Virus record (IMG/VR): IMGVR_UViG_3300045988_138000
Source: a virus
Strand: one strand, 5' to 3'
Length of the DNA: 64,000 nucleotides
Positions 1-64,000 of this stretch are shown here, piece after piece; the first letter of the stretch is position 1; every line of letters starts with the position of its first letter. Under the pieces are notes generated by a model. The model was not told the DNA's origin. It saw only the letters and a list, made by a program, of their open reading frames with translations, and did no database searches. Both the position numbers and the translations under genes were made by a program.

Positions 1-646
1 GTGCTGACCGCTGTGTCTCGCTGTCGTAGCAGATGATGTGAGGGTCGCCTAATGGGTCGGCAAAGTAGTTACACTGGCGTATCATAGCATGTTTCTGAGC
101 CGAAGCCCTGTATGATAGCGGGATGGTGGGAACACGGAGGCGGGTCTTGCGCTCCAGTCCGTAGAAGGCACGCAGATGCTCCTTGTGCCATAACTCCTTG
201 CGCTGCTCGCTCTTCTTGCGCAACATTCGCTTGTATTTTCGAGGATTGTTGGCTTTGAGTTGCTTTATCGGACAGAAGCCGGCGGCAGTGAGACGGTGTC
301 TGGCTTCTATACAAGCCTCGGATGGAGCCTTGCCCCGCAGGGAGTCGTAATAGCCGTTGCGCTCGCAAATCTTCTTCGTATCCTTGGCTTGCTGCTTACG
401 GATGGCCTTCATGTCCTTCTCAAGCCTTAACTCGCGCTTGAAGCGTTGCAGGGTGGAAAAGCCGATGCCGAACCACGTCATCATGCGGCGGTTGGAGTTC
501 TTGGGGAAGAGCTTGCAGAAACGCTCCTTCAGCTCGCCTTCGAGATAATACTCATCTTTGCCAGCTTTGTATTTCGGTCGCGTAGGTATCTGCCACTTGG
601 CTGGAGTGGTGGGCTTGTTGGGTGTCTTGGTATTACGGAAACTCAT
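1..646 (-). CDS. hypothetical basic protein, partial (3' end lies outside the window)
   Basis: Missing from the ORF track because it runs off the edge. Manual translation from the ATG at 646 (ATGA overlap with the stop of 643..1134) is stop-free down to position 1 (MSFRNTKTPNKPTTPAKWQIPTRPKYKAGKDEYYLEGELKERF...). It displaces the listed ORFs 69..368, 357..548, 446..844 and 558..965. Confidence 0.65.
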   Translation of the reverse strand, partial: MSFRNTKTPNKPTTPAKWQIPTRPKYKAGKDEYYLEGELKERFCKLFPKNSNRRMMTWFGIGFSTLQRFKRELRLEKDMKAIRKQQAKDTKKICERNGYYDSLRGKAPSEACIEARHRLTAAGFCPIKQLKANNPRKYKRMLRKKSEQRKELWHKEHLRAFYGLERKTRLRVPTIPLSYRASAQKHAMIRQCNYFADPLGDPHIICYDSETQRSA

Positions 647-1134
647 GATGGTTGTTCCTTATCTTCTTTTTGTAAATGCTCACCATATTGCTTCCACTCG
701 GGGTCATGGATATTGCCGACGACCTCGAAGTTCTTCATTCTCTCTCGCGAGACGCAATCGAGGATGCCGTCAGAAATTCCTTTTACGTCAGAGGCGGGAT
801 TCTTTACCTTCACGAGGTCAAAGCAAGCATCCTCCTCGCTGTAACACACTACGGCGTAGTAACTGTCGCGCTTGTTTAATCTTGAGCAACTGTACGGATA
901 TTCGTCCGATCGCAACACGTCGCCCTCGTAAATCTTCTTACCGTTCTTGTCGAGAAGACCGATAAACTGGCAGACGGTATCAGGGTCAATTTGATATACC
1001 CCAGTGAACCCCATTTTGCCTTCTTCTTCAACAAATCCCGAGATGTTTGATTTTCCATCAAGAGAATGGGCAAAATCACCTGACACCCACTGTCCATACA
1101 TAAGGCTCAAGCCTTTAAACTTAATTGTTCTCAT
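643..1134 (-). CDS. YopX-family phage protein
   Basis: N-terminus MRTIKFKGL..GQWVSGDF and core DPDTVCQFIGLLDKNGKKIYEGDVL match the YopX pattern. Paralog of 3019..3393. Confidence 0.85.
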   Translation of the reverse strand: MRTIKFKGLSLMYGQWVSGDFAHSLDGKSNISGFVEEEGKMGFTGVYQIDPDTVCQFIGLLDKNGKKIYEGDVLRSDEYPYSCSRLNKRDSYYAVVCYSEEDACFDLVKVKNPASDVKGISDGILDCVSRERMKNFEVVGNIHDPEWKQYGEHLQKEDKEQPS

Positions 1135-1168
1135 TGTTCTCTATCTTTTCGTTAATACTCATATCGTT

Positions 1169-1432
1169 TTATCTCTTTCTTCGCTTCGCCTTGCGTCGTT
1201 CTTGCAGGTTATGCTGCACCAGTGGCGTAATGGTAAACGATGGCGATCCATCGGGCATGATAAAACGGACAATCCTCTTTATATTGCCTTCAAGAAAATC
1301 GTCTATAGTATCCACTACAGCGCTGAGAATCTCGATTTGCGATTTCTTCTCACCAGTCTGCTGCTCATACAAATAACGGATATATTCCGAATTAACGGTC
1401 ACGATGTATTGTCTTCCTTTATGTATCTTCAT
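1169..1432 (-). CDS. hypothetical protein with basic C-terminus
   Basis: 87-aa ORF in the minus-strand gene train, tightly spaced with its neighbours. Confidence 0.6.
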   Translation of the reverse strand: MKIHKGRQYIVTVNSEYIRYLYEQQTGEKKSQIEILSAVVDTIDDFLEGNIKRIVRFIMPDGSPSFTITPLVQHNLQERRKAKRRKR

Positions 1433-1458
1433 AGTCCTCTATATTTTTGTTGATACAG

Positions 1459-1818
1459 TTATTTGAATTTTATGGTATCGAGCCATTTGTCGGGGCACAT
1501 ACCTTTCTTAGGCTTACCGATGCTGATACTGACAATCTCCTTCTTAACACGTGGACTATCCTTGCGATAGCCGTTGACGAAGAGGACGTGAGTCAGTGCT
1601 TTGCCACACTCTTTAAAAATGTCTTTTCTGTCTCTGATGACATTGTGTTGCAAAGCCAAAGAAATGGTATCTGCTCCAACCAATGCTCTTGACATATCAA
1701 ATATACGCCTTACCCAGTACGGCTTAATCTCCCGATACTCCTCGGTCTTTCCGCCAGCCACAATCATGTCGAACCATTGCTTGCTGACTGTGAGGGTAAG
1801 AACCTTTTTGGTTTCCAT
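1459..1818 (-). CDS. ASCH-domain protein
   Basis: VSKQWFDMIVAGGKTEEYREIKPYW contains the ASCH GxKxxExR signature (GGKTEEYR). Size is typical for the family. Confidence 0.7.
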   Translation of the reverse strand: METKKVLTLTVSKQWFDMIVAGGKTEEYREIKPYWVRRIFDMSRALVGADTISLALQHNVIRDRKDIFKECGKALTHVLFVNGYRKDSPRVKKEIVSISIGKPKKGMCPDKWLDTIKFK

Positions 1819-1821
1819 ACG

Positions 1822-2616
1822 CTACTCTTCTTTATCTTTCGGCTTTTCAATCAAGAACCCGATGTTGGCATGAATGTTACCAAGCTTATACCACTTTTGG
1901 CTGATAGTCATTACGTAACTGCTGAAGGCTTCATCTTCAATTTCCAATTCAAATTCCTCATCGGTATCAGGCTCGCCGTGTCTTACGTAACCTTTGCCAG
2001 GAGTATAGATTAGACGATGATAACCACCATTCTGACAGAGATACAGACCGCTGTTCTCATAATCCGAACTCCAAAATTCCGGCTTATTTATATAGCAGAG
2101 CATCACATCACCATCGTAGATAGGGATATGTGATTTCTTGCCTTCGTTCTCACCTACATACTCCCTGGCATCAACATAATCTACCTGTCGGGCGGTAGTC
2201 ATCAATACATAGCCATTTTTTATCATTTCGGCTATCTCGACAAACGAAGCCTGACATTGCAGATCAAACTCCTTCTGGATACATTCATCACCTTTTTCAA
2301 ATATGGCAAGGATTCTTGAATTTCCATACGCACCAGAGGCAGAGGAATCTTTGACAAGACTATTCAGCATCTGTAATTTGCGAGCTTCCTGCGCCATACT
2401 TATCATAGTGTGAAAATAGTCGTCTGATTTATCGTTGATACACCAATACAGCCCGGAAGCCACCTTGCGCAAATAGCCGTACATATCCATCGCCACACGC
2501 TCCGAAATGCCATGCTGCATACACACGAACTTGTATTGATCTGGATAAAAATGTTCTACCAAATTGCAGAATGCCTGCATATTTTTGATGGTGCTTACAT
2601 ATTCTTCTGTTTTCAT
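1822..2616 (-). CDS. hypothetical protein
   Basis: 264-aa ORF bounded on both sides by TAG-CGT-ATG junctions. Confidence 0.75.
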   Translation of the reverse strand: MKTEEYVSTIKNMQAFCNLVEHFYPDQYKFVCMQHGISERVAMDMYGYLRKVASGLYWCINDKSDDYFHTMISMAQEARKLQMLNSLVKDSSASGAYGNSRILAIFEKGDECIQKEFDLQCQASFVEIAEMIKNGYVLMTTARQVDYVDAREYVGENEGKKSHIPIYDGDVMLCYINKPEFWSSDYENSGLYLCQNGGYHRLIYTPGKGYVRHGEPDTDEEFELEIEDEAFSSYVMTISQKWYKLGNIHANIGFLIEKPKDKEE

Positions 2617-2619
2617 ACG

Positions 2620-3015
2620 CTACTCATTTATTTTTAACTTCTCAAAATAGAACACTACAGGGGCATCAAATGCAGGAATAAGTAAACCGTATGCAATACT
2701 CATGTTTACCTGGAATTTAGCTGCACCTCTCAGCAACCCTTCTGCCTGTTGCTTGATGGCATTTCTGAACTGTTCGACGCTCATATCACGTTTACGAAAA
2801 TTACAGGCACGGCAAGAAGGCATATAGTTGCTGATTTTATCTTCTCCGTGGGAAACTATGAATTTCCCATCCTTAGCACTCCAGCGAGAGTAATAACCTC
2901 TATTTTTGGGAACAATATGATCGACCTGCATGTCCTCGTACTTTATCGATTTTCCACAATAAGCACAATGACCATCATACATTTTGTAAACGCGAAGCCG
3001 TTCTTCTTTCTTCAT
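2620..3015 (-). CDS. HNH endonuclease
   Basis: CAYCGK...MQVDHIVPKNRG...CRACNFRKRD, i.e. Cys pairs plus the HNH His/Asn core. Confidence 0.85.
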   Translation of the reverse strand: MKKEERLRVYKMYDGHCAYCGKSIKYEDMQVDHIVPKNRGYYSRWSAKDGKFIVSHGEDKISNYMPSCRACNFRKRDMSVEQFRNAIKQQAEGLLRGAAKFQVNMSIAYGLLIPAFDAPVVFYFEKLKINE

Positions 3016-3018
3016 ACG

Positions 3019-3393
3019 CTACTTCTTGTTATCGAATTTATTGCCAATAACTTTACACGTTATCTTCCCGTCCCATGTTGTATAATTAGATAAAGAGTAC
3101 AAAGCATTATCATAAATAGAGTGAATAAGGAAAGCACCTTGGTTAAAACAGATTTCTCCTATATTAGGACCTTCAAGTATATCTCCTTCCCAAACCTCAT
3201 TGCCTTCACAATCTGTCAATCCTGTAAACTGACAGACGGTTTCATGGTCAACTCTGTGCACTATTGGTACATCAGAAAACTCGTCACTGGGGTAACTTAT
3301 GCCAACATAACTTGTGCTATGTATCAAGTCGCCTTTTACCCATTCTCCGTTATCAAGACGTTTTGCCTTAAACTTGATATTTTCTGTTTTCAT
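3019..3393 (-). CDS. YopX-family phage protein (second copy)
   Basis: MKTENIKFKAKRLDNGEWVKGDL and DHETVCQFTGLTDCEGNEVWEGDIL. Paralog of 643..1134. Confidence 0.85.
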   Translation of the reverse strand: MKTENIKFKAKRLDNGEWVKGDLIHSTSYVGISYPSDEFSDVPIVHRVDHETVCQFTGLTDCEGNEVWEGDILEGPNIGEICFNQGAFLIHSIYDNALYSLSNYTTWDGKITCKVIGNKFDNKK

Positions 3394-3629
3394 TCGCTAC
3401 TCTTCTTATTACAAGGACAACTCTTGGCGTGAATAACACAAACTCCATGTTTCGTGTCCACAAGCAGATAGTCATGCCCATTCTTTGAAAATACTGTTGT
3501 ACTAAAATCTTTCGCAGGTTCATTTCTTTTAACTAATGAGAAAAAACCTTCAAAAGCCAACGCGCTTACAAGCAAGCACAAGACGAACCAAATAGTTGAC
3601 TTGGCTAAGACTAAAATCTTATTCTTCAT
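3390..3629 (-). CDS. small membrane protein
   Basis: 79 aa with an N-terminal hydrophobic helix (TIWFVLCLLVSALAFEGFF). ATGA overlap with the downstream gene. Confidence 0.65.
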   Translation of the reverse strand: MKNKILVLAKSTIWFVLCLLVSALAFEGFFSLVKRNEPAKDFSTTVFSKNGHDYLLVDTKHGVCVIHAKSCPCNKKSSE

Positions 3630-3632
3630 ACA

Positions 3633-4019
3633 CTATTCCTCCAATTTAATACCGAAAGGAGTTCCGTCGAAGAAGGTGTTGTCTTGATAGCTATTTTTTG
3701 AAGCCAGCAAGATGGCGCTACCATCCTTATCGCCCAAGCCTGCATAAAAGTTATCAACAGATATGATATTTTGATAACCACCTTCTTTGGCTTTTATCCA
3801 GCCGAATGGTTGATGCTTCAGCATCTCCTGCAAACATTCTTCGGCATTTGCAAACGAGCGATACTTTGGCTCTGGCTTGATGCGGTAACTATCAGGCTTT
3901 CCTGCAAAGCTCATGTTTTCTATGCTCATCCAGCCTGAGCCTGTTTTGGTTTCAACATCTTTTCCGTCTGCAAATGCCTGAATAACAGGCATTAGTTTTT
4001 TAGCTTCTTCTCTTGTCAT
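3633..4019 (-). CDS. hypothetical protein, paralog of 5074..5481
   Basis: Start moved to MTREEAKK (ATG at 4019, preceded by AGGAGGA), which removes the overlap with 4052..4519. Shares QAFA(D/E)GK...YRIKPE..KYR.FANAEEC..EMLKHQPFGW..DGTPFG(I/V)KLEE with 5074..5481. Confidence 0.75.
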   Translation of the reverse strand: MTREEAKKLMPVIQAFADGKDVETKTGSGWMSIENMSFAGKPDSYRIKPEPKYRSFANAEECLQEMLKHQPFGWIKAKEGGYQNIISVDNFYAGLGDKDGSAILLASKNSYQDNTFFDGTPFGIKLEE

Positions 4020-4051
4020 GATCAATCCTCCTGTTCTTTCTATTATTATAA

Positions 4052-4519
4052 TTACTTTATGAACGCCATCCAAATAGTTTGATTCTTAGACGTAGTGCGA
4101 TGCCCGAATATCGGCTTATAATCAGTAATCGCATTGAGTATGTCGTGAACCTTTATCTGATTTTCGTTCCACTTGAATATTAGCGTTCCGTTCGTTTTTA
4201 GTACTCTCATACCTTCGTGGATTGAGTCGTTGATAAATACTTGCCAATTTTCGGGCAGCTTACCATATTTCTTACATAGCCAGGAGTGCTCCCCCACTTT
4301 TAACAGATGAGGAGGGTCGAAAACTACCATGTCGAATGTTTCGTCTTCAAATGGCAAATTAGTGCAATCGGCAATTATATCCGGCGCTATATCCAATTTC
4401 CTTCCATCACACAAAGTTTCATGAACTTCTCTTATATCTGCGAAGAGTACATGAGGGTCTTGCTTGTCGAAATAAAACATACGTGACCCACAACACATAT
4501 CTAATATTCTTTTCTTCAT
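4052..4519 (-). CDS. small SAM-dependent (probably DNA amino-) methyltransferase
   Basis: Motif I-like ILDMCCGS and motif IV-like VVFDPPH ((D/N/S)PP(Y/F/H) type). 155 aa. Confidence 0.65.
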   Translation of the reverse strand: MKKRILDMCCGSRMFYFDKQDPHVLFADIREVHETLCDGRKLDIAPDIIADCTNLPFEDETFDMVVFDPPHLLKVGEHSWLCKKYGKLPENWQVFINDSIHEGMRVLKTNGTLIFKWNENQIKVHDILNAITDYKPIFGHRTTSKNQTIWMAFIK

Positions 4520-4522
4520 ACG

Positions 4523-4729
4523 CTATTCTTCTTGAAGTTCTACAGGCTCATCGTTCCAAGATAATTCTCTTCCAATGAGCTTCTTGATGCTGCCTTTTGG
4601 CAGTTCTACGTAGTCGTACACTCTATTTTCGTATTCATAAAATGTTGGCGCCCATACACAATTAAGTCGTTCTGGAAATGCTTCAAAGATGTATTCGTCA
4701 CCATACCTATTAACTGCTACCCATGCCAT
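4523..4729 (-). CDS. hypothetical protein
   Basis: Start moved to MAWVAVNRYG (ATG at 4729), directly after the stop of 4732.. and preceded by GGAGGAATAGTT. Confidence 0.6.
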   Translation of the reverse strand: MAWVAVNRYGDEYIFEAFPERLNCVWAPTFYEYENRVYDYVELPKGSIKKLIGRELSWNDEPVELQEE

Positions 4730-4731
4730 AA

Positions 4732-4974
4732 CTATTCCTCCAATTTTGGGCTCCAGTATTTTTGCCCACAGTACTCTTCCCCACATAGCTCTCTACTGTT
4801 CTGATACTGACAATTAGAACAACTTCGCTCGCTTGGATTCCACAGCATGAAATAAATTGCATCATGAAAACCTTGGTCATATACCTCTTGTTCAAATGCG
4901 TCAAAATTTTCCTTATAAGCTCCTTCTTCTTTTGCTTGTTGAATTATTTCATTTATTTTTTCATCAATTTCCAT
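4732..4974 (-). CDS. hypothetical Cys-containing small protein
   Basis: Start moved to MEIDEKINE (ATG at 4974, preceded by GAGGAGGATTAGTT). Confidence 0.6.
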   Translation of the reverse strand: MEIDEKINEIIQQAKEEGAYKENFDAFEQEVYDQGFHDAIYFMLWNPSERSCSNCQYQNSRELCGEEYCGQKYWSPKLEE

Positions 4975-5073
4975 AACTAATCCTCCTCTTTCATATAAGG
5001 ACAAACAACTACCTTTCGATAGAATTTACATTTATCCTTGTAATCACAAAAATCATAAAAACACCAAGCTATA

Positions 5074-5481
5074 TTATTCCTCCAATTTTACACCGAAAGG
5101 AGTACCATCGGCAAAGGTGTAAATATCAAACAAACGCTCAAACAAAACAGAGCCACAACTAAACATAACCCCATCGTTATGTACATAGTTTATTACTGTT
5201 CGCACATTTCGTTCTTTTTCCTTCACCCACCCAAACGGCTGATGCTTTAGCATTTCCTTCCAACACTCTTCTGCGTTTGCAAATGGGCGATACTTTGGTT
5301 TTTGCTCTGGCTTGATGCGATACTCATGACCTTTCATATACCACAAATCTTTTACCTCAGTCCAATCATCCGAAAAACCAGAACCTTTTATAAAATCTGG
5401 TTTTAGCCTACACTCAATTACCTTTCCTTCAGCAAAAGCCTGCAGGATAGAATAAAATTCTTTTGCTTGATTTCTATCCAT
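5074..5481 (-). CDS. hypothetical protein, paralog of 3633..4019
   Basis: Shares sequence blocks with 3633..4019 and the same KLEE C-terminus. Confidence 0.75.
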   Translation of the reverse strand: MDRNQAKEFYSILQAFAEGKVIECRLKPDFIKGSGFSDDWTEVKDLWYMKGHEYRIKPEQKPKYRPFANAEECWKEMLKHQPFGWVKEKERNVRTVINYVHNDGVMFSCGSVLFERLFDIYTFADGTPFGVKLEE

Positions 5482-5534
5482 AATTAATCTTTTATATTCT
5501 TCCTATCCATTCTCCCATAAGGGATGGTTAGTTA

Positions 5535-5747
5535 CTAAAACTCATCAAACTCTTTCCGAAATCTCTGTTCTGTTTCTGATACAAGTTGCGAGAATTTAGC
5601 GTTGAACTCTTTGTCGCATTTGAGCAAAACATCAAGACACTCTCCAAGTGTTATCTTACCAGCAGTTTCTGGCATTGTTAGCCTTTCCGCTTTTGGAATT
5701 AAACTTTTAGCTAAAAAATTAGCACGTTCTAATTGTTCTTTATTCAT
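5535..5747 (-). CDS. hypothetical protein
   Basis: 70-aa ORF in the gene train. Confidence 0.55.
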   Translation of the reverse strand: MNKEQLERANFLAKSLIPKAERLTMPETAGKITLGECLDVLLKCDKEFNAKFSQLVSETEQRFRKEFDEF

Positions 5748-5778
5748 TGTTATTCTTTTTATGCCCGAGAGCGATTAG

Positions 5779-6531
5779 TTACTCAATACCGTATGCCTCT
5801 GGCAACTTCTTGATAATATCACCGCCATAAGCATCTTGCGTTAATTTGACGAACTCACGAACAGAAGTCTTACCATCAAGGGATAACCCTTTGTTTGACA
5901 TAAAAGCTTCTCTGCCCATACGACAGGAACCGGTAAGCACGTGGTGATAGACGAACAAATCCATATTGTCATACTTAACATCATACTCAGGAAACTGCTT
6001 CATGAAGGCTTCGATTCGTTCCTCTTCGGTGCTGTCGTCGTACAGCTTTTCCTGAAGAGACATGAAAGCATCTTTTAGAGTGTCGCCATGAGCAAATTGA
6101 TTGTTCTCTTTGACAATATAGCAAGGTTCAAATTGTAGGTCGTTTTTAACGATGAAGCCTTTCGCTATATTATTACGGATTGACTTAAATATAGTAGGAA
6201 TATTGTCTACCATATAGATTTCTTTACCATTAATTTCTTTTATGCCATCACCATAGCCTTTGCCAGAGCCTGTGCAATATAAGGATCCAGAGCCACAATC
6301 ATTGCCATCGTTATAGGTGCCATAGGTGCTATAGTTAGAGCCATGACCTAAGCCAGAGTCAGAGCCATCACCCATGCCATCACCCATGCCATCACCAGAG
6401 CCATCGCCATTTCCAGAGCAACCACCCCCAGAGCCTTTGCCATAGAAATCGCAAGAGCCAGCGCCAGCACCATTGCCATTGCCATTACTAATAGCCGAAA
6501 ACGCCCTTATCTTGTCTTCTAACATTTCCAT
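5779..6531 (-). CDS. hypothetical protein with Gly-rich low-complexity N-terminal half
   Basis: GNGNGAGAGS..GSGGGCSGNGDGSGDGMGDGMGDGSDSGLGHGS is followed by a non-repetitive ~150-aa C-terminal domain. Confidence 0.7.
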   Translation of the reverse strand: MEMLEDKIRAFSAISNGNGNGAGAGSCDFYGKGSGGGCSGNGDGSGDGMGDGMGDGSDSGLGHGSNYSTYGTYNDGNDCGSGSLYCTGSGKGYGDGIKEINGKEIYMVDNIPTIFKSIRNNIAKGFIVKNDLQFEPCYIVKENNQFAHGDTLKDAFMSLQEKLYDDSTEEERIEAFMKQFPEYDVKYDNMDLFVYHHVLTGSCRMGREAFMSNKGLSLDGKTSVREFVKLTQDAYGGDIIKKLPEAYGIE

Positions 6532-6818
6532 ACTTCAACATCCTCAATAGATTTGATTGCCTTGTCTGTGCAAGGAATAATCTCAATAGCATCTAAGATA
6601 GTGATGCTATCTACAGTTACCGTAAACTTGCAAGATGATGGATTCGTTGTTCCGTCCTTGGCAAGCTGAGACAAGGAAGCCGCTCCAGCCCAAAACCAAA
6701 TGCGGCGAGCATCCTTCAAAGTTACCTCTCTACCTTTGTGTTCTACAAGTTCTCCAAACTCCACTCCGCTTCTGTCGCCGCGGATAATTACTTTCTTTCC
6801 GATATTTGTTTCCATCAT
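6519..6818 (-). CDS. hypothetical protein
   Basis: 99-aa ORF with a short overlap onto the downstream gene. Confidence 0.65.
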   Translation of the reverse strand: MMETNIGKKVIIRGDRSGVEFGELVEHKGREVTLKDARRIWFWAGAASLSQLAKDGTTNPSSCKFTVTVDSITILDAIEIIPCTDKAIKSIEDVEVWKC

Positions 6819-6844
6819 TTAAATTACTTATTTTTTTGATTAAT

Positions 6845-7465
6845 TTATTTTTTGTTGTTTTGACTGAAGACGTAAACAGGGAGGGCGTTGGGATGAGGAA
6901 GATACCATCCAGGCTTGTTAATTTCGCAACGAGTGAAAATTTCTGTACCTTCTCCTGTTGTATAGACCAATAAATAACCGTAATCAGCAGGCACCTGCCA
7001 ACACTGCAATACTATCGTCCAATATAGCTGAACCTCCCAAGGCTTCTCGTTAGGGGAAGACACGGGACTCCGACAGACGTAGGGGATAATACTACGAAAA
7101 GGCATCACGTCACTTGCCAACTTGCTCGTCCAGAAAACTGGATCTTCGCACGCCGCATCATCCAAATGAAAGCCTAAAGGGTCACAATAATGAACACGGC
7201 GGTGGTGAGCCAGAGATATACTGTTATCAGAAGACAGGTCTAATTTTTGAGTGATTAAATCTCTTTTATCTGCTATCCACACGTCACAGCCAAGTCCTGA
7301 TGGTACTCCGTCTGCAGCGGTGTCCACGTCCACTTGAAGTCTCCTCCATGCTGAGTTCAGTTGTTCTTTATCATCAATGCCTCCTATTTTCATTGCACTG
7401 TCAATGAAGTCGGAAGGTAGGTCGAAAGTTTCCATCTCGTTAAAAAATACAGATTTCATATACAC
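6845..7465 (-). CDS. hypothetical protein
   Basis: 206-aa ORF in the gene train. Confidence 0.7.
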   Translation of the reverse strand: MYMKSVFFNEMETFDLPSDFIDSAMKIGGIDDKEQLNSAWRRLQVDVDTAADGVPSGLGCDVWIADKRDLITQKLDLSSDNSISLAHHRRVHYCDPLGFHLDDAACEDPVFWTSKLASDVMPFRSIIPYVCRSPVSSPNEKPWEVQLYWTIVLQCWQVPADYGYLLVYTTGEGTEIFTRCEINKPGWYLPHPNALPVYVFSQNNKK

Positions 7466-8079
7466 TCTGCCTGATCCTTGTTCAGTTCCTGGTACTCCTT
7501 CTCTTTCTGCTCCAACAGCTCTTCAAGCGACAGGGTGGTATTGACGAGTGGGGCAGTGATATAATTGTATGGCAGACAGAAGCTGTAACCTTCGTTGTCG
7601 GTAGTGCGGAAAGGATAATGGTCCTCACGGTCGTCCTTATTACGAAATATGGCAGCACGCCACTCGGAGTTTCGGAAGTCGCGGACCAACACTTTCTCGA
7701 AAGGATCAAACTCATATTCAGGCATCAATTCAATAAGCCTCTGCATCTCATGTCTGATGCCCTCATTAATCTTCTTATTCATTTCTGTAATAGTATCGGC
7801 GTCAGGATCATCATCGTGCTGCCTATCAGACTGATGGTGTTCCTTACTCAGAAATCTGCGCATAAGTGACATGATAAAATGACATACAAGTAACAATATA
7901 CAGAAAAAAGCAATAACGCTAACTACTGCCATACGCCCGGCATCATACGCTACAATAAAGGACGGATCAGGATTGATGCTTATTGCCATCTTTCTTAAAA
8001 CGATGCCAAAGGCCATCGCGAAAAAACCGAATGCTAATGAAGCACAGAACACAACAAAAATTTGCTTAAATTTCTTCAT
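7456..8079 (-). CDS. membrane protein (two N-terminal TM helices)
   Basis: FVVFCASLAFGFFAMAFGIVL and VVSVIAFFCILLLVCHFIM are followed by a charged soluble domain. Confidence 0.7.
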   Translation of the reverse strand: MKKFKQIFVVFCASLAFGFFAMAFGIVLRKMAISINPDPSFIVAYDAGRMAVVSVIAFFCILLLVCHFIMSLMRRFLSKEHHQSDRQHDDDPDADTITEMNKKINEGIRHEMQRLIELMPEYEFDPFEKVLVRDFRNSEWRAAIFRNKDDREDHYPFRTTDNEGYSFCLPYNYITAPLVNTTLSLEELLEQKEKEYQELNKDQAECI

Positions 8080-8127
8080 TCTTATTTGATATTAAATATT
8101 TAATAATAGGACATTGCTTTCTCTTTT

Positions 8128-8514
8128 TCAGTCTTCGGGGAAGAGTGACGGATTAGCCAGCTTCCGCTTCGCCTCCATCGCAGCCATCTCCTTGATGCGT
8201 TCCGACCGCAGGCGAAACTCCTCGGCCTTGAGTGCTTTCTTCAGTTCGGCGCGATCGACTCGGTTGTTGGCCTGTACGACACGGATGAAACGCTCCCTGC
8301 CCAACTTCTTGTAAGATGGAATAAACTCGCTGTCTATCAGGTCGGCTGGCTCCTTGGGCGGTATATAAGTCCAGTTTCGGCTGCCCTCCTTGTTGACAAC
8401 ATAAAAGGTATGTTGCTTGCCATCGTCGCCTTTCACGACGATACCGCCCGTATGTCGGGCGATGCTGAAGCAGGATGTCATCCAACTCTCCTTGGTCATT
8501 AATATACTTTTCAT
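8128..8514 (-). CDS. hypothetical protein
   Basis: 128-aa ORF. The alternative frame 8153..8530 looks compositionally spurious (Arg/Gly-rich). Confidence 0.65.
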   Translation of the reverse strand: MKSILMTKESWMTSCFSIARHTGGIVVKGDDGKQHTFYVVNKEGSRNWTYIPPKEPADLIDSEFIPSYKKLGRERFIRVVQANNRVDRAELKKALKAEEFRLRSERIKEMAAMEAKRKLANPSLFPED

Positions 8515-8675
8515 GCCGAAAACTCCTCACATTTTTCTATCCGTTGATACTGCACATACTTCTTATGGCGCAGGCAATAGATGCCTCCAACGCAAGCCCG
8601 GCTGAAACTACAGGTCAGACAAACGAGACAAGACAATGAAGTCTGCGATAAGTTGTAGTGGTTTTTGTTTACCAT
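8511..8675 (-). CDS. small Cys-rich protein (54 aa, below the ORF-track cutoff)
   Basis: Manual translation gives MVNKNHYNLSQTSLSCLVCLTCSFSRACVGGIYCLRHKKYVQYQRIEKCEEFSA. Its TGA overlaps the ATG of 8128..8514, and a TAAATTTG -7 box lies ~39 nt upstream. Confidence 0.5.
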   Translation of the reverse strand: MVNKNHYNLSQTSLSCLVCLTCSFSRACVGGIYCLRHKKYVQYQRIEKCEEFSA

Positions 8676-8713
8676 ATTGTAATATCACGGATATGTTATT
8701 ATTTATTTCGTTG

Positions 8714-8721
8714 CAAATTTA
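8714..8721 (-). promoter_or_regulatory. Bacteroidota-type -7 box (TAAATTTG on the minus strand)
   Basis: Lies inside a ~50-bp block (8709-8760) that recurs at 18859-18909. Confidence 0.5.
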
Positions 8722-8836
8722 AGAAATAAAGTCGTAATCACAAAATATCTCGGGTATTTTGTTGTACTTTTAGGTGATATTTAAGATATTTTTAACAATA
8801 GTCCGTTGATAATTGTTTTGTAAGTGGTTTTAGTAC

Positions 8837-8884
8837 GGGGCGTAATAGCCATCAGCAGCACGCCCTAAAGGGCGTGTAGGGAAG
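8837..8884. repeat. palindromic REP-like element (copy of part of 24944-24980)
   Basis: taatagccatcagcagcacgccctaaagggcgt matches taacagccatcagtagcacgccctgtaagggc at 24944. Contains the hairpin ACGCCC-TAAA-GGGCGT. Confidence 0.6.
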
Positions 8885-8897
8885 AACAACTTTATCA

Positions 8898-9062
8898 CTA
8901 CCCTTCTCGGTAGAAGTCGTCATTATCGCTAAACCGCGACTTGCTTGTGTCCTTCTTCTCGTCATCACCTGGCTCGGGCTTGCCGAACAGTGTGAGCAAA
9001 CAGGCAATGACGAAAGTACACAACATATAGATAAAAAACAAGTACACGATGAAATTCAACAT
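8898..9062 (-). CDS. small membrane protein (54 aa, below the ORF-track cutoff)
   Basis: Manual translation gives MLNFIVYLFFIYMLCTFVIACLLTLFGKPEPGDDEKKDTSKSRFSDNDDFYREG. It starts 7 nt after the stop of 9070..9663. Confidence 0.45.
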   Translation of the reverse strand: MLNFIVYLFFIYMLCTFVIACLLTLFGKPEPGDDEKKDTSKSRFSDNDDFYREG

Positions 9063-9069
9063 ACGCGTC

Positions 9070-9663
9070 CTAATCTTCGTCGCTGCCGTGGCTGCTCACG
9101 AGCGACGACTTGACATCATCATACATAGCCATTTCCAACTTCTCTCCGTCGTAATGACCAACAGCCAAGAGCTGTCCGTTCTCCTCGGTGGCAGAGTCGG
9201 CGGTGGTAGCAGACGCACGGATGATGAGAATGTCGAACTCACGTATCAGATTAGGCAGTTGCTCTAAGGGTATCTGCTCCATGAAGCTGCGGGCATGTTG
9301 TCGGATGCGCAATACATCAGCATCCGTCAGGGGCGCTCCCCTCTCCTCCTGGGCTTTACGGGCGGCTGCAACCTCTATCTCGATGCGCTTCTGCTCGTAA
9401 GCCTCGTTGATTAACTTAAAGTTCTGCCAGTCGCAAACTTTTTTCAGGAAACCTTCAAACAGGGCAGCGCCCAGTCCTAACTCCACCATGGCCAACGATT
9501 CCTCGATGAGAAGCATACGGTTCTTGACTTGCCAGAAAATGAGATTGCGCCGACTAAATTCGTCGATAATGGCAAAGGAGGCAGCCACGTTGCGAAGCTC
9601 ACGCTGCCGTGCTTTCTTGCTTATGCTTTTGCCCTTACTTTTTTTTCTGAATGGATTTTTCAT
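9070..9663 (-). CDS. hypothetical protein
   Basis: 197-aa ORF. The plus-strand ORFs over it are shorter and low-complexity. Confidence 0.7.
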   Translation of the reverse strand: MKNPFRKKSKGKSISKKARQRELRNVAASFAIIDEFSRRNLIFWQVKNRMLLIEESLAMVELGLGAALFEGFLKKVCDWQNFKLINEAYEQKRIEIEVAAARKAQEERGAPLTDADVLRIRQHARSFMEQIPLEQLPNLIREFDILIIRASATTADSATEENGQLLAVGHYDGEKLEMAMYDDVKSSLVSSHGSDED

Positions 9664-9943
9664 ATCTAATATTTTTAAAACGTTTTAAATAAGAACCCTT
9701 CTATTCTCACGAACCAAAGGGCGAAAGTATGAAATTCTTAAAAAACAACGATGCACAGACAAGCTGCGCTTTTTTTGATCTTTGTTCTCCAGCCCTTTCT
9801 CACGAGAGAGCTGGAGGAAATGTAACATTATAATTTCTTAAAAACCTAATACGGACCATTTCGCTAAATGGTACTAAGAACATTATATAAAAATTATATA
9901 GAAATGAATATAATAAGATAATTTCATTGATAAGGCGAGAAAA

Positions 9944-10258
9944 TTAGTGGGTGATAAACCTCGTGCCGTCAATCTCAAGCACCAGGATGTCGTTCACTAC
10001 CCTCACCTCGCCACTATCGACAAACTGCACCTTGCGCTGATGACGATTTACGTCAACAGACAGGCATACGCAGTTGCCTTCATCGACATGGCCTGTCTTG
10101 GTGAGAAACTTGATGTAGAACGGCACACGCTCCACCTTTCTCGCTGTCTGCGGATGTACGTAGCCTGTCACTACACGCCCGCTGCGTGGGTCTATCCATC
10201 GCCACTTCTCCGTGTAGCGACGTATCTCCGTATATGATTGTCGAGGTGTCTTATTCAT
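9944..10258 (-). CDS. hypothetical protein
   Basis: 104-aa ORF directly downstream of 10268..10942. Confidence 0.6.
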   Translation of the reverse strand: MNKTPRQSYTEIRRYTEKWRWIDPRSGRVVTGYVHPQTARKVERVPFYIKFLTKTGHVDEGNCVCLSVDVNRHQRKVQFVDSGEVRVVNDILVLEIDGTRFITH

Positions 10259-10267
10259 ATTCCTTCA

Positions 10268-10942
10268 TTATATATTGCCAAAATTGTGATGGTCGTGCGA
10301 GCTGTCCTCGCCCTCCTTATTCTTATAGGGTGGGAAGTCAGCCCGCAGAAAAGCCGCCAACTCTGCCTCGTTCACATCTCTTTTGTCCTTGTGCACGCGC
10401 TGTCGGTGTCGCAACACGTCGGGGAAGAGAATGTTCCTGATAGGATTGCCCCAGTCGAGGTCGTTGATGCTAAGACTGTAGTCGGGATAAAACATGAGTG
10501 TATAGCCCGACAACCTTCCGCTGGGTCGTTCCGTCATGTGCCCCTGCAGTATCAGCGCACGGGCATTGTTATACAATACCATGTGCGCCGCTACCGACGA
10601 CACATCGCCGTTAAAGGTGTAGAGTATCTTGTCCTTATAGTCCTTCAGATACTTATCCATCATGTCGTCTATGTTGCGCCCCGTCGAAAGAATGAGATGG
10701 GAAATCCAGTCTCGCTCAAAGCACTGCGCCAGGAATGCCAGCATCTCGTTGGAGACCACCGGCATCGCCAGTACAAGGACGTGCCGACTGATCATCTCAT
10801 AGCTGATGGCTCGATAGAACTTCTCTGCCGTCACGTCGCCGTGGGTATAGAAAGAAAGCATCCTGCGTGGAGCTTCCTTCATTGCCTTCGGCAACATCTT
10901 GTTCACACAGCAGGGAGGGATAAATAACAATGTGTCGTCCAT
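10268..10942 (-). CDS. hypothetical protein (directly downstream of the clamp gene)
   Basis: 224-aa ORF co-oriented with the replication genes. The antisense ORF 10238..10927 was judged spurious. Confidence 0.6.
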   Translation of the reverse strand: MDDTLLFIPPCCVNKMLPKAMKEAPRRMLSFYTHGDVTAEKFYRAISYEMISRHVLVLAMPVVSNEMLAFLAQCFERDWISHLILSTGRNIDDMMDKYLKDYKDKILYTFNGDVSSVAAHMVLYNNARALILQGHMTERPSGRLSGYTLMFYPDYSLSINDLDWGNPIRNILFPDVLRHRQRVHKDKRDVNEAELAAFLRADFPPYKNKEGEDSSHDHHNFGNI

Positions 10943-10963
10943 TTCTTCTTTTTCTAAAAGGGG

Positions 10964-12160
10964 TTATTCTTCAAGCAGTATAGGCATCAACAGCGTCAAC
11001 GTTGTCGGTGCTGGAGTGTTGGCTGTAAGTACTCCAGCACGGCTGGGGTCGGCGAGCTGAATGCGGATGGAATCGTCAGGAATGCCCGTTACGGTATCAA
11101 GCAGGTTATGGTAGTTGAAACCTATCGTAAATCCGTCGTTGCATTTGCTGTCCGTTATCAGCACCTGGTCTTCAGCTTTCTTGCTGAAGTCAATATCACT
11201 TGCGCAGATATTCAGGAACATTCCATCCTTCTTCAATGCCACGATATGGGAACTTGCACTACTGAAGAGCGCCACACGTTTGACGACAGAGATAAGTTCC
11301 TTCTTGTCAACGACCACGTAGTAGGGGTTATTGGTCGGGATGACAGACTTATAGTTGGGGTATTTGCCCTCCACGGCCTTGCACATGTACTCTATATCGT
11401 TGCCGGAAAAGAGGATAGCCTTTCCGTCGGTCTGGATGTCTATCTGTTCGCTGTCATCAAAGACAGACAATGTGCGGAAGAATGAGGAGTGGACCAATAT
11501 CTGTGTAGGTTCTCCACTGCGATAGAAATTGCTACCGCCAGTCTCGGGGTTGTTGCTGTGGGTCACCTTGAAAAGAATGCGTCCGTCGGTAGCGACAAAG
11601 ACCACTTCGCTGCGGTCCTCTGCTATATCGATGCACAGGGTGCTCAAGATAGGACGGAGGTCATCGTTGAGAACAAACTTGCCTGCCTTTGAAATGACTG
11701 ACTTAAAGACAGACGAAGGCAGAGAGATGTGCGTCTTCTCCTGATTGAGATCTCTCGCTTCTGGGAAGTCGTCGCCGGCAAAGAAGGGCAGAGAAATGTT
11801 GCCCGACTTCACATTGTCGCCATTATGAGTGCAATACTCAATATTCATCATGTGGCTTTCGTCTTCCGACAAGTCCATGGTGAGCACACACTCGGGAGGC
11901 AGAGTACCTAACAGGTTTGTGATGCTGACGATAGGCAATACGACGGGCTTAGAGAAGCTGCCCTCCACGATGTCGAGAGGCGCGGGGATGGTGAGCTGTG
12001 TATCGTCAGAGCCTGTGACGAAGAAGAATTTACCGTCCTTCTTGCTCTGTCGCAGAAGGACATCGGCAAGAAGGGCGACGGAAGGCTTGCTCTCAATGCC
12101 CTTTGCTGCCTTCTGCAGGGCTTGTCGAAGCAGAAGTACGGATGGAGTCTGTAATTTCAT
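10964..12160 (-). CDS. dnaN: DNA polymerase III beta sliding-clamp homolog
   Basis: 398 aa. Matches to conserved DnaN blocks: KPSVALLADVLL..FFFVTGSDDTQLTI (domain I), VFVATDGRILFKV (ATDGhRL block) and GFNYHNLLDTV. Confidence 0.85.
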   Translation of the reverse strand: MKLQTPSVLLLRQALQKAAKGIESKPSVALLADVLLRQSKKDGKFFFVTGSDDTQLTIPAPLDIVEGSFSKPVVLPIVSITNLLGTLPPECVLTMDLSEDESHMMNIEYCTHNGDNVKSGNISLPFFAGDDFPEARDLNQEKTHISLPSSVFKSVISKAGKFVLNDDLRPILSTLCIDIAEDRSEVVFVATDGRILFKVTHSNNPETGGSNFYRSGEPTQILVHSSFFRTLSVFDDSEQIDIQTDGKAILFSGNDIEYMCKAVEGKYPNYKSVIPTNNPYYVVVDKKELISVVKRVALFSSASSHIVALKKDGMFLNICASDIDFSKKAEDQVLITDSKCNDGFTIGFNYHNLLDTVTGIPDDSIRIQLADPSRAGVLTANTPAPTTLTLLMPILLEE

Positions 12161-12298
12161 ATACTGAATGTTTTATATTTTTACTAAGGAAAGAGTGAGG
12201 AGTCCGCTCTGCAATTCTGAAGGGGAAAGCATCCTTCGCAGAAACAGAGTCGGACTGCCTCGTCAAACAACTAAAGATTAGAAAATGAATATTCTTTT

Positions 12299-12907
12299 TT
12301 AGAATGGCAGGTCGTCGGGATTCATATCCGCATCTGGTACAAACGGATCGGAAGAGCCGTCGGCTGGTGGTACGTAAGTATTGGCGCCGTTGACTGCCGA
12401 ATAAGCCTGTGTAGGATAAGGCTGGCTGTTGCCTGTCGACTGTGGCTGGTATAATTGTGCGATACGCTTGTTCATCCTGGCACGGATAGCCTTGAAGAGA
12501 TGAGTGTTCTCATCATTGAAATTTTCATTCACGATGTTGGGATCTTTCTCTTTGTTGGCCTCTTTCACCTGCTCTACCAACTTAGGGAAGTTTTTAGCGA
12601 TAGCCTTGATATAGTCTACTGAGAAAGACAGTTGCATCTCGTGTGTAGGAACACTCACGTTACTGTCGCCTCGCTCCTGAGCAGACTGGCGCACCTTGTT
12701 CTTGTACTGTTCGTTGAAAGGCCAAATGTTCACTCTCAACTTAGCCATTTGTCTGTTTGCGTCATTCTTCGACACTTCCACTCTAATCTCGTTGAGGTCA
12801 CAAGGAATACAAACGTAGGGTCTTTGTGGATTTTTCGCATCGATACCTACAAGCACCTGTGTGCCATTCAACGATAACAAATCAATATTACCATTATAGC
12901 TTGCCAT
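12299..12907 (-). CDS. putative single-stranded DNA-binding protein (non-canonical body, SSB-type acidic C-terminal tip)
   Basis: Sits between the clamp and primase-helicase genes. It has a Gln/Pro-rich linker and ends in DADMNPDDLPF, like the bacterial SSB DDDIPF tip. Confidence 0.55.
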   Translation of the reverse strand: MASYNGNIDLLSLNGTQVLVGIDAKNPQRPYVCIPCDLNEIRVEVSKNDANRQMAKLRVNIWPFNEQYKNKVRQSAQERGDSNVSVPTHEMQLSFSVDYIKAIAKNFPKLVEQVKEANKEKDPNIVNENFNDENTHLFKAIRARMNKRIAQLYQPQSTGNSQPYPTQAYSAVNGANTYVPPADGSSDPFVPDADMNPDDLPF

Positions 12908-12956
12908 AATTTATTGTTTTTATGTTGTTAAAAAATTAATATCCTTTCCGATTCTG

Positions 12957-15900
12957 TCAGAATGGTAGACCATTGTCTTCCATCTTGGGTACCTGTTCCG
13001 CCAGGTTACTGCCATTGTTGGCGTTCTGATTACCTGTTCTTCTGCCCTGTCGACGGGAAACGAAAGTCTTCCATCGTTCTTCCTCCTCGGTGGTGAGTGT
13101 GATGATGTTGCCATCGTCATCACGGTAAGGCAATGGGTCTGGTCCCTCGACATATTCTTTTGCCATCCGTTTCAGGTCATCGTAATTGTCGGGTATATGG
13201 TCTTTACCTGAACGGAAGAAGAAATACACGTGCTTGCTGGTTTCCACCTTTCGGATGTATTTCGGCTCTACGGTATCGTCGTTCTCCCACTCCTTGCCGA
13301 CGAAGTATTCCTTCGTTACCCATGCACGGAGCTTAAAGCATCCATGCCGCTTGTTGTCCTCGCTCACCAGAAGGTGTTCGGGATTCACAATGATATTCAT
13401 GTTCTTGCAGTACTTGCGTATCTTCTTCTTGAAGGTGGCACGGCTATATTCCTTGCTCTTACCTTCGGAAGCATCCGCCCAATCGCGCATGAACTCATTA
13501 AACATCTCATCGGTACAGATAGGCGCGGCATACACCTCCTGCCGGGCAAAGAACCACTCAAAGTACTTCACGGAGTTCTCGGTCAGCTCTCTTACCATCA
13601 GTCGGCGCTGTACGTTCTTCTGCGGTGCGATGACGAACTCATGATATTTCATGATAAACTGCACGGACAAGGCACAGATGTATATCGCCTGGTTGCGGTC
13701 GTATTCATTCAACTGCTCGGGGTCAGTAGCGAGATTTTTCATGACCTCCTGTGGTGATCGGGCCAACTGATGCTGCATGTGGTTCGCACGACAGAAGCGG
13801 TCGGATAAAGACACCAAGGGGAAACGTCCGATCGTCGACGAGTCATCATCACTCAACTGCGAATTGCTGGTAATCACGTTGACAGGTGAGTCCTCCAACT
13901 TGAGTGTCACCGGGTCACCAAACTTTCGCTCTATCATCGCTCCTGCTGTAACCTTGTTGTAGAAGTACTTCATCGGGAATGAAGCAGGCTTATCTTCCCA
14001 ATGTATCAACCTATACTTACCTGGATATATCAGGAGGTTGGAAAGACTGAACTGGGCATTATTGATAGTCGTAAAATTCTTCATGTCGACACGCAGGACG
14101 TTGATAGCCGAAGCAACAAACGTGTTGACCAACAGCGATTTTCCAGAGCCGCCACTCGCCTCTTTCTCGTCTTCCACCTGATCTTCCAAGAGGTAAGGAC
14201 AGACACTCTGCATGTCCTTCCAGGAGCGATAGCAGATACGGCCAATGCAGGAAATCATGTTAGCGAAATGAGAATTGATGGTAGCCACTGCGGTGGAGTC
14301 CAATTCTTTCTTGTTGCGTATGGCATCCTGCTCCAGTCGCCATAATGTATTGGAACAGCCGCGTATGACTCGCAATACAGGCCACAGCTCTTTCTCCTGC
14401 TTGCCGTGCCAGTCAACTTGCCACCTGAAGGTCTGCGCCCATTCGCTTAACTCAACGCGCATCTGCGTGATTTCCTCGTTGCTGAAAACAGGCGATCCGT
14501 CCTCATTGCGCATGACCGCCTTTTGGTCAATAGCACTTTTGCGGTCGAGATATTCCTGACTCTCACTGATGGTGAAAGGCGCATGAAACACCCTCATCGT
14601 GAAGTCGTAAGGCTTCTTTGCCAAAGCTGGGATGAAGAAGTTGATATGGTCGTAACTGACAGGAGTGATGGCCTCCGGCGTGATTTTCAATGCCACGTTG
14701 CGGAAGAAGAAATATTCCATCCGCTCATTGAAAGACTCGTTGAAGTCAATGACCATCGACTGCAAACCTCCAGCCGATTTCTCTGAGAAGTTTTTGTCGA
14801 TAAGGTTGGCTGCATCCGACATCATGCGCTGTTCCTCATCGTTATATCGCCAACTTTGCTCGATAAACTCAAGGAGTTTGGTCTTCACAGCCTGGATAAT
14901 GCTCTTCGAGTCGATATACTCTACGAAGCATCGGTCAAGGTGTATGAATTGGCCCACGAGGTCGGTGCTCTCAGGGTCTATCATTCGATAATAGCCTAAC
15001 GAGGTCATAAAAAGCCACACCTTTGTAGGACTTACCTTACAGGTCGGTGGCTTGGGCTTACCGCTTCTTGGGTCACGGGGATATTCTATCTCGAAAGGGT
15101 CGGTATTGTTGGCACCGCGCAATTTTGAATACAGAGGCAAACGAATATCATGATCGAAACGGAAATTATCTGCATCGGTCATGCGAAACGTCAACATATA
15201 ATCGCGTACACTACGAGGGGAACAGCCATAGAGCCACTGCCATCGCTGGTTATATCTCACCCTGAAAGCATCAGGCAACATCGCATAACAAAGATCGCTA
15301 TACTTGGTGGCAATAGCACCGCAGTCGCGCTGACTGCTGATGTCGTTAGGGTATAGCATGATGATTTTTTCGGCGAAACGCTTCATCTTCTGGTACTGCA
15401 CAGCGTTGAAGTCCAGTTTCTCCTGTCGCCACTGACCGCGGTCGATATACCAGAAGTTTCTTCTTCCTACTGAGAAGGCTACATGATACCAGCATTTCTG
15501 CTGAAAATGAGTGTCGCCATCTTTATCCTTACGAAGGGACCGCATGGCATAATAGATGCTGATTGCATCCTCGGGAGTCCGGCAGAAAATGATGTTCTGC
15601 GCCTTGATGGCTGCTGCCGGAATTTCTTCGTCTTCCTGGTGGAAAGTACCTTTTGGCGTACCGTCCTTCAATTCATTCTCCACCCATATTTTTTTGTTTT
15701 CGGTGTAGACTTCATCGGGCTGCCACTTACTGATGGCAGCATGGACGCCCGTCGTGTTGGAGTCACGATGGTCCATGGCGTAAGTGAACACCTTGTCGCC
15801 CATCAGCCACCGGCTTACTTTTTTGACGGAGTGCTCTTCGGTAGTGGAAAAGACGATGGGGGACTGCTGCATGGCAGGACGGAAAAGGCAACCGCAAGAG

Positions 15901-16637
15901 CCCTGCGGCGCAATCACATCAGTAGCAAAACAGACAAAGAGGGGATTCCATGGCGTGCCATAAATAACCTCGCTTACCTGCTTGCCATCTCTTACGGCAT
16001 TAGGTAATGTCACTTGGTCAACCGCATAGATACGAAAATCGTCATTCAACATCTTTGTGTTGAAATCCCGACCGAAACCGAAAGAAGGCAAGCCTTTTAC
16101 CATTGTCACCTCGCAGCCCAAAGCAGCCAGTTCCTGTGGATTAAAATCAACCTTTGGGATAAAAGAAAAGGTGTCAATATTCTGCACGGCAATGGTGCGA
16201 TAGTCCATCTTGGAGAAGAGCATAGGATATTTCGCCCTCACGTTCTCAGCATCGCCGTACACTCTTACCACAAGATCGTGGCAAAGACGGAGCAGACTGG
16301 CTCCGTGCATAGGCAGATTGCGCATGGCAGCATATAGTTCCAGGGCTCCATATCCATGTTTGCCGGTCTTGGTACACATCCACCTCACGGCACCATGCTC
16401 TGCCTGTCTGTCATCATCCACCCCTACACCATTATAGAGACCACCTCGCTCGTCCTTATAAATAATAAGGTGCGGTGTCTGTTTCGCTTTGCTTCCGGCA
16501 TCGTCATTAGCTGCCTCCTTCTGGCAGAAGGGACAGAAACAAGCTGTCTGTCCCTCGATACACTGGTTCTCGGCAGGCTTCACGAGAAAAGTCATGTCGA
16601 GATTGGCAAGCTGGTTGATGATAGGATGAAATAACAT
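12957..16637 (-). CDS. primase / SF3 (D5/P4-type) helicase fusion protein
   Basis: 1226 aa with an N-terminal Cys cluster (CFCPFCQKE) and Walker A EASGGSGKSLLVNTF at about two-thirds of its length. Ends in EDNGLPF. Confidence 0.75.
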   Translation of the reverse strand: MLFHPIINQLANLDMTFLVKPAENQCIEGQTACFCPFCQKEAANDDAGSKAKQTPHLIIYKDERGGLYNGVGVDDDRQAEHGAVRWMCTKTGKHGYGALELYAAMRNLPMHGASLLRLCHDLVVRVYGDAENVRAKYPMLFSKMDYRTIAVQNIDTFSFIPKVDFNPQELAALGCEVTMVKGLPSFGFGRDFNTKMLNDDFRIYAVDQVTLPNAVRDGKQVSEVIYGTPWNPLFVCFATDVIAPQGSCGCLFRPAMQQSPIVFSTTEEHSVKKVSRWLMGDKVFTYAMDHRDSNTTGVHAAISKWQPDEVYTENKKIWVENELKDGTPKGTFHQEDEEIPAAAIKAQNIIFCRTPEDAISIYYAMRSLRKDKDGDTHFQQKCWYHVAFSVGRRNFWYIDRGQWRQEKLDFNAVQYQKMKRFAEKIIMLYPNDISSQRDCGAIATKYSDLCYAMLPDAFRVRYNQRWQWLYGCSPRSVRDYMLTFRMTDADNFRFDHDIRLPLYSKLRGANNTDPFEIEYPRDPRSGKPKPPTCKVSPTKVWLFMTSLGYYRMIDPESTDLVGQFIHLDRCFVEYIDSKSIIQAVKTKLLEFIEQSWRYNDEEQRMMSDAANLIDKNFSEKSAGGLQSMVIDFNESFNERMEYFFFRNVALKITPEAITPVSYDHINFFIPALAKKPYDFTMRVFHAPFTISESQEYLDRKSAIDQKAVMRNEDGSPVFSNEEITQMRVELSEWAQTFRWQVDWHGKQEKELWPVLRVIRGCSNTLWRLEQDAIRNKKELDSTAVATINSHFANMISCIGRICYRSWKDMQSVCPYLLEDQVEDEKEASGGSGKSLLVNTFVASAINVLRVDMKNFTTINNAQFSLSNLLIYPGKYRLIHWEDKPASFPMKYFYNKVTAGAMIERKFGDPVTLKLEDSPVNVITSNSQLSDDDSSTIGRFPLVSLSDRFCRANHMQHQLARSPQEVMKNLATDPEQLNEYDRNQAIYICALSVQFIMKYHEFVIAPQKNVQRRLMVRELTENSVKYFEWFFARQEVYAAPICTDEMFNEFMRDWADASEGKSKEYSRATFKKKIRKYCKNMNIIVNPEHLLVSEDNKRHGCFKLRAWVTKEYFVGKEWENDDTVEPKYIRKVETSKHVYFFFRSGKDHIPDNYDDLKRMAKEYVEGPDPLPYRDDDGNIITLTTEEEERWKTFVSRRQGRRTGNQNANNGSNLAEQVPKMEDNGLPF

Positions 16638-17167
16638 ATCTCGTTGTTAGTATATATTAGTTAAAAGAAAGAAAAACCGACCGAAGCGGACAGGCAAAAC
16701 TTTTAGAGACAACCATCGTCTTGGCTCATACACGAAGGCAAATGAATCAAAGATACTTTCTATCTTCAAGAATCCACTGTACTCCGCATATTTCCGAGGT
16801 CGTAGTGTACTTTCGTACTCTACTCCAGAGCTTTCGACAATGGTATATGAGTGAAGCCGCGGACATTTCTGTTACCGCTATCCGCTTCCATGGCTGAGGT
16901 CGGTCTTTCGTTTCTTTTCATATTTTTTCTTCTTAAAAGGAAAGGCAACAGCGATGCGCCAAACTTCAGAGTTGAACAACACTTTTTGATGCAGGTTTTC
17001 ATGACTATTCTCTCAGGCTTACCTACCTCGTTTTGTGCTGCCGTATGATTATCAGAGAGGTATTGCTACACTCTCCATCGCTGCGCCTTCCCCGTGAGTG
17101 GGACTCGCTCTAAGAACAAATCCCTATATATATGGAACACGATATGGCAAAAACGTGTTTAGGGCTT

Positions 17168-17662
17168 TTATAAATTCAGAAATGTTTCCAGCCGATAGTG
17201 CCGGACGGTGCAGTTGCATATCGCCTGGCACTTATATACAAGCAAGCGAGTGAACTCTGTAAGCGAGATAAACTGCTCGTCAAGTCCTATTATCTGCACT
17301 TCCGTTCTCCAGTAGCACTTCCTATTCTTCCATCGGCAGGAATGACTCTCCATGATGCGCAAGTCTTTCACTCTGCCCGCCATCAGGGGATAGAAGTATT
17401 GGCATACATCTTTCAGGAGCTCAAACGGCGCATAGAACAATAAGGTGGGTATCTCGTCATCCAATCCTCTCTTCGTCTCTGTGTAGGCGAGACGATGCAG
17501 GAAGTTGTGTTTGGAATGGCGTCCAGCCTTGGATATATTCTTGCGGTTGGGAACGTATGGCATCCACAGATAATCCTTTCGTATGATTTTTGCCACGGCT
17601 ACATTTCTGTTTGCAAACGACAAGAACTGAACGCATCGTGTACCATTCCCATCATCTTCCAT
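17168..17662 (-). CDS. hypothetical protein (start uncertain; overlaps the exonuclease 3' end)
   Basis: 164-aa ORF. An internal Met at ~17566 would remove the 64-nt overlap. Confidence 0.5.
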   Translation of the reverse strand: MEDDGNGTRCVQFLSFANRNVAVAKIIRKDYLWMPYVPNRKNISKAGRHSKHNFLHRLAYTETKRGLDDEIPTLLFYAPFELLKDVCQYFYPLMAGRVKDLRIMESHSCRWKNRKCYWRTEVQIIGLDEQFISLTEFTRLLVYKCQAICNCTVRHYRLETFLNL

Positions 17663-18306
17663 GTGGAAAGAATGCTGCGCTTACAATCATATATGGGAGA
17701 ATGGGTAGCCCCGTTGTTCAGTCCGTAGATAACGAAATCGGTCTCTCTTTCGTCCGTAAGCGCATAAGCTTTATCTGTTGTAAACTCTTCTTCGTCCGAG
17801 ATGAAACAACGAGCCATCTCCAAATAGTAAGTACGATGGTCACGAAAATTGGTGTGCTTAATGCCGAAGCGAAGCCCCATCTTGTGACAGATGTTGCGCA
17901 GTATCGCCACGTCAAAGTCGGTGCCCTGCGCCCAGAGATAAATCTCGTCTTCGTGAAGTTTCGTGCGGGTGTCCTCCATCCAGTCCATGAGGTCCTTTAC
18001 AACCACGTCGATGGGCTGGCAGGGGCAATCCTCGCTGTCGTTGTCAAGAAGGGCTGCCTTTGCTTCGTCATTCTGACGAGCCCACCAGTCTGCCGTACTC
18101 TGATCGAAGGTAAAGCCGTTCAGAAACTCGCTTCTCAAGTCTACATGTTCGGTAAACTCAGGAAAACTCAATCTACCGTCATTCTCGCCGAAGAATGGAC
18201 TTCTGTCACCATTCCGATCCCATGCCACTGCCGCAATACTCATTACTGCAGCAGTGGGGGCAAGCGAACACGTTTCAAGATCTACTGTAATATCAATCAT
18301 TTGCAA
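17599..18306 (-). CDS. DEDDh-type 3'-5' exonuclease
   Basis: Exo I ITVDLETCS, Exo II WAQGTDFDVAIL, Exo III GATHSPIYDC. Confidence 0.8.
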   Translation of the reverse strand: MQMIDITVDLETCSLAPTAAVMSIAAVAWDRNGDRSPFFGENDGRLSFPEFTEHVDLRSEFLNGFTFDQSTADWWARQNDEAKAALLDNDSEDCPCQPIDVVVKDLMDWMEDTRTKLHEDEIYLWAQGTDFDVAILRNICHKMGLRFGIKHTNFRDHRTYYLEMARCFISDEEEFTTDKAYALTDERETDFVIYGLNNGATHSPIYDCKRSILSTWKMMGMVHDAFSSCRLQTEM

Positions 18307-18347
18307 TTAAAACTCTATATATTATAATAAAGGTATAAGAAATCTTC

Positions 18348-18836
18348 TTACTTACTCATATACTCCCTCAGTAAAGAGGTGATGCCCTCCTGCTCCCAAG
18401 GTTTCCAATCATCGGAACTGAAGCGCTTGATGGTAACACCCATGCACATGCCTTTGTCTTGCATAAATCGGAAGAAACGAGTGCAAAGTCCCTTCTCTTT
18501 TTTCAGACAGGCATAGAACACACCAGGCTCGTCGCTACAAGCCATGTCATAGAGAGATTTTCCTTCTCCGTCATTGTCAGTATCAGGCGCAGTCTCGTGG
18601 CTCTTCAGTACTTCAGCTATTTCGGGGATAGACAGGAACTGGCGTTTGCACTCCTTTGTTCCCATAATCTCCCAAAGAGAAAAGCCCTTCTGAAAGAACC
18701 GCAGATAGAAGGTTGGACTGGTAAATCCTTTCTCAAGTAAGAAGCTCGATAAATGCTTCTTTTCATCGGGCGTCATGTCTTTGACATCTAACGCAGTACT
18801 TGGGATAGAGATTTTTTCTATATTTTCCTTTGTCAT
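18348..18836 (-). CDS. hypothetical protein
   Basis: Start moved to MTKENIEK (ATG at 18836). A TAAATTTG -7 box lies 27 nt upstream. Confidence 0.65.
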   Translation of the reverse strand: MTKENIEKISIPSTALDVKDMTPDEKKHLSSFLLEKGFTSPTFYLRFFQKGFSLWEIMGTKECKRQFLSIPEIAEVLKSHETAPDTDNDGEGKSLYDMACSDEPGVFYACLKKEKGLCTRFFRFMQDKGMCMGVTIKRFSSDDWKPWEQEGITSLLREYMSK

Positions 18837-18862
18837 TTGAAATCTTTTGATTAAATTTGTTG

Positions 18863-18870
18863 CAAATTTA
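18863..18870 (-). promoter_or_regulatory. Bacteroidota-type -7 box (TAAATTTG on the minus strand)
   Basis: Part of the block 18859-18909, which is shared with 8709-8760. Confidence 0.5.
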
Positions 18871-18896
18871 AGAATTAAAACCGAAACTATAATATA

Positions 18897-18983
18897 TCTC
18901 GGGTATTTTCTTTCTTTAATTTGCAAGATTTAACTTATCCGAGGTATTTTGAGATAAATAACGGCGAATAGCCGAGGTGTAAT
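18897..18983. promoter_or_regulatory. three operator-like repeats in the divergent control region
   Basis: tctcgggtatttt (18897), tatccgaggtatttt (18936) and tagccgaggtgtaat (18969). The first also occurs at 8748-8760. Confidence 0.45.
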
Positions 18984-19001
18984 ATTATAATTTTAACAAT
19001 T

Positions 19002-19715
19002 ATGAAGTACGAGTACAATTATTCCTTCCTTGAGAGATGGATGTCAGCCAACGAAAAGATAGATGGCAAGCGAATATTACAGGCTATTGGGTCTACCAGT
19101 AATCAAAGTCTAAGACTGTATCTGGACAGAAAATGTCCGATGCCTGTCATCAGCATTCTTCGCTTTTGCAACACGTTCCATGTACCTATCTCAGCTTTCA
19201 TTGTCGACAAAGAAAAATATCTTGGATATGCCGAAGATTCTAAAGGTATAGAGACAGAAAGTGAGGTCATCCCACTCGACAGCGACGCTTTTGAGCCTGT
19301 TGAAGGCTATATCAAGAACGGCGAGAAGCGGACACACGGCAGTCGTTCTCTTCGTAACCCGATAGACGTAGAACAGCAAACATCTATCGTTCCCGGCATC
19401 ATCTTCAAGAAGAATATCAGTTGTGAGCCATCGGGTTGCGCGACAATCACAGACCATAGAGCGGATGCTGAAGTGGTAGAGTCGAAGACTCCTGACGAAA
19501 ACACTCCCATCACTGATGTTACAGAAGCAAACTACAGCAGAAACTTGGTTGACCGTCTTTTGGGAATCATCAATGAGCAACAGAAACTGATGAATGACCA
19601 ACAAAAAGAGATTGCTGCACTCACCAAGCAGCTACTTGAGGTAAGAGCAAACGGCAATGCGATGGTACGAAATACGATGATGGGCATAGCCGCAGACGAC
19701 ATCCATCATGAGTGA
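19002..19715 (+). CDS. putative HTH (XRE-like) regulator with coiled-coil C-terminus; repressor candidate
   Basis: One of only three plus-strand genes and divergent from the early genes. The N-terminus ILQAIGSTSNQSLRLYLDRKCPMPVISILRFCNTFHVPISAFI fits the XRE HTH pattern. Confidence 0.55.
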   Translation: MKYEYNYSFLERWMSANEKIDGKRILQAIGSTSNQSLRLYLDRKCPMPVISILRFCNTFHVPISAFIVDKEKYLGYAEDSKGIETESEVIPLDSDAFEPVEGYIKNGEKRTHGSRSLRNPIDVEQQTSIVPGIIFKKNISCEPSGCATITDHRADAEVVESKTPDENTPITDVTEANYSRNLVDRLLGIINEQQKLMNDQQKEIAALTKQLLEVRANGNAMVRNTMMGIAADDIHHE

Positions 19716-19747
19716 GTGACATTTCACCCACAGGTATGAACAAAGAA

Positions 19748-19779
19748 GCAGCCATCTATCCTCACGGACGGATGGCTGC
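19748..19779. terminator. bidirectional hairpin between convergent genes (member of the conserved-loop hairpin family)
   Basis: gcagccatc / loop TATCCTCACGGACG / gatggctgc, a 9-bp perfect stem. Confidence 0.6.
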
Positions 19780-19858
19780 ATTGTAACTTAAAAAATCCGT
19801 AAACTTAAAAATAAAGAAATAACCGTCCCCTACGCTTAGGGGAAAATAATCTATTAAC

Positions 19859-20425
19859 CTATGAATAATCTTGTTCGTTAATGAAAGCCATACGACGACG
19901 GAAAAACTCTTTCTCGCCCGTAAGAATACAATCGGGCGACGTGCTCTCGTATGGAATATCTGTGTACCAGAATCCGTGATGCAAAAAGAGAGGCGGCGTA
20001 GTGTCGCCAAAGCTGAACGGAACGGGTACCTCGTTTCCTTCCTTGTCCTTTGCCGTAACAGGCTTAAAGGCAAAGATGTCAATTAGCTTTGTCTCGCTTA
20101 CAACGGGGAGCGCCTGCATCTCCTTCTCTAAGTCACTTCCTTTGATGGGAGTAAAGTAGGGCGTGCTCTGATAGCCTTCTGGTCTTGGTACTCTTACGTT
20201 TTCCCAGCCTTCCTTACTGACAGTATTTTTAAACTCGACAAAGAGAATGCCACCAGCATAGCCATCGCACGTTTCGTAGTAAGCATCAGCATGAACACTT
20301 TCTGCCCACGCACGAGCCTTTTCCTGGGCTTCCTTACATTCGTCGATAAACTCCTGCAGCTTCTTGCCTACCTCGCTGTCGGCTGCAAACTTGTAATAAT
20401 AATGGGGTCTTTTTTTGCTACTCAT
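19859..20425 (-). CDS. hypothetical protein
   Basis: 188-aa ORF. Confidence 0.7.
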   Translation of the reverse strand: MSSKKRPHYYYKFAADSEVGKKLQEFIDECKEAQEKARAWAESVHADAYYETCDGYAGGILFVEFKNTVSKEGWENVRVPRPEGYQSTPYFTPIKGSDLEKEMQALPVVSETKLIDIFAFKPVTAKDKEGNEVPVPFSFGDTTPPLFLHHGFWYTDIPYESTSPDCILTGEKEFFRRRMAFINEQDYS

Positions 20426-20444
20426 AACTTCTATATTTTATTAT

Positions 20445-20774
20445 TTAACGAAAAAATTTATCACCTTCTTCTCCAGTTCTGCGCATTCGGCAATAGATAA
20501 CAGGCTCACCGCTTTCGTCGTTTTTCATACTGAAACCACGAAGTGCCAACTCCTGAAGATAAAGGACAAGAGGGTCGCCATAAGGGCATACCACTGCCTT
20601 GAAGTAGGTCCTCAACTTCGAGTCGTTAAACACATCGCAGTCCTCCGTCCAAGCGCTCAGGGGCTTATAGGTCCGACAGAACGCCTCTATCTTGGATTCA
20701 ATCACGAAATCATCAAGCGTAACCACCGCCTGATCGTTATTGTCAATAAAATCGTCTTTCTTCTTTCTGCCCAT
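20445..20774 (-). CDS. hypothetical protein
   Basis: Start moved to MGRKKKDDFIDNN (ATG at 20774), which removes the overlap with 20798..21406. Confidence 0.6.
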   Translation of the reverse strand: MGRKKKDDFIDNNDQAVVTLDDFVIESKIEAFCRTYKPLSAWTEDCDVFNDSKLRTYFKAVVCPYGDPLVLYLQELALRGFSMKNDESGEPVIYCRMRRTGEEGDKFFR

Positions 20775-20797
20775 AACTATATTATATATAAGGAAAA

Positions 20798-21406
20798 CTA
20801 TTTCTTTGTCTGCTTTCGATATTTGGCGACCAATACGCAAACGACAATCATCATAAATGCCAGAACGAAGGCCCTCATCTGGATCTTGAATCTTCCCCAC
20901 CATGAAGTAGTACTGTCCATAGCAGTATTTTTTTCTTTATCCAGATAGTTGCTGTCGTTTTTCTCCCAGTGGGTGCCAACATTCATCTTATTGCTCAACA
21001 CCAGGCTGTCTATTGTAAGCTGCATCCGCGAGATGATTTCTTCCTGATGCTTCAGCCGTGCCTCGTAGGTGGCATTGCGCTCATAGTCGCCCTTACGGTG
21101 TATGGTTCGGTCGGTGGTGGTGGTCTTATTGCCCTGGGCATCCGTGCTCTCGGTCACTCGCTCAGTGATGGTCTCCTCGTTACTTCCCTTGTCGGTCATG
21201 GAGCCAGTAGTGAACTGTTCGGTGGTGGCAGCACTGATCGTACTGTCCATAGAAGTCTCCGACTTCACCACGCTGTCCTTAACGATGGCTACGACACTAT
21301 CGCGCCGTTGCTCACTGCTCCACTTCTCCACCTTACGGGAGGAAGCGCAGCTCGCAAACATGATTACAGCCAGAAGCCATAACATTGCTGATTTGATTTT
21401 TTCCAT
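20798..21406 (-). CDS. lipoprotein with C-terminal TM anchor
   Basis: Lipobox LLAVIMFASC at the N-terminus, a Ser/Thr-rich middle, and a C-terminal helix AFVLAFMMIVVCVLVA followed by KYRKQTKK. Confidence 0.7.
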   Translation of the reverse strand: MEKIKSAMLWLLAVIMFASCASSRKVEKWSSEQRRDSVVAIVKDSVVKSETSMDSTISAATTEQFTTGSMTDKGSNEETITERVTESTDAQGNKTTTTDRTIHRKGDYERNATYEARLKHQEEIISRMQLTIDSLVLSNKMNVGTHWEKNDSNYLDKEKNTAMDSTTSWWGRFKIQMRAFVLAFMMIVVCVLVAKYRKQTKK

Positions 21407-21431
21407 AATTCGTCTTGTTGATTTACGCCTA

Positions 21432-21439
21432 CAAAGTTA
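21432..21439 (-). promoter_or_regulatory. -7 box TAACTTTG (minus strand) upstream of the lipoprotein gene
   Basis: Lies 26 nt upstream of the ATG at 21406. Confidence 0.5.
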
Positions 21440-21469
21440 GAAAAAGCCGCTGACATCAACAGGACATAC

Positions 21470-21507
21470 TAAAACACCGCCTACCCTATGGAATGGGTAA
21501 GCGGTGT
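21470..21507 (-). terminator. rho-independent terminator after the rep gene
   Basis: 13-bp stem (acaccgcctaccc / gggtaagcggtgt, one G-U pair), 8-nt loop, followed by TTTT on the minus strand. Confidence 0.7.
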
Positions 21508-21512
21508 AATAA

Positions 21513-22658
21513 TCATTTATCCGATAAAGAATAATTCCAATTAACTATCTTGCCAAATACTTTGACGGAGCATTTTTTTACGTGCTTAATAACATCGTCG
21601 GTTAGACAACTCTCTACCCTTTCGCATTGCTCCCGACTTGCCTTTAAAAGTATAGTCTTTCCATCGTAGGACATAAACCCAACCTTTCGCAGTTCGTCAC
21701 CAGCCTCTCCATCAAGCATAGATAAGAGCTGCTGCCACTCTCTCTCCCCTGGCTGCTCATCAGCAAAGAGCAACGTCTGTTCCTTGGGCGCTGTCGCCTT
21801 CATCATCTCCTCGAAAGTATCGTAAACATTAAACTCGATAAAAGCAGGATTACCTACCTTGCGCTTACCATTGTAGACAGGTTCATACGACACGCAAACG
21901 TCGAGTTGACCCATCTGCTTCAGTCGGTTTATATCGGCAATGCTATTGTCGAGTACATTCTTCTTGAATTGCGAAAACTTAGGATAGGTCTCTTTCACAA
22001 TTTCCGTACCACTAAATTCAAGCATACCTAAATACTTCTTGATTTTACTGACCGTAAGCCGGATTTTGCGCTCTTTCCAGTTATTGCCGCTTGCATCGCG
22101 CAGAATGTAATATATCATTGGCATACGCGCCACCTCACCAATCAAAGCAATGTTATCAGGATGTGACACATATCCCTCGGTCATATTGAAGGCATAGTCC
22201 AATACATAAAGGTGTTTGTCGGGATCTATCACTTGCGGGTTAAGCCCAAAAACAACTCCCGTGTTCTTAATAGACGTTTCGCCACTCAGAAAAACATTAT
22301 ACATGTGCATACCCCATGTACCATCCTCATTCTTCTTCGGACCTTCCACCTTTACGTCCAACACTTCTTTCATCGCTTGCTTCACGGCAAAGAAATTGTT
22401 TTCTGGTACACCTAACTCAGCATAGGAGATGTATATCTGGGTGACACCCGAATTTTTCACTGCCTCGGAGAACAGGGATTTGGGTACCTTGCGCGACTTA
22501 GCCAAATCTGAACCAAAGAACTCTTTTATGAAGGGCTGCAACTGCTCACTCACCTTCACCAGCACCGCCTGCTGCAACAGCGACAGGTTCTTGCTCAACC
22601 TGGTGAAGGCAAAAGGCGTATTTATCCACTTTTGCGGTAATCGTTTCTCGTTTTCCAT
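21513..22658 (-). CDS. plasmid-type replication initiator (Rep_3/RepB-like)
   Basis: The N-terminus INTPFAFTRLSKNLSLLQQAVLVKVSEQL fits the Rep_3 pattern (N..i.a...LsL.eqR). Iterons lie immediately upstream. Confidence 0.65.
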   Translation of the reverse strand: MENEKRLPQKWINTPFAFTRLSKNLSLLQQAVLVKVSEQLQPFIKEFFGSDLAKSRKVPKSLFSEAVKNSGVTQIYISYAELGVPENNFFAVKQAMKEVLDVKVEGPKKNEDGTWGMHMYNVFLSGETSIKNTGVVFGLNPQVIDPDKHLYVLDYAFNMTEGYVSHPDNIALIGEVARMPMIYYILRDASGNNWKERKIRLTVSKIKKYLGMLEFSGTEIVKETYPKFSQFKKNVLDNSIADINRLKQMGQLDVCVSYEPVYNGKRKVGNPAFIEFNVYDTFEEMMKATAPKEQTLLFADEQPGEREWQQLLSMLDGEAGDELRKVGFMSYDGKTILLKASREQCERVESCLTDDVIKHVKKCSVKVFGKIVNWNYSLSDK

Positions 22659-22677
22659 ATCGTTTCCTTTCCTTTGA

Positions 22678-23042
22678 GGTAAAAAGTTACTAAATCTTTT
22701 TACCTATTTACTATTTCGTTTTACCTATTTACTAACTATTTTTCTTTACCTTGTACTTAAATCACTGAAAATCAGTAATTTCTCATAAACTCCTATAATA
22801 TAGATAAGAAGAAACATATTTTTTCTTTATATATATATTTTAATAGTAAGGTAAAAATATTTAGTATATAGGTAAAAAGATTTAGTAAGATTTTACCTTA
22901 TCGTCACCTTTCGAGTAAAGCAATTTAGTACTTCACATTTAAGGTAAAAAGATTTAGTAAAATTTTACCTTATCGTCACCTTATGGGTAAAGCGATTTTT
23001 CTTTCTTATGTTTGAGGTAAAAAGATTTAGTAAGATTTTACC
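22678..23042. repeat. iteron field plus AT-rich stretch (candidate theta-type origin)
   Basis: ggtaaaaagatttagtaaRattttacc occurs at 22871, 22943 and 23016 (72-73-bp spacing, internal dyad GGTAAAA/TTTTACC), with variants at 22678 and 22850. ttacctatttacta occurs twice (22699, 22720). The AT-rich run 22790-22850 lies within the field. Confidence 0.75.
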
Positions 23043-23399
23043 TTAACCTTGAGAATATCTGTCGATAAACTCTATCACTCCCTGGGCAGCCAGTTCCTGA
23101 AGCGTCTTACCCGTACATTCCTTCAGACGAGCCAAGCGGAAATAATAATCCATGGGGATTGTTACCTTTACACTTTTCTCTGTCTTTAAAGGTTGCATGG
23201 ATAATGACTGTTGCGCTTCGGCTGTTGGCTGTTGGCTGCCAGTGGAAGAGGTGGTGGTAGCACTACCGCTCGCCGTACCCGTTGAAGGCATAAAAAATGC
23301 CGACTGTTGCGAGGTCTGTCCTTGCTCGTATATTCCTTCTATTTTATCCATTGCGTCTGATTTATTCAAACCGAATTTTTTTACATTTGGTCTTGCCAT
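23043..23399 (-). CDS. ribbon-helix-helix ParG/CopG-like partition/regulatory protein
   Basis: The C-terminus VKVTIPMDYYFRLARLKECTGKTLQELAAQGVIEFIDRY has an RHH layout. It lies directly downstream of parA, and the N-terminus looks disordered. Confidence 0.65.
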   Translation of the reverse strand: MARPNVKKFGLNKSDAMDKIEGIYEQGQTSQQSAFFMPSTGTASGSATTTSSTGSQQPTAEAQQSLSMQPLKTEKSVKVTIPMDYYFRLARLKECTGKTLQELAAQGVIEFIDRYSQG

Positions 23400-23456
23400 A
23401 ATATTCTATTGATTAAAAGTCCTCAATTATTTGTATGAAATTATAACATGAGCTGC

Positions 23457-24329
23457 CTACTGAGGCATACTCTCTAAGATTTCTTTCGTAAATCGCTCAT
23501 AGTCCTGCCCTACCCTGCAGTAAGGTGCATAAGAAAAAATGTCGGTACCCATCGCCTGAGCTTCCACCATCTTGGTATCTCTGCGGGTATATGAATCGAA
23601 CACGTAGTCATCGAACTTCTCGCTCAGATATTCCTTGAACTGACGCGTCGCCTTGGTCTGGTCATTACTCATCACCTCCAACAGTCCACGAATATCCAGG
23701 TCCTCATTCAGGTCTTCCCTGGTCTCTATCACGGCATTGGTGATTTCTGCAATACCCTTTGTGGCCAACACTTCCAACTGGACGGGGATAACGACACTCG
23801 ATGCCGCCGCCAGCGCATTATAGGTAAGCAGCGACATGGCTGGAGGGCAGTCTATCAATACGTAGTCGAAGGCATCCAGGATGCTGCTTACGCCCTCGTC
23901 TGCGAGTTCTGTGCCCTGCATCTCCTGTAATGGCTTCAATAGGATTTTACGAAGGGCCTTGCGAGGCACCGCCATCTGGTTAAGAAAGGGCTCGATGCTG
24001 ACCATCTTCTGTGAGGCCGGAGCGAGGTAGATACCTTCCTGCATCTTATATACGGGCAGGGAGGTCTGGTTGATAAGAGCATCGTAGGTGGTAGGCTTAT
24101 TGTCGCTGTTCACCTGGTCCCAACCGAAAAGGAAAGACAGACTGACCTGTGGGTCGAGGTCTACGAGTAAGATACGTGGCTTTCGCTCCTTTCCGTCTGC
24201 ACCCTTTCCGAAGTACCCTTTACCGAAGCGACGCAGCCCTGTTGCTAAACTCTGTACCGTTGTGGTCTTGCCTACTCCACCTTTATGATTCACGAAGGCG
24301 AGTATTTCTTTCAATCTTGTTTCTGCCAT
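23457..24329 (-). CDS. parA: ParA/Soj-family partition ATPase
   Basis: Deviant Walker A FVNHKGGVGKTTT. 290 aa. Confidence 0.85.
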   Translation of the reverse strand: MAETRLKEILAFVNHKGGVGKTTTVQSLATGLRRFGKGYFGKGADGKERKPRILLVDLDPQVSLSFLFGWDQVNSDNKPTTYDALINQTSLPVYKMQEGIYLAPASQKMVSIEPFLNQMAVPRKALRKILLKPLQEMQGTELADEGVSSILDAFDYVLIDCPPAMSLLTYNALAAASSVVIPVQLEVLATKGIAEITNAVIETREDLNEDLDIRGLLEVMSNDQTKATRQFKEYLSEKFDDYVFDSYTRRDTKMVEAQAMGTDIFSYAPYCRVGQDYERFTKEILESMPQ

Positions 24330-24349
24330 AATCTTTTTATTTAATGAAT

Positions 24350-24930
24350 AATCTATTCGATAATGCTATAATGTGTAACCAAATACACCGAAGTACATAA
24401 GTACATTAGTACTAAAGTACGAACCTACGTATCTACGTACCTACATACGTACCTATGATTTTTCATACGTGCAAAGATACAACTAAAAAACATAACTACC
24501 AACTATTTTCCGTTTTATATTTTAAATATTAAGTATTTTTATAGGTTCGCATCTATGAACGAATGAAAATATGAACGTAGATACCTATCAGCATACGAAC
24601 CCACGTACCTACGTGCGAATAAACGTATGAACCTACGTACCTACGTGCATACGAAAGTGCATAAGTACGTAGGTGCAAAGATACGAAAGTACGAATGCGT
24701 GGAAGTTTGGACGTATCGAAGTGGAAAGGAGTGGACGTTGAAAGGTGCAATCGTATAAAGTACTAAAGTACTAAAGTGCAATAATATTAAAGTATAATGG
24801 TGTATTTGCATAAAAGTACAAAAGTACAATAGTTTTAAAGTGTAATTGTGTAAACGTATAAAAGTACTAAAGTACTAAAATACAATAACACAAAAGTACA
24901 ATGGTGCAAAAGTATAAAAGCGCAATGGTC
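24350..24930. repeat. centromere-like field of short repeats upstream of parA
   Basis: 8-bp periodic TAAAGTAC/AAAAGTAC runs (24758-24790, 24810-24830, 24858-24885), CTACGTAC runs (24423-24455) and a duplicated gaaccYacgtacctacgtgc (24597, 24629). No credible ORF. Confidence 0.6.
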
Positions 24931-24943
24931 ATCGCCATTAGGG

Positions 24944-25135
24944 GTAACAGCCATCAGTAGCACGCCCTGTAAGGGCAGAAGCTCTTAGCCCAGGGTAACA
25001 CCCTGGGTATAATGGCAAAAAGCAATGCGCCCTGTAAGGGCAAAAGCTTTATACATTGCCAGGAGATTTTAAGCTTTTGCCCTTACAGGGCGACAGGTTA
25101 CCGCATAAAATAACCCAGGGCGTGCTGGGGGAACT
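24944..25135. repeat. cluster of GC-rich palindromes (REP-like), including a 22-bp perfect inverted repeat
   Basis: GCCCT-gta-AGGGC (24963), CCCAGGGT-aac-ACCCTGGG (~25000) and cgccctgtaagggcaaaagctt (25028-25049) / aagcttttgcccttacagggcg (25071-25092). Confidence 0.7.
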
Positions 25136-25144
25136 CTTTTGAAT

Positions 25145-26131
25145 TTATATGTTAATATCATTACCTTCCTGTTGCCATTCATCTTTGATGGAAAGTGAGA
25201 GGGAGGCGCGGTGATTGTAAAATGAACCTGTAATAGTCGTTATCTTGTTGCGCTCCAGGCGGACGTTAGGTACCGTGATAGTTGCATAGGGCGTGGGGGT
25301 GTTCTTGCGGTTCATCGTGAAGGTGATGTCGGCTGAATAGCCGTCTTTCGGGCAAAGCACGAAGTAGGCAATGGTGGTGCCTACGGTACCGGCAAGAGAG
25401 GAAACATCAGAGCTGCGCTGATTTTTCACATGGTCCATAACGTCCAAGGTCTGCCAGTTGATAGTGCGGTATTCGTTGAATGTGGCATCGATGGTGCTGC
25501 AATCGTCCGGGAACGCATCGGTGCTGTTGATCACCATCTTCGCCACCAATCGTTCCAGGGAGATGACGGCCACCTCGTTCTGACCCACGGCAACCGTTAT
25601 GTCCTTCACTGCGCCGAAGCTGTCTGAGGTTTTGTCGCTCGTCCAGACGACGGGCTCCGTGGTGGATGATACAGGCGTCAGCAGGTTGTCAGTAAGTGCA
25701 AAGGGAGTGCTGGTTGCGTCGAGGAGGGTAGGGGCGGTGCTGCGAGTTGCTATCACCTTGAGGGTATGCTCGCCATAGTCGAGCGTCAGGTCAGGCTCGG
25801 CGAAGTCGGCTGCCGTGTTCGTCTGATGGAGCACTTGGAGCAACTTGCCTGTCGCCTTGTCGTAGTCCAGGATATACAGGTCTGTGAGCTCTTTGCCGTT
25901 GGCAACAAGGGAGGCTCGCGTAGTTGCATCGAACATTGGAGCTACGGCTGCCTTAGCAAAGGATGAGGGCTGTGAGGCACTAACGAAACGCAACTTGACG
26001 TGAGCCTTACCAGCAGGCTGTTCCTGTTGCTGCTCGTCCTGAAGGTGAAAACTCTCGCATGATGTCATCGTGGGCATCAGCAGAGCTGCAGCCATGGCCA
26101 TGGTGCAACAAACAAATAGTTTCTTTTTCAT
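25145..26131 (-). CDS. lipoprotein (possibly fimbrillin/Mfa-like; uncertain)
   Basis: Signal sequence and lipobox MKKKLFVCCTMAMAAALLMPTMTSC, followed by a beta-rich body. The fold assignment is only a guess. Confidence 0.7.
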   Translation of the reverse strand: MKKKLFVCCTMAMAAALLMPTMTSCESFHLQDEQQQEQPAGKAHVKLRFVSASQPSSFAKAAVAPMFDATTRASLVANGKELTDLYILDYDKATGKLLQVLHQTNTAADFAEPDLTLDYGEHTLKVIATRSTAPTLLDATSTPFALTDNLLTPVSSTTEPVVWTSDKTSDSFGAVKDITVAVGQNEVAVISLERLVAKMVINSTDAFPDDCSTIDATFNEYRTINWQTLDVMDHVKNQRSSDVSSLAGTVGTTIAYFVLCPKDGYSADITFTMNRKNTPTPYATITVPNVRLERNKITTITGSFYNHRASLSLSIKDEWQQEGNDINI

Positions 26132-26180
26132 TTTCTTTTAGTTTTTAGTTAATAAAAGAATTTAGTAGACGAAACGGATT

Positions 26181-26408
26181 TTACCCTACAAGCGACCTTA
26201 CCAGATTTTCGCCTTTCTCCGTCAACTTATACACATCCTCGCCGAACATTCTCTGATACCACGTCTCAAGATACCCTGCTTCTACGAGTTCCTCCAGTTC
26301 CGGACTTTTTGGCTTTTCGTCTACACGTCGATAAGCCGCAAATCCTTTCTTCTGAATGTGCTTCAATGTTTCAATCTGACTCTTTGAAAATTTCTCTGTT
26401 TCTGCCAT
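26181..26408 (-). CDS. hypothetical small protein
   Basis: 75-aa ORF. Confidence 0.6.
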   Translation of the reverse strand: MAETEKFSKSQIETLKHIQKKGFAAYRRVDEKPKSPELEELVEAGYLETWYQRMFGEDVYKLTEKGENLVRSLVG

Positions 26409-26434
26409 AATTCTCTAAATATTAAAAATATTGA

Positions 26435-26683
26435 TTATTTTCCGTTCACAATCTCGTTATACTCCTCTTCGGATATTACTCCCTTTTCCTTCTGCTCATA
26501 GAAAAAACGTCTCGCAAACAATCCCATCGTGTGCCTCAGACTCTCACATGCCAGTCGAAGGTTCTCGCCTTCGAGTGCATCCTGGGTAAAGTTCTCCCCG
26601 TCCTTCTGGCAACAAACGTCTGCCGTCACAGTCTTACCGTCGGTTTCCACAGAAATAACAATATCAAATAGTTTCTTTTTCAT
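26435..26683 (-). CDS. hypothetical small protein
   Basis: 82-aa ORF. Confidence 0.6.
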   Translation of the reverse strand: MKKKLFDIVISVETDGKTVTADVCCQKDGENFTQDALEGENLRLACESLRHTMGLFARRFFYEQKEKGVISEEEYNEIVNGK

Positions 26684-26702
26684 TTTCTTTTTGTATTAAT
26701 GT

Positions 26703-28286
26703 TTATTGTTTGAAAGCTCCTGCCAACAATGGCAAGAAGAAAACAGCAGCACCGATCATGGAGAAGAGAACAACACCCGTTGATACGATAGCCAAGGCCG
26801 CGAACATATAGGTCAACGCCTTTTTTATGCCACAAGAAGACATCTCCTGCTGTGCAGATACCGATTCTTCATTTCCTCGCAGTGTCGGCTCGCCTACCTG
26901 CGGATAGTTACGCTTGCGCTTCGGCTTCGGCTGAGGGTCAGGCTCCGGCTGAAGAATAGGTTCTGGCTCTGCTTCAGACTCCTGGCTCTGATTAATATCC
27001 TGCCCTATAACGTGAGGCTCTGGATGATGAACCATCCCCGACTCGTCTATAACAAGAGGCTCCTCGTCTATAACAAGAGGTTCTTCCTCAATGATAGATT
27101 CTTCCTCCACCTTTCCATCAACGCAAACAATCACATCGCCGTGCAAGCTAACCTCAATCTTGCATCCAGGTGTAAGATCCTTCTGAAGGAACGTGCGCTC
27201 GCTGCCACAGTTAGCATGGGCGAAAAGGTGTCCGTTCATTTCCACCTCGTCAAAGTCGGCAACATACGTCACCTTGCCAGTCTTTTCGCCTACCGTGGTA
27301 TGATGGCCGCGATAGGTGGTTACGGCCTTGAATACGGGACGGAACTTAAATGCGCAGTTATACTTTGCGTCATGGTCTGTCTGTCCGATGCGGTCGTAAT
27401 AGTCGTAGTTGTCAAACCTAAAGACAAGTCCGTCGGTAGGATAGGGCAGCTTCTCGCGCTCCACCTCGGCAGCACACACGATGTTCTCGATGTCCTGCTC
27501 CAGCTCGGCATCCGTATTCTCAAGATTGAGAGCCGACACGAAGCCCGAAGTCTTGAAACCGTTACGCTCAAGGGCTTGCATCGCCGACATGTGTCTTATC
27601 ACGCCGTCCATAATAAGACGGAAAGGATGAAACTCCAGGCGCTTGCACTCGTCAGCCACAGCCACCTTCTTAGCCATGATGCCATTGCTCGTAGAACGAG
27701 GTGATTTGCCAGCCTTGCTATAACGGGCAAACTCCTCAAGCGAAATGATTACCTCACCTCTCACCTCTACTCGGTCGTACTGGCTCCATACGTCCACCTG
27801 GGCAGGAACACCCTGCACATGCTTGATATGGTCCAGGCAGTCGTTGCCAAACAACTCCTTGCCGTGTCCGTAGGTGGCTTCTGCCAATACTCCCTGACGA
27901 TATACTAAGCTCACGGTCTCGCCGTCAAACTTCCACTCTACAGCCACCTCCGTGCCCTTGCTGCCGATATTGGCAGCTCTCTGCTGCGCTCTCAGGTATT
28001 TCACTACCGCCTTGGCATCATGCAGCTTCTTCATCGAGAGGCAAGCCGTGCGACGTGCCACCGTGTGCTTGCCGTTGCCGTTCTCGCTGTAGCACTGCTG
28101 AGTAGGAGAGTCTGGCAATATCTCGTCCGTGTGTTGATCTTCATACTCCTGCAGGGCAAAGTACATCGCGTCGTATTCCTCGTCGCTGATGGTCGGGCGG
28201 TTCAGCCCGAAATATCTATAGTCGTGCATCTTCACCACGTCCACCAGCGCACGATAATCGTCGAAATTCTCTATTGTTTTCATCAT
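26703..28286 (-). CDS. NAD-dependent DNA ligase core (Ia + adenylation + OB) fused to a low-complexity linker and hydrophobic C-terminus
   Basis: ISDEEYDAMY..LPDSPTQ (Ia domain), KxDG motif VEWKFDGETVSLVY, EVRGEVIIS, and an OB-like VGEKTGKVTYVA. The protein then continues as IIEEEPLVIDEEPLVIDE, EPEPILQPEPDPQPKPKRKR and ALTYMFAALAIVSTGVVLFSMIGAAVFFLPLLAGAF. Confidence 0.8.
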   Translation of the reverse strand: MMKTIENFDDYRALVDVVKMHDYRYFGLNRPTISDEEYDAMYFALQEYEDQHTDEILPDSPTQQCYSENGNGKHTVARRTACLSMKKLHDAKAVVKYLRAQQRAANIGSKGTEVAVEWKFDGETVSLVYRQGVLAEATYGHGKELFGNDCLDHIKHVQGVPAQVDVWSQYDRVEVRGEVIISLEEFARYSKAGKSPRSTSNGIMAKKVAVADECKRLEFHPFRLIMDGVIRHMSAMQALERNGFKTSGFVSALNLENTDAELEQDIENIVCAAEVEREKLPYPTDGLVFRFDNYDYYDRIGQTDHDAKYNCAFKFRPVFKAVTTYRGHHTTVGEKTGKVTYVADFDEVEMNGHLFAHANCGSERTFLQKDLTPGCKIEVSLHGDVIVCVDGKVEEESIIEEEPLVIDEEPLVIDESGMVHHPEPHVIGQDINQSQESEAEPEPILQPEPDPQPKPKRKRNYPQVGEPTLRGNEESVSAQQEMSSCGIKKALTYMFAALAIVSTGVVLFSMIGAAVFFLPLLAGAFKQ

Positions 28287-28329
28287 GCTATAATATGTTT
28301 CTAAATTAAAAGTATGTTGTTGCTATTTT

Positions 28330-28503
28330 TTATTCGTTTCCCTGCTGCACTGCCATAATCGTGCGCATGGTGTCTGTGATATACTGACCGCCTCCGTGCT
28401 GGAGAATCCACTCGTGCACATCATCGGCTACGATATATTTTCGTGTCCTGCCCTCCATGGCAGGGCGACCTGATCTTGAATTTTCAGTCTTGATTATTTC
28501 CAT
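28330..28503 (-). CDS. small hypothetical protein (57 aa, below the ORF-track cutoff)
   Basis: Manual translation gives MEIIKTENSRSGRPAMEGRTRKYIVADDVHEWILQHGGGQYITDTMRTIMAVQQGNE. It fills the gap between 28516.. and the ligase gene. Confidence 0.5.
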   Translation of the reverse strand: MEIIKTENSRSGRPAMEGRTRKYIVADDVHEWILQHGGGQYITDTMRTIMAVQQGNE

Positions 28504-28515
28504 ATTTCCCTCGTT

Positions 28516-29133
28516 TTATTTTTTGTCTATAATATCATCATCTGCGGTCTCAGACTCTTTCAGATCCGTTGGCAACCATACAGGCCACCAGGTCACGTCC
28601 AAAGCCCATTGGAACATGTCGCCCTGGTCAGCCTTGTAGTTCCAAAAGACGTGCAGGATTTTGAACACTTCCCAGGCTTCTGCGTCCGTCAGTTCCGACA
28701 ACACGCCTTTCAGGTTTTCCTCCTCGGCTTTCGTCAGGTCCACTGTCTTCTCCATTTCCAACCAGTCGCACACCTCTGCGCACAACATACAAGCCGCGTT
28801 TTCTGCGTCCTTGTCCGATAACAGAAGGCTGTTGGTAGCTGCTGCCATCGCCAGCCAGTATTTCTCGTTGCTCAACTTCCAGATAGCAGAGCGACGAGTG
28901 CGCCAGTCGCTAAGAGCCACCTCCACGTGTTTCTCTGCCATCCAGTCGCCAATCTCGCGCATGATACGTGCCATTTCTGACGCATCAAAAGGAACGAAGT
29001 CGACAAGGACTTTCACCTCCTGACTCTCATTAAACAAACCTTCGCGGAAATCAATCGCGATGCCACTCTCATTGTCTGTCACTGTCCACATCAGATCCTT
29101 GCCCGATGTCAACTCAAATCTTTCTTTTGCCAT
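28516..29133 (-). CDS. hypothetical protein
   Basis: Start moved to MAKERFEL (ATG at 29133). Confidence 0.7.
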   Translation of the reverse strand: MAKERFELTSGKDLMWTVTDNESGIAIDFREGLFNESQEVKVLVDFVPFDASEMARIMREIGDWMAEKHVEVALSDWRTRRSAIWKLSNEKYWLAMAAATNSLLLSDKDAENAACMLCAEVCDWLEMEKTVDLTKAEEENLKGVLSELTDAEAWEVFKILHVFWNYKADQGDMFQWALDVTWWPVWLPTDLKESETADDDIIDKK

Positions 29134-29219
29134 AATCTGTCGTTTTTTTACTTTTTGTTTTGAAATCAGCAAGAAGGCTCTTTTTACCTTTTTACTTTTT
29201 TACTTTTTTACCTTTAAAA

Positions 29220-29444
29220 TTACCTTTCCACCATTCTCAGCTCCGCACCAAGTGCTCCTGCAATCTTGTTGAGTACGTCGATATTGACGGCATACTTGCC
29301 GGCTTCCACACTGCGAATGTTTGAAATAGAGATGCCCGCAATCTTGGCGAGCTGCTCTTGCTCCCAACCCTGGGCGGTACGCATCGCGCGGATGCTCTCG
29401 CCCATGGCCTTACGCTTGTCATAAATGATTTGGTCTTTTTCCAT
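29220..29444 (-). CDS. XRE-family HTH transcriptional regulator
   Basis: IRAMRTAQGWEQEQLAKIAGISISNIRSVEAGKYAVNIDVLNKIAGALG is a classic HTH_3 sequence. Confidence 0.85.
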   Translation of the reverse strand: MEKDQIIYDKRKAMGESIRAMRTAQGWEQEQLAKIAGISISNIRSVEAGKYAVNIDVLNKIAGALGAELRMVER

Positions 29445-29463
29445 ATTGTCTATAATAAATCAA

Positions 29464-30246
29464 TTAATTGTCGTTCTGTTCTATCTGTTCAAGTTTCATA
29501 TACACCAAAGTGTTCTTGTCGTAATATCTTCGAGGCGCAGCCGAGGAAAAGTAGGTGTTCTTACTCTCTTTGATGTAGGGAGCTGCATCCACTAATTTCT
29601 TTCCGAAGCTTGTCAGGGCGTGCGTTTTACCGATGATGTTTATGCCAGACTCGTAAGCCTTCCGCACAGCAACGGCAAAACGATGTAAAGCGGCTTTACT
29701 ATTCTTCTCCTCCTTCGTCACCTTTGCCAACACCTTCAGATGGTCGGTCGTTCGTGCTTTCGTGCGCAACTCCACCGTGCCCTTTTTCCTATAGTTGATG
29801 CAAACGACATACTCACCAGGCTTCAGTTGTTCCAGATGTTCCTCTAAGAGGTCGTACCGCTGCAACACCTCAATAGGCTTAACACATACGCTGTCCTTCG
29901 TGCCGGCAAGCGCAGCCCTAATCTCCTGAGCCTTCTGTAAAGCCTTCGCTTTAGCTTCGGCTTCCGCTTTCAGGCGAAACTCCTCACGCTCTCGCTGCGC
30001 AGTCTCCTCGGCTATCTCACGATCCACGGCAGCGCGTATCTCAGCAACATCGTTGCCCATGTCCCTGCAAGCTGCCCAAAGACCACCACTATGACTCTCA
30101 TGCCCTTTTATTATCGACTTTTCGTTGGTGCATTTGGTGCCATCCATCCGAGTGACACGCAGCCTCCCCGTCAGCTCGTCTCTATATACAAGCATATAGG
30201 TGGAGCGTAGATTCTTCGACTTCCAAACTCTAATCTGTTCTGCCAT
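29464..30246 (-). CDS. hypothetical protein with central coiled coil
   Basis: 260-aa ORF. Confidence 0.7.
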   Translation of the reverse strand: MAEQIRVWKSKNLRSTYMLVYRDELTGRLRVTRMDGTKCTNEKSIIKGHESHSGGLWAACRDMGNDVAEIRAAVDREIAEETAQREREEFRLKAEAEAKAKALQKAQEIRAALAGTKDSVCVKPIEVLQRYDLLEEHLEQLKPGEYVVCINYRKKGTVELRTKARTTDHLKVLAKVTKEEKNSKAALHRFAVAVRKAYESGINIIGKTHALTSFGKKLVDAAPYIKESKNTYFSSAAPRRYYDKNTLVYMKLEQIEQNDN

Positions 30247-30328
30247 AATAAGATTATTTTCTAAATATTTGTTAATAATACAGCCAATTTCTTTGTCCGT
30301 ATTGTTTTATTTCTTATATTTGCAACTG

Positions 30329-30499
30329 TCTCCGGAGGCTTTTAATCGTACCTTTATGGAATAGAAAGAAAACAACAACTTCCGTTGACAGTCAGGCGTC
30401 AGCCTGTGGATTTAAACGTTCTCCAAAGAACGAATTTCTACTATCGTAGATTCGAGCCAGATGGCTCGCGTAGCCCGGCTTAGGTCGGGCTATTTTATT
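30329..30499 (+). ncRNA. candidate structured small RNA (antisense orientation relative to neighbouring genes)
   Basis: TTTG (30292) - 19 nt - TATATTTG (30315-30322) on the plus strand. Hairpins follow at 30393-30406, 30417-30432 and 30453-30468, ending in the terminator tagcccg/cgggcta + TTTTATT (30471-30499). No ORF. Confidence 0.35.
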
Positions 30500-31052
30500 C
30501 CTCCTCGTCTTCCTCCTCACAAGTATTCTGATATTTGTCGCTGTTGCTCACAAGGTCATCAATAGCAGATTTTAGAGTATAATCCTTTTTGGGATAATAG
30601 ACTATATCGCTTTCTAAATCATCATAGAAGTCGGATCCGCGTTCATCCTCAGAGGCTCTTAATATACCTCCGTCAGGATCTAAACAGAAGCCAAAGATAT
30701 ATTCATCTTTACTCCAGCCCCCATAGATATTGATTTCAAAACCATCATAATCAACAGTAACATGGTCAATATATCCTATAAACTTTAGACCATCATTATC
30801 ACCAACACCAATATAAAGAATCCCTTCCTCGTCCTCGCGCAAATCATACCATGCTTCGTCCTCGTGATTCTTGTACCACTTAGACACCTCGCCGTCGTAT
30901 TTAAAAGACGACCACAGATAATAATATAAACGATCTTCTAATATCTCGCTATCGAAAAGGTCTTCACCAAACTTCTTGTATTCCGTGTTATCAGGCGAAC
31001 TGTTTACGCTTTTCAATTCATTAAAACCTGCTATCTCATCTATTTCAAACAT
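30495..31052 (-). CDS. highly acidic hypothetical protein
   Basis: 185 aa, Asp/Glu-rich throughout, ending in CEEEDEEE. Confidence 0.7.
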   Translation of the reverse strand: MFEIDEIAGFNELKSVNSSPDNTEYKKFGEDLFDSEILEDRLYYYLWSSFKYDGEVSKWYKNHEDEAWYDLREDEEGILYIGVGDNDGLKFIGYIDHVTVDYDGFEINIYGGWSKDEYIFGFCLDPDGGILRASEDERGSDFYDDLESDIVYYPKKDYTLKSAIDDLVSNSDKYQNTCEEEDEEE

Positions 31053-31128
31053 ATCTTATGACTTAACCGTGATGTCAAGGGCTGAAACTTGTAATTAAAA
31101 AACCTTGCTATAACAAAGATGTTGCTCT

Positions 31129-31431
31129 TTATTTTAATTGTTTTTTAAGTAAATCTAAAATTATATCCTCTTCTGCTTCGTCAAGATTATAACAAGCATG
31201 AGGGACGATGGTTGTTCTCAGGTTGTCTTTATGTAGATAGATGATGTTTGCGTTCTCGTTCCAAGTGCGAGGCTTATAGCACCTCTTCAACATTTCGGAG
31301 AATGATTTATTCTCCTTCTTTGCATAGTCGGTGTTCCAGATGTTCATAAGAGCAATAAGCTGCTTCCAACTTAATTCGTTCAACTCTATATTGCCATTTG
31401 CTTTTACGATTTTCTCTAATATATTCTCCAT
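31129..31431 (-). CDS. hypothetical protein
   Basis: 100-aa ORF. Confidence 0.65.
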   Translation of the reverse strand: MENILEKIVKANGNIELNELSWKQLIALMNIWNTDYAKKENKSFSEMLKRCYKPRTWNENANIIYLHKDNLRTTIVPHACYNLDEAEEDIILDLLKKQLK

Positions 31432-31521
31432 AAGATTCCCGCTTGCCGTGATGCGGTAGGGCAGAATGGTTTATGTTATTTTTTGTGATTACCCACAGCC
31501 TCCATAAAGAGGCTGCAAGGC

Positions 31522-32925
31522 TTAATGATTAAGTGCATACTCGATGGCCTGCTCTGCATAATATTCAACACCGAACTGCTTGGCATACTTACGGAGGTCT
31601 GCTATTGAGATAGATGTAGCCTTATGGCCTATGGCTTCCTCGTACTTGTGCTTGAACTCCTGAGTACCAGGGCGACAGTTGCCAGCATTCAGCGAGTCGG
31701 CAAAGGTGATCTTCAGGCTGCCGTTCTGTTTCTCTTCCTCGCGTCTCTCGGCTCTCTTGCGCTTGCTCAATATGCGAGCCAGCTTCATGGCTCGGTGCTC
31801 CTCGTTGATGCGGACAGCCTCACGCAGACTCTTAGCCTCGATGTGCTCACCTCTTACAAGGTAGCCCGTATGCTTAGTGATGTCGGCTATAGAGCGTCCC
31901 TGCTCTATCCATTCCACTTTCATTCCTTGGCGATTAAACTCGCCCTTATAGAAGGTAATCAGACCGCCTACATTACGAACCCTGAAGCCCTTCTTGATGT
32001 TCAGGGTGAAGAAACGGCGTATCATTGCGAACTTGCAACTCCGAGAATAACCATCAAAATCTCGTTCCTCATCGCAGACGATATTGTTCTCGTCGGCAAT
32101 ATGACCAGAGATGTTGCCGGTATTTTCACCCGTGCGCAAATTTGCTATAACAAATCCAAATACCGAGAAGTAGTCGTCAATCATCATACTAACGCGCTTC
32201 TGCTCTTCCTCGTAAGCCTTGCGAGCCTTTTCCTCGGCTTTCTCTCTCGCCTTCTGCTCCTTCTCCTGCTCCTTCTTCAACTGCTTCTGATACTTGAGCC
32301 ACATCTTCGCACCTTCTTCAAGCGATAGGCCCTTAGTGTCAATCTCCTTGCATCTGCCCAGAACGCCACGTATGTACGACTGATATTTCTGCACTTGTTG
32401 GGCAATAACTTCCTTAGCCTCCTGACGTGTAGCGAAATCCGCACGTCCCTTATAATAAGGAGTTTCTACGCGCTGAATGATGCCACGCACTTGCTTTCCG
32501 CGGAGGTCAAGCAGCTGGCTGCATGACTTACCCAGAACACGACGTATCATTTCCGCAGTCACCTTATAAGGATATTGACTTGCAACGATACCCTTCCGAA
32601 GGCTATAGTAGTCACAGATTAACGCAACAAAAATGTCGTCGCCATTGTCTTCGAGATTACGATAATCATAAAGACACTTTTCGCCGTAATATCCGAACAC
32701 GTCCTCGTTAAAGGTCTTCTGTAATACCTTATTATTAGAGAGACCAGCCGAGAATGAATAAACATCGAATACTGCTTCGCCAGGGAGCATGTCTATAAAT
32801 TTCCAGATGTCCTCAACGTCTGGAATGTTATAAACAACGTCTGCGTAATAAGGATACACGAATGCGATAGAATCCTTCTTGTCGCCAAACTTCTCTATGA
32901 ACTGCTGTTTGTTGTAAGTCTTCAT
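31522..32925 (-). CDS. hypothetical protein with Lys/Glu coiled-coil segment
   Basis: 467-aa ORF. The antisense ORF 31624..32328 is Leu-rich and judged spurious. Confidence 0.75.
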   Translation of the reverse strand: MKTYNKQQFIEKFGDKKDSIAFVYPYYADVVYNIPDVEDIWKFIDMLPGEAVFDVYSFSAGLSNNKVLQKTFNEDVFGYYGEKCLYDYRNLEDNGDDIFVALICDYYSLRKGIVASQYPYKVTAEMIRRVLGKSCSQLLDLRGKQVRGIIQRVETPYYKGRADFATRQEAKEVIAQQVQKYQSYIRGVLGRCKEIDTKGLSLEEGAKMWLKYQKQLKKEQEKEQKAREKAEEKARKAYEEEQKRVSMMIDDYFSVFGFVIANLRTGENTGNISGHIADENNIVCDEERDFDGYSRSCKFAMIRRFFTLNIKKGFRVRNVGGLITFYKGEFNRQGMKVEWIEQGRSIADITKHTGYLVRGEHIEAKSLREAVRINEEHRAMKLARILSKRKRAERREEEKQNGSLKITFADSLNAGNCRPGTQEFKHKYEEAIGHKATSISIADLRKYAKQFGVEYYAEQAIEYALNH

Positions 32926-32994
32926 ATTCTAATTGCCGCTTATAGGTTGCCGCCCTGTTCTAATGATTAATATTGTTTTCTTTATTTTCTGATG

Positions 32995-33002
32995 CAAAGA
33001 TA
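32995..33002 (-). promoter_or_regulatory. -7 box TATCTTTG (minus strand) upstream of 31522..32925
   Basis: ~70 nt upstream of the ATG at 32925, with a TTTG ~20 nt further upstream. Confidence 0.45.
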
Positions 33003-33119
33003 GTGATAATTTTTGAAACTACCAAAATAAAAAGGACTTTTATTCAGAATAAAATGCACTTTTATTATTTTCTTTACATTTTCCGTCATATTTCACAGAT
33101 TTCGCGAGTTTTTTCGTGT

Positions 33120-33320
33120 CTTCCGTGTCGTATGTCGGTTCACGTTGTCACTCCTTCGGGTGTCGAGCCCTCACATGCCAGCCGTGGGGAGTGGTGCGCT
33201 GCTGCTATCCTCACGGACTGCCAGCAGCTAAAAAACAAAAATACTCAGATGATGATTATGATAGCTCCCGCCGAAGGGGTCGATCCTTCGCAAGGCCGTG
33301 CCGGGCGCGGGATAGGGTGT
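33120..33320. other. GC-rich non-coding island with nested stem-loops
   Basis: cactcc...ggagtg (33150s-33190s), hairpin 33198-33228, and a Y-shaped tcccgc[gaagg-ggtcgat-ccttc][..]gcggga (33256-33307). Only compositionally odd plus-strand ORFs cover it. Confidence 0.5.
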
Positions 33321-33637
33321 TATCTAAGCTCGGACAATTCCAGATGTCCGTATATTATTTTGTCCTGCAGGTCACGCAAGAAGGTCGTTGCACATTCTCT
33401 CTTTTCGTCCTCCTTGAACGTCAGAATCTGTTCCTCACGCGACATGCTTTCATCTTCATACGCGAATGTGCCGTTTTTAATGCCTTAGCACTCCACATCT
33501 GTAATAACTCTCACCTTAACGTGATAATTATCAGCTTGCTTAAAAGCCGCATCAGTAATAGCTTTATAAATTGCATTGTAGGCATGTATGTTGTTGTGAA
33601 ATATTTCAATAATAATCGTTTCTTTTTCATTATTCAT
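33320..33637 (-). pseudogene. small ORF pair separated by an in-frame TAA (either two tiny genes or one interrupted ~105-codon gene)
   Basis: Manual translation gives MNNEKETIIIEIFHNNIHAYNAIYKAITDAAFKQADNYHVKVRVITDVEC-TAA-GIKNGTFAYEDESMSREEQILTFKEDEKRECATTFLRDLQDKIIYGHLELSELR. Confidence 0.35.
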
Positions 33638-34013
33638 AATTTTCCGTCGTTTTTTTAAGGGTTCTTATAATATTTGTCTCATACCACACCGCCGCCTGAG
33701 CCATCGTGTCCTTCAGCTCCTCGATGATCTGCTTGTAGTTGTTCTGAGTGATGGCAATGTGCCGTTCTGGGTGCTTCCCGTCGTGGTCGCCGCTTGCCAG
33801 GTGGATGATGCAGAATGTGCGGTCGGTATCGTGATGAGCTACCATGCCTCGTTGCTTGAGAGCTGCCACCGTGCGGTCGAAGTCTGCAGGAGTGGTGGGT
33901 ATCACCTGCAACACGCTCCAGGGGCGTTCCTGAGCCGTGAGGAGGATGTTCCCTTCCTGCTCACTAAGCAGGAAGGAATGAATTGTTTTAGATGTTTTCA
34001 TACAATTAAGCAA
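33630..34013 (-). CDS. hypothetical protein
   Basis: 127-aa ORF. Confidence 0.65.
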   Translation of the reverse strand: MLNCMKTSKTIHSFLLSEQEGNILLTAQERPWSVLQVIPTTPADFDRTVAALKQRGMVAHHDTDRTFCIIHLASGDHDGKHPERHIAITQNNYKQIIEELKDTMAQAAVWYETNIIRTLKKTTENYE

Positions 34014-34632
34014 CTTTTTCGATGTCCTTCATATATGATGTTATACTAATATCTTCACATATTCGACCGTACACTTCGTATTCAAGACTTTCAGTTTCAC
34101 CTTTCGCTATATATTCTGCCTTAACAATATAATAGAGCATACAAAAGAGATAGGCAGGTTGGAAAGTCTCGTTGTCATCGAACAAGCGGCGTGGCCACTG
34201 GTCGATGTCGTTGGATAGATTGGAAAAGAAGCCATCATAGTTTGTATGGTTCTTCTTTATCCACTTAGCCAACTGATTGCGGTGTTTCCCTATCTTTGCT
34301 ATAATAGCATCCTCCGCAGCCTGTGTCAAGCGAATTTTTACACGACAAGAATCATTTTCAAAATTGTAGTATCGTGGACTGACTACCTCTAAGAACTCCA
34401 GCTCTATATCATCGCTAATAAACTCCTGCATCCACAATTCCCACACCTCCGTATATGCTTGGCAGATGTCGTTCTGGTACTGCTTATAGTCGAAAGTAAA
34501 GTCAACATCCTCCTTCAGACCTTCTTCCTCACACTCATAATATATTGTGTCGTTAGGACTCCAGATGGAGTCGTAAAAGCCTACGAAACTCTGCAATATA
34601 CCTATAGTCTCATTTACAAAAATCTTTTCCAT
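34006..34632 (-). CDS. hypothetical acidic protein
   Basis: 208-aa ORF. Confidence 0.7.
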   Translation of the reverse strand: MEKIFVNETIGILQSFVGFYDSIWSPNDTIYYECEEEGLKEDVDFTFDYKQYQNDICQAYTEVWELWMQEFISDDIELEFLEVVSPRYYNFENDSCRVKIRLTQAAEDAIIAKIGKHRNQLAKWIKKNHTNYDGFFSNLSNDIDQWPRRLFDDNETFQPAYLFCMLYYIVKAEYIAKGETESLEYEVYGRICEDISITSYMKDIEKVA

Positions 34633-34644
34633 AATTCTAATATT

Positions 34645-34896
34645 TTAGTCGTCTATAATAGAGATTCGAGACAACTCATTGTCCACGTGAATCTCGTACC
34701 CTTTATAATTGATGCTATAGCCTATACGGCCATAGCTGCAGAACAGCGGTTCACAAATCATACGAAAACCGTACCAGGCGAAGCGCCATGGATCTTGATT
34801 ATATCCATCAAGCCATTTTTCGCAATCGCCAGAACGTTTCAATATTGCATTGATAAGGCGTTTTAGTTCTGCGGGTATATCTTTTGGTACTCTCAT
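34645..34896 (-). CDS. hypothetical protein
   Basis: 83-aa ORF. Confidence 0.6.
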   Translation of the reverse strand: MRVPKDIPAELKRLINAILKRSGDCEKWLDGYNQDPWRFAWYGFRMICEPLFCSYGRIGYSINYKGYEIHVDNELSRISIIDD

Positions 34897-34948
34897 AATT
34901 GTAATATTTTTATTTGTCTATAATAGGGGCAAATGCCCCCGTGATACC

Positions 34949-35632
34949 TTATTTCCGATTTTCCGCTAATATTTTTCTCACGCTATAATAAGGCGTATTA
35001 AACGGATATTTCACTTCGTTGATGACGTACACCACCATCGGCTCATTCATGCGCAATGTATCTCGACACTCCACACGGCCATACATGCCATGTGCCATGA
35101 GATTCAGGGCGCACATCTTGCAAGCAATAGGATCGCTGTCCTGTGCCACATACTCGAAGCGGCGGCCAGCCGAATGGTCCAGTTTGCTCTTATCCATGTA
35201 GTGAGCCAGGAGCAAACGTCCGCTACCTGCTGCGCAGTCGTTCACCTTGCCATGATTCCCCGCTCCCAAGGCACTAATCCGTGCCATAAGGTCCGAAATA
35301 CTCTGAGGCGTGAAGAACTGCCCCGTTTTCGATGCCTTGCCACGGCTCAAATACATTTCTTCATACAGGATACCGAACACGTCCAGCCACTCGCCACGAT
35401 TCATCGCTGTTGCCACATCGCCCAGCCACTGGAGGGCGAGAGCGGAAAACTCAGGATTCTGCTCTGTGCAACTCAAAATGTGCTGGCTATATTCAACGGT
35501 GCCAGCCTTGAAAGCGTCAATGCTGAAGAACTCTATAAGATAGTCGCAAAAGTCGCTCAGAGCCAGTTCCTGCGGTCTGCTATGCTTGTTAGCCTGTTCG
35601 GTCAATACGTCGATATACTTCTTTTTATCCAT
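34949..35632 (-). CDS. HsdM-like N6-adenine methylase fragment (SAM-binding half; no NPPF/NPPY motif seen)
   Basis: Motif X TGQFFTPQSISDLMA and motif I VNDCAAGSGRLLL are present. The protein ends ~35 aa after VECRDTL without a (N/D)PP(F/Y) motif. Confidence 0.7.
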   Translation of the reverse strand: MDKKKYIDVLTEQANKHSRPQELALSDFCDYLIEFFSIDAFKAGTVEYSQHILSCTEQNPEFSALALQWLGDVATAMNRGEWLDVFGILYEEMYLSRGKASKTGQFFTPQSISDLMARISALGAGNHGKVNDCAAGSGRLLLAHYMDKSKLDHSAGRRFEYVAQDSDPIACKMCALNLMAHGMYGRVECRDTLRMNEPMVVYVINEVKYPFNTPYYSVRKILAENRK

Positions 35633-35650
35633 GATTTTCTCAAAATTTTA

Positions 35651-35706
35651 TGTGTTCTATAATAGGGCTGCCCTACTGCCAGGTGCAGCCCCGTGAATGA
35701 TGATTT
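35651..35706. repeat. intergenic cassette, copy 1 (CTATAATA + hairpin)
   Basis: ttctataatagggctgccctactgccaggtgcagccccgtgaatgatgatt. Stem gggctgc/gcagccc at 35665-35691. Confidence 0.8.
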
Positions 35707-36511
35707 AATAACCCTTCCAAAAGTAAGAGTGATGGCTATACTGGCTTAATGCCTTCTCCTTGGCAAACTCGCGGATCTCGTAGTCGTAGCCTTCCATCTC
35801 CTTCATAATCGCCTCCGCTTTTCGTGCCAGGCGCAGATAGGCTGCATACTTCTTCTTGGATGCCTTCAGATTATCAATAACCGCCAAACGCTCTTTTTTA
35901 TACTGTTCTATAACAGCAACCGCCTTTTCGGCCTCCAGACGGTCGCCAGTGTTCCACTGCCATTCGTTCGGATTCACTTCTTTCTTCTTACCGGTGTAAC
36001 GGTTGATGCCGTGGCTCCAGTCTGCGGATATTGAAACGTTTGGGCGATATTCCACAATACGGTAATAATCCCAGCAATTCAGCTCGAAGCGGTTTTCACC
36101 AAACGAACTATAAAAGCCCGTCGCCTCCTTCACGGCATCGTGGAAGCGTTTATTCAGGACCTTTTCATCAAACTTTCGGCATACCTGAATAAGTCCGTCC
36201 AGGGCCTTGATTTCAAGTTTTCTGCGCTCTATCAATGCGTCCGCGTGCTTGCAATACTCCTTCACCTCGTTGACCTTTTTGTCGGCTTCATGTTTTTTTG
36301 CAGCCGCCATAAAGTCCGCCTCCGTACCGATACTGTAGGACTTCTCTTTCCATCCATTCTCGCGACTAAACTGGTGATATAAATCTATATACCTCTGCGC
36401 ATCATCCTTTGTGGCAAAGTGGCACACGCCGTCCAATGTTTCAGACTTCCACAACCACACATCGCCATCGTTGCAAATAAGATTTTTTGCTTCAACAAAT
36501 ATCTGGAACAT
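35705..36511 (-). CDS. hypothetical protein
   Basis: 268-aa ORF. Confidence 0.75.
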   Translation of the reverse strand: MFQIFVEAKNLICNDGDVWLWKSETLDGVCHFATKDDAQRYIDLYHQFSRENGWKEKSYSIGTEADFMAAAKKHEADKKVNEVKEYCKHADALIERRKLEIKALDGLIQVCRKFDEKVLNKRFHDAVKEATGFYSSFGENRFELNCWDYYRIVEYRPNVSISADWSHGINRYTGKKKEVNPNEWQWNTGDRLEAEKAVAVIEQYKKERLAVIDNLKASKKKYAAYLRLARKAEAIMKEMEGYDYEIREFAKEKALSQYSHHSYFWKGY

Positions 36512-36530
36512 AATATTCTCAATTTTTTAT

Positions 36531-36585
36531 GTATTCTATAATAGGGCTGCCCTGCTGCCAGGTGCAGCCCGTGAATGATGATTAG
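36531..36585. repeat. intergenic cassette, copy 2 (CTATAATA + hairpin)
   Basis: ttctataatagggctgccctgctgccaggtgcagcccgtgaatgatgatt. Near-identical to 35651-35706. Confidence 0.8.
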
Positions 36586-36974
36586 TAAGACAAAACGGCT
36601 ATACGGTAATACTCCGTTTCTCCATCCTCCGGAATGTTGGCAATACACAGATCGCCTGTAGGTGCCTCGTAAATATACGAGCTGCCTATAATATCATGCA
36701 CCGTAAACTCGCCTCGCTGCTGGCTGTGTTCGCCGCTGTTGGCTATACATGTGATGCCGTTGTGATAGCCTCCAGCCGGTGCAGGAAAATCCCCGGCTAC
36801 CATCCTGTCCTGAAGGAAGCGAGACGAGCGGCGGCCCGCCTCCTTGCTGTGCTGTCTGAGTACCTGAGCCATGAGGCGCTTTGCCTCGGTCCATCGTGCC
36901 TCGTTAAACATATCCCGACGCTGTGGGAAATACTTCTGGTCGTTGCTAACGTTATATAATACTATCTGTGCCAT
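36582..36974 (-). CDS. hypothetical protein
   Basis: 130-aa ORF. Confidence 0.65.
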   Translation of the reverse strand: MAQIVLYNVSNDQKYFPQRRDMFNEARWTEAKRLMAQVLRQHSKEAGRRSSRFLQDRMVAGDFPAPAGGYHNGITCIANSGEHSQQRGEFTVHDIIGSSYIYEAPTGDLCIANIPEDGETEYYRIAVLSY

Positions 36975-37029
36975 AATCTTAAAATATTAAAAGTCTGTGA
37001 TATTTTTATCTGCCTATAATAAGGCGTTA

Positions 37030-37287
37030 TTAATACTCGATGCAGAGCAATATTGCCACTACAGCTGCAATGATGTTGTAGCCGACAAACTGCCAGCCGG
37101 TGCACTTTATGGGGTCGCCATCCTGGCCATAAAAGCTGTGCTTGGTTTGGAGCCACTGGCAGACAGTTTTCAGGGCCGCCAGGGCATTCTTAGCCATGCG
37201 AGTGGCGAGTAACACGATAACGGCAAATAAGGCCGTCAGAAGGGCACGTGTGCCCGTTGTGCGTGATATTGTGATATTCTGTGCCAT
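37030..37287 (-). CDS. small membrane protein (two TM helices)
   Basis: ALLTALFAVIVLLA and FVGYNIIAAVVAILLCI. Confidence 0.6.
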   Translation of the reverse strand: MAQNITISRTTGTRALLTALFAVIVLLATRMAKNALAALKTVCQWLQTKHSFYGQDGDPIKCTGWQFVGYNIIAAVVAILLCIEY

Positions 37288-37299
37288 GATGATATTGTT

Positions 37300-37974
37300 T
37301 TATGCGATTTTCTTCTTCTGTTCTTCCACTTCCTGCCAAAGGCGCTTGTCCGTTCTGCCATAGCCGGCCTCGCCATTGGAGCATAGATAGGCGCGATACA
37401 TTTCCTCGTCGCAATACATTGAGAAAGCCAGCTCAGCCTCGTTTTTCAGCTCGTCTATAATAGCCTCGATCTTGCGAATAATGTGCGCGGCGTGAATCTT
37501 ACTGAGCCCCTTATTGTCGTACCAGTTGTCGCGGATCACGTCGTCGGCCTCCAGCTCGTCGTGCTCATACTCAAACGTCTCTATATAGCCGTCTATCATG
37601 CCGATAACCTTCACTTTCGCGAACCAGTCAAAATTAGCTGCCTCGTAATAGCCGGACGTGCAACCGGCCTGTATAGTAATATCTATTGACGTACTGCCAA
37701 ACCAGAAAGTTTTAGTCTTTTCTGAAAATAGAGTTGTAGGGTAATAGCGATCCCCGTCGCATTCCTCTATATCGTTCCAGCCCTTTGCCTTCAACTCACA
37801 AGCCACATTCTCTTTGTCGGCTTCATAATAAGCCTCCGTGTCCAGTTCATCATACTCGCCTAAAAGGTCCTGGTCGAGTTCGCGCTCGTCAATTTCCTCC
37901 TGTGTGTAAAAAACAGGCATACCGAAAACGAAATAACGTGAGGCGTTTTTTAATGCAAAATTAGGTGTACTCAT
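37300..37974 (-). CDS. acidic hypothetical protein
   Basis: 224-aa Asp/Glu-rich ORF. Confidence 0.7.
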   Translation of the reverse strand: MSTPNFALKNASRYFVFGMPVFYTQEEIDERELDQDLLGEYDELDTEAYYEADKENVACELKAKGWNDIEECDGDRYYPTTLFSEKTKTFWFGSTSIDITIQAGCTSGYYEAANFDWFAKVKVIGMIDGYIETFEYEHDELEADDVIRDNWYDNKGLSKIHAAHIIRKIEAIIDELKNEAELAFSMYCDEEMYRAYLCSNGEAGYGRTDKRLWQEVEEQKKKIA

Positions 37975-38048
37975 AATCTAAAGTATTTTTTATGTTAGTG
38001 ATTTTATATGTAGTCTATAATAGGGAGGCCGGAGTCTCCCTGGTATGG

Positions 38049-38324
38049 TTAGGCGCAGCGCATGAAATCGTCCAGATAATAACGCGTTCCGTATATGGTA
38101 AAATACGGACGGCATTCAGCTTCAGGATCACGCGGGCAAGTGTATTTGATGCGCTGCCATCGTTGTGCCGTGTGCTCGTTTCTGCTGGTGCAGTCGCGCC
38201 ACAATACCCCTTCTCCTCCATCGTCTATAACGATGCAATAACCGCCATAATTGTTAGTCTGAAGAAAAGCGCAGCCGAACTTTAAAAGCTCGTCGAACTC
38301 CTGTTTTTTAGTGATACGTGCCAT
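38049..38324 (-). CDS. hypothetical protein
   Basis: 91-aa ORF. A TAATTTTG -7 box (38390-38397, minus strand) lies upstream. Confidence 0.6.
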   Translation of the reverse strand: MARITKKQEFDELLKFGCAFLQTNNYGGYCIVIDDGGEGVLWRDCTSRNEHTAQRWQRIKYTCPRDPEAECRPYFTIYGTRYYLDDFMRCA

Positions 38325-38628
38325 AATCTATAAGCCGAATTGCTGTTGCCGCCAGATCTAAATTGTTATTTGTTTCTTATTTTCGTTTGCAAAATTACTA
38401 TATACATTTGAAATAGCCAAATATTTAAATTAAAAAGTTATCAAATACATTTATTTTTAACGTTTATACACAATTATATGTATTTGTAATAGGTATTATT
38501 TACATTTGTTTACAATTCCCTGATCTCTGTGATATGCTATAAAGTCTATAACGAGCTGCCAGGAGTGGGGGCACCGCTGCAAAATCTCTAAAATCTGTGA
38601 TATACTATAATATGTATAACGTAACAAA

Positions 38629-39064
38629 GTGGGCACCATTGAGGCGCACCAGGAACGGCGCAACGGTGCAACGGGCAACACTCCACACCTGGCAGCATCG
38701 AGGCACCAGGACGGCGCAAAATGGTGCAACGGACAACACTCCACGCCTGGCAGCATCGAGGCACACCAGGAAGGCGCAAATGGCACGGCGGCAATACTCC
38801 ACACCTGGCAGCATTGAGGCGCCAGGAACGGCGCAAAAGGGCACGGCGGCAATACGTCCACACCTGGCAGCATCGAGGCGCACCAGGAACGGCGCAAAGG
38901 GTGCACGGGTAACACTCCACACCTGGCAGCATTGAGGCGCACCAGGAAGGCGCAAATGGCACGGCGGCAATACTCCACACCTGGCAGCATTGAGGCGCAC
39001 CAGGAAGGCGCAAATGGCACGGCGGCAATACTCCACACCTGGCAGCATTGAGGCGCACCAGGAA
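38629..39064. repeat. GC-rich tandem array 1: about 7.4 copies of a 58/59-bp unit, non-coding
   Basis: The anchor CCTGGCAGCAT recurs at 38688, 38746, 38804, 38863, 38922, 38980 and 39038. The last two units are identical. Confidence 0.9.
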
Positions 39065-39065
39065 C

Positions 39066-39099
39066 GAAAAAAAACGGGCTGCAAACAATTTGCAGCCCG
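39066..39099 (-). terminator. rho-independent terminator after 39107..39457
   Basis: cgggctgcaa-acaat-ttgcagcccg (10-bp stem) followed by a T8 run on the minus strand. Confidence 0.75.
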
Positions 39100-39106
39100 C
39101 GAACGG

Positions 39107-39457
39107 TTAAAACATCCGATATAATTCATTATACATATTATATGTATTATCTTGATTCAAGAACTCAAGGAAGGCCGCGGCGCGTTTTTTAGTTAAAACT
39201 TTGTAGTTATGCAAAGTTAAAAACGCTTTCTTTGCGGCCGCCTTAATCTTCTCGAGTACGTCAATAATAACGTTTTTTATTGCGCTTTGGTACAGGTAAC
39301 TTTCCCACGTTCTGTTATAATAACGTATCTTTGTGCGGGCAACTTTGAACGTGTTATTTTTATATAATGTAACTTCGTGTCCCCAACTGGTGCGAGTTCT
39401 CCAGGACTCGCACACAAATGTAAATTTTACGCCGTTTATTTCTTTGTTATAAATCAT
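39107..39457 (-). CDS. hypothetical protein
   Basis: 116-aa ORF. Confidence 0.65.
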   Translation of the reverse strand: MIYNKEINGVKFTFVCESWRTRTSWGHEVTLYKNNTFKVARTKIRYYNRTWESYLYQSAIKNVIIDVLEKIKAAAKKAFLTLHNYKVLTKKRAAAFLEFLNQDNTYNMYNELYRMF

Positions 39458-39492
39458 AATATTAAGTATTTTTGTTATTGTTAGATATTTAT

Positions 39493-39825
39493 TTATTTTT
39501 CGCAGAAGGTACGAGCCCAGAAGCTGCAGACCTCGAAAGACGAGCGGCGACCATTGCAGAAAGCGGGAAAAAGACGCTCAACCACTGCCAAGGCATTTGT
39601 TTCGATATTCATTGCCACCTCAAACGCAGGACCAAGCAAGAAAAAGAAGGAGAGAACGACACGCGCGGCGATACCGGTAATACAAAATACACTAATTAAT
39701 GAAACAAGGAGATAGACACAACCTAACAGAGCGGAAACAGTTAGGACGATCACAACGAGGAGAGAGAGAAGGAAGGCGGCACGCTTGGCGGCCTTTACTG
39801 AATTATTTACAAAATTTGTCTTCAT
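39493..39825 (-). CDS. membrane protein
   Basis: 110 aa with several hydrophobic helices (AAFLLSLLVVIVLTVSALLGCVYLLVSLISVFCI..). Confidence 0.6.
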   Translation of the reverse strand: MKTNFVNNSVKAAKRAAFLLSLLVVIVLTVSALLGCVYLLVSLISVFCITGIAARVVLSFFFLLGPAFEVAMNIETNALAVVERLFPAFCNGRRSSFEVCSFWARTFCEK

Positions 39826-39857
39826 AATCTATATATTTTTTTAAGTTGTTAGATGAA

Positions 39858-39876
39858 GGACCGGCGGCGCCGGTCC
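39858..39876. repeat. GC hairpin ggaccggc-ggc-gccggtcc (copy 1; part of a ~45-bp intergenic repeat)
   Basis: The same 8-bp stem recurs at 40298-40316 with the complementary loop. Confidence 0.7.
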
Positions 39877-39886
39877 CTGGTTATTT

Positions 39887-40264
39887 CTATTTTTGCAAAC
39901 TTGCTATAAAAGCATCTACAGAATCGAAATCATTTTTATTTGAATGATCGTGCAAAAAATTCACTCTAAACTTTTCATAACTCGTTATACAATCTTTTCT
40001 AACTTTGCCGTTTAAAAAGACACGTTCACCACACGCACCACCACGGGGCGAAACGTTCATAGAGCCACACGCAACCTTTAAACGATACAAAACGTTTATA
40101 ACGTCGAATGTTTCAACGTGTTTTGTGTTTTTGTCGCTGTATCCCGTTGTAGCTATACCAAAAACAGCAAGACGACAAATTGCTTTATAAACGCGTGAAT
40201 TTTTACGGATTCCATAATTAAATGGATTCTTTATAAAGCTATGTAATTTATCTATTTGTCTCAT
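39887..40264 (-). CDS. hypothetical protein
   Basis: 125-aa ORF. Confidence 0.6.
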   Translation of the reverse strand: MRQIDKLHSFIKNPFNYGIRKNSRVYKAICRLAVFGIATTGYSDKNTKHVETFDVINVLYRLKVACGSMNVSPRGGACGERVFLNGKVRKDCITSYEKFRVNFLHDHSNKNDFDSVDAFIASLQK

Positions 40265-40297
40265 AATTATAATTATTAAAAAATTGTTTGATGTAAG

Positions 40298-40316
40298 GAC
40301 CGGCGCCGCCGGTCCT
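40298..40316. repeat. GC hairpin ggaccggc-gcc-gccggtcc (copy 2)
   Basis: See 39858-39876. Confidence 0.7.
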
Positions 40317-40325
40317 GGTTCTTGT

Positions 40326-40700
40326 TTAAAGTTTTATTTCTTTCATGTTCGCCAGATCAAAAATAGCTATCTGGTTGTTATAACGTCCAAGATCTTTTGC
40401 GGTTTGCAAATCGTCTACGATTACGGTTGCGTCAAAATAAAATTGATTATTGTCTCCATTATACCAGCCGCCAAAGGCGTTTATTTCTGGATGCTCAGAA
40501 ACGTATTTTACGACGTTTGCCAGACCATCCAGGCCAAAAGAGTCTTGCGTATCTGCAACGGCTACAGCGTAACCGCTTGTCACCGGCTGCAAGTTGGCAG
40601 CGTCCACGGTAAAGCCTTCTTTGTTAGCCATTGCGATCGCTGCAAGTGCGATCAATACTTTAGTTTGTTGTTTATTCATTGTTTTAATGCGGAATTTCAT
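40326..40700 (-). CDS. hypothetical protein, possibly secreted
   Basis: 124-aa ORF (alternative start MNKQQTK at 40679) with the N-terminal hydrophobic stretch VLIALAAIAMA. A TACTTTTG -7 box lies at 40747-40754 on the minus strand. Confidence 0.6.
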   Translation of the reverse strand: MKFRIKTMNKQQTKVLIALAAIAMANKEGFTVDAANLQPVTSGYAVAVADTQDSFGLDGLANVVKYVSEHPEINAFGGWYNGDNNQFYFDATVIVDDLQTAKDLGRYNNQIAIFDLANMKEIKL

Positions 40701-40896
40701 ACTGTTGCCCCCAGCTTTATATTATTTGTTTCTTGTTTTACAGTTGCAAAAGTACTACATATAATTGTAATAGCCAAATTTTTCGATTAAAAAGTTATCA
40801 AATGTATTTATTTTTAACCTCCTTAAACAAATATATATGATTTGTTTACACTTATTTGCAAATAGATATAATTGCATACCTTATTATATATAGGGT

Positions 40897-41350
40897 CGTT
40901 GCGGTTCTGGTGGCTGGTGGCTCCCTGGTGGCCGCCTCCCTGGTTCCAGTGGTGGAGGTGCCTCCCTGGTGGCTGGTGCCTCCCTGGTGGCTGCCTTCCT
41001 GGTGGTGCTGGTGGCCGCCTCCCTGGTTCCAGTGGTGGAGGTGCCTCCCTTGGTGGCTGGTGGCTCCCTGGTGGCCGCCTTCCTGGTGGTGTTGGTGGTG
41101 CCTCCCTGGTTCCAGTGGTGGAGGTGCCTCCCTGGTGGCTGCCTTCCTGGTGGTGCTGGTGGTGCCTCCCTGGTTCCAGTGGTGGAGGTGCCTCCCTTGG
41201 TGGCTGGTGTCCTCGTGGCTGGTGGCTGCCTTCCTGGTGGTGTTGGTGGTGCCTCCCTGGTTCCAGTGGTGGAGGTGCCTCCCTTGGTGGCTGGTGTCCT
41301 CGTGGCTGGTGGCTGCCTTCCTGGTGGTGCTGGTGGTGCCTCCCTGGTTC
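40897..41350. repeat. GC-rich tandem array 2: composite 64-87-bp units, non-coding, CCTGG-dense
   Basis: The anchor TGGTTCCAGTGGTGGAGGTGCCTCCC recurs at 40941, 41024, 41107, 41171 and 41258, with a truncated copy at 41345 (spacing 83, 83, 64, 87, 87). Confidence 0.9.
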
Positions 41351-41724
41351 CTCGCCCGCATATTCACAGCCGGACACGCGGGCGGGGGCACGCAAGGCTC
41401 CTCAGTGCGGCGGCGCTCTCGCTTGTGAATCGAAGTTGCAAGGAAAGTTTGCTGGATGCGATTGCTCTAATTATCAATTATTTAGGTTTTCCTTTCGGGA
41501 TGGCTTTTACAGGTTGGCTTTTCTGTTAAGCCTTTGATTATTAACTATTTATAGGGGCGAAAGAATAATTCAGATACAACAAAACAGATTATATACCTCT
41601 CTTTTTTTACAAAAAAATACAAAAGAAAACGCTGCAAACAGATAAAACTATACTCTTTTGAACAGAAATAAACGTATATAATAATTATTTTTCAGAAAAA
41701 CTTGCAAAATACAAATATATGTAT

Positions 41725-41732
41725 TAACTTTG
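41725..41732 (+). promoter_or_regulatory. -7 box TAACTTTG (plus strand) upstream of 41758..42051
   Basis: Lies 26 nt upstream of the ATG. Confidence 0.5.
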
Positions 41733-41757
41733 CAGCCAAAACAATACAAATATAAAC

Positions 41758-42051
41758 ATGAGAACGAAAATTGACATTCGTCGCGCCATAAAAGAGCGCG
41801 GTTACACCATTACGTCTTTCTGTCAGAAGTTCGACCTAAAGACGCAGAACATCATTCAGAATTACATCAAAGGAAACCCTACAATAAAACGTTTGGAGGA
41901 CCTTTGCGAGAAACTGGATTGCGACATCACTGATTTGTTCTATCCAATAGGCGATTCGAGCGATGCACAGCCTACTATCAACACCACCGCCTTCTGTCCT
42001 CATTGTGGTGCAAAGGTTCGTGTCGGTGTGATGCTCCTGCCCGAAGAATAA
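41758..42051 (+). CDS. HTH (XRE-like) regulator with C-terminal CxxC element
   Basis: IKERGYTITSFCQKFDLKTQNIIQNYIKGNPTIKRLEDLCEKLDCDITDLF, followed by FCPHCGAKV. Confidence 0.7.
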   Translation: MRTKIDIRRAIKERGYTITSFCQKFDLKTQNIIQNYIKGNPTIKRLEDLCEKLDCDITDLFYPIGDSSDAQPTINTTAFCPHCGAKVRVGVMLLPEE

Positions 42052-42117
42052 AAAATCCCACGGCAAGCCGTGTGCCTACCGTGGGAAATGTTAAGGCCTT
42101 TGTGTGCAAGCCAGCCT

Positions 42118-42555
42118 TTAAGACTCCAGCTCGCCGCCAGGCTTCTGACCGCCGCCTTCAGTTGTGGAGCCGCCTGGCTTCACGCCACCCGTGAGGTCGT
42201 TGCCGGCAAGGATGACCTTGAGGTCGTCGGTGACGAGGGAGCGCATGAAGCTGTAGGGGTTGCCGATCTTGTGCTGCGCCTTGTAGGCCTTCATCACGGC
42301 GAGGTAAGCCTCCGTGCCCTTCGCCGACGTTGCCGACGGGCGGTTCTGCTTCCACCAAGAGGAGGCAAATTACGATTTCTTCGTAAACGAAGATTTCACC
42401 GTCTGCTGTTTCTCACTGTTCGGCTGCACGCATCCGTGATAGCCAGCCGAATACATCTTACCCGTGCGCTTGTTGACACCAATGTAAGTGGTGTCCTTCT
42501 TGCACAGTTTGCCACTGATTGAACTAATCAAATGGCTGGGTGTAATTTTTGCCAT
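42118..42555 (-). pseudogene. gene interrupted by an in-frame TAA (61 + 83 codons)
   Basis: The listed ORF 42370..42555 stops at TAA. The same frame then continues FASSWWKQNRPSATSAKGTEAYLAVMKAYKAQHKIGNPYSFMRSLVTDDLKVILAGNDLTGGVKPGGSTTEGGGQKPGGELES. This tail resembles the C-terminus of 62707..63261. Confidence 0.45.
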
Positions 42556-42614
42556 AGTTGCAATAGAATTACGTGAAACATTGCCCCTAAAAGGGGGCGT
42601 TAATTAACTCAGAG

Positions 42615-42650
42615 CAAGTACTACGAAAGTACTATGAAAGTACTACGACG
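42615..42650. repeat. 3 x 11-bp AGTACTAYGAA repeats upstream of 42118..42555
   Basis: agtactacgaa agtactatgaa agtactacgac. Shares the GAAAGTAC core with the par-proximal repeats. Confidence 0.6.
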
Positions 42651-42733
42651 TTGCTCATAGTGTAAAGGTACAAAAAACGTGCGTGAAACATCGGACATAA
42701 AAAATAATTACTAACTAAAATAACAGATTTATT

Positions 42734-43318
42734 ATGAAGAAAATTTTCAGTTTTTTGCTCATGTTAGCCATGATGCTTGCCATGGGCGAGAGTGTAGCGA
42801 GTTGTAGCAGTAGCAGTGACGATGAAGGTGGGGAGAATAAACCTCCAAAAGAAGAGTATGTCGCAAAAGAAAGCAAATTTTGCGATGCCTTGAGAAAATT
42901 CAAGGTATCAGGGTTTGACTACTATCAATACCAATATGTCAGTAAATTCTCGCTGCATAGCGAGGCTCGCAGTGGAAGAGATGCCACCGACAGATGGGAG
43001 ATTGGAATGTATATAGCAAACGACCCAGGTTTGGATAAGTGGGACGGCACATACCAGTTAGACCAACTTTGGGGTACGCTCTACGGCTTTGAAAATGGGT
43101 ACGAGGTGACAAAAGCATATTTAGGTACAGCAGATACTCTCCCAGTGAAAGGAGCATGGATAAAATTCACCTACTTGCACAAAAACGACAAATACGGCAA
43201 TAAAATATACACCATAGAGTTGCATATCGACGAAATGAAGGAGAAAAACGGAGACTACGCACGCGACATCAACATCACATACACGGGTTCGATTAGCGGC
43301 GGCATGATAGAATATTAA
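42734..43318 (+). CDS. lipoprotein
   Basis: Signal sequence and lipobox MKKIFSFLLMLAMMLAMGESVASC. Plus strand. Confidence 0.75.
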   Translation: MKKIFSFLLMLAMMLAMGESVASCSSSSDDEGGENKPPKEEYVAKESKFCDALRKFKVSGFDYYQYQYVSKFSLHSEARSGRDATDRWEIGMYIANDPGLDKWDGTYQLDQLWGTLYGFENGYEVTKAYLGTADTLPVKGAWIKFTYLHKNDKYGNKIYTIELHIDEMKEKNGDYARDINITYTGSISGGMIEY

Positions 43319-43359
43319 AGATATATGGTAGAAAGTTTGCACATTTCGCAAACTTTGCT

Positions 43360-43367
43360 TACCTTTG
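43360..43367 (+). promoter_or_regulatory. -7 box TACCTTTG with TTTG 20 nt upstream (plus strand)
   Basis: Lies downstream of the lipoprotein stop and ~65 nt before the hairpin at 43430-43459. Confidence 0.35.
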
Positions 43368-43429
43368 CAGTGCTATAATGTGACTCGAAGTTTCAAATAG
43401 AGAGTCATAATCTAAAATTAAAAGTATGG

Positions 43430-43466
43430 ATCCCTGCCATTCGTGAGAATAGCAGGGATTGTTTTA
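43430..43466 (+). terminator. hairpin + T-rich tail (member of the conserved-loop hairpin family, inverted orientation)
   Basis: atccctgc / cattcgtgagaata / gcagggat, followed by tgtttta. Confidence 0.6.
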
Positions 43467-43556
43467 TATGTTTTTTCTTGAAACGACCAAATTTTTTCGT
43501 TTCCAATTATTTCCTAAGAAATAAAAGGAAATAAATGGAAACGAGTTCTGCCGCAA

Positions 43557-43826
43557 TCAACAGAGCACGACAATATGATTCATCTTCAAGATATAAGCAA
43601 AGATGAAATAGTTGATGATGCTTCCCAGGATGATGACGAGGGTGTATCGCACAATATCCTCCCACTCAAACTTTGCCAAATGATAGTGTTTGTATTGATA
43701 TACCTCTCTACATATCATTACAGGCAAAGCAAGCGGACCTACAAATATACTGACAAACAGCCAACAGGCGAGACCGATGAGGTCGCGCTTGTTGAGAGTG
43801 ATGAGGTTTCGGAGAAAGGTCTTCAT
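43557..43826 (-). CDS. small membrane protein
   Basis: Start moved to MKTFLRN (ATG at 43826, ATGA overlap with the stop of 43823..44347). Has hydrophobic helices. Confidence 0.6.
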   Translation of the reverse strand: MKTFLRNLITLNKRDLIGLACWLFVSIFVGPLALPVMICREVYQYKHYHLAKFEWEDIVRYTLVIILGSIINYFIFAYILKMNHIVVLC

Positions 43827-44347
43827 ACGCAGAGCCAATAGGTGAAATATACGTCAATGAAGCCCGCCATCTCTGCCCAATACCAGGGTTTGTAGTATGA
43901 AGCCCTGCGGTCGAAGATGTAGAGGCAGAGAAGGTACTCTGCCAGTACGATGAGTGTCATCATCCAGCATACGGACAGACTCCAACCTACACATCCTATG
44001 GCGGCTACGATGGCTCCTCCCTTATGGACAGGAAGGGCGTCGGCATCGAGATAGTTGGGTGCCGCACCGACAAACATCAGTCCTGCGCAACCTATGAAGG
44101 CGAGGCACTGAATGCCCTTACCTGTGTCGAGCATACACACCATCATCAGTACCGCACACGTAACCATAACGGCCGTGAATACCCAGCCATAATTTCGCTT
44201 GCGCTTGTCTCCGATGATTTCACTTCCAGTACAGTTCTGTAACTGGTAATACACGTCACTTACCATCGCTGGAACACCAAAGCGCATGGCTGCGAGAAGC
44301 AGAAACCCTCCAAGTAAGAGGAAAGAAATAACACTTAGTATATACAT
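43823..44347 (-). CDS. polytopic membrane protein (about 5 TM helices)
   Basis: 174 aa, hydrophobic throughout. Confidence 0.7.
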   Translation of the reverse strand: MYILSVISFLLLGGFLLLAAMRFGVPAMVSDVYYQLQNCTGSEIIGDKRKRNYGWVFTAVMVTCAVLMMVCMLDTGKGIQCLAFIGCAGLMFVGAAPNYLDADALPVHKGGAIVAAIGCVGWSLSVCWMMTLIVLAEYLLCLYIFDRRASYYKPWYWAEMAGFIDVYFTYWLCV

Positions 44348-44520
44348 AGTCTTTTTTATTTTAGTTGTGTTAAACTATCTCAAACGCAAGAGGTATGCGC
44401 TTGAACTTCTGTGCAGGCAGGCAGAGGGAAAGCCTGTGGTCTTCCCTCTACCATCTTCATCACTGGAATCCTCAGCGTGAAGTCATTACCTTTAACGATT
44501 TTCTTCATATAGCTATAAAA

Positions 44521-45066
44521 TTAAATTGTTAGTCGTACTTTTTCGGGATAACCTGCCGTAATATCATAAGCTATCAATGCGCCTATCGTCTGTAGCTCCA
44601 CAACCTTGTCAAGATGGGTCTGCGTAACATTGTAGCAGTCTTTGGCGTATACTTCTATCTTACTGATGAGGTTTTGGGCTGTATCAATAGGCAGGGTATA
44701 GCACTCGCCGTCGAGCCATAGGGTTGTTTCCGTTCTCCCCATTCGTCTCAGTCGCTCGTTGCCCTGATACACTCTGTCTCTTGTCTCGAAGTCGAGCCAG
44801 TACGCCTTGTCGTTGAGATAAAACGTATTCACCTCTGCGCTCTTATCGTACTCCGTTATCTGCTCGATGCACTTGTTTCTCAGAGCCTCTGCCAGCTGTT
44901 CTTCAGTAGGCTCCGCATCGGTATTCATATCGAGCAACACGCAGTCGTACAGATACTCACCGTCTTCTGTCTTGCGTTCGTTCACAGCAAGACGCACCTC
45001 ATTATTTTTCCATGTCGCAACCTTCGTTTCCAAAGGCGTAGCATACAATTCCTTATATGTTATCAT
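44521..45066 (-). CDS. hypothetical protein directly downstream of the large fibre gene (possible fibre assembly/accessory protein)
   Basis: 181-aa ORF, 6 nt after the stop of 45073..47718. The function is inferred from position only. Confidence 0.65.
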   Translation of the reverse strand: MITYKELYATPLETKVATWKNNEVRLAVNERKTEDGEYLYDCVLLDMNTDAEPTEEQLAEALRNKCIEQITEYDKSAEVNTFYLNDKAYWLDFETRDRVYQGNERLRRMGRTETTLWLDGECYTLPIDTAQNLISKIEVYAKDCYNVTQTHLDKVVELQTIGALIAYDITAGYPEKVRLTI

Positions 45067-45072
45067 ATCCGC

Positions 45073-47718
45073 TTAGTAATTATTATTGTTGCTCATTATT
45101 CCTGCGTCAAGATTACCGAAAGTGGTTTCCGTCTGTATTGAATAGATTTTTTCGTGAAATTCGGGTGCCATGTACGTTGCGCTAAAGGAAGCTATCTGTA
45201 CATAGAAGGATGGCCTTGTCACGCTCTGTCCCTTTTTGATGGCAGGCACCAGCTTTGTGTTGTCGTAGACCTTGGCATCCGCAGTAAGGAACACGCCATC
45301 CGCAAGATTTGTCAGCGCACCATTCTTCACCATTGTGCGGCTCGTAAACGTCCTTCCGTCGGCTGCACTCGCAAGGTCGTAGGTACTCAATCCGTTAGCC
45401 GAGTCGGCTACTATCTTTCCGTTCACCCTTGGTGCTGAGTAACGATACAGGGTTGTCTGTTTTCCCGTCGCACCCTTAACGAAAAGAATGTAGTTGTTAT
45501 CCTTCATTGCCGTGTACCACGTCTTAGTGGTGTCAACCCACGGAAGATCTACATTCTCTCCAAGCGGAGTCGTCAGTCCTGCATCCTCTGCTTTGATATA
45601 TCGCGCAGAAGTTATCTTCGCGTCGGTCTTGCTGAGCGAGGCGACACCAGCAGGGCCGAGGTCGTAGAGAAAGTTTCCGTTGTCGTCGTAGTACGACAGC
45701 ACGGCCTGTCCCGAACTGTTCAGACCGAAGCGGATGTTTGCAGTTCCTGCCTTTCCGTAGATATTGATAAGGCCATCGGCTATCCTTACCATCTGTCCGT
45801 TGAGTCCTTGCGATGTAAGCATCTGCGCCAGTATCAGAGCCGCATTGATGGCTCCGTCTGTAAAGAGCGCGGCTGTCGTAGTCTGACCGGTAGAGAGTGT
45901 GTTCTCTACCTTGATTTTCTCGCCATACAGAGTTACTCCGCTCGACGTAATCTCCAGTCCCGCCGCCTTGGCTGTGGCTCTGTCGATGAGGTCGGTCTTC
46001 CGTTCTGTATAATCAGTAAGTTGCGCGCCTTCCTCCAGCTTCGGCTTTGTCACCCAAGCTTCAGTATCGCCTGGAACACGTATCAGCACCTTGTCTGGAA
46101 TCACCTCTGCTCCCTCGCCGGTATAGTCCTCTATTCGCCAATGCACCCAGTACCGCTTATAGGTCGAGGTGAGTGCGAGCTGTGCGTATCCGTCAGCCCT
46201 GCCGTCCGTATATTCGTTTCCTTCACAGGTTTCTGTATATACATTTGCATGAACGCTGTCTCCATAGAGAAAAACGTTGATGTTCCCGCTGCCCTTGGCA
46301 ACGAAGGAGAACACATAGTCCTGATTCTTTACTATTCTCGCCTGCCCAGAAAGGGTAGCCGTTGTTGGAAATTTATATTGCAAGGCTTCTGTGAACTGAG
46401 ACTCTGCCGAGTTGTTTTTGTTGTACAATATACCGTAGCAGCCTTCGTATTTTTCAAACATAATCAGTCCGCTGGCAAACTGGAGATTGCTTTTGTCAGA
46501 CGATTTGGTCAGTGCCATCGTGTCCTCCAAAAGGTTTCCGCCCACATAGTCGTAGTCCGTTTCCGCAGGAGTCCAGCCTGTGTACTCGCTTCCTTCCTCC
46601 AACATCGGCATACATATCCATCCGTTACCAGAGGCAGTATAACCAAAGGTTCCGTCCACGGTTATGCCATTGTAGACAAAGATATTAACTTCGATAAACT
46701 CTGCGTTGCCCGTATTGAAGGTGTAGTTCACCTGCCTCCACCGATTCACCTCGTTCTCCTTCGTCAGCCAATCCATTTTACCCGAGGTGGCAGTAATTCT
46801 GTCCCCTCTATTGCCATTCAGCGCAGCCATCTTGAAAACTTCTGAATGAACCTGTAAGTCCTTCGTGTCGCACTTTATCCATGCGGAAAATGTATAATCG
46901 GTGTTCTTCTTCACAGCGATGCCGTTGATGGTCTGTCCCCAGAAAAGTCCCTTGTACTGAGGCGTTCCGTTACCCGTCACCGAGAAGCGGATGGCATTAT
47001 GTCCGTTCACGCCCTGTGTTATCGTAGGCTGGAATAGTCCGTCCGAATAATATATATCACCCTTCCTCGTCAGTGCCGTATCTCGCAGTAGGTTATGCCG
47101 TCCTTGCTGGCTCTGAGTAACACTGAGAGTAATCTCCTTAGCTGTCTGCTTGATAGTAGATGTGTAGGCGTTGAGAACGGTAGGATTACTTCCTTTGAGG
47201 TCGTTCTCCAATGCCTTAAATTGCGACTGATACTGCTTTGCCGTAACCTTTACACTACCCATATACTTCGACACGTTCACCGAGAATGGAACCTGCGCAA
47301 AATAGACAACACCAGCGTAAACAAATTGTGCGACCGCATAGCCTGATGTTGCAGAAACCTGTCCTTGATTTACCCCGTCAACAATTACATCGTTCTTTGC
47401 AATATTACTGCCTGATACAGATACTTCGATATATCCATCCTTCTGTATTGCACCACATTTACAATTTACACACAAATCATCCCTTGAGTTAATATTGCTG
47501 CATTCATTAGAGATATTCAGGTTACCCTTCATTATCTTTACCTTCGCAACCTTTGATATGCTAACAGGTACAATTCCATTGTCATCTGTGTCAAAAACGA
47601 GCGGAGCGTCTTCGACAATAATAGAAACGGCATCCTTGCCAGGCTTGCCTTGCGGACCTGGCGCACCATCCTTTATCGCCGCTATCGTTATCTGGCCCCT
47701 CGCCAATAATACTGCCAT
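45073..47718 (-). CDS. tail fibre / receptor-binding-like protein
   Basis: 881 aa. N-terminus GQITIAAIKDGAPGPQGKPGKD (short collagen-like triplets), then a long beta-rich body. Confidence 0.75.
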   Translation of the reverse strand: MAVLLARGQITIAAIKDGAPGPQGKPGKDAVSIIVEDAPLVFDTDDNGIVPVSISKVAKVKIMKGNLNISNECSNINSRDDLCVNCKCGAIQKDGYIEVSVSGSNIAKNDVIVDGVNQGQVSATSGYAVAQFVYAGVVYFAQVPFSVNVSKYMGSVKVTAKQYQSQFKALENDLKGSNPTVLNAYTSTIKQTAKEITLSVTQSQQGRHNLLRDTALTRKGDIYYSDGLFQPTITQGVNGHNAIRFSVTGNGTPQYKGLFWGQTINGIAVKKNTDYTFSAWIKCDTKDLQVHSEVFKMAALNGNRGDRITATSGKMDWLTKENEVNRWRQVNYTFNTGNAEFIEVNIFVYNGITVDGTFGYTASGNGWICMPMLEEGSEYTGWTPAETDYDYVGGNLLEDTMALTKSSDKSNLQFASGLIMFEKYEGCYGILYNKNNSAESQFTEALQYKFPTTATLSGQARIVKNQDYVFSFVAKGSGNINVFLYGDSVHANVYTETCEGNEYTDGRADGYAQLALTSTYKRYWVHWRIEDYTGEGAEVIPDKVLIRVPGDTEAWVTKPKLEEGAQLTDYTERKTDLIDRATAKAAGLEITSSGVTLYGEKIKVENTLSTGQTTTAALFTDGAINAALILAQMLTSQGLNGQMVRIADGLINIYGKAGTANIRFGLNSSGQAVLSYYDDNGNFLYDLGPAGVASLSKTDAKITSARYIKAEDAGLTTPLGENVDLPWVDTTKTWYTAMKDNNYILFVKGATGKQTTLYRYSAPRVNGKIVADSANGLSTYDLASAADGRTFTSRTMVKNGALTNLADGVFLTADAKVYDNTKLVPAIKKGQSVTRPSFYVQIASFSATYMAPEFHEKIYSIQTETTFGNLDAGIMSNNNNY

Positions 47719-47762
47719 ACTCTTTCATTTTTTTATTAATAAAAAATAAGGGTGAGGTGCCC

Positions 47763-48806
47763 TTATTTAGACACCTCACAAGTAAACGTGCCTCTCACTG
47801 CCACGTCAGCGTTGGACACCGTGACGTAAGGCTTGTTCGAAGCATTCACCGCACTTGATGTACCGTTCCAGTTCGTGGCTACACCGCTGGCATTGTACTT
47901 CGTCCATTTGTAGATGTAGTTCGAGGCATGGTTGCTGTCTGCCTTCACCGCTGCACCATCCTCCACTACCTTGCCGTCTTTCCAGAGTCGGGCGTAAAGC
48001 TCCGTCGACTGCGCACCGTTCACTATCTTGTCGCCGGTCAGCGAATACACCTCCACCACGTACGGGTCGCTCGCATCGAAGAACGTGATGATAGCGCTGG
48101 CGGTATCAGCACCGTCCTTCACCGTACAGCGGAAAGTCTGGAAGTTAAGCACGTCGTTGGCGCTCACATTCAGAGTGCTCACGCCGCCCGAAGTGCTCAC
48201 GTTGCCCGAAGCCACGGCGTCCCATGTTCCTGCACTGATATTCAGCACCTCCCAAGTCATTGATGTCATGGTGGTGTCCTGCACGTTGCCACGGAAGAAC
48301 TTGGCTATAGCACGCAGCTTCTTGCTGTTGTTGGTCGAGTCGAACGTATTGCCGTCGGGGGTCTCAATCTGCACCGTCTGAAGCGCACCGCCACTCTTGG
48401 CCAGTGAAATGGTCTTGTAGCCGATACACGTAGTCGTAGCCTTTGTCTCCGGGTCTGTGTATTTGCACGACCACTCGATGTTCTTCACGCTGCCGTTCTT
48501 GTCGATGTTGCTGGCGAGGTTAAGCTGATACGACTTGCCGCTCACAGGAGTGGCAGCCACACCATCCAACTTCCACGACCATCCCGTACAAGCCGAGGTC
48601 GGAGCCTGGTCTGTAGCACTGCCCGTCACATATACACGGGCTGTTATCACGTTTGGTTCACTCGACGAGTAGTTCGGAGTGTACACACCCGTGTCGGGGG
48701 TGTAAATCTGAGTCTCGCCCTTAGAGCATTGTGTAAAACACTGAACGGCCTTGCCGTCATTGAGGTCAACGATAGTAATCTGACCATTAGCTAATACTTT
48801 TGCCAT
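47763..48806 (-). CDS. tail fibre-associated protein with repeated Ig-like modules
   Basis: The N-terminus NGQITIVDLNDG parallels that of the 881-aa protein. Modules recur, each ending in F(R/T)C(T/E)V. Confidence 0.7.
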   Translation of the reverse strand: MAKVLANGQITIVDLNDGKAVQCFTQCSKGETQIYTPDTGVYTPNYSSSEPNVITARVYVTGSATDQAPTSACTGWSWKLDGVAATPVSGKSYQLNLASNIDKNGSVKNIEWSCKYTDPETKATTTCIGYKTISLAKSGGALQTVQIETPDGNTFDSTNNSKKLRAIAKFFRGNVQDTTMTSMTWEVLNISAGTWDAVASGNVSTSGGVSTLNVSANDVLNFQTFRCTVKDGADTASAIITFFDASDPYVVEVYSLTGDKIVNGAQSTELYARLWKDGKVVEDGAAVKADSNHASNYIYKWTKYNASGVATNWNGTSSAVNASNKPYVTVSNADVAVRGTFTCEVSK

Positions 48807-48830
48807 AATCGTTTGTTTGTTTTAATATTA

Positions 48831-51146
48831 TTATATGTTACTATTAATAGTCTTTGTATCTGATACGCACACACTACATCCGAATTGTGCCTGTCTGTCT
48901 ACGTCGTCACGTGTTATAAGACAGTTCCGGCCAATCCCCTCATGCAGCTTATTCCATACAGCATCATCTTCGGCATCAGCCGATTGTCGCCACCACGACC
49001 ATGAGCTGTTGCCCACGGTGTCGCTTATGTCCTCGCCATTGCGTAGCAGCGTTGCCTTCAGCGTCATTTCGCCCGAACCGTTAATCATCACCGTGCCCGT
49101 ATCGCTCGTTATCATTATCTGATAAGCCACGCCGTCCTCGCCCTTGTCTCCCTTCTCGCCTTTGCTTCCAGATAGAACTTTTTTCCATTGTGTCGAGCCG
49201 TCAGAAGGCTCACCTGTTACGTCCTCCTCTGAATTGGCAACACACACCCAAACGGCATTATTGTGATTTACTTGGTCGTTCTTATGATAGGTATTTCCTT
49301 CTACCCAGTCACCTCTATAATTGATGATATTAATAGTACTGCCGTCATCCGAAATCAATTCAAAGTGTGAGGAATTGATTTTCGTTCCACCCTTCGGTGA
49401 AGTCTCGAATACCGACAGAGATACTTCTTTGTTCTCGCCATTTACGCTTTTTGTGATAGTATGCTTGTACTCAGAGATATTAGCATAGCAAGCGATACGA
49501 GGAGCATAGTCGCCAGTTGTCTCAAGGATAATCACGTTCTGCCTGTCCGTCTTGTCGTACTCAAGATTGCCATTACGATGTCTGTTGCCGTCCAGCACGA
49601 TTGTGTCGCCCTCAGCAGGGTCTCCCTTTATCTCAACAGGCGCATTCTTCTCTGTATATCCGTCTAAGCCTTCGGAATGCTTGCCAACGACAATCCAAGC
49701 AAACGCCTGACCATCGTACAATTCCACCTGTTCTTCTCTCGTCTGCTCCTTACCAGCTTCGTCAAGATAAGTCTCCGTTTTAGTGCCGTATATCTTCTCA
49801 TTTTGCGTAGATACGCCACCATCAGGAATAGTACGCCAGTAACTCTTATTACTTGTATCACTATATGCTCCACCAGCCACAATCTCGCCAATAGTCTGAC
49901 AGCGCACTTGGTCGCCCTCCTGCCAGTAGTTCATCGTGGCAGTAGTTCCGTTGTCAGCTAAGAGATAGCATTTCCAGCCAGCGCATTCTGCATCATCCGC
50001 AGTTGTTTCTACCCAAAATATAACACCGTCAGCAGATACCGATTCCTTGACAGGCACAACTTTGATAAGCTTGCTACCAGCTCCAGATAAATAGATGTTG
50101 CCTCCAGAATAAGACAGCTTGCGTACATCTAATTCGTGGAATATCGCCTTGCCCCAGATGGTGAGGTTCGTAACGAAGGCGTGATATTTTCCGTTATCCT
50201 TCTTAACAGCGAAACCCTGCTCTGCTTCGTTGTCGTAGTCGATGGACTGTAACGACTCAAAGATGGCACGTCCTGCCTCGTCTATCAACGCTCCTCCCTT
50301 ACCAAAGTAAGCACCTCTGTTCAGCTTTACTAAAGCCTCGCTCACCAGTCCTTTGATAAAGGTAATCATGCCGTTTACCGTGTCATCATTCTCTTTGGAT
50401 AAGAAATGGCGTACACCAAACTGCCCAAGGAACTCAGGAGTAACCACTTTGTTGGCTGACGTATCATCGGTGTTTTCTGTCGCTACGCCAACGATTTTAT
50501 GTCCATTCAAGAAAAGGGTGGCGATAGTGGCTGTCGCTGCCTTGAGCGTAGTAAATGCTGCCACAGAGATGGTCTTCAGGAACTTGATGGTGTCGTGTAC
50601 TGACTCATATCTCCACCACTGACCCTCGCCGCCGGAAGCTATCGCTTCGTCGGTGGCAAGAGAACCGTATTCCACAGTGAGAGTCCACTCACGATACTTT
50701 TCTATGATGTCCTGATCGTTCTCATCCTTACCTACATTTTTGGTCAGGACCTCAGAGATTTCTCCTTGCAGATACACATAGTAATAGTCCTCGTTGCCCA
50801 CCTGCTTGTCCGGAGATGCAATAGACTTACCGTAGATGTCAATGCGCTCGCTGGGGAATACCACCATTGCCGTACCGTTGACGCCATTGCTGACGCGCGG
50901 AATGGCTACGTAAACATACTTAGCCTTTGCATCAGGAAAGAGAGAGGGATAAGCCACTAACGGCCAACGCTGATAGTTGTGCCCGGCATCGTAGCCCAGA
51001 CCCTCAATGTCCTGCATATAGCATAGAATAGAAGCACCACTCGCCACGCTACACTGGATGTAGTTAGGCTCACCCATTGCGTTGAGTTGGATATAGAGCG
51101 CACTGCTCGAAATCCAATAATTCGTAAGTTTGACTTCTGTTGCCAT
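48831..51146 (-). CDS. tail fibre/spike-like protein
   Basis: 771 aa, with GSKGEKGDKGEDG triplets near a C-terminal Ig-like module. Confidence 0.7.
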   Translation of the reverse strand: MATEVKLTNYWISSSALYIQLNAMGEPNYIQCSVASGASILCYMQDIEGLGYDAGHNYQRWPLVAYPSLFPDAKAKYVYVAIPRVSNGVNGTAMVVFPSERIDIYGKSIASPDKQVGNEDYYYVYLQGEISEVLTKNVGKDENDQDIIEKYREWTLTVEYGSLATDEAIASGGEGQWWRYESVHDTIKFLKTISVAAFTTLKAATATIATLFLNGHKIVGVATENTDDTSANKVVTPEFLGQFGVRHFLSKENDDTVNGMITFIKGLVSEALVKLNRGAYFGKGGALIDEAGRAIFESLQSIDYDNEAEQGFAVKKDNGKYHAFVTNLTIWGKAIFHELDVRKLSYSGGNIYLSGAGSKLIKVVPVKESVSADGVIFWVETTADDAECAGWKCYLLADNGTTATMNYWQEGDQVRCQTIGEIVAGGAYSDTSNKSYWRTIPDGGVSTQNEKIYGTKTETYLDEAGKEQTREEQVELYDGQAFAWIVVGKHSEGLDGYTEKNAPVEIKGDPAEGDTIVLDGNRHRNGNLEYDKTDRQNVIILETTGDYAPRIACYANISEYKHTITKSVNGENKEVSLSVFETSPKGGTKINSSHFELISDDGSTINIINYRGDWVEGNTYHKNDQVNHNNAVWVCVANSEEDVTGEPSDGSTQWKKVLSGSKGEKGDKGEDGVAYQIMITSDTGTVMINGSGEMTLKATLLRNGEDISDTVGNSSWSWWRQSADAEDDAVWNKLHEGIGRNCLITRDDVDRQAQFGCSVCVSDTKTINSNI

Positions 51147-51178
51147 GATGATTTTTGATTATTTATTTTTAGATGTAG

Positions 51179-51186
51179 CAAAGTTA
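51179..51186 (-). promoter_or_regulatory. -7 box TAACTTTG (minus strand) upstream of the fibre genes
   Basis: Lies 33 nt upstream of the ATG at 51146, in a 166-bp gap. Confidence 0.5.
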
Positions 51187-51312
51187 CCGAAAACACTTTT
51201 CTTGATAGGGACAAAGCATGACGGGAGGGTGACACTTAGATACAAAAAAACGAAGAACACAGCCCTAAAGCCGATGTCCTTTGCCAAACAAACTAAGAAA
51301 AAAAGTATTCTA

Positions 51313-52365
51313 TCAAAGTAAAAGCGAACCATTAATATCGATCACTACTTTAAACGACAAAGCATACATGTTGGTGTTGGTGTCATCCTGGATAGTGGTC
51401 TCGTCTTCCAAAAGAATGGTGCATGGAATCCAAATGCCGTGCGATAGAATCCATGCGTGTTCGCTCATGGCAAACTCGTGCAGATACCAGTCGAGCCAAC
51501 TCTCGTCGAGCGGGTCAGTAGTGAGATTCCAAGTTTCCTGATCATTCTGCTTCTTGACCGACGCACGAGAGAAGGAGTTAAAAGTCTCCTGCTTTGCCAC
51601 AATATACGATTCTGTTGTAAGCGCCATCTTACGGCTGTAGGATTTCGGCAGACTGACACTCTCAAGTACACCAAACAGATTGATGAAGCGTATGGTGTAA
51701 CGGTTGCTCGCCTCTGTAGCAGGAAGCGCATAGAGTTGGTGAGTACCGACGGTCTGCAGTCCTTCCTGCGTAATCTCCTTAGAGACAGACGTGGGAGGAA
51801 CCAGGGTCGGACTGTTACTGAGCAGTTGTTCCGTCTCGTAGGGTGTAGTATAAATAAAGGTGTCACCCACAACGACGGGTTGCGGCAAAGTGTTCGGCTT
51901 TCGGGTGAAAGAAATGACTCCCTTACTGGGTCCAGACTGAAGGCGCACCATATCAGAGAAAGCACCCGCAATGCAGCGAAGGTTCGTGTTGCCGGTTTCG
52001 TCGGGCTCTTGAGGATAAAACACCTCGCCTACATTGGTAAATATCTCACCATTGTTATCCATATATTCATCGTAGGCATGGACGTACCAGCTCACGAAAG
52101 GATAGGTTGTCGGCTCGGGAGTATATTTATAGGAGTCGAGTGCCGCACGCAAAGCTGACGATACATCAAGCGATACATCAGTGCCCTCTTTGGTGACGGG
52201 TTCATTGAGTTTTATGACATCATAGCTGCCGTCATTGTCGAACACGACCTCTACGACGACACGATGAAAAGAAGGCGTATTCTCAAAAGCTGACGGAGAG
52301 ATGGTAAAAGTAATCGGGTTGCCAGCAAGGATTGAACCAGATGTAAGTAAAATTTTCTGTGCCAT
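51313..52365 (-). CDS. hypothetical structural-like protein
   Basis: 350-aa beta-rich ORF between the ACP gene and the fibre genes. Confidence 0.7.
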   Translation of the reverse strand: MAQKILLTSGSILAGNPITFTISPSAFENTPSFHRVVVEVVFDNDGSYDVIKLNEPVTKEGTDVSLDVSSALRAALDSYKYTPEPTTYPFVSWYVHAYDEYMDNNGEIFTNVGEVFYPQEPDETGNTNLRCIAGAFSDMVRLQSGPSKGVISFTRKPNTLPQPVVVGDTFIYTTPYETEQLLSNSPTLVPPTSVSKEITQEGLQTVGTHQLYALPATEASNRYTIRFINLFGVLESVSLPKSYSRKMALTTESYIVAKQETFNSFSRASVKKQNDQETWNLTTDPLDESWLDWYLHEFAMSEHAWILSHGIWIPCTILLEDETTIQDDTNTNMYALSFKVVIDINGSLLL

Positions 52366-52428
52366 ATCTATAGATAAAACAGGAGATGAATGTATGTGCT
52401 GAGATTTTTCTTGGGGCTACGAAAGTCG

Positions 52429-52677
52429 CTAAGACATTTTTTTCTCTACGATAGCTGTCACATCAGACACAAGTTGTAAGTCTTTTGCCTCTTCGGGCGA
52501 AATCTTGATATGGAACATGGTTTCGGTCTGAAGAACGAGATCGAGAAAGTCGATAGACTCAAGAGCGAGATCATCACGCAGGTTAGAGCTGTCGGTCACT
52601 TCTGCTGTCGATGCCCAAGGTGTGCGCAGGCCTTCAACTATATTGAACACCCGCTGGCGAATATCTTCTTTGTTCAT
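52429..52677 (-). CDS. acyl carrier protein
   Basis: 82 aa. RDDLALESIDFLDLVLQTE aligns with the ACP D-S-L phosphopantetheine-attachment helix. ATGA overlap with the KAS gene. Confidence 0.8.
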   Translation of the reverse strand: MNKEDIRQRVFNIVEGLRTPWASTAEVTDSSNLRDDLALESIDFLDLVLQTETMFHIKISPEEAKDLQLVSDVTAIVEKKMS

Positions 52678-53888
52678 AATGATTGGAATTTAGAAATGAT
52701 GAATGACGAGTTGGTGCCTCCGAAGCCAAAGGCATTACAAAGAATATGGTGTGATAAGTACTCGCGTGACTGCATGACGAGATTGAGCTTAGGAAAAGCA
52801 TTCTCGGCTGTGGTAGCCGCACCGAAGATAGTGTCTGTGTTGAGCATCATGGCGGCTTGAACGGCCTGCGATACACCAGCCATCCAGCACTCGTGACCCG
52901 TCATACCCTTGGTGGCTACGATATAAGGGCTCTCGGGGAACACCTTTCCGATGGCTTCTGCCTCTGCAGCATCGCCCTGCTCCGTACCTGTGGCATGGGC
53001 GAGGAGTACATCTATCATTCCGGCATCGAGTCCAGCCGACTCTATGGCCTTAATCATTGCCACCTCTTCCTGATAAGCATCCGGGGTACAGATGCTGGTG
53101 CCATTAGTGGAAAAGCCGTAGCCTGAAAGTTCTGCCACGGGCGAGACTTCATAATCCTCAAAACGCAAGCTGTCGGAAGGCTCAAGAATGACACAGGCTG
53201 CACCACCCGAAGGAGCAAGACCATTGCGGGCTTTGCCGAAAGGCTGCACCTTGTCGGGCGAGAAAACGCCCATGGCATCAAACGACAGCATGGAGAAGGG
53301 ACCAGTCTCCTGTGCTCCAACGACAATCACCATGTCGGTTTGGCGCGCATCAAGAAGCATCTTGGCAAGACCGATGGCATGACCTCCTCCGGCACAAGCC
53401 CCGCTGACGGTAAGCGAGAGTCCTTTCAGTCCGTAGATAGAGGCGAGGCTCATGCTGACGGTGGAATTGAGTGTGCGGAACACTGCACCTGCCCCTAAAC
53501 GTCGGGTGTCGCGCTGTGTAATGGCAGTGGTCATTGCCTGATAGTTGTCTCCCGCCGTAGAGTCGTTGCTGACGATGACCGATACATTGTGAGACTGCAA
53601 GAACTCGGGAAGAATATTGGCTTCCACCAGAGCCTCGTTGACGGCAGATAAGGAATATAGGGTCGGTTCGGAAAGACATTGCCGTTGACCCCTGGTGAGT
53701 TTTGAAAACTTCCAAGGGTTCGGATCATTTATCTTTCCGCACAGGTCGGACTGATAACCTTTCTCGCTGCGCGCGGGGTCGTGGTGCAGACCGCACTCTC
53801 CATACGCCAGCTTCTGTGCGACGGAAAAGGTATCGTTGCCAAGACTGGAAACAATACCTGTGCCTGTGATTAATATTTTTCTATCCAT
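52674..53888 (-). CDS. beta-ketoacyl-ACP synthase (KAS I/II, Cys-His-His type)
   Basis: Start moved to MDRKILITGTGIV (ATG at 53888). Active-site Cys in VSGACAGGGHAIG, His residues in HATGTEQGD and GMTGHECW, and a C-terminal NAFGFGGTNSS. Confidence 0.85.
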   Translation of the reverse strand: MDRKILITGTGIVSSLGNDTFSVAQKLAYGECGLHHDPARSEKGYQSDLCGKINDPNPWKFSKLTRGQRQCLSEPTLYSLSAVNEALVEANILPEFLQSHNVSVIVSNDSTAGDNYQAMTTAITQRDTRRLGAGAVFRTLNSTVSMSLASIYGLKGLSLTVSGACAGGGHAIGLAKMLLDARQTDMVIVVGAQETGPFSMLSFDAMGVFSPDKVQPFGKARNGLAPSGGAACVILEPSDSLRFEDYEVSPVAELSGYGFSTNGTSICTPDAYQEEVAMIKAIESAGLDAGMIDVLLAHATGTEQGDAAEAEAIGKVFPESPYIVATKGMTGHECWMAGVSQAVQAAMMLNTDTIFGAATTAENAFPKLNLVMQSREYLSHHILCNAFGFGGTNSSFIISKFQSL

Positions 53889-53917
53889 GATTATGTTTGT
53901 TTGATTAAAGAATACTC

Positions 53918-56731
53918 TTACAAGGCATAGACGGTCAGTTCTACCTCTCCAATGCCTTCCTTGGCCGTGATAGTTGTATTCACCTTGTCGATAAGACATT
54001 TCACACCTCCGATGTTCCACCACGTCTTCCAGTGGTTAGGTATGTCGGCTATCTGTGCGACAGAAGCCGAACAGCGGATGATGTACTTCTTGCGGTTAAG
54101 CAGGAAATAGGCGTAGGGCAGAATGAAGGTATCGAAAAGACCGCGTGAGCGTATCTTGGTTATCACATTGCCGTTAGTGTCCACCTCGTCGGGGGCGCAG
54201 AGTGAAACATCCTTATATTCAGGCTTACTGAGCCATGACGGCTCTTTGAAAGCACGTATCTTGAGCGAGAAACGTTCACCTTTGCCTCTGCCTTCCTGAA
54301 TACCATTATAGTCGAAGACATTGCCCATCATGTCAATAGAGTCGCAAGCAAGAGCATATTCGCCTGCTGCCGTGCGCCACTTGGAAGTACCGAAGTGGTC
54401 GTAGTTATAGTCATAGGGCTCTGTAGTTGCATTCGTACCGCCGCCTCGCATCATGGCCAAGGCAAAGCCCCATCGTGAATCGTCTTGAAGAGGCGAGTTG
54501 CCGTCTTCGGTGTTTGACGGGTCGTAGCTCTCGACGAGTTTCAACGACTGCTGCATATAGAAGTCGCAGAAAGGCGAGGAGATGGTCTGGTTGATGATTT
54601 GCTCGACAAACTCATGCTCCATGTCCTCATCGACATAGGCGCAGAGGATAGGCTGTCCTTCCTTGATAACGACACCATAGGTTGTTGTCTTTGAATCGTC
54701 ATAGTACTTTGCCGTATGAGAGCCGTAAGCAGCCTCTATCTCCTTGAAATAGTTGACATCATTGAACGGCACGGGGGTGAAGTCGATGGTGATGTCGTGG
54801 ATGAAGTCTTCATTCTCCTCGCTGCAATCGCCATACTCCACACCCTTGTACTGGCCTACCTCGAAAAGCACAGGCTTGAGGTCGGCTGTAGTAGTGGCGT
54901 CGCCATTCACCTTCACGCGATAGGCATTGCCCGTCTTCGGGTCGATGTAGCATCTTTTATCGCCAGAACTTAAATTATGAAAGAAGTCAACGTAATCTCG
55001 ATCGTAAACCGTTTCGTTGTCTCCACTTCCCGGTTCGGGATAGTCGATATAGTCGTAGTCGGTAGCATAGCCCATATTTTTATTCTTGCGGCTGTCCTTG
55101 ACGTTCTGCTGCTGATCCTTGGCATCGCTCTCTTCGGAGTATCGCATACGTACACCCGTTATCTTCTCGCTGACGGGAATGATAGAATGAACGTCTGCGC
55201 GAAACGTGCGTGCTGGCTGTCCACTCTCGCGAAGCACGTCACGGATGAGGTAGGCCGTGACTTTCTTTTGCTCATAGTCGTAGGAAAACTTGATGCCGAA
55301 GGCGCTCTCCAAGGATGAGATAATCGTGCTGACACTCTCATCGGGGAAGTTGTCGCTGTTGGCCACCATATAGAGCACGTTGGCCTGCACGTTGAACTTA
55401 GAGATTTGCGCCTCGATGCTGATACCTGTCACCTTTCCGCCCTCTTTTGTCGTCTCTCCCACCTGTATGTGTTCGGAAGTTCCTTCGTTAGTGGTAAGGG
55501 TGAGCTCGTTGACCGTCTTGTCCTCTGCCTTTACGATGTTGATTTTTCCACCACAACCGCGCGACTCCAACCAGGAGTTGATATGATCTTGCTTCTTGAA
55601 ATATCCTTCCTTAATCTCGCCTGCCTTCTTTTTCTTGGCGATGACTTCGGGGTCTTTATCCTCATAGTATGTTCCGTGATGTGGATGCTCTTTGGTGTCG
55701 TAGGCGCAAACGGTGGTGAAGAAACAGAGGTGCTTCATATCCTCTATCTGCATCAGTGCCGACTTGTCGAAGGTGACACCCAGGTGAGCAAACAGGCAGT
55801 CGAGAAAATAGAGTACATAGAAACAGATGCCCGACTGCGGACGGCGTGCGTCCAACACCCAATAGGGATAAAGATCCTCGTTGGTCCACTTGCAGTCCTT
55901 CGTGCTGATAACGTCGCTCGATGTGGTGCCATCGTCAGCAAGTCCGTGGTGCTTGTAGCAGATACGGGCGTTGCAATAAGCTGCCGGACGGCCTGCGCCA
56001 TCTGTCTCGCCATAGGCTGCCGACGTGTTGATATAGTCGCCATTCTTGGCGATGGCGGGCTCGTTGACTGTATTTCCGTTGGGGTAGGCTCGTGACGACT
56101 TTCTCTTAGCGTCGGCCTTCATGTGTAAAGGATAAAGGATATTGGTGGTGTACTCCTGGCACGATGCAGGATAGGAGAAGCCAAGAGCCTGCGGTTCGAG
56201 CACTTTACTTACACTTACGTGCTCGGCATGAATGGTTCGGGTGACAGTCTCATCATCCTTATGCTTTCCTCCCTCCACAAACACACTGACATTTACAACA
56301 GGGTCGCTCTCGATGTCTACCCTTACGTTGCCTATCTTCTCGCCGATGATCAGTTCATCCTTGATGGGGATGTCACGACAGTTGAGCGAACCGATGAGGT
56401 CGCTGAAACTCTGTCTGCCTGCATTAATACTCATAGAGAGCGAGTCTTTTATCTCTTCAGCATCCTGCATGACGAGCGTACCGTTGCGGAAGGGCAGTCC
56501 GTCGGCATGAATGCGCGTAGGCAAATGCTCCATATTGACAGCACGAAACGATGCCCGCACGTCATCGATGTTCTTTACCAGCCATCGGTTGCCGTCGAGC
56601 GGAATGGAAAACGGATAGGCGAACATCTCGTTATCATTGAACACAGGGTTCTGGTCCTCTATATCGATAGAGAAATCATCGGGCAGCGACACAGGTCGGT
56701 CGTTGATAAGTATGGTGAGATGTGAGTTCAT
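53918..56731 (-). CDS. large virion (baseplate/tail-like) protein
   Basis: 937-aa ORF, translationally coupled (ATGA) to 56728..57396. The function is inferred from size and context only. Confidence 0.7.
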   Translation of the reverse strand: MNSHLTILINDRPVSLPDDFSIDIEDQNPVFNDNEMFAYPFSIPLDGNRWLVKNIDDVRASFRAVNMEHLPTRIHADGLPFRNGTLVMQDAEEIKDSLSMSINAGRQSFSDLIGSLNCRDIPIKDELIIGEKIGNVRVDIESDPVVNVSVFVEGGKHKDDETVTRTIHAEHVSVSKVLEPQALGFSYPASCQEYTTNILYPLHMKADAKRKSSRAYPNGNTVNEPAIAKNGDYINTSAAYGETDGAGRPAAYCNARICYKHHGLADDGTTSSDVISTKDCKWTNEDLYPYWVLDARRPQSGICFYVLYFLDCLFAHLGVTFDKSALMQIEDMKHLCFFTTVCAYDTKEHPHHGTYYEDKDPEVIAKKKKAGEIKEGYFKKQDHINSWLESRGCGGKINIVKAEDKTVNELTLTTNEGTSEHIQVGETTKEGGKVTGISIEAQISKFNVQANVLYMVANSDNFPDESVSTIISSLESAFGIKFSYDYEQKKVTAYLIRDVLRESGQPARTFRADVHSIIPVSEKITGVRMRYSEESDAKDQQQNVKDSRKNKNMGYATDYDYIDYPEPGSGDNETVYDRDYVDFFHNLSSGDKRCYIDPKTGNAYRVKVNGDATTTADLKPVLFEVGQYKGVEYGDCSEENEDFIHDITIDFTPVPFNDVNYFKEIEAAYGSHTAKYYDDSKTTTYGVVIKEGQPILCAYVDEDMEHEFVEQIINQTISSPFCDFYMQQSLKLVESYDPSNTEDGNSPLQDDSRWGFALAMMRGGGTNATTEPYDYNYDHFGTSKWRTAAGEYALACDSIDMMGNVFDYNGIQEGRGKGERFSLKIRAFKEPSWLSKPEYKDVSLCAPDEVDTNGNVITKIRSRGLFDTFILPYAYFLLNRKKYIIRCSASVAQIADIPNHWKTWWNIGGVKCLIDKVNTTITAKEGIGEVELTVYAL

Positions 56732-57396
56732 TGTTTCTTGATATTTACTTGAGCGTTGTCGTATATAGAGATAAACTGACGGGTGAAGGAGTTGACGACG
56801 GCATTACCGAAAGCGTAGACAGCTCTGTGGCCATGGTCGGTGAGTGTGCCTGCCGTAATGTTGACCACCGACATGTCATAACACTCGGCAGAGACATTGG
56901 TGGTCAGTCGGGACTGGTTGCGTGCAACGGCGTGACCTTCCTTGACGGTGGCACGTGAGAAGTCGCGCAACTCTACATGGCAGTCGGGATTCATAACCAG
57001 GGCAGAGGCGATGTTGTGCAGCACGACACGGGCGTTGCCCAGGATATAGGCCGTGTGGGCATGATAGAGGTGGATGGTCTCTGTGCTGTCGCCGATGAGC
57101 ACGTTGCCCGTAGGCGAGTCCTCATTATAGAAAATGCCGGCAGCATTGATCTCGCTCTTATAGTCAGGATAGAAGTCACGAAAAGCTGCCATGACCTGTT
57201 GTGGCACTTCGGTTATCATGCCGTGCCAATATTTGTGCCAGGCAGCGCACATCTGCTGTATGCTCTCCGTGCCACGGAAGGCAAGTTGCGACTCCTGGCA
57301 GTTGCCGCTCTGGGCAAGGATGGCGATACACAATGCCTTGAACTTTTCGGACTTCTCCATATTCTGACTCTTCTCTATTATCGAATTTCCAGTCAT
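56728..57396 (-). CDS. hypothetical virion-module protein
   Basis: 222-aa ORF. Confidence 0.65.
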   Translation of the reverse strand: MTGNSIIEKSQNMEKSEKFKALCIAILAQSGNCQESQLAFRGTESIQQMCAAWHKYWHGMITEVPQQVMAAFRDFYPDYKSEINAAGIFYNEDSPTGNVLIGDSTETIHLYHAHTAYILGNARVVLHNIASALVMNPDCHVELRDFSRATVKEGHAVARNQSRLTTNVSAECYDMSVVNITAGTLTDHGHRAVYAFGNAVVNSFTRQFISIYDNAQVNIKKQ

Positions 57397-57433
57397 TTCT
57401 GACTAAAATAAGCACTAAAAACAAAACGACATC

Positions 57434-58510
57434 TTAGACTCCCGCTTCGGCGATGGTCTTGGTAAGGATGGCCTCGTAGCCAGTGAGTTCGTCCTCGGTT
57501 ACGATGTCGGCATACTCCTGGCGCAAACGGTCGATACGCTCCTTCAGTCCATTTACTCTTGCCTTGGTACTGGGCTTGTCCTTTCGGATGATATACTTGA
57601 TGATGGCATCGGCTTCGGCCTTGTGCTTGGCTGCCTTGTCGCGTGCGGCTTTCACCTCTGGGCGGTCGGCAGCGATTTTCTCTGCTATGATGACGGCAAA
57701 ACGAGGGTCGCGCTCTTGTGCTTTCTCATAGAAGGGCTTGAGCTGGGTACGCAGTTCCTGTGGCGACAAACTGAAAGTCTTTTCCACATAAGCGATGTAT
57801 TCAGGGTCGCCATTGCGCTGATTCAATCGGAGATAGACTTCGCCCATTTCACGGTCCACTGCCATGTAAATATCGGGCAGGATTTGGCTCTCTATCTCTG
57901 TTGCGCGGGTTGCGAGCAGCGCTATCTCGGCTTCAGTGTAGAGGATGCCCTTGTTCTGCTGTTGTGATTTCTCGTTGGCTTCTGCCATCGTCTTGGCTTG
58001 CTCGGCCTTGCTTGCCATCTCGTTGCGGAGGTCACGCACGGTATTGACGCGCTGTTGAAGGGCAGGACTGAGGAAGGGACGTATCTGTGCGAGGTTGGGC
58101 ATGGTGGCGGCGATGCTCTCGCCGTTGGGATTGGCCACGATGCCGCCGTAGGTGAGTGGCTGTACGGCCACGTTGGGCTTTATCTCGGGGAAGAGCGACT
58201 GGCGGGCTTCGTCGAGGGCTTTCTGCTTCTGCTGTTCGTTGTATCGTTCCTGCTCCTCCTTGGTGGGTCGGCCCACGTGGCGCTTGGCTTCGGCAGCCTC
58301 TGGGATAGGGATAATCTGCAGGCTGGTGATCAACTGGCGCACACGGCGGTGGTAGTCACGAAAACGATGTGAGTCGCGCACGAAAGCCTGTGCACTGGGC
58401 ACGCTTTCGAGCAGTGTCAGTCCCTGCTCGAAGGCTTCTTTCTGTTCGGCTGTCAGCATTCGGGTGTTGAGTGCCGGCGTGAGTATCTGGATGATTTGCT
58501 CTTTGTTCAT
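57434..58510 (-). CDS. hypothetical helical, charged protein (scaffold-like composition)
   Basis: 358-aa ORF rich in Ala, Glu, Lys, Gln and Arg. Confidence 0.65.
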   Translation of the reverse strand: MNKEQIIQILTPALNTRMLTAEQKEAFEQGLTLLESVPSAQAFVRDSHRFRDYHRRVRQLITSLQIIPIPEAAEAKRHVGRPTKEEQERYNEQQKQKALDEARQSLFPEIKPNVAVQPLTYGGIVANPNGESIAATMPNLAQIRPFLSPALQQRVNTVRDLRNEMASKAEQAKTMAEANEKSQQQNKGILYTEAEIALLATRATEIESQILPDIYMAVDREMGEVYLRLNQRNGDPEYIAYVEKTFSLSPQELRTQLKPFYEKAQERDPRFAVIIAEKIAADRPEVKAARDKAAKHKAEADAIIKYIIRKDKPSTKARVNGLKERIDRLRQEYADIVTEDELTGYEAILTKTIAEAGV

Positions 58511-58540
58511 ATTGTTGTGTCTTTTATTGTTGTCGGGGTT

Positions 58541-59596
58541 TTAGAACATGAGTGGTGTGACGAATATCTTGCCGCCCTCCTGGTTGTTCTCGTAGCCGCC
58601 GGATTTGTCTGCAGCGGATGATGAGGGAGCGGTGGTGGAAGTGGAGGAGGACGCGGTGGTGTCGGCGGCTTCCTGAGCCTGCTTCTCGGCCTTGAGGAGG
58701 CGATAGACGGAATCACGGAGCGAGATGGATTCGTTGTGCGCCAACAGACGGGTAGCCTTGTCGAAGGCGATGACGGTGGTTCGCTCCACGAGGTAGGCGG
58801 TCATCAGGCGGCGCACCTTGCGGAGGAGTTTGTCGCGGTCGTCGGCGTGCTGAAGACGGTCGATGAGCTCGTCGCCGAACACGTCGGCTATGTATTCGTC
58901 CTGTACGTAGCGGAGGTCGGGCAGCAGACGGATGAACTTGTCGCGGTTGTCGTAAACGTCGAGGTACTGCTGCAGGATGCTGCACGTGGGGATGAGGAGG
59001 TCGTGGTGCAGATAGTAGTACTTGCTCTCCTGCCACAACAGCACTATCTCCTCGATGGCTGTGTGTACTTCGGTACTTTCGTCTTTTGGTACTTCGGTAC
59101 TTGCGCTGCCGTCTTTCGGGGCGGTTGCTTCGGCTGGTGTGTTGATGCTGACGGCCCAGTTTTCGAGAAGTATGAGGAGGTTGTTGAGCGACACCATGGC
59201 CTCCTTTTTATATCCAGCCACTCCCTTGTCGAGGAGCTTTTCTGTAGCGGGGTCGTAGTCGGTAGAGGAGGCGATGTTGACGCCTGCGCCGTTGACCGAA
59301 AGGATTTGCTGGTAGGCGTATCGCGCCATGGCATCGTTGACCACCATACGCTGTGCGAGGTCAAGGAGGACGCTCCATGGTTTCTTGGCATAGGAGCCGT
59401 CGGTCTTCTGCTGATAGAAGCCGTCGCCGCCCAGGGTGGTGTAGTATTCGCAGAGCCGTGTGTAGAGCGGCTTGCCCAACTTGTCCTGCAGGAAGTCCTT
59501 CTCGCTGTTGTCGAGCACGCCCTGCAGGTTGGCTATCTCGTCCACGGCATTGCTGGGCAGGATAAGCCGGAGTTCTTGATTGGTGGAAAGTATCAT
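58541..59596 (-). CDS. hypothetical virion-module protein
   Basis: 351-aa ORF with a Ser/Thr-rich C-terminal tail. The long antisense ORF 58736..59866 was judged spurious. Confidence 0.65.
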   Translation of the reverse strand: MILSTNQELRLILPSNAVDEIANLQGVLDNSEKDFLQDKLGKPLYTRLCEYYTTLGGDGFYQQKTDGSYAKKPWSVLLDLAQRMVVNDAMARYAYQQILSVNGAGVNIASSTDYDPATEKLLDKGVAGYKKEAMVSLNNLLILLENWAVSINTPAEATAPKDGSASTEVPKDESTEVHTAIEEIVLLWQESKYYYLHHDLLIPTCSILQQYLDVYDNRDKFIRLLPDLRYVQDEYIADVFGDELIDRLQHADDRDKLLRKVRRLMTAYLVERTTVIAFDKATRLLAHNESISLRDSVYRLLKAEKQAQEAADTTASSSTSTTAPSSSAADKSGGYENNQEGGKIFVTPLMF

Positions 59597-59662
59597 GATG
59601 TGTTGTGCTGTTATGTGCTGGGTGAAAAAAGATGTTATTGTCAGGCGAAAGTCAGGGGAGGG

Positions 59663-61459
59663 TTACTCCTGTCCCTGCTTCGTGACGCCTGTCTTCGAGT
59701 TGTCGAGGGTGGTAAGCACCTCACGGTCTATCTGCCATTCGAGGTGTGGGTCCCATTCATTGATTTCGTCGGTTACCTCCAAGGAGCGGAGCATGAGCTG
59801 CTGCAATGGGGCAAACTGTATCTGCTTGACGAGGAAACGCTCGCGGAGGTCAGTGCCGCCCGATGAGGTTGCGTCGCCTGGGGTGTTGCCGATGAGCTTG
59901 GAGTCGAGACCCATAGCGAAGAAGATGATGCTTGTGATTTCCTGCAGCTCGGTCTTCTCGGCTTGCGCTTGCGAGTTGGCCTTGCTCTCTATCTCCACAA
60001 TTTCCCAAGCCTTGTGCTCCTTGCCGTCGGTGCCGTTGAACACGGCAGAGATGAGCGCCTGACCCGCATTGTCGGGATTGGAGAGCCACGTGTTGATGTC
60101 GTTGAACACCTCCTGCTGAAGCTGCGCCATGGTCTTGGTCTTCTTGTCGCCCTGCTGGGTGTAAAGGTTCTTGAGATATTCCTGGTGAATGTAGATGACG
60201 CGACCGATGATGTTGGAGTTGCGCTTACGGGTGAGTCGGTCGTCGACGATGGTGAAGGCATACTCGTAGATGCTTCCGGCAAAGATGCTGTGCCAAAGGG
60301 CATCGGCATAGTAGGGACCGCCGTAGTCGCGTGGCGACATGATGAAACGGGTGGGGCGGTCCTTGCGGCTTACCCGCTGCTGACGGGCACGGCGCACGGC
60401 GGCCTGGAGGTCTTTCACTGCCGACACGGCGGGAAGATAGGGCACGGCGGCGATGCTCTTGTCGAGGTCGGCAAACTGAGCGGTGCGGTCTTGCGTGGGG
60501 TCGAGCCACTGGTTCGACAAGTAGGCATAGTTGATGCGATAGTTGGTGTCCTGTCGCTCCAGTCGGGTGGTGAAGATGCTGCGGTGTTTCAGTCCCACTA
60601 CCTTGGGTGTCCACTGGCTTGTGGGTACCGGCTTGCCCTCGTCGGAGAGTTGTCGCTGGTTGAGTTGCAACTCGACGAAGCACTGCGACATGAGCGCCAT
60701 GTCGCCCGCCATGTTGAGGAAGGTCTGCATCAGGTCGTTGTCCTTCATGAATTTCTGCACCTCGCGGTTGGTCTGTTCCCACTTGGCGAGGGCATCCTTC
60801 AGGGCTTTCATCTCGTCGCTGTCCTTGGGCTGCTGACTTTCAGACTGCTGGCTGACGGAATGCAGAGGGTCGTCGGGGTCGCCGCTGATGCCGTTCTGCT
60901 GTTGCTCCTGAAGGTCGGCTTTCTCCTGTGCCTTGAGGTCGGCTATCTGTCCGCGGAGCAGTGTGCCAGCCGATGCGTATGGGATGTATTTCTCGGTGAT
61001 GTTGCCGCCTACGTACTGGGTGTAGTGGTACTTGGGCGAGGGTCCGTGGCCTACGAGTATCTTCTTGATGAAGTCGACACCGGCTGCGGTGAAGGGCGAC
61101 ATTCGTGAGAGAATCCAGACGAGGTTGGGCAGTCGGTTGCCCACGCCCCATTCCATGTAGCCCAGTCCGGGTGTTCCCACGCCGTTGGGCTTGGCCTTGT
61201 TCTCGCCGCCGCTGGAGGCGAAGATGGTGGAAATCTGTCGTCGGGCTCCCGATGAGGTGGACGAGCTGCCCTGCGCTGTCATGCCGGCTGTCTCGAAGAG
61301 CATGGAGCGGACGTAATCGTTCCATGAGAATACTTGAGCGCCGCTGTTGGGATTGATGAAAGCAGAGGGCGACACGGCCACATATCCATTTTGCTTCAGC
61401 TCCTCACTACGATCTTGGAACTGCTGTAAGTTGGTAACTCTGTTCTTGTTGCGTGACAT
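59663..61459 (-). CDS. large virion-module protein (possible portal; unverified)
   Basis: 598 aa and the first gene after a strong promoter-like block. The portal call rests on size and position only. Confidence 0.6.
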   Translation of the reverse strand: MSRNKNRVTNLQQFQDRSEELKQNGYVAVSPSAFINPNSGAQVFSWNDYVRSMLFETAGMTAQGSSSTSSGARRQISTIFASSGGENKAKPNGVGTPGLGYMEWGVGNRLPNLVWILSRMSPFTAAGVDFIKKILVGHGPSPKYHYTQYVGGNITEKYIPYASAGTLLRGQIADLKAQEKADLQEQQQNGISGDPDDPLHSVSQQSESQQPKDSDEMKALKDALAKWEQTNREVQKFMKDNDLMQTFLNMAGDMALMSQCFVELQLNQRQLSDEGKPVPTSQWTPKVVGLKHRSIFTTRLERQDTNYRINYAYLSNQWLDPTQDRTAQFADLDKSIAAVPYLPAVSAVKDLQAAVRRARQQRVSRKDRPTRFIMSPRDYGGPYYADALWHSIFAGSIYEYAFTIVDDRLTRKRNSNIIGRVIYIHQEYLKNLYTQQGDKKTKTMAQLQQEVFNDINTWLSNPDNAGQALISAVFNGTDGKEHKAWEIVEIESKANSQAQAEKTELQEITSIIFFAMGLDSKLIGNTPGDATSSGGTDLRERFLVKQIQFAPLQQLMLRSLEVTDEINEWDPHLEWQIDREVLTTLDNSKTGVTKQGQE

Positions 61460-61500
61460 ATTCTGTTATCCTTTTTTAGAGGGGTTAATATATGTTGTTG

Positions 61501-61597
61501 TTGCTTTTTTCGACTACAAAAGTAGGGAGAATTATTTTAATGGTACGGACATGAGTCAGAATAGCGAGAGCTGCACGGCTCGGTTGCCTCTTTCGGC
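61501..61597. repeat. ~97-bp direct repeat, copy 1 (promoter block plus a remnant of the Dam-like gene 3' end)
   Basis: About 80 percent identical by eye to 63391-63488. Contains the minus-strand -7 box TACTTTTG (61517-61524). Confidence 0.8.
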
Positions 61598-61817
61598 GTA
61601 CCGCGTCTGAGCGAAAAAACTGCGGTCCCGTCGGTTCTCCCTTCCCTTTTCCGCCCACTTCATAGAATTGGAAAGTTCGAGAGTGTTGGTAGTCTTCGGG
61701 AATGGAGCCGTGCGAGCCGCAGTTAATCTAACAATATGTTTCACGTTTTTGCATTATGGCCTATATCAAAATGTATTCGGGGTGTCGTGTTGCGTCCGCC
61801 TACATATCGTAGTCGTA

Positions 61818-62636
61818 CTATCGTTTGATATTCCACATGTGCTCTGCCGGACCAACGAGCACGTCTATGTTTGCGCCCTGCTTCAGAGCCACCGTTTCCA
61901 CCCATTTAAGCTGAATAAACTGCTGCGGGCTAAGATTCATCTCGCTCATATACGCCTTATCTGCCACAGCCTTTTGGCGCTCGGCCTTCTCGCGAGCCAC
62001 CTGAACCTCATACTCACGTTCCTGTGTCTGCTTGGCCTGTACCATCTTTGCCGTGCGGTTCATTTCGGCAAGCTGTTCCTTGTTGGGTGTAGCCTTGCCG
62101 ATGATAACGTCCTTGATGATGACGGGCATCGGCTTGTGCTTGGAGAGGGTAGCCACGTAATCCTGCATCTGCTTCAGAATCTTCTTGTCGATGGTGCTCA
62201 ATACCTGACGGTTGGACATCAAATCAAACGGACTATACTGTGAGATATGGTCTCTGACAAGATTGCAGAAATAGTTGTAGAGGTTGGTGTCAAACCAGTC
62301 GCGTCCATAGTTCTGCAACAGCACGGGCGACTTGCCTTGCTCCACCTGAGTGACTATGACAGAATGGAAGTCGAGCGGCGTGTTGTCGTCGGAGAAGATG
62401 TCGTCAAGAACAACCTCGTGACGTACAGGCACTATCTTGAATGTTTCTGCATGAGTACTCAGGGCACACCATGTCAGGCCACTCTGTACTGGGTCGTTGT
62501 CAACACCTCCGTGTCCGAAGAACCAAGGTTTCTTTACCAACACGGTTTCCTCGTCGGCATCGGGCGACACAAAACAGCACGAGGATAACATCACTACTGC
62601 GACAAGCGCAAAAAGAATTGAAAATAATTTTCTCAT
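61818..62636 (-). CDS. SPFH/band-7 (prohibitin-like) lipoprotein
   Basis: Start moved to MRKLFSILFALVAVVMLSSC (lipobox). The body and the C-terminal Glu/Lys/Ala coiled coil (QTQEREYEVQVAREKAERQKAVADKA) fit the SPFH architecture. Confidence 0.6.
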   Translation of the reverse strand: MRKLFSILFALVAVVMLSSCCFVSPDADEETVLVKKPWFFGHGGVDNDPVQSGLTWCALSTHAETFKIVPVRHEVVLDDIFSDDNTPLDFHSVIVTQVEQGKSPVLLQNYGRDWFDTNLYNYFCNLVRDHISQYSPFDLMSNRQVLSTIDKKILKQMQDYVATLSKHKPMPVIIKDVIIGKATPNKEQLAEMNRTAKMVQAKQTQEREYEVQVAREKAERQKAVADKAYMSEMNLSPQQFIQLKWVETVALKQGANIDVLVGPAEHMWNIKR

Positions 62637-62706
62637 AATTGTATTTTGTTTATATTGATTCATTAAAATCCTTATATATGACTATCGTACATTGCACCCG
62701 CTGCCT

Positions 62707-63261
62707 TTACGACTCAATCTCGGGAGGGTTACCGCCAGGCTTCTGCTCGCCGCCACCCGTGGTGCCGGAGTCGCCTGTGCCGGGAGCTGCGGGAGCATCC
62801 GTTGCAGCAGCATCGCCCACTCGCTTGAACGAGCCGTGCTGTGCGAAGGCAGCGTTGAATTTCTTGGAGAAGTCGATGGCAACACCTGCGGTGAGGTCCT
62901 TTGTGGTGAGATCGGCGGCGGTAATCTCTCGGTTCACGTCAACGTCCTCGCCTGCTGCCTTACGTGCTTCGAGCTTCGCCTTGAGCTGGCTCTGAGTGAG
63001 CGAACCGCTGACGGTAGGACGTACCGTCATGCCCTCGGCAGACACCTGTACCTTGGTGCCCAGTGCCAACAGAAGCGGCAGCTTTTTCTCCAACTGCGTC
63101 ATCACGGCCATTACGTCCGCTGCGCCTACTGTAGAGTCCTGCGCCATGTAGTCGCAAAACTCAGGGAATGACATCTGCTGCAAGTCAACGATCTGTGCGC
63201 TTGCCAACTTCTCCTGTGTGAGGTGGTTCACACGAACTGCAATTCTTGTTTTAATTGCCAT
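62707..63261 (-). CDS. Bacteroidales-type HU-like DNA-binding-domain protein with Gly/Pro tail
   Basis: FPEFCDYMAQDSTVGAADVMAVMTQLEKKLPLLLALGTKVQV fits the HU-like pattern of Bacteroidales histone-like proteins. The tail is GGGEQKPGGNPPEIES. Confidence 0.55.
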   Translation of the reverse strand: MAIKTRIAVRVNHLTQEKLASAQIVDLQQMSFPEFCDYMAQDSTVGAADVMAVMTQLEKKLPLLLALGTKVQVSAEGMTVRPTVSGSLTQSQLKAKLEARKAAGEDVDVNREITAADLTTKDLTAGVAIDFSKKFNAAFAQHGSFKRVGDAAATDAPAAPGTGDSGTTGGGEQKPGGNPPEIES

Positions 63262-63332
63262 AGGTTATTTTTTGTTTGGGCGTTAATACTTTCCTCTCTA
63301 TTTTTACCCGATTCTACAAAGAGGCTTTTTGC

Positions 63333-63394
63333 AATGTGCTAACACTTTTCATCAAATGTGCTAACACTTTTCGTCAAATGTGCTAACACATTGC
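63333..63394. repeat. 2.8 copies of a 22-bp tandem repeat in the leader of 62707..63261
   Basis: aatgtgctaacacttttcRtca x2, plus a partial copy. Confidence 0.85.
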
Positions 63395-63488
63395 TTTTTT
63401 CGACTACAAATGTAGGGAGAAAATTTTGAGCGGTGCGGACATAAATTCAGAACAGCGTGAGCTGCACGGTGCGGTTGCCTCTTTCGGC
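63391..63488. repeat. ~97-bp direct repeat, copy 2
   Basis: Contains the minus-strand -7 box TACATTTG (63407-63414) and the true 3' end of the Dam-like gene. Confidence 0.8.
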
Positions 63489-64000
63489 TTGGTGCTTGGG
63501 GACGTAGATGCGCTCCGTCACGAGGTTGTTGGCTGTAGCCGACAAGGTGGAACGATGGGTAAACTCTTCTATGCAGTCGAAGCGGTCTTCGGGCATTTGA
63601 TAAGAGGATATGAATACGGGGTGCGTTTGCTGCTCACACCACTGATAGAATCGTTCATAGTCGAAACCTTCCGCCTTGTTATATACGTTGGTATCTTCGT
63701 ATGGAATGTCGCAATAAATCACGCTGTCTTCGGGTATCGTGACTTCTTCGTAATCAAGCACAGAGGACGTGATAGGTAGAAACTGCCCCCCCCGAATACC
63801 TGGGCAGACTGTGCTGCCGTTCTCGGTATTGCAAGCGATGCAACTCGCTCTGTCCGCTCGCCGTGCTCGACTTGTCCTGTGATTTTTTTTTTTTTGAAAG
63901 ACTGGATTTGACAGCCTTTCCAAGGGGTGATATTCCGAAATGTATTGAGCCTTTCGTTTGTCTCCAATCTCGGCAAGTCTTTTCTGCCCCCCCAATTCTG
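63447..64000 (-). pseudogene. D12-class Dam-like N6-adenine methyltransferase, reading frame broken at homopolymer tracts; 5' end outside the window
   Basis: The catalytic half is intact in one frame (VIYCDIPYEDT, VFISSYQ). The FGGG SAM-motif (AQVFGGGS) is encoded in another frame upstream of a C8 run (63786-63793). A T13 run (63883-63895) and a C7 run (63987-63993) also lie in the gene. Confidence 0.6.

Follow-up and report, generated by a model that had tools for sequence, protein, structure and literature searches.

The auxiliary metabolic genes of phages are familiar from photosynthesis and from nucleotide and sulfur metabolism. In bacteria, the flexirubin and aryl-polyene pigment-lipids of the outer membrane affect oxidative-stress tolerance and biofilm formation. 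The minimal type II polyketide synthase (PKS) consists of a KS/CLF and an acyl carrier protein (ACP), and relies on primary metabolism for FabD and a PPTase. Clusters in Chitinophaga pinensis and Flavobacterium encode an aromatic ammonia-lyase (flxA, a TAL), a reductase (FlxB) and a ketosynthase (FlxC) (PMC3992019). The ketosynthase of aryl-polyene clusters, ApeR, is a homodimeric FabB-like enzyme, and its aryl-stacking Tyr135 is equated with Met138 of FabB (PMC8358021).

No earlier description of a condensing enzyme (KAS) encoded by a phage together with its own ACP was found in literature searches, PHROGs or GenBank phages, in agreement with the original prediction, made from the DNA alone, to which no phage tail module with such a pair was known. 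There is no family for KAS in PHROGs, and literature searches on KAS or ACP in gut or Prevotella phages gave nothing relevant. Besides MT837464, 27 KAS matches were obtained in GenBank records labelled as phage, all of them distant (23–29% identical), and the sole ACP match in GenBank phages is a hypothetical protein of a Vibrio phage at 30% identity. These KAS matches were rejected as precedents. The one inspected among the 27, gp41 of Escherichia phage 500465-2, is the host fabB within a prophage call, beside mnmC, flk and an MFS transporter (yfcJ in K-12). MT837464, deposited as 'Bacteriophage sp.', is a Bacteroidales chromosomal fragment with NusG-like, FabG and KAS genes.

The pair described here lies in a 64-kb stretch of viral DNA (IMG/VR record IMGVR_UViG_3300045988_138000), the whole of which is referred to below as the window (Table 1). 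The window and a near-identical contig were read together as the ~100-kb genome of a common gut phage, in which phage hallmarks are present: a tape measure, a holin, a GH108 endolysin and tail-fibre-like genes. The KAS and ACP genes look intact and are judged from these sequences to be genuinely phage-encoded. Both had been called at the positions given in the table, with KAS set at 405 residues, one too many. The ATGA overlap between them is there as predicted, and so are the gaps that separate the pair from the 937-aa gene (29 bp) and the 350-aa gene (63 bp). KAS is transcribed first and ACP second. The exact KAS protein is present on 185 public contigs and in 327 indexed blocks of the collection, and the contigs with this protein that were examined here reach 117 kb. 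The host is probably a Prevotella/Segatella of the human gut, going only by the names of MAG and assembly records ('Prevotella sp.', 'Candidatus Segatella violae').

Table 1. Features of the KAS-ACP locus, in window coordinates and in order of transcription.
Feature	Coordinates	Strand	Remarks
Candidate Bacteroidetes-type -7 box TACTTTTG	61517..61524	minus	58 nt before the ATG of the 598-aa gene
Four upstream genes: 598 aa, DUF6712 (351 aa), 358 aa, 222 aa	56728..61459	minus	gaps of -4 to 66 bp; assigned to the same putative transcription unit
937-aa protein	53918..56731	minus	upstream boundary of the insertion site; conserved
KAS gene	52674..53888	minus	404 aa, ATG at 53888, FabB-like
ATGA stop/start overlap KAS/ACP	52674..52677	minus	read straight off the sequence
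ACP gene	52429..52677	minus	82 aa, dedicated carrier, predicted attachment Ser41 in L-E-S-I-D-F-L-D
350-aa protein	51313..52365	minus	downstream boundary of the insertion site; conserved; predicted mostly beta
Candidate -7 box TAACTTTG	51179..51186	minus	33 nt before the ATG of the 771-aa gene; ends the putative KAS-ACP unit
Tail-fibre-like genes, 771 aa and 347 aa	47763..51146	minus	downstream of the cassette; PHROG matches

The Pfam searches proposed with the original prediction were positive for both proteins. KAS matches PF00109 (2e-26) and PF02801 (2.4e-20), each above the Pfam gathering score, and its best match in the PDB is FabB of V. cholerae (4xox, 3e-49). All of the motifs that had been listed exist, and the alignment places the Cys, His and His residues at catalytic positions of the solved FabB: VSGACAGG aligns with Cys163, HATGT with His298/Thr300/Thr302, KGMTGH with Lys328/His333 and GFGGTN with the gating Phe392 loop. 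C165, H298, K327 and H332 of KAS are unchanged in 62 of 62 phage homologues, and all seven FabB positions (C163, H298, T300, T302, K328, H333 and F392) are kept in 10 KAS sequences from a second group of phages, described below. Compared with FabB of Gammaproteobacteria (4xox and E. coli 1fj4), the phage enzyme has the same length and fold-domain layout, and the Cys-His-His residues, Lys328, Thr300/302 and the Phe392 gate are identical; the pocket, however, differs by G107S, T135F, M138L, E200S/A and F229L, and the HSLGAAG loop of FabB becomes HECWMAG. KAS is 27.9% identical to FabB of E. coli and 25.8% to FabF. Classification as a housekeeping FabB/FabF orthologue was rejected, the score falling below both NCBIfam equivalog cutoffs (192 vs 630 bits for the FabB model and 179 vs 494 for FabF). 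KAS is thus best described as a predicted active, elongating condensing enzyme of the KAS I/II thiolase fold with the full catalytic set, and from its homology to FabB it would be a homodimer and not of the KSalpha type.

The ACP matches PF00550 with 22.7 bits against a cutoff of 20.8, scores under all NCBIfam ACP cutoffs, and matches PHROG 5934 'acyl carrier protein' at 4e-8. Ser41, in the LESIDF motif, aligns with the DSLD serine of solved ACPs and is unchanged in 59 of 59 homologues. The protein is predicted to be a carrier with a PP-binding domain, in which phosphopantetheine would be attached to the conserved Ser where helix II begins. By its match it belongs with the phage-encoded ACPs of PHROG 5934, which are listed as auxiliary metabolic genes, but it differs from them in having a condensing enzyme as its partner. 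A phage-ACP profile scores flexirubin-cluster ACPs at 37–43 bits vs 26 bits for E. coli AcpP.

The nearest cellular relatives of the phage KAS, 40–44% identical, belong to a FabB-like clade of Bacteroidota marked by the motif TGHECWM. A genome scan with this signature and a second pattern found at least 597 stretches that encode relatives. Of 81 cellular loci, 80 have FabG and 78 have TAL ahead of KAS; after it come an ACP in 77, mostly within ~40 bp, and a lipid-A-type acyltransferase in 77 as well. This gene order, TAL-FabG-KAS-ACP-acyltransferase, occurs in flexirubin-type clusters and corresponds to the flxA-FlxB-FlxC arrangement (PMC3992019). In neighbour-joining trees, built with few outgroups and without host FabF, ApeR or ApeO, the phage and cellular KAS clade separated from FabB and FabF in 300 of 300 bootstraps; the phage sequences were monophyletic in 297 of 300, of which a part may be long-branch attraction.

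The KAS at the FlxC position of flexirubin-type clusters has in common with the phage enzyme the derived signature TGHECWM that follows the second catalytic His, and in the cluster as in the phage an ACP comes directly after it, with ~29% identity between the ACPs over a 52-aa local alignment. In contrast to the cluster, the phage cassette has no TAL, FabG-like reductase, lipid-A-type acyltransferase, DarA/DarB, dehydratases or exporter, and the phage KAS sits on a long branch of its own. Because of the missing companions and the separate branch, a flexirubin or aryl-polyene product is not to be assumed; and since companion starter and tailoring genes were not found in the ~100 kb, the cassette appears to be derived from a cluster without being one itself. 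ApeR resembles this type of enzyme as a stand-alone FabB-like KS with a FabG-like reductase nearby and dedicated ACPs, in a pigment-lipid cluster, but it is less similar than FabB (101 bits for P. phymatum ApeR, 4ewg, vs 171 bits for V. cholerae FabB), and the position of its Tyr135 is occupied by Leu in the KAS of the phage and by Met in that of the cellular clade. The minimal type II PKS follows the same logic as the phage pair, in that a private ACP and condensing enzyme depend on the malonyl transferase and PPTase of the cell, but the pair has neither the chain-length-factor partner nor tailoring enzymes. The best reading of the origin is that an ancestor of this ~100-kb phage family of Bacteroidota captured the KAS-ACP core of a Bacteroidota type II cluster of the flexirubin/aryl-polyene type.

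The cassette stands at the same site in all 62 IMG/VR loci in which the 937-aa homologue is at least 69% identical, and this synteny, proposed earlier as a check, holds in them while identity drops to 58%. It is absent where the 937-aa homologue is 38–49% identical; there the flanking genes are 14–15 bp apart, as in the cassette-less relatives L141, L146, L156 and L159, in which the 350-aa gene follows the 937-aa homologue at that distance. Spacing between KAS and ACP varies from -4 to 363 bp across the clade, so the overlap is not universal. The cassette agrees with the neighbouring genes in GC content, and its dN/dS values are 0.12 for KAS and 0.16 for ACP (neighbouring genes, 0.06–0.12). 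These observations suggest that the cassette was inserted long ago between two conserved late genes that were formerly adjacent, and was then inherited vertically. With a cellular homologue in the bona fide genome of a tailed phage, placed between genes that adjoin in relatives, it appears to be of the auxiliary metabolic gene or moron type, and the dN/dS values point to maintenance by selection.

The pair also occurs in a second set of viral contigs of ~100 kb, there in the order ACP->KAS and directly after the tape-measure gene; in the group A phages KAS follows the tape-measure gene in 0 of 80 loci. Since this second phage group holds an intact pair at another locus, the pair seems to be kept as a functional unit whatever its neighbours.

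Could the pair be a non-functional passenger? Host DNA taken up recently, a chimera of the assembly, and a gene in decay or exapted to a structural role would all fall under this reading. In its favor, a direct repeat of 15 nt, near-perfect, roughly brackets the cassette (52425–52439 and 53987–54001). About 0.07 such repeats are expected by chance, by a rough estimate, and as an insertion scar the repeat was set aside, this chance level being marginal and the cassette old. The recurrence of the exact protein on so many contigs, the low dN/dS together with the invariant catalytic residues, the unremarkable GC content and the mere 44% identity of the closest cellular sequence all speak against a passenger. 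The conserved synteny, the invariant residues and dN/dS effectively refute it, and it can be given next to no credence. The original prediction had itself raised the case of a recent pickup, missing from relatives and flanked by scars; it is overturned by the synteny, the matching GC content and the purifying selection.

Transcription was approached through the Bacteroidetes -7 box TAnnTTTG, and the argument rests on this single 8-nt consensus. Matches on the minus strand number 35 in the window, and 17 of these fall in the 12% of it that is intergenic. None lies between the two candidate boxes of Table 1, i.e., between 61517 and 51186, and in 61 related loci none was found upstream of KAS or of the 350-aa gene. 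A sigma-70 promoter scan was set aside, its counts being near those of shuffled controls and uninformative for Bacteroidota. No convincing terminator was found after the cassette; a terminator-like hairpin is present at 47752–47779. The earlier statement that the pair is embedded on the same strand as its neighbours is upheld, in that no recognisable promoter stands in front of it. The -7 box scan suggests that KAS and ACP are co-transcribed with six upstream genes and the downstream 350-aa gene, and the cassette would be embedded in an operon, unlike the classic autonomous moron, which brings a promoter and a terminator along.

The 937-aa and 350-aa neighbours had been labelled virion or structural proteins, a label for which no match in Pfam, PHROGs, NCBIfam or the PDB could be found. 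The 937-aa protein is 69–99% identical over the clade, with dN/dS of 0.055, and its family comprises 299 clusters at 50% identity in a profile search. PHROGs and Pfam matched none of 48 diverse members, the family profile matched no PDB sequence, and the AF2 model has a pLDDT of 27. The AF2 model of the 350-aa protein is mostly beta strand at low confidence (pLDDT 54.5), with no Foldseek match to the PDB below E 0.01. The 598-, 358- and 222-aa proteins, like these two, are without a match in Pfam, PHROGs and NCBIfam. In 50,697 GenBank phage records, the region had no match by megablast and the 937- and 350-aa proteins had none by tblastn. The 351-aa protein matches PF20459, and the order of the four upstream genes is kept in all related loci. 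Three fibre genes had been predicted downstream, and two of them look like tail genes: tail-fibre PHROGs match the 771-aa protein at its C-terminus, and the 347-aa protein matches phrog_3267 'tail protein' (2e-59). For the third, of 881 aa, the matches are to a PHROG of the 'minor head protein' type (5e-16) and, weakly and under the Pfam cutoff, to CBM_4_9. PHROGs matched nothing in nine more ORFs upstream or downstream, and the 881-aa protein alone gave a match.

The original prediction also held that the pair might lipidate the virion. It could supply an acyl group for a virion or tail-fibre protein, or KAS and ACP could themselves be packaged, and its position would suit such a role, directly 3' of large late genes in both phage groups (the 937-aa gene in one, the tape-measure gene in the second) and with tail-fibre-like genes within ~1.3 kb downstream. 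The protein acyltransferase that such a system requires was not found in the genome, and there is no obligatory pairing with a target virion protein: relatives without the cassette keep the flanking genes, and the neighbours of the pair are unlike between the two groups. The 350-aa neighbour, moreover, is older than the cassette, and no enzyme-like fold was seen in its model. A virion-associated lipidation system is not supported, and lipidation or packaging is regarded as very improbable.

The absence of partner enzymes noted at the outset was confirmed with Pfam over all ORFs of 45 aa or more in the window, and none was found in the ORFs of 81 aa or more that were scanned in the ~37-kb remainder, read from the near-identical contig. 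A phage PPTase, malonyl transferase, acyltransferase or thioesterase was therefore not found across the ~100-kb genome. From a genome in which no partner enzyme was found we infer, as had been proposed, dependence on the FAS of the host, namely on AcpS, FabD, FabG, FabZ and FabI; this step is a sound one.

The reading we favor, at a probability of roughly 60%, is that the pair forms an auxiliary metabolic cassette embedded in an operon, a FabB-like condensing enzyme of predicted activity with a private ACP, and not a virion building block. Late in infection the cassette would be transcribed with the surrounding block. Host AcpS would convert the phage ACP to the holo form and host FabD would load it with malonate, since the phage's own PPTase and malonyl transferase were not found. 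The KAS homodimer would accept an acyl chain on Cys165 and condense it with malonyl-ACP by means of His298, His332 and Lys327, a step proposed because these residues are intact and invariant. The beta-keto product may then be processed by host FabG, FabZ and FabI, or by enzymes of a host pigment pathway. The net effect would be a partial diversion of host malonyl and acyl flux to a phage-specific carrier pool, which would alter the lipid chemistry of the envelope in infected cells. Against the cassette reading stands the finding that no dedicated thioesterase or acyltransferase for release of the product from the phage ACP was detected in the ~100-kb genome.

That same finding would suit interference with the host. 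The pair may drain malonyl-ACP and malonyl-CoA, or let acyl-ACP accumulate on a carrier closed to the acyltransferases of the host, and feedback would then stop host fatty-acid and phospholipid synthesis and could weaken the envelope before lysis. Acyl-ACP inhibits FAS, the carrier is private and so divergent that it misses every NCBIfam ACP cutoff, and the pair lies in a late block, with the holin and GH108 endolysin encoded elsewhere in the genome. A simple sink, however, needs no such conservation of the full condensing machinery, and host-takeover functions are mostly early genes. Interference is accordingly rated unlikely, well behind the auxiliary cassette.

A more specific role can be offered, at a low probability: together with host enzymes, the pair might make a particular outer-membrane lipid, or a pigment of the aryl-polyene/flexirubin kind, in infected Prevotella/Segatella and so change the properties of the envelope. 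The occurrence on 185 contigs, fixation in a ~100-kb gut phage lineage and the intact pair of a second lineage argue for a real selective benefit. An origin in flexirubin/aryl-polyene clusters ties the biology of these phages to outer-membrane pigment-lipids. If the more specific role is correct, the envelope changes would amount to protection from oxidative stress, superinfection exclusion, vesiculation or lysis, and the virus would encode a type II PKS/FAS module with which it rewires the surface lipid chemistry of a human-gut commensal.

The beta-ketoacyl-ACP synthase (KAS; FabB-like, 404 aa) and the 82-aa acyl carrier protein (ACP) of the original prediction are both borne out: the two ketoacyl-synthase domains and the PP-binding domain were matched (Pfam), and the catalytic residues align with those of solved FabB and ACPs. 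The best solved-structure match of the KAS is V. cholerae FabB (4xox, 3e-49). In the alignment with FabB, VSGACAGG coincides with Cys163, HATGT with His298/Thr300/Thr302, KGMTGH with Lys328/His333 and GFGGTN with the Phe392 gate, and in the ACP Ser41, within LESIDF, takes the place of the serine that solved ACPs have in DSLD. Both proteins score far under the NCBIfam cutoffs for housekeeping FabB, FabF and AcpP. They are true members of their families without being the housekeeping orthologues. The predicted gene overlap is also present, the KAS stop overlapping the ACP start in ATGA.

Table. Features of the window. Genes from the 598-aa to the 881-aa protein are in order of transcription; dN/dS by Nei-Gojobori, pairs with dS 0.05 to 1.
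Feature	Coordinates	Strand	dN/dS	Remark
Band_7/SPFH-domain protein	61818-62663			just upstream of the block
-7 box	61524-61517	-		58 nt 5' of 598-aa gene ATG
598-aa protein	59663-61459	-	0.06
DUF6712 protein, 351 aa	58541-59596	-
358-aa protein	57434-58510	-	0.08
222-aa protein	56728-57396	-
937-aa protein	53918-56731	-	0.055
KAS, 404 aa	52674-53888	-	0.12
ACP, 82 aa	52429-52677	-	0.16
350-aa protein	51313-52365	-	0.12
-7 box	51186-51179	-		33 nt 5' of 771-aa gene ATG
771-aa protein	48831-51146	-
347-aa protein	47763-48806	-
881-aa protein	45073-47718	-
15-nt direct repeat	52425-52439, 53987-54001
Plasmid-like maintenance set	21513-24920
Rep3_C-containing protein, 381 aa	21513-22658			plasmid-like set
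ParA/AAA_31 protein	23457-24329			plasmid-like set
AT-rich iteron-like tandem repeats	22687-22743, 22870-23045, 24759-24920			flank Rep3_C/ParA genes
HU	62707-63261
GC-rich tandem repeat arrays	38632-39066, 40907-41351

Searching IMG/VR for homologues of the 937-aa protein gave 67 related loci. Conservation of synteny, a point raised with the original prediction, extends to all 62 in which identity of the 937-aa homologue is 69% or more: a KAS (58-99% identical) follows it directly and, in every sufficiently long locus, is succeeded by an ACP (54-100%) and then a 350-aa homologue. Neither KAS nor ACP was found anywhere in the more distant loci L141 (937-aa protein 49% identical), L146, L156 and L159 (38%), where 14-15 bp separate the 937-aa gene from the 350-aa homologue that follows it; L149 (47%) likewise has neither gene of the cassette, and a 350-aa homologue was not detected in it. 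Since all close loci have the pair and the flanking genes adjoin in distant relatives, the pair entered between two genes that had been neighbours, at the root of a single lineage, and was passed on vertically from then on. KAS Cys165, His298, Lys327 and His332 and the HECW and GFGG motifs are invariant in 62 of 62 sequences, as are ACP Ser41 and its motif in 59 of 59, and the GC content of the cassette (0.53-0.55) is that of its neighbours. The exact KAS protein occurs on 185 public contigs (327 indexed collection blocks; contigs read up to 117 kb), in records labelled 'Prevotella sp.', 'Candidatus Segatella violae', 'Bacteriophage sp.' and 'Caudoviricetes sp.' The pair, an intact condensing enzyme and its carrier, is a real, old and selected feature of the phage; the conserved site in 62 loci, the invariant residues and the low dN/dS exclude a recent pickup or an artefact.

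The 15-nt direct repeat GTCG[C/A]TAAGACATTT (14 of 15 bases matching) roughly brackets the cassette, its two copies lying at the stop codon of ACP and within the 3'-terminal part of the 937-aa gene. By our own estimate about 0.07 such matches are expected by chance, and it is unlikely that the repeat is an insertion scar that has survived. In loci L097-L160 the gap between KAS and ACP, or that between ACP and the 350-aa gene, is repeatedly 81-83 bp, and many relatives have a gap of 120 bp 5' of KAS; these recurrent lengths point to a small element, repeated or mobile, between the genes.

The cassette originated from the core of a pigment-lipid cluster. MT837464, a phage-database match with NusG-like, FabG and KAS genes (KAS 40% identical), was rejected as a phage sequence, being a Bacteroidales chromosomal fragment; its KAS has the same unusual motif, GMTGHECWMAG, as that of the phage. 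When one genome per GTDB species was scanned for this motif together with another conserved pattern, at least 597 stretches encoding cellular relatives were found, the best 80 of which (Flavobacterium, Chryseobacterium, Sphingobacterium, Bacteroidales MAGs and others) are 40-44% identical to the phage KAS. Among 81 cellular loci, FabG lies 5' of KAS in 80 and an aromatic ammonia-lyase (TAL) in 78; 3' of KAS are an ACP in 77, mostly within ~40 bp, and a lipid-A-type acyltransferase, also in 77. DarB/DarA homologues are no more than 7 kb away in about 47. This is the layout of flexirubin clusters; in Chitinophaga pinensis flxA encodes TAL, FlxB is a reductase and FlxC a ketosynthase (PMC3992019). 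The KAS-then-ACP order is the same in the phage and in the cellular core, and a phage-ACP profile gives flexirubin-cluster ACPs 37-43 bits compared to 26 for E. coli AcpP; weak as it is, this agrees with capture of KAS and ACP as one unit.

Phylogeny, a check proposed with the original prediction, places the phage KAS with the TGHECWM clade, a Bacteroidota FabB-like group named for the motif after the second catalytic His, rather than with E. coli FabB or FabF. In neighbour-joining trees, with thin outgroup sampling and possible long-branch attraction, E. coli FabB and FabF were excluded in 300/300 bootstraps; the phage sequences were monophyletic in 297 and the cellular ones in 256. Compared with FabB, the KAS pocket has G107S, T135F, M138L, E200S/A and F229L, and the loop HSLGAAG is HECWMAG. 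Because most of these changes are common to the cellular clade, substrate preference is probably closer to that of FlxC-type enzymes than to that of FabB.

Four gut and rumen Bacteroidales loci (L073 6516-12326, L007, L056, L068) hold a reduced cluster of TAL, FabG, a putative transporter, a KAS of TGHECWM type and a putative O-methyltransferase; the final two names come from our reading of the translations. DarA and DarB are absent from all four, and no adjacent ACP was detected in three. The reduced cluster could be a host-side pathway relevant to the phage cassette. Escherichia phage 500465-2 (NC_049343.1; L329 3422-4642) has a gp41 annotated 'beta-ketoacyl-ACP synthase I', which was rejected as a phage KAS: it is host fabB, beside mnmC, an MFS transporter and flk. 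The transporter is yfcJ in K-12 and the neighbourhood is that of the E. coli chromosome, so that the prophage boundary was overcalled. Similarly, the KAS of IMG/VR contig L406 is 100% identical to E. coli FabB.

An IMG/VR scan with the KAS alignment revealed a second phage group of about 10 viral contigs (L388-L399), seven of 90-107 kb, with a TGHECWM-type KAS 38-48% identical to that of the window, depending on the alignment. In at least eight an ACP of 87-92 aa comes first and a KAS of 409-456 aa second, with a 16-nt overlap (measured in five), and every KAS catalytic residue and the ACP Ser are kept; a 160-kb contig, L401, has KAS then ACP. In several contigs the pair begins 31-102 bp 3' of a tape-measure gene whose product is 27-42% identical to the tape measure of the window phage, and it lies before a gene-poor stretch of ~1 kb and homologues of the window phage's primase-like and ThyX genes. 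On the near-identical IMG/VR contig, outside the window (L173 5939-11914 and L168 130-5644), the window phage's own tape-measure gene (PF10145, 1991 aa) is ~20 kb upstream of KAS; after it come ~0.9 kb without a sizeable ORF and genes for primase, guanylate kinase and ThyX. This phage interleaves structural genes with those of nucleotide metabolism. None of 80 loci with a tape-measure C-terminal region at least 54% identical to that of the window phage has a KAS 3' of the tape-measure gene. The pair is thus kept as a unit at two sites in one broad phage family, and the unit, rather than any particular neighbour, seems to matter.

The cassette is embedded in a putative operon. A sigma-70 scan is uninformative for Bacteroidota, and the Bacteroidetes -7 box TAnnTTTG was used; it occurs 35 times on the coding strand of the window, 17 of them in the intergenic 12%. 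There is none between the boxes preceding the 598-aa and 771-aa genes, which fits a single transcription unit from the 598-aa through the 350-aa gene. In 61 related loci, too, no such box precedes KAS, and none precedes the 350-aa gene, gaps up to 205 bp included. The original prediction placed the pair among virion genes. A late, tail-proximal block is a reasonable description, the 771-aa and 347-aa proteins being tail-fibre or tail-like, but a virion role for the flanking proteins did not find support. The 937-aa protein, the most conserved of the block (299 clusters at 50% identity), gave no Pfam, PHROG or PDB-sequence match, nor did 48 diverse relatives; the low-confidence, mostly beta-strand model of the 350-aa protein had no fold match. 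The N-terminus of the Band_7/SPFH protein (…LSSCCF…) resembles that of a lipoprotein, and this protein adds a further membrane-directed function to the region.

All window ORFs of at least 45 aa, singly or concatenated, gave Pfam matches to YopX, HNH, beta clamp, exonuclease, Rep3_C, ParA, NAD ligase, methylases, Band_7 and HU, and no FAS- or PKS-related match besides the pair. Some 37 kb beyond the window (ORFs of at least 81 aa) were read from an ENA contig and the near-identical IMGVR 3300045988_155282 (100,781 bp; 937-aa protein 99% identical), with matches to LysR (just beyond the window edge), GH108 endolysin, holin, C5 and N6/N4 methylases, tape measure, BT4734/PriCT-2 primase, guanylate kinase and ThyX, and a weak, sub-threshold one to radical-SAM. 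By Pfam, neither set has a PPTase, a thioesterase, an acyltransferase, a malonyl transferase, a reductase or a dehydratase; for the window this agrees with the original prediction that partner enzymes are lacking. With its Rep3_C, ParA and iteron-like repeats, the whole element may be a phage-plasmid. The two GC-rich arrays (58-nt units, 7.4 copies, in one; 64-87 nt units in the other) generate spurious ORFs in every frame.

Host AcpS would activate the phage ACP and host FabD would load it with malonyl; KAS would then catalyze decarboxylative condensation on Cys165, and a host reductase and dehydratase would process the product. The main rival is metabolic interference, by malonyl drain or acyl-ACP feedback. 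Lipidation of a virion protein, as originally suggested, is weakened by the lack of an acyltransferase among the scanned ORFs of the genome, by relatives that keep the same neighbours without the cassette, and by the second location; the observation stands and its interpretation is supported in part. Neither the phage records of GenBank nor PHROGs nor the searchable literature gave a description of a phage KAS-ACP cassette. This is an auxiliary metabolic cassette whose content, a condensing enzyme of the type II FAS/PKS kind with its ACP, is unusual; its origin is traceable, one phage family has it at two loci, and it is abundant in human-gut metagenomes.
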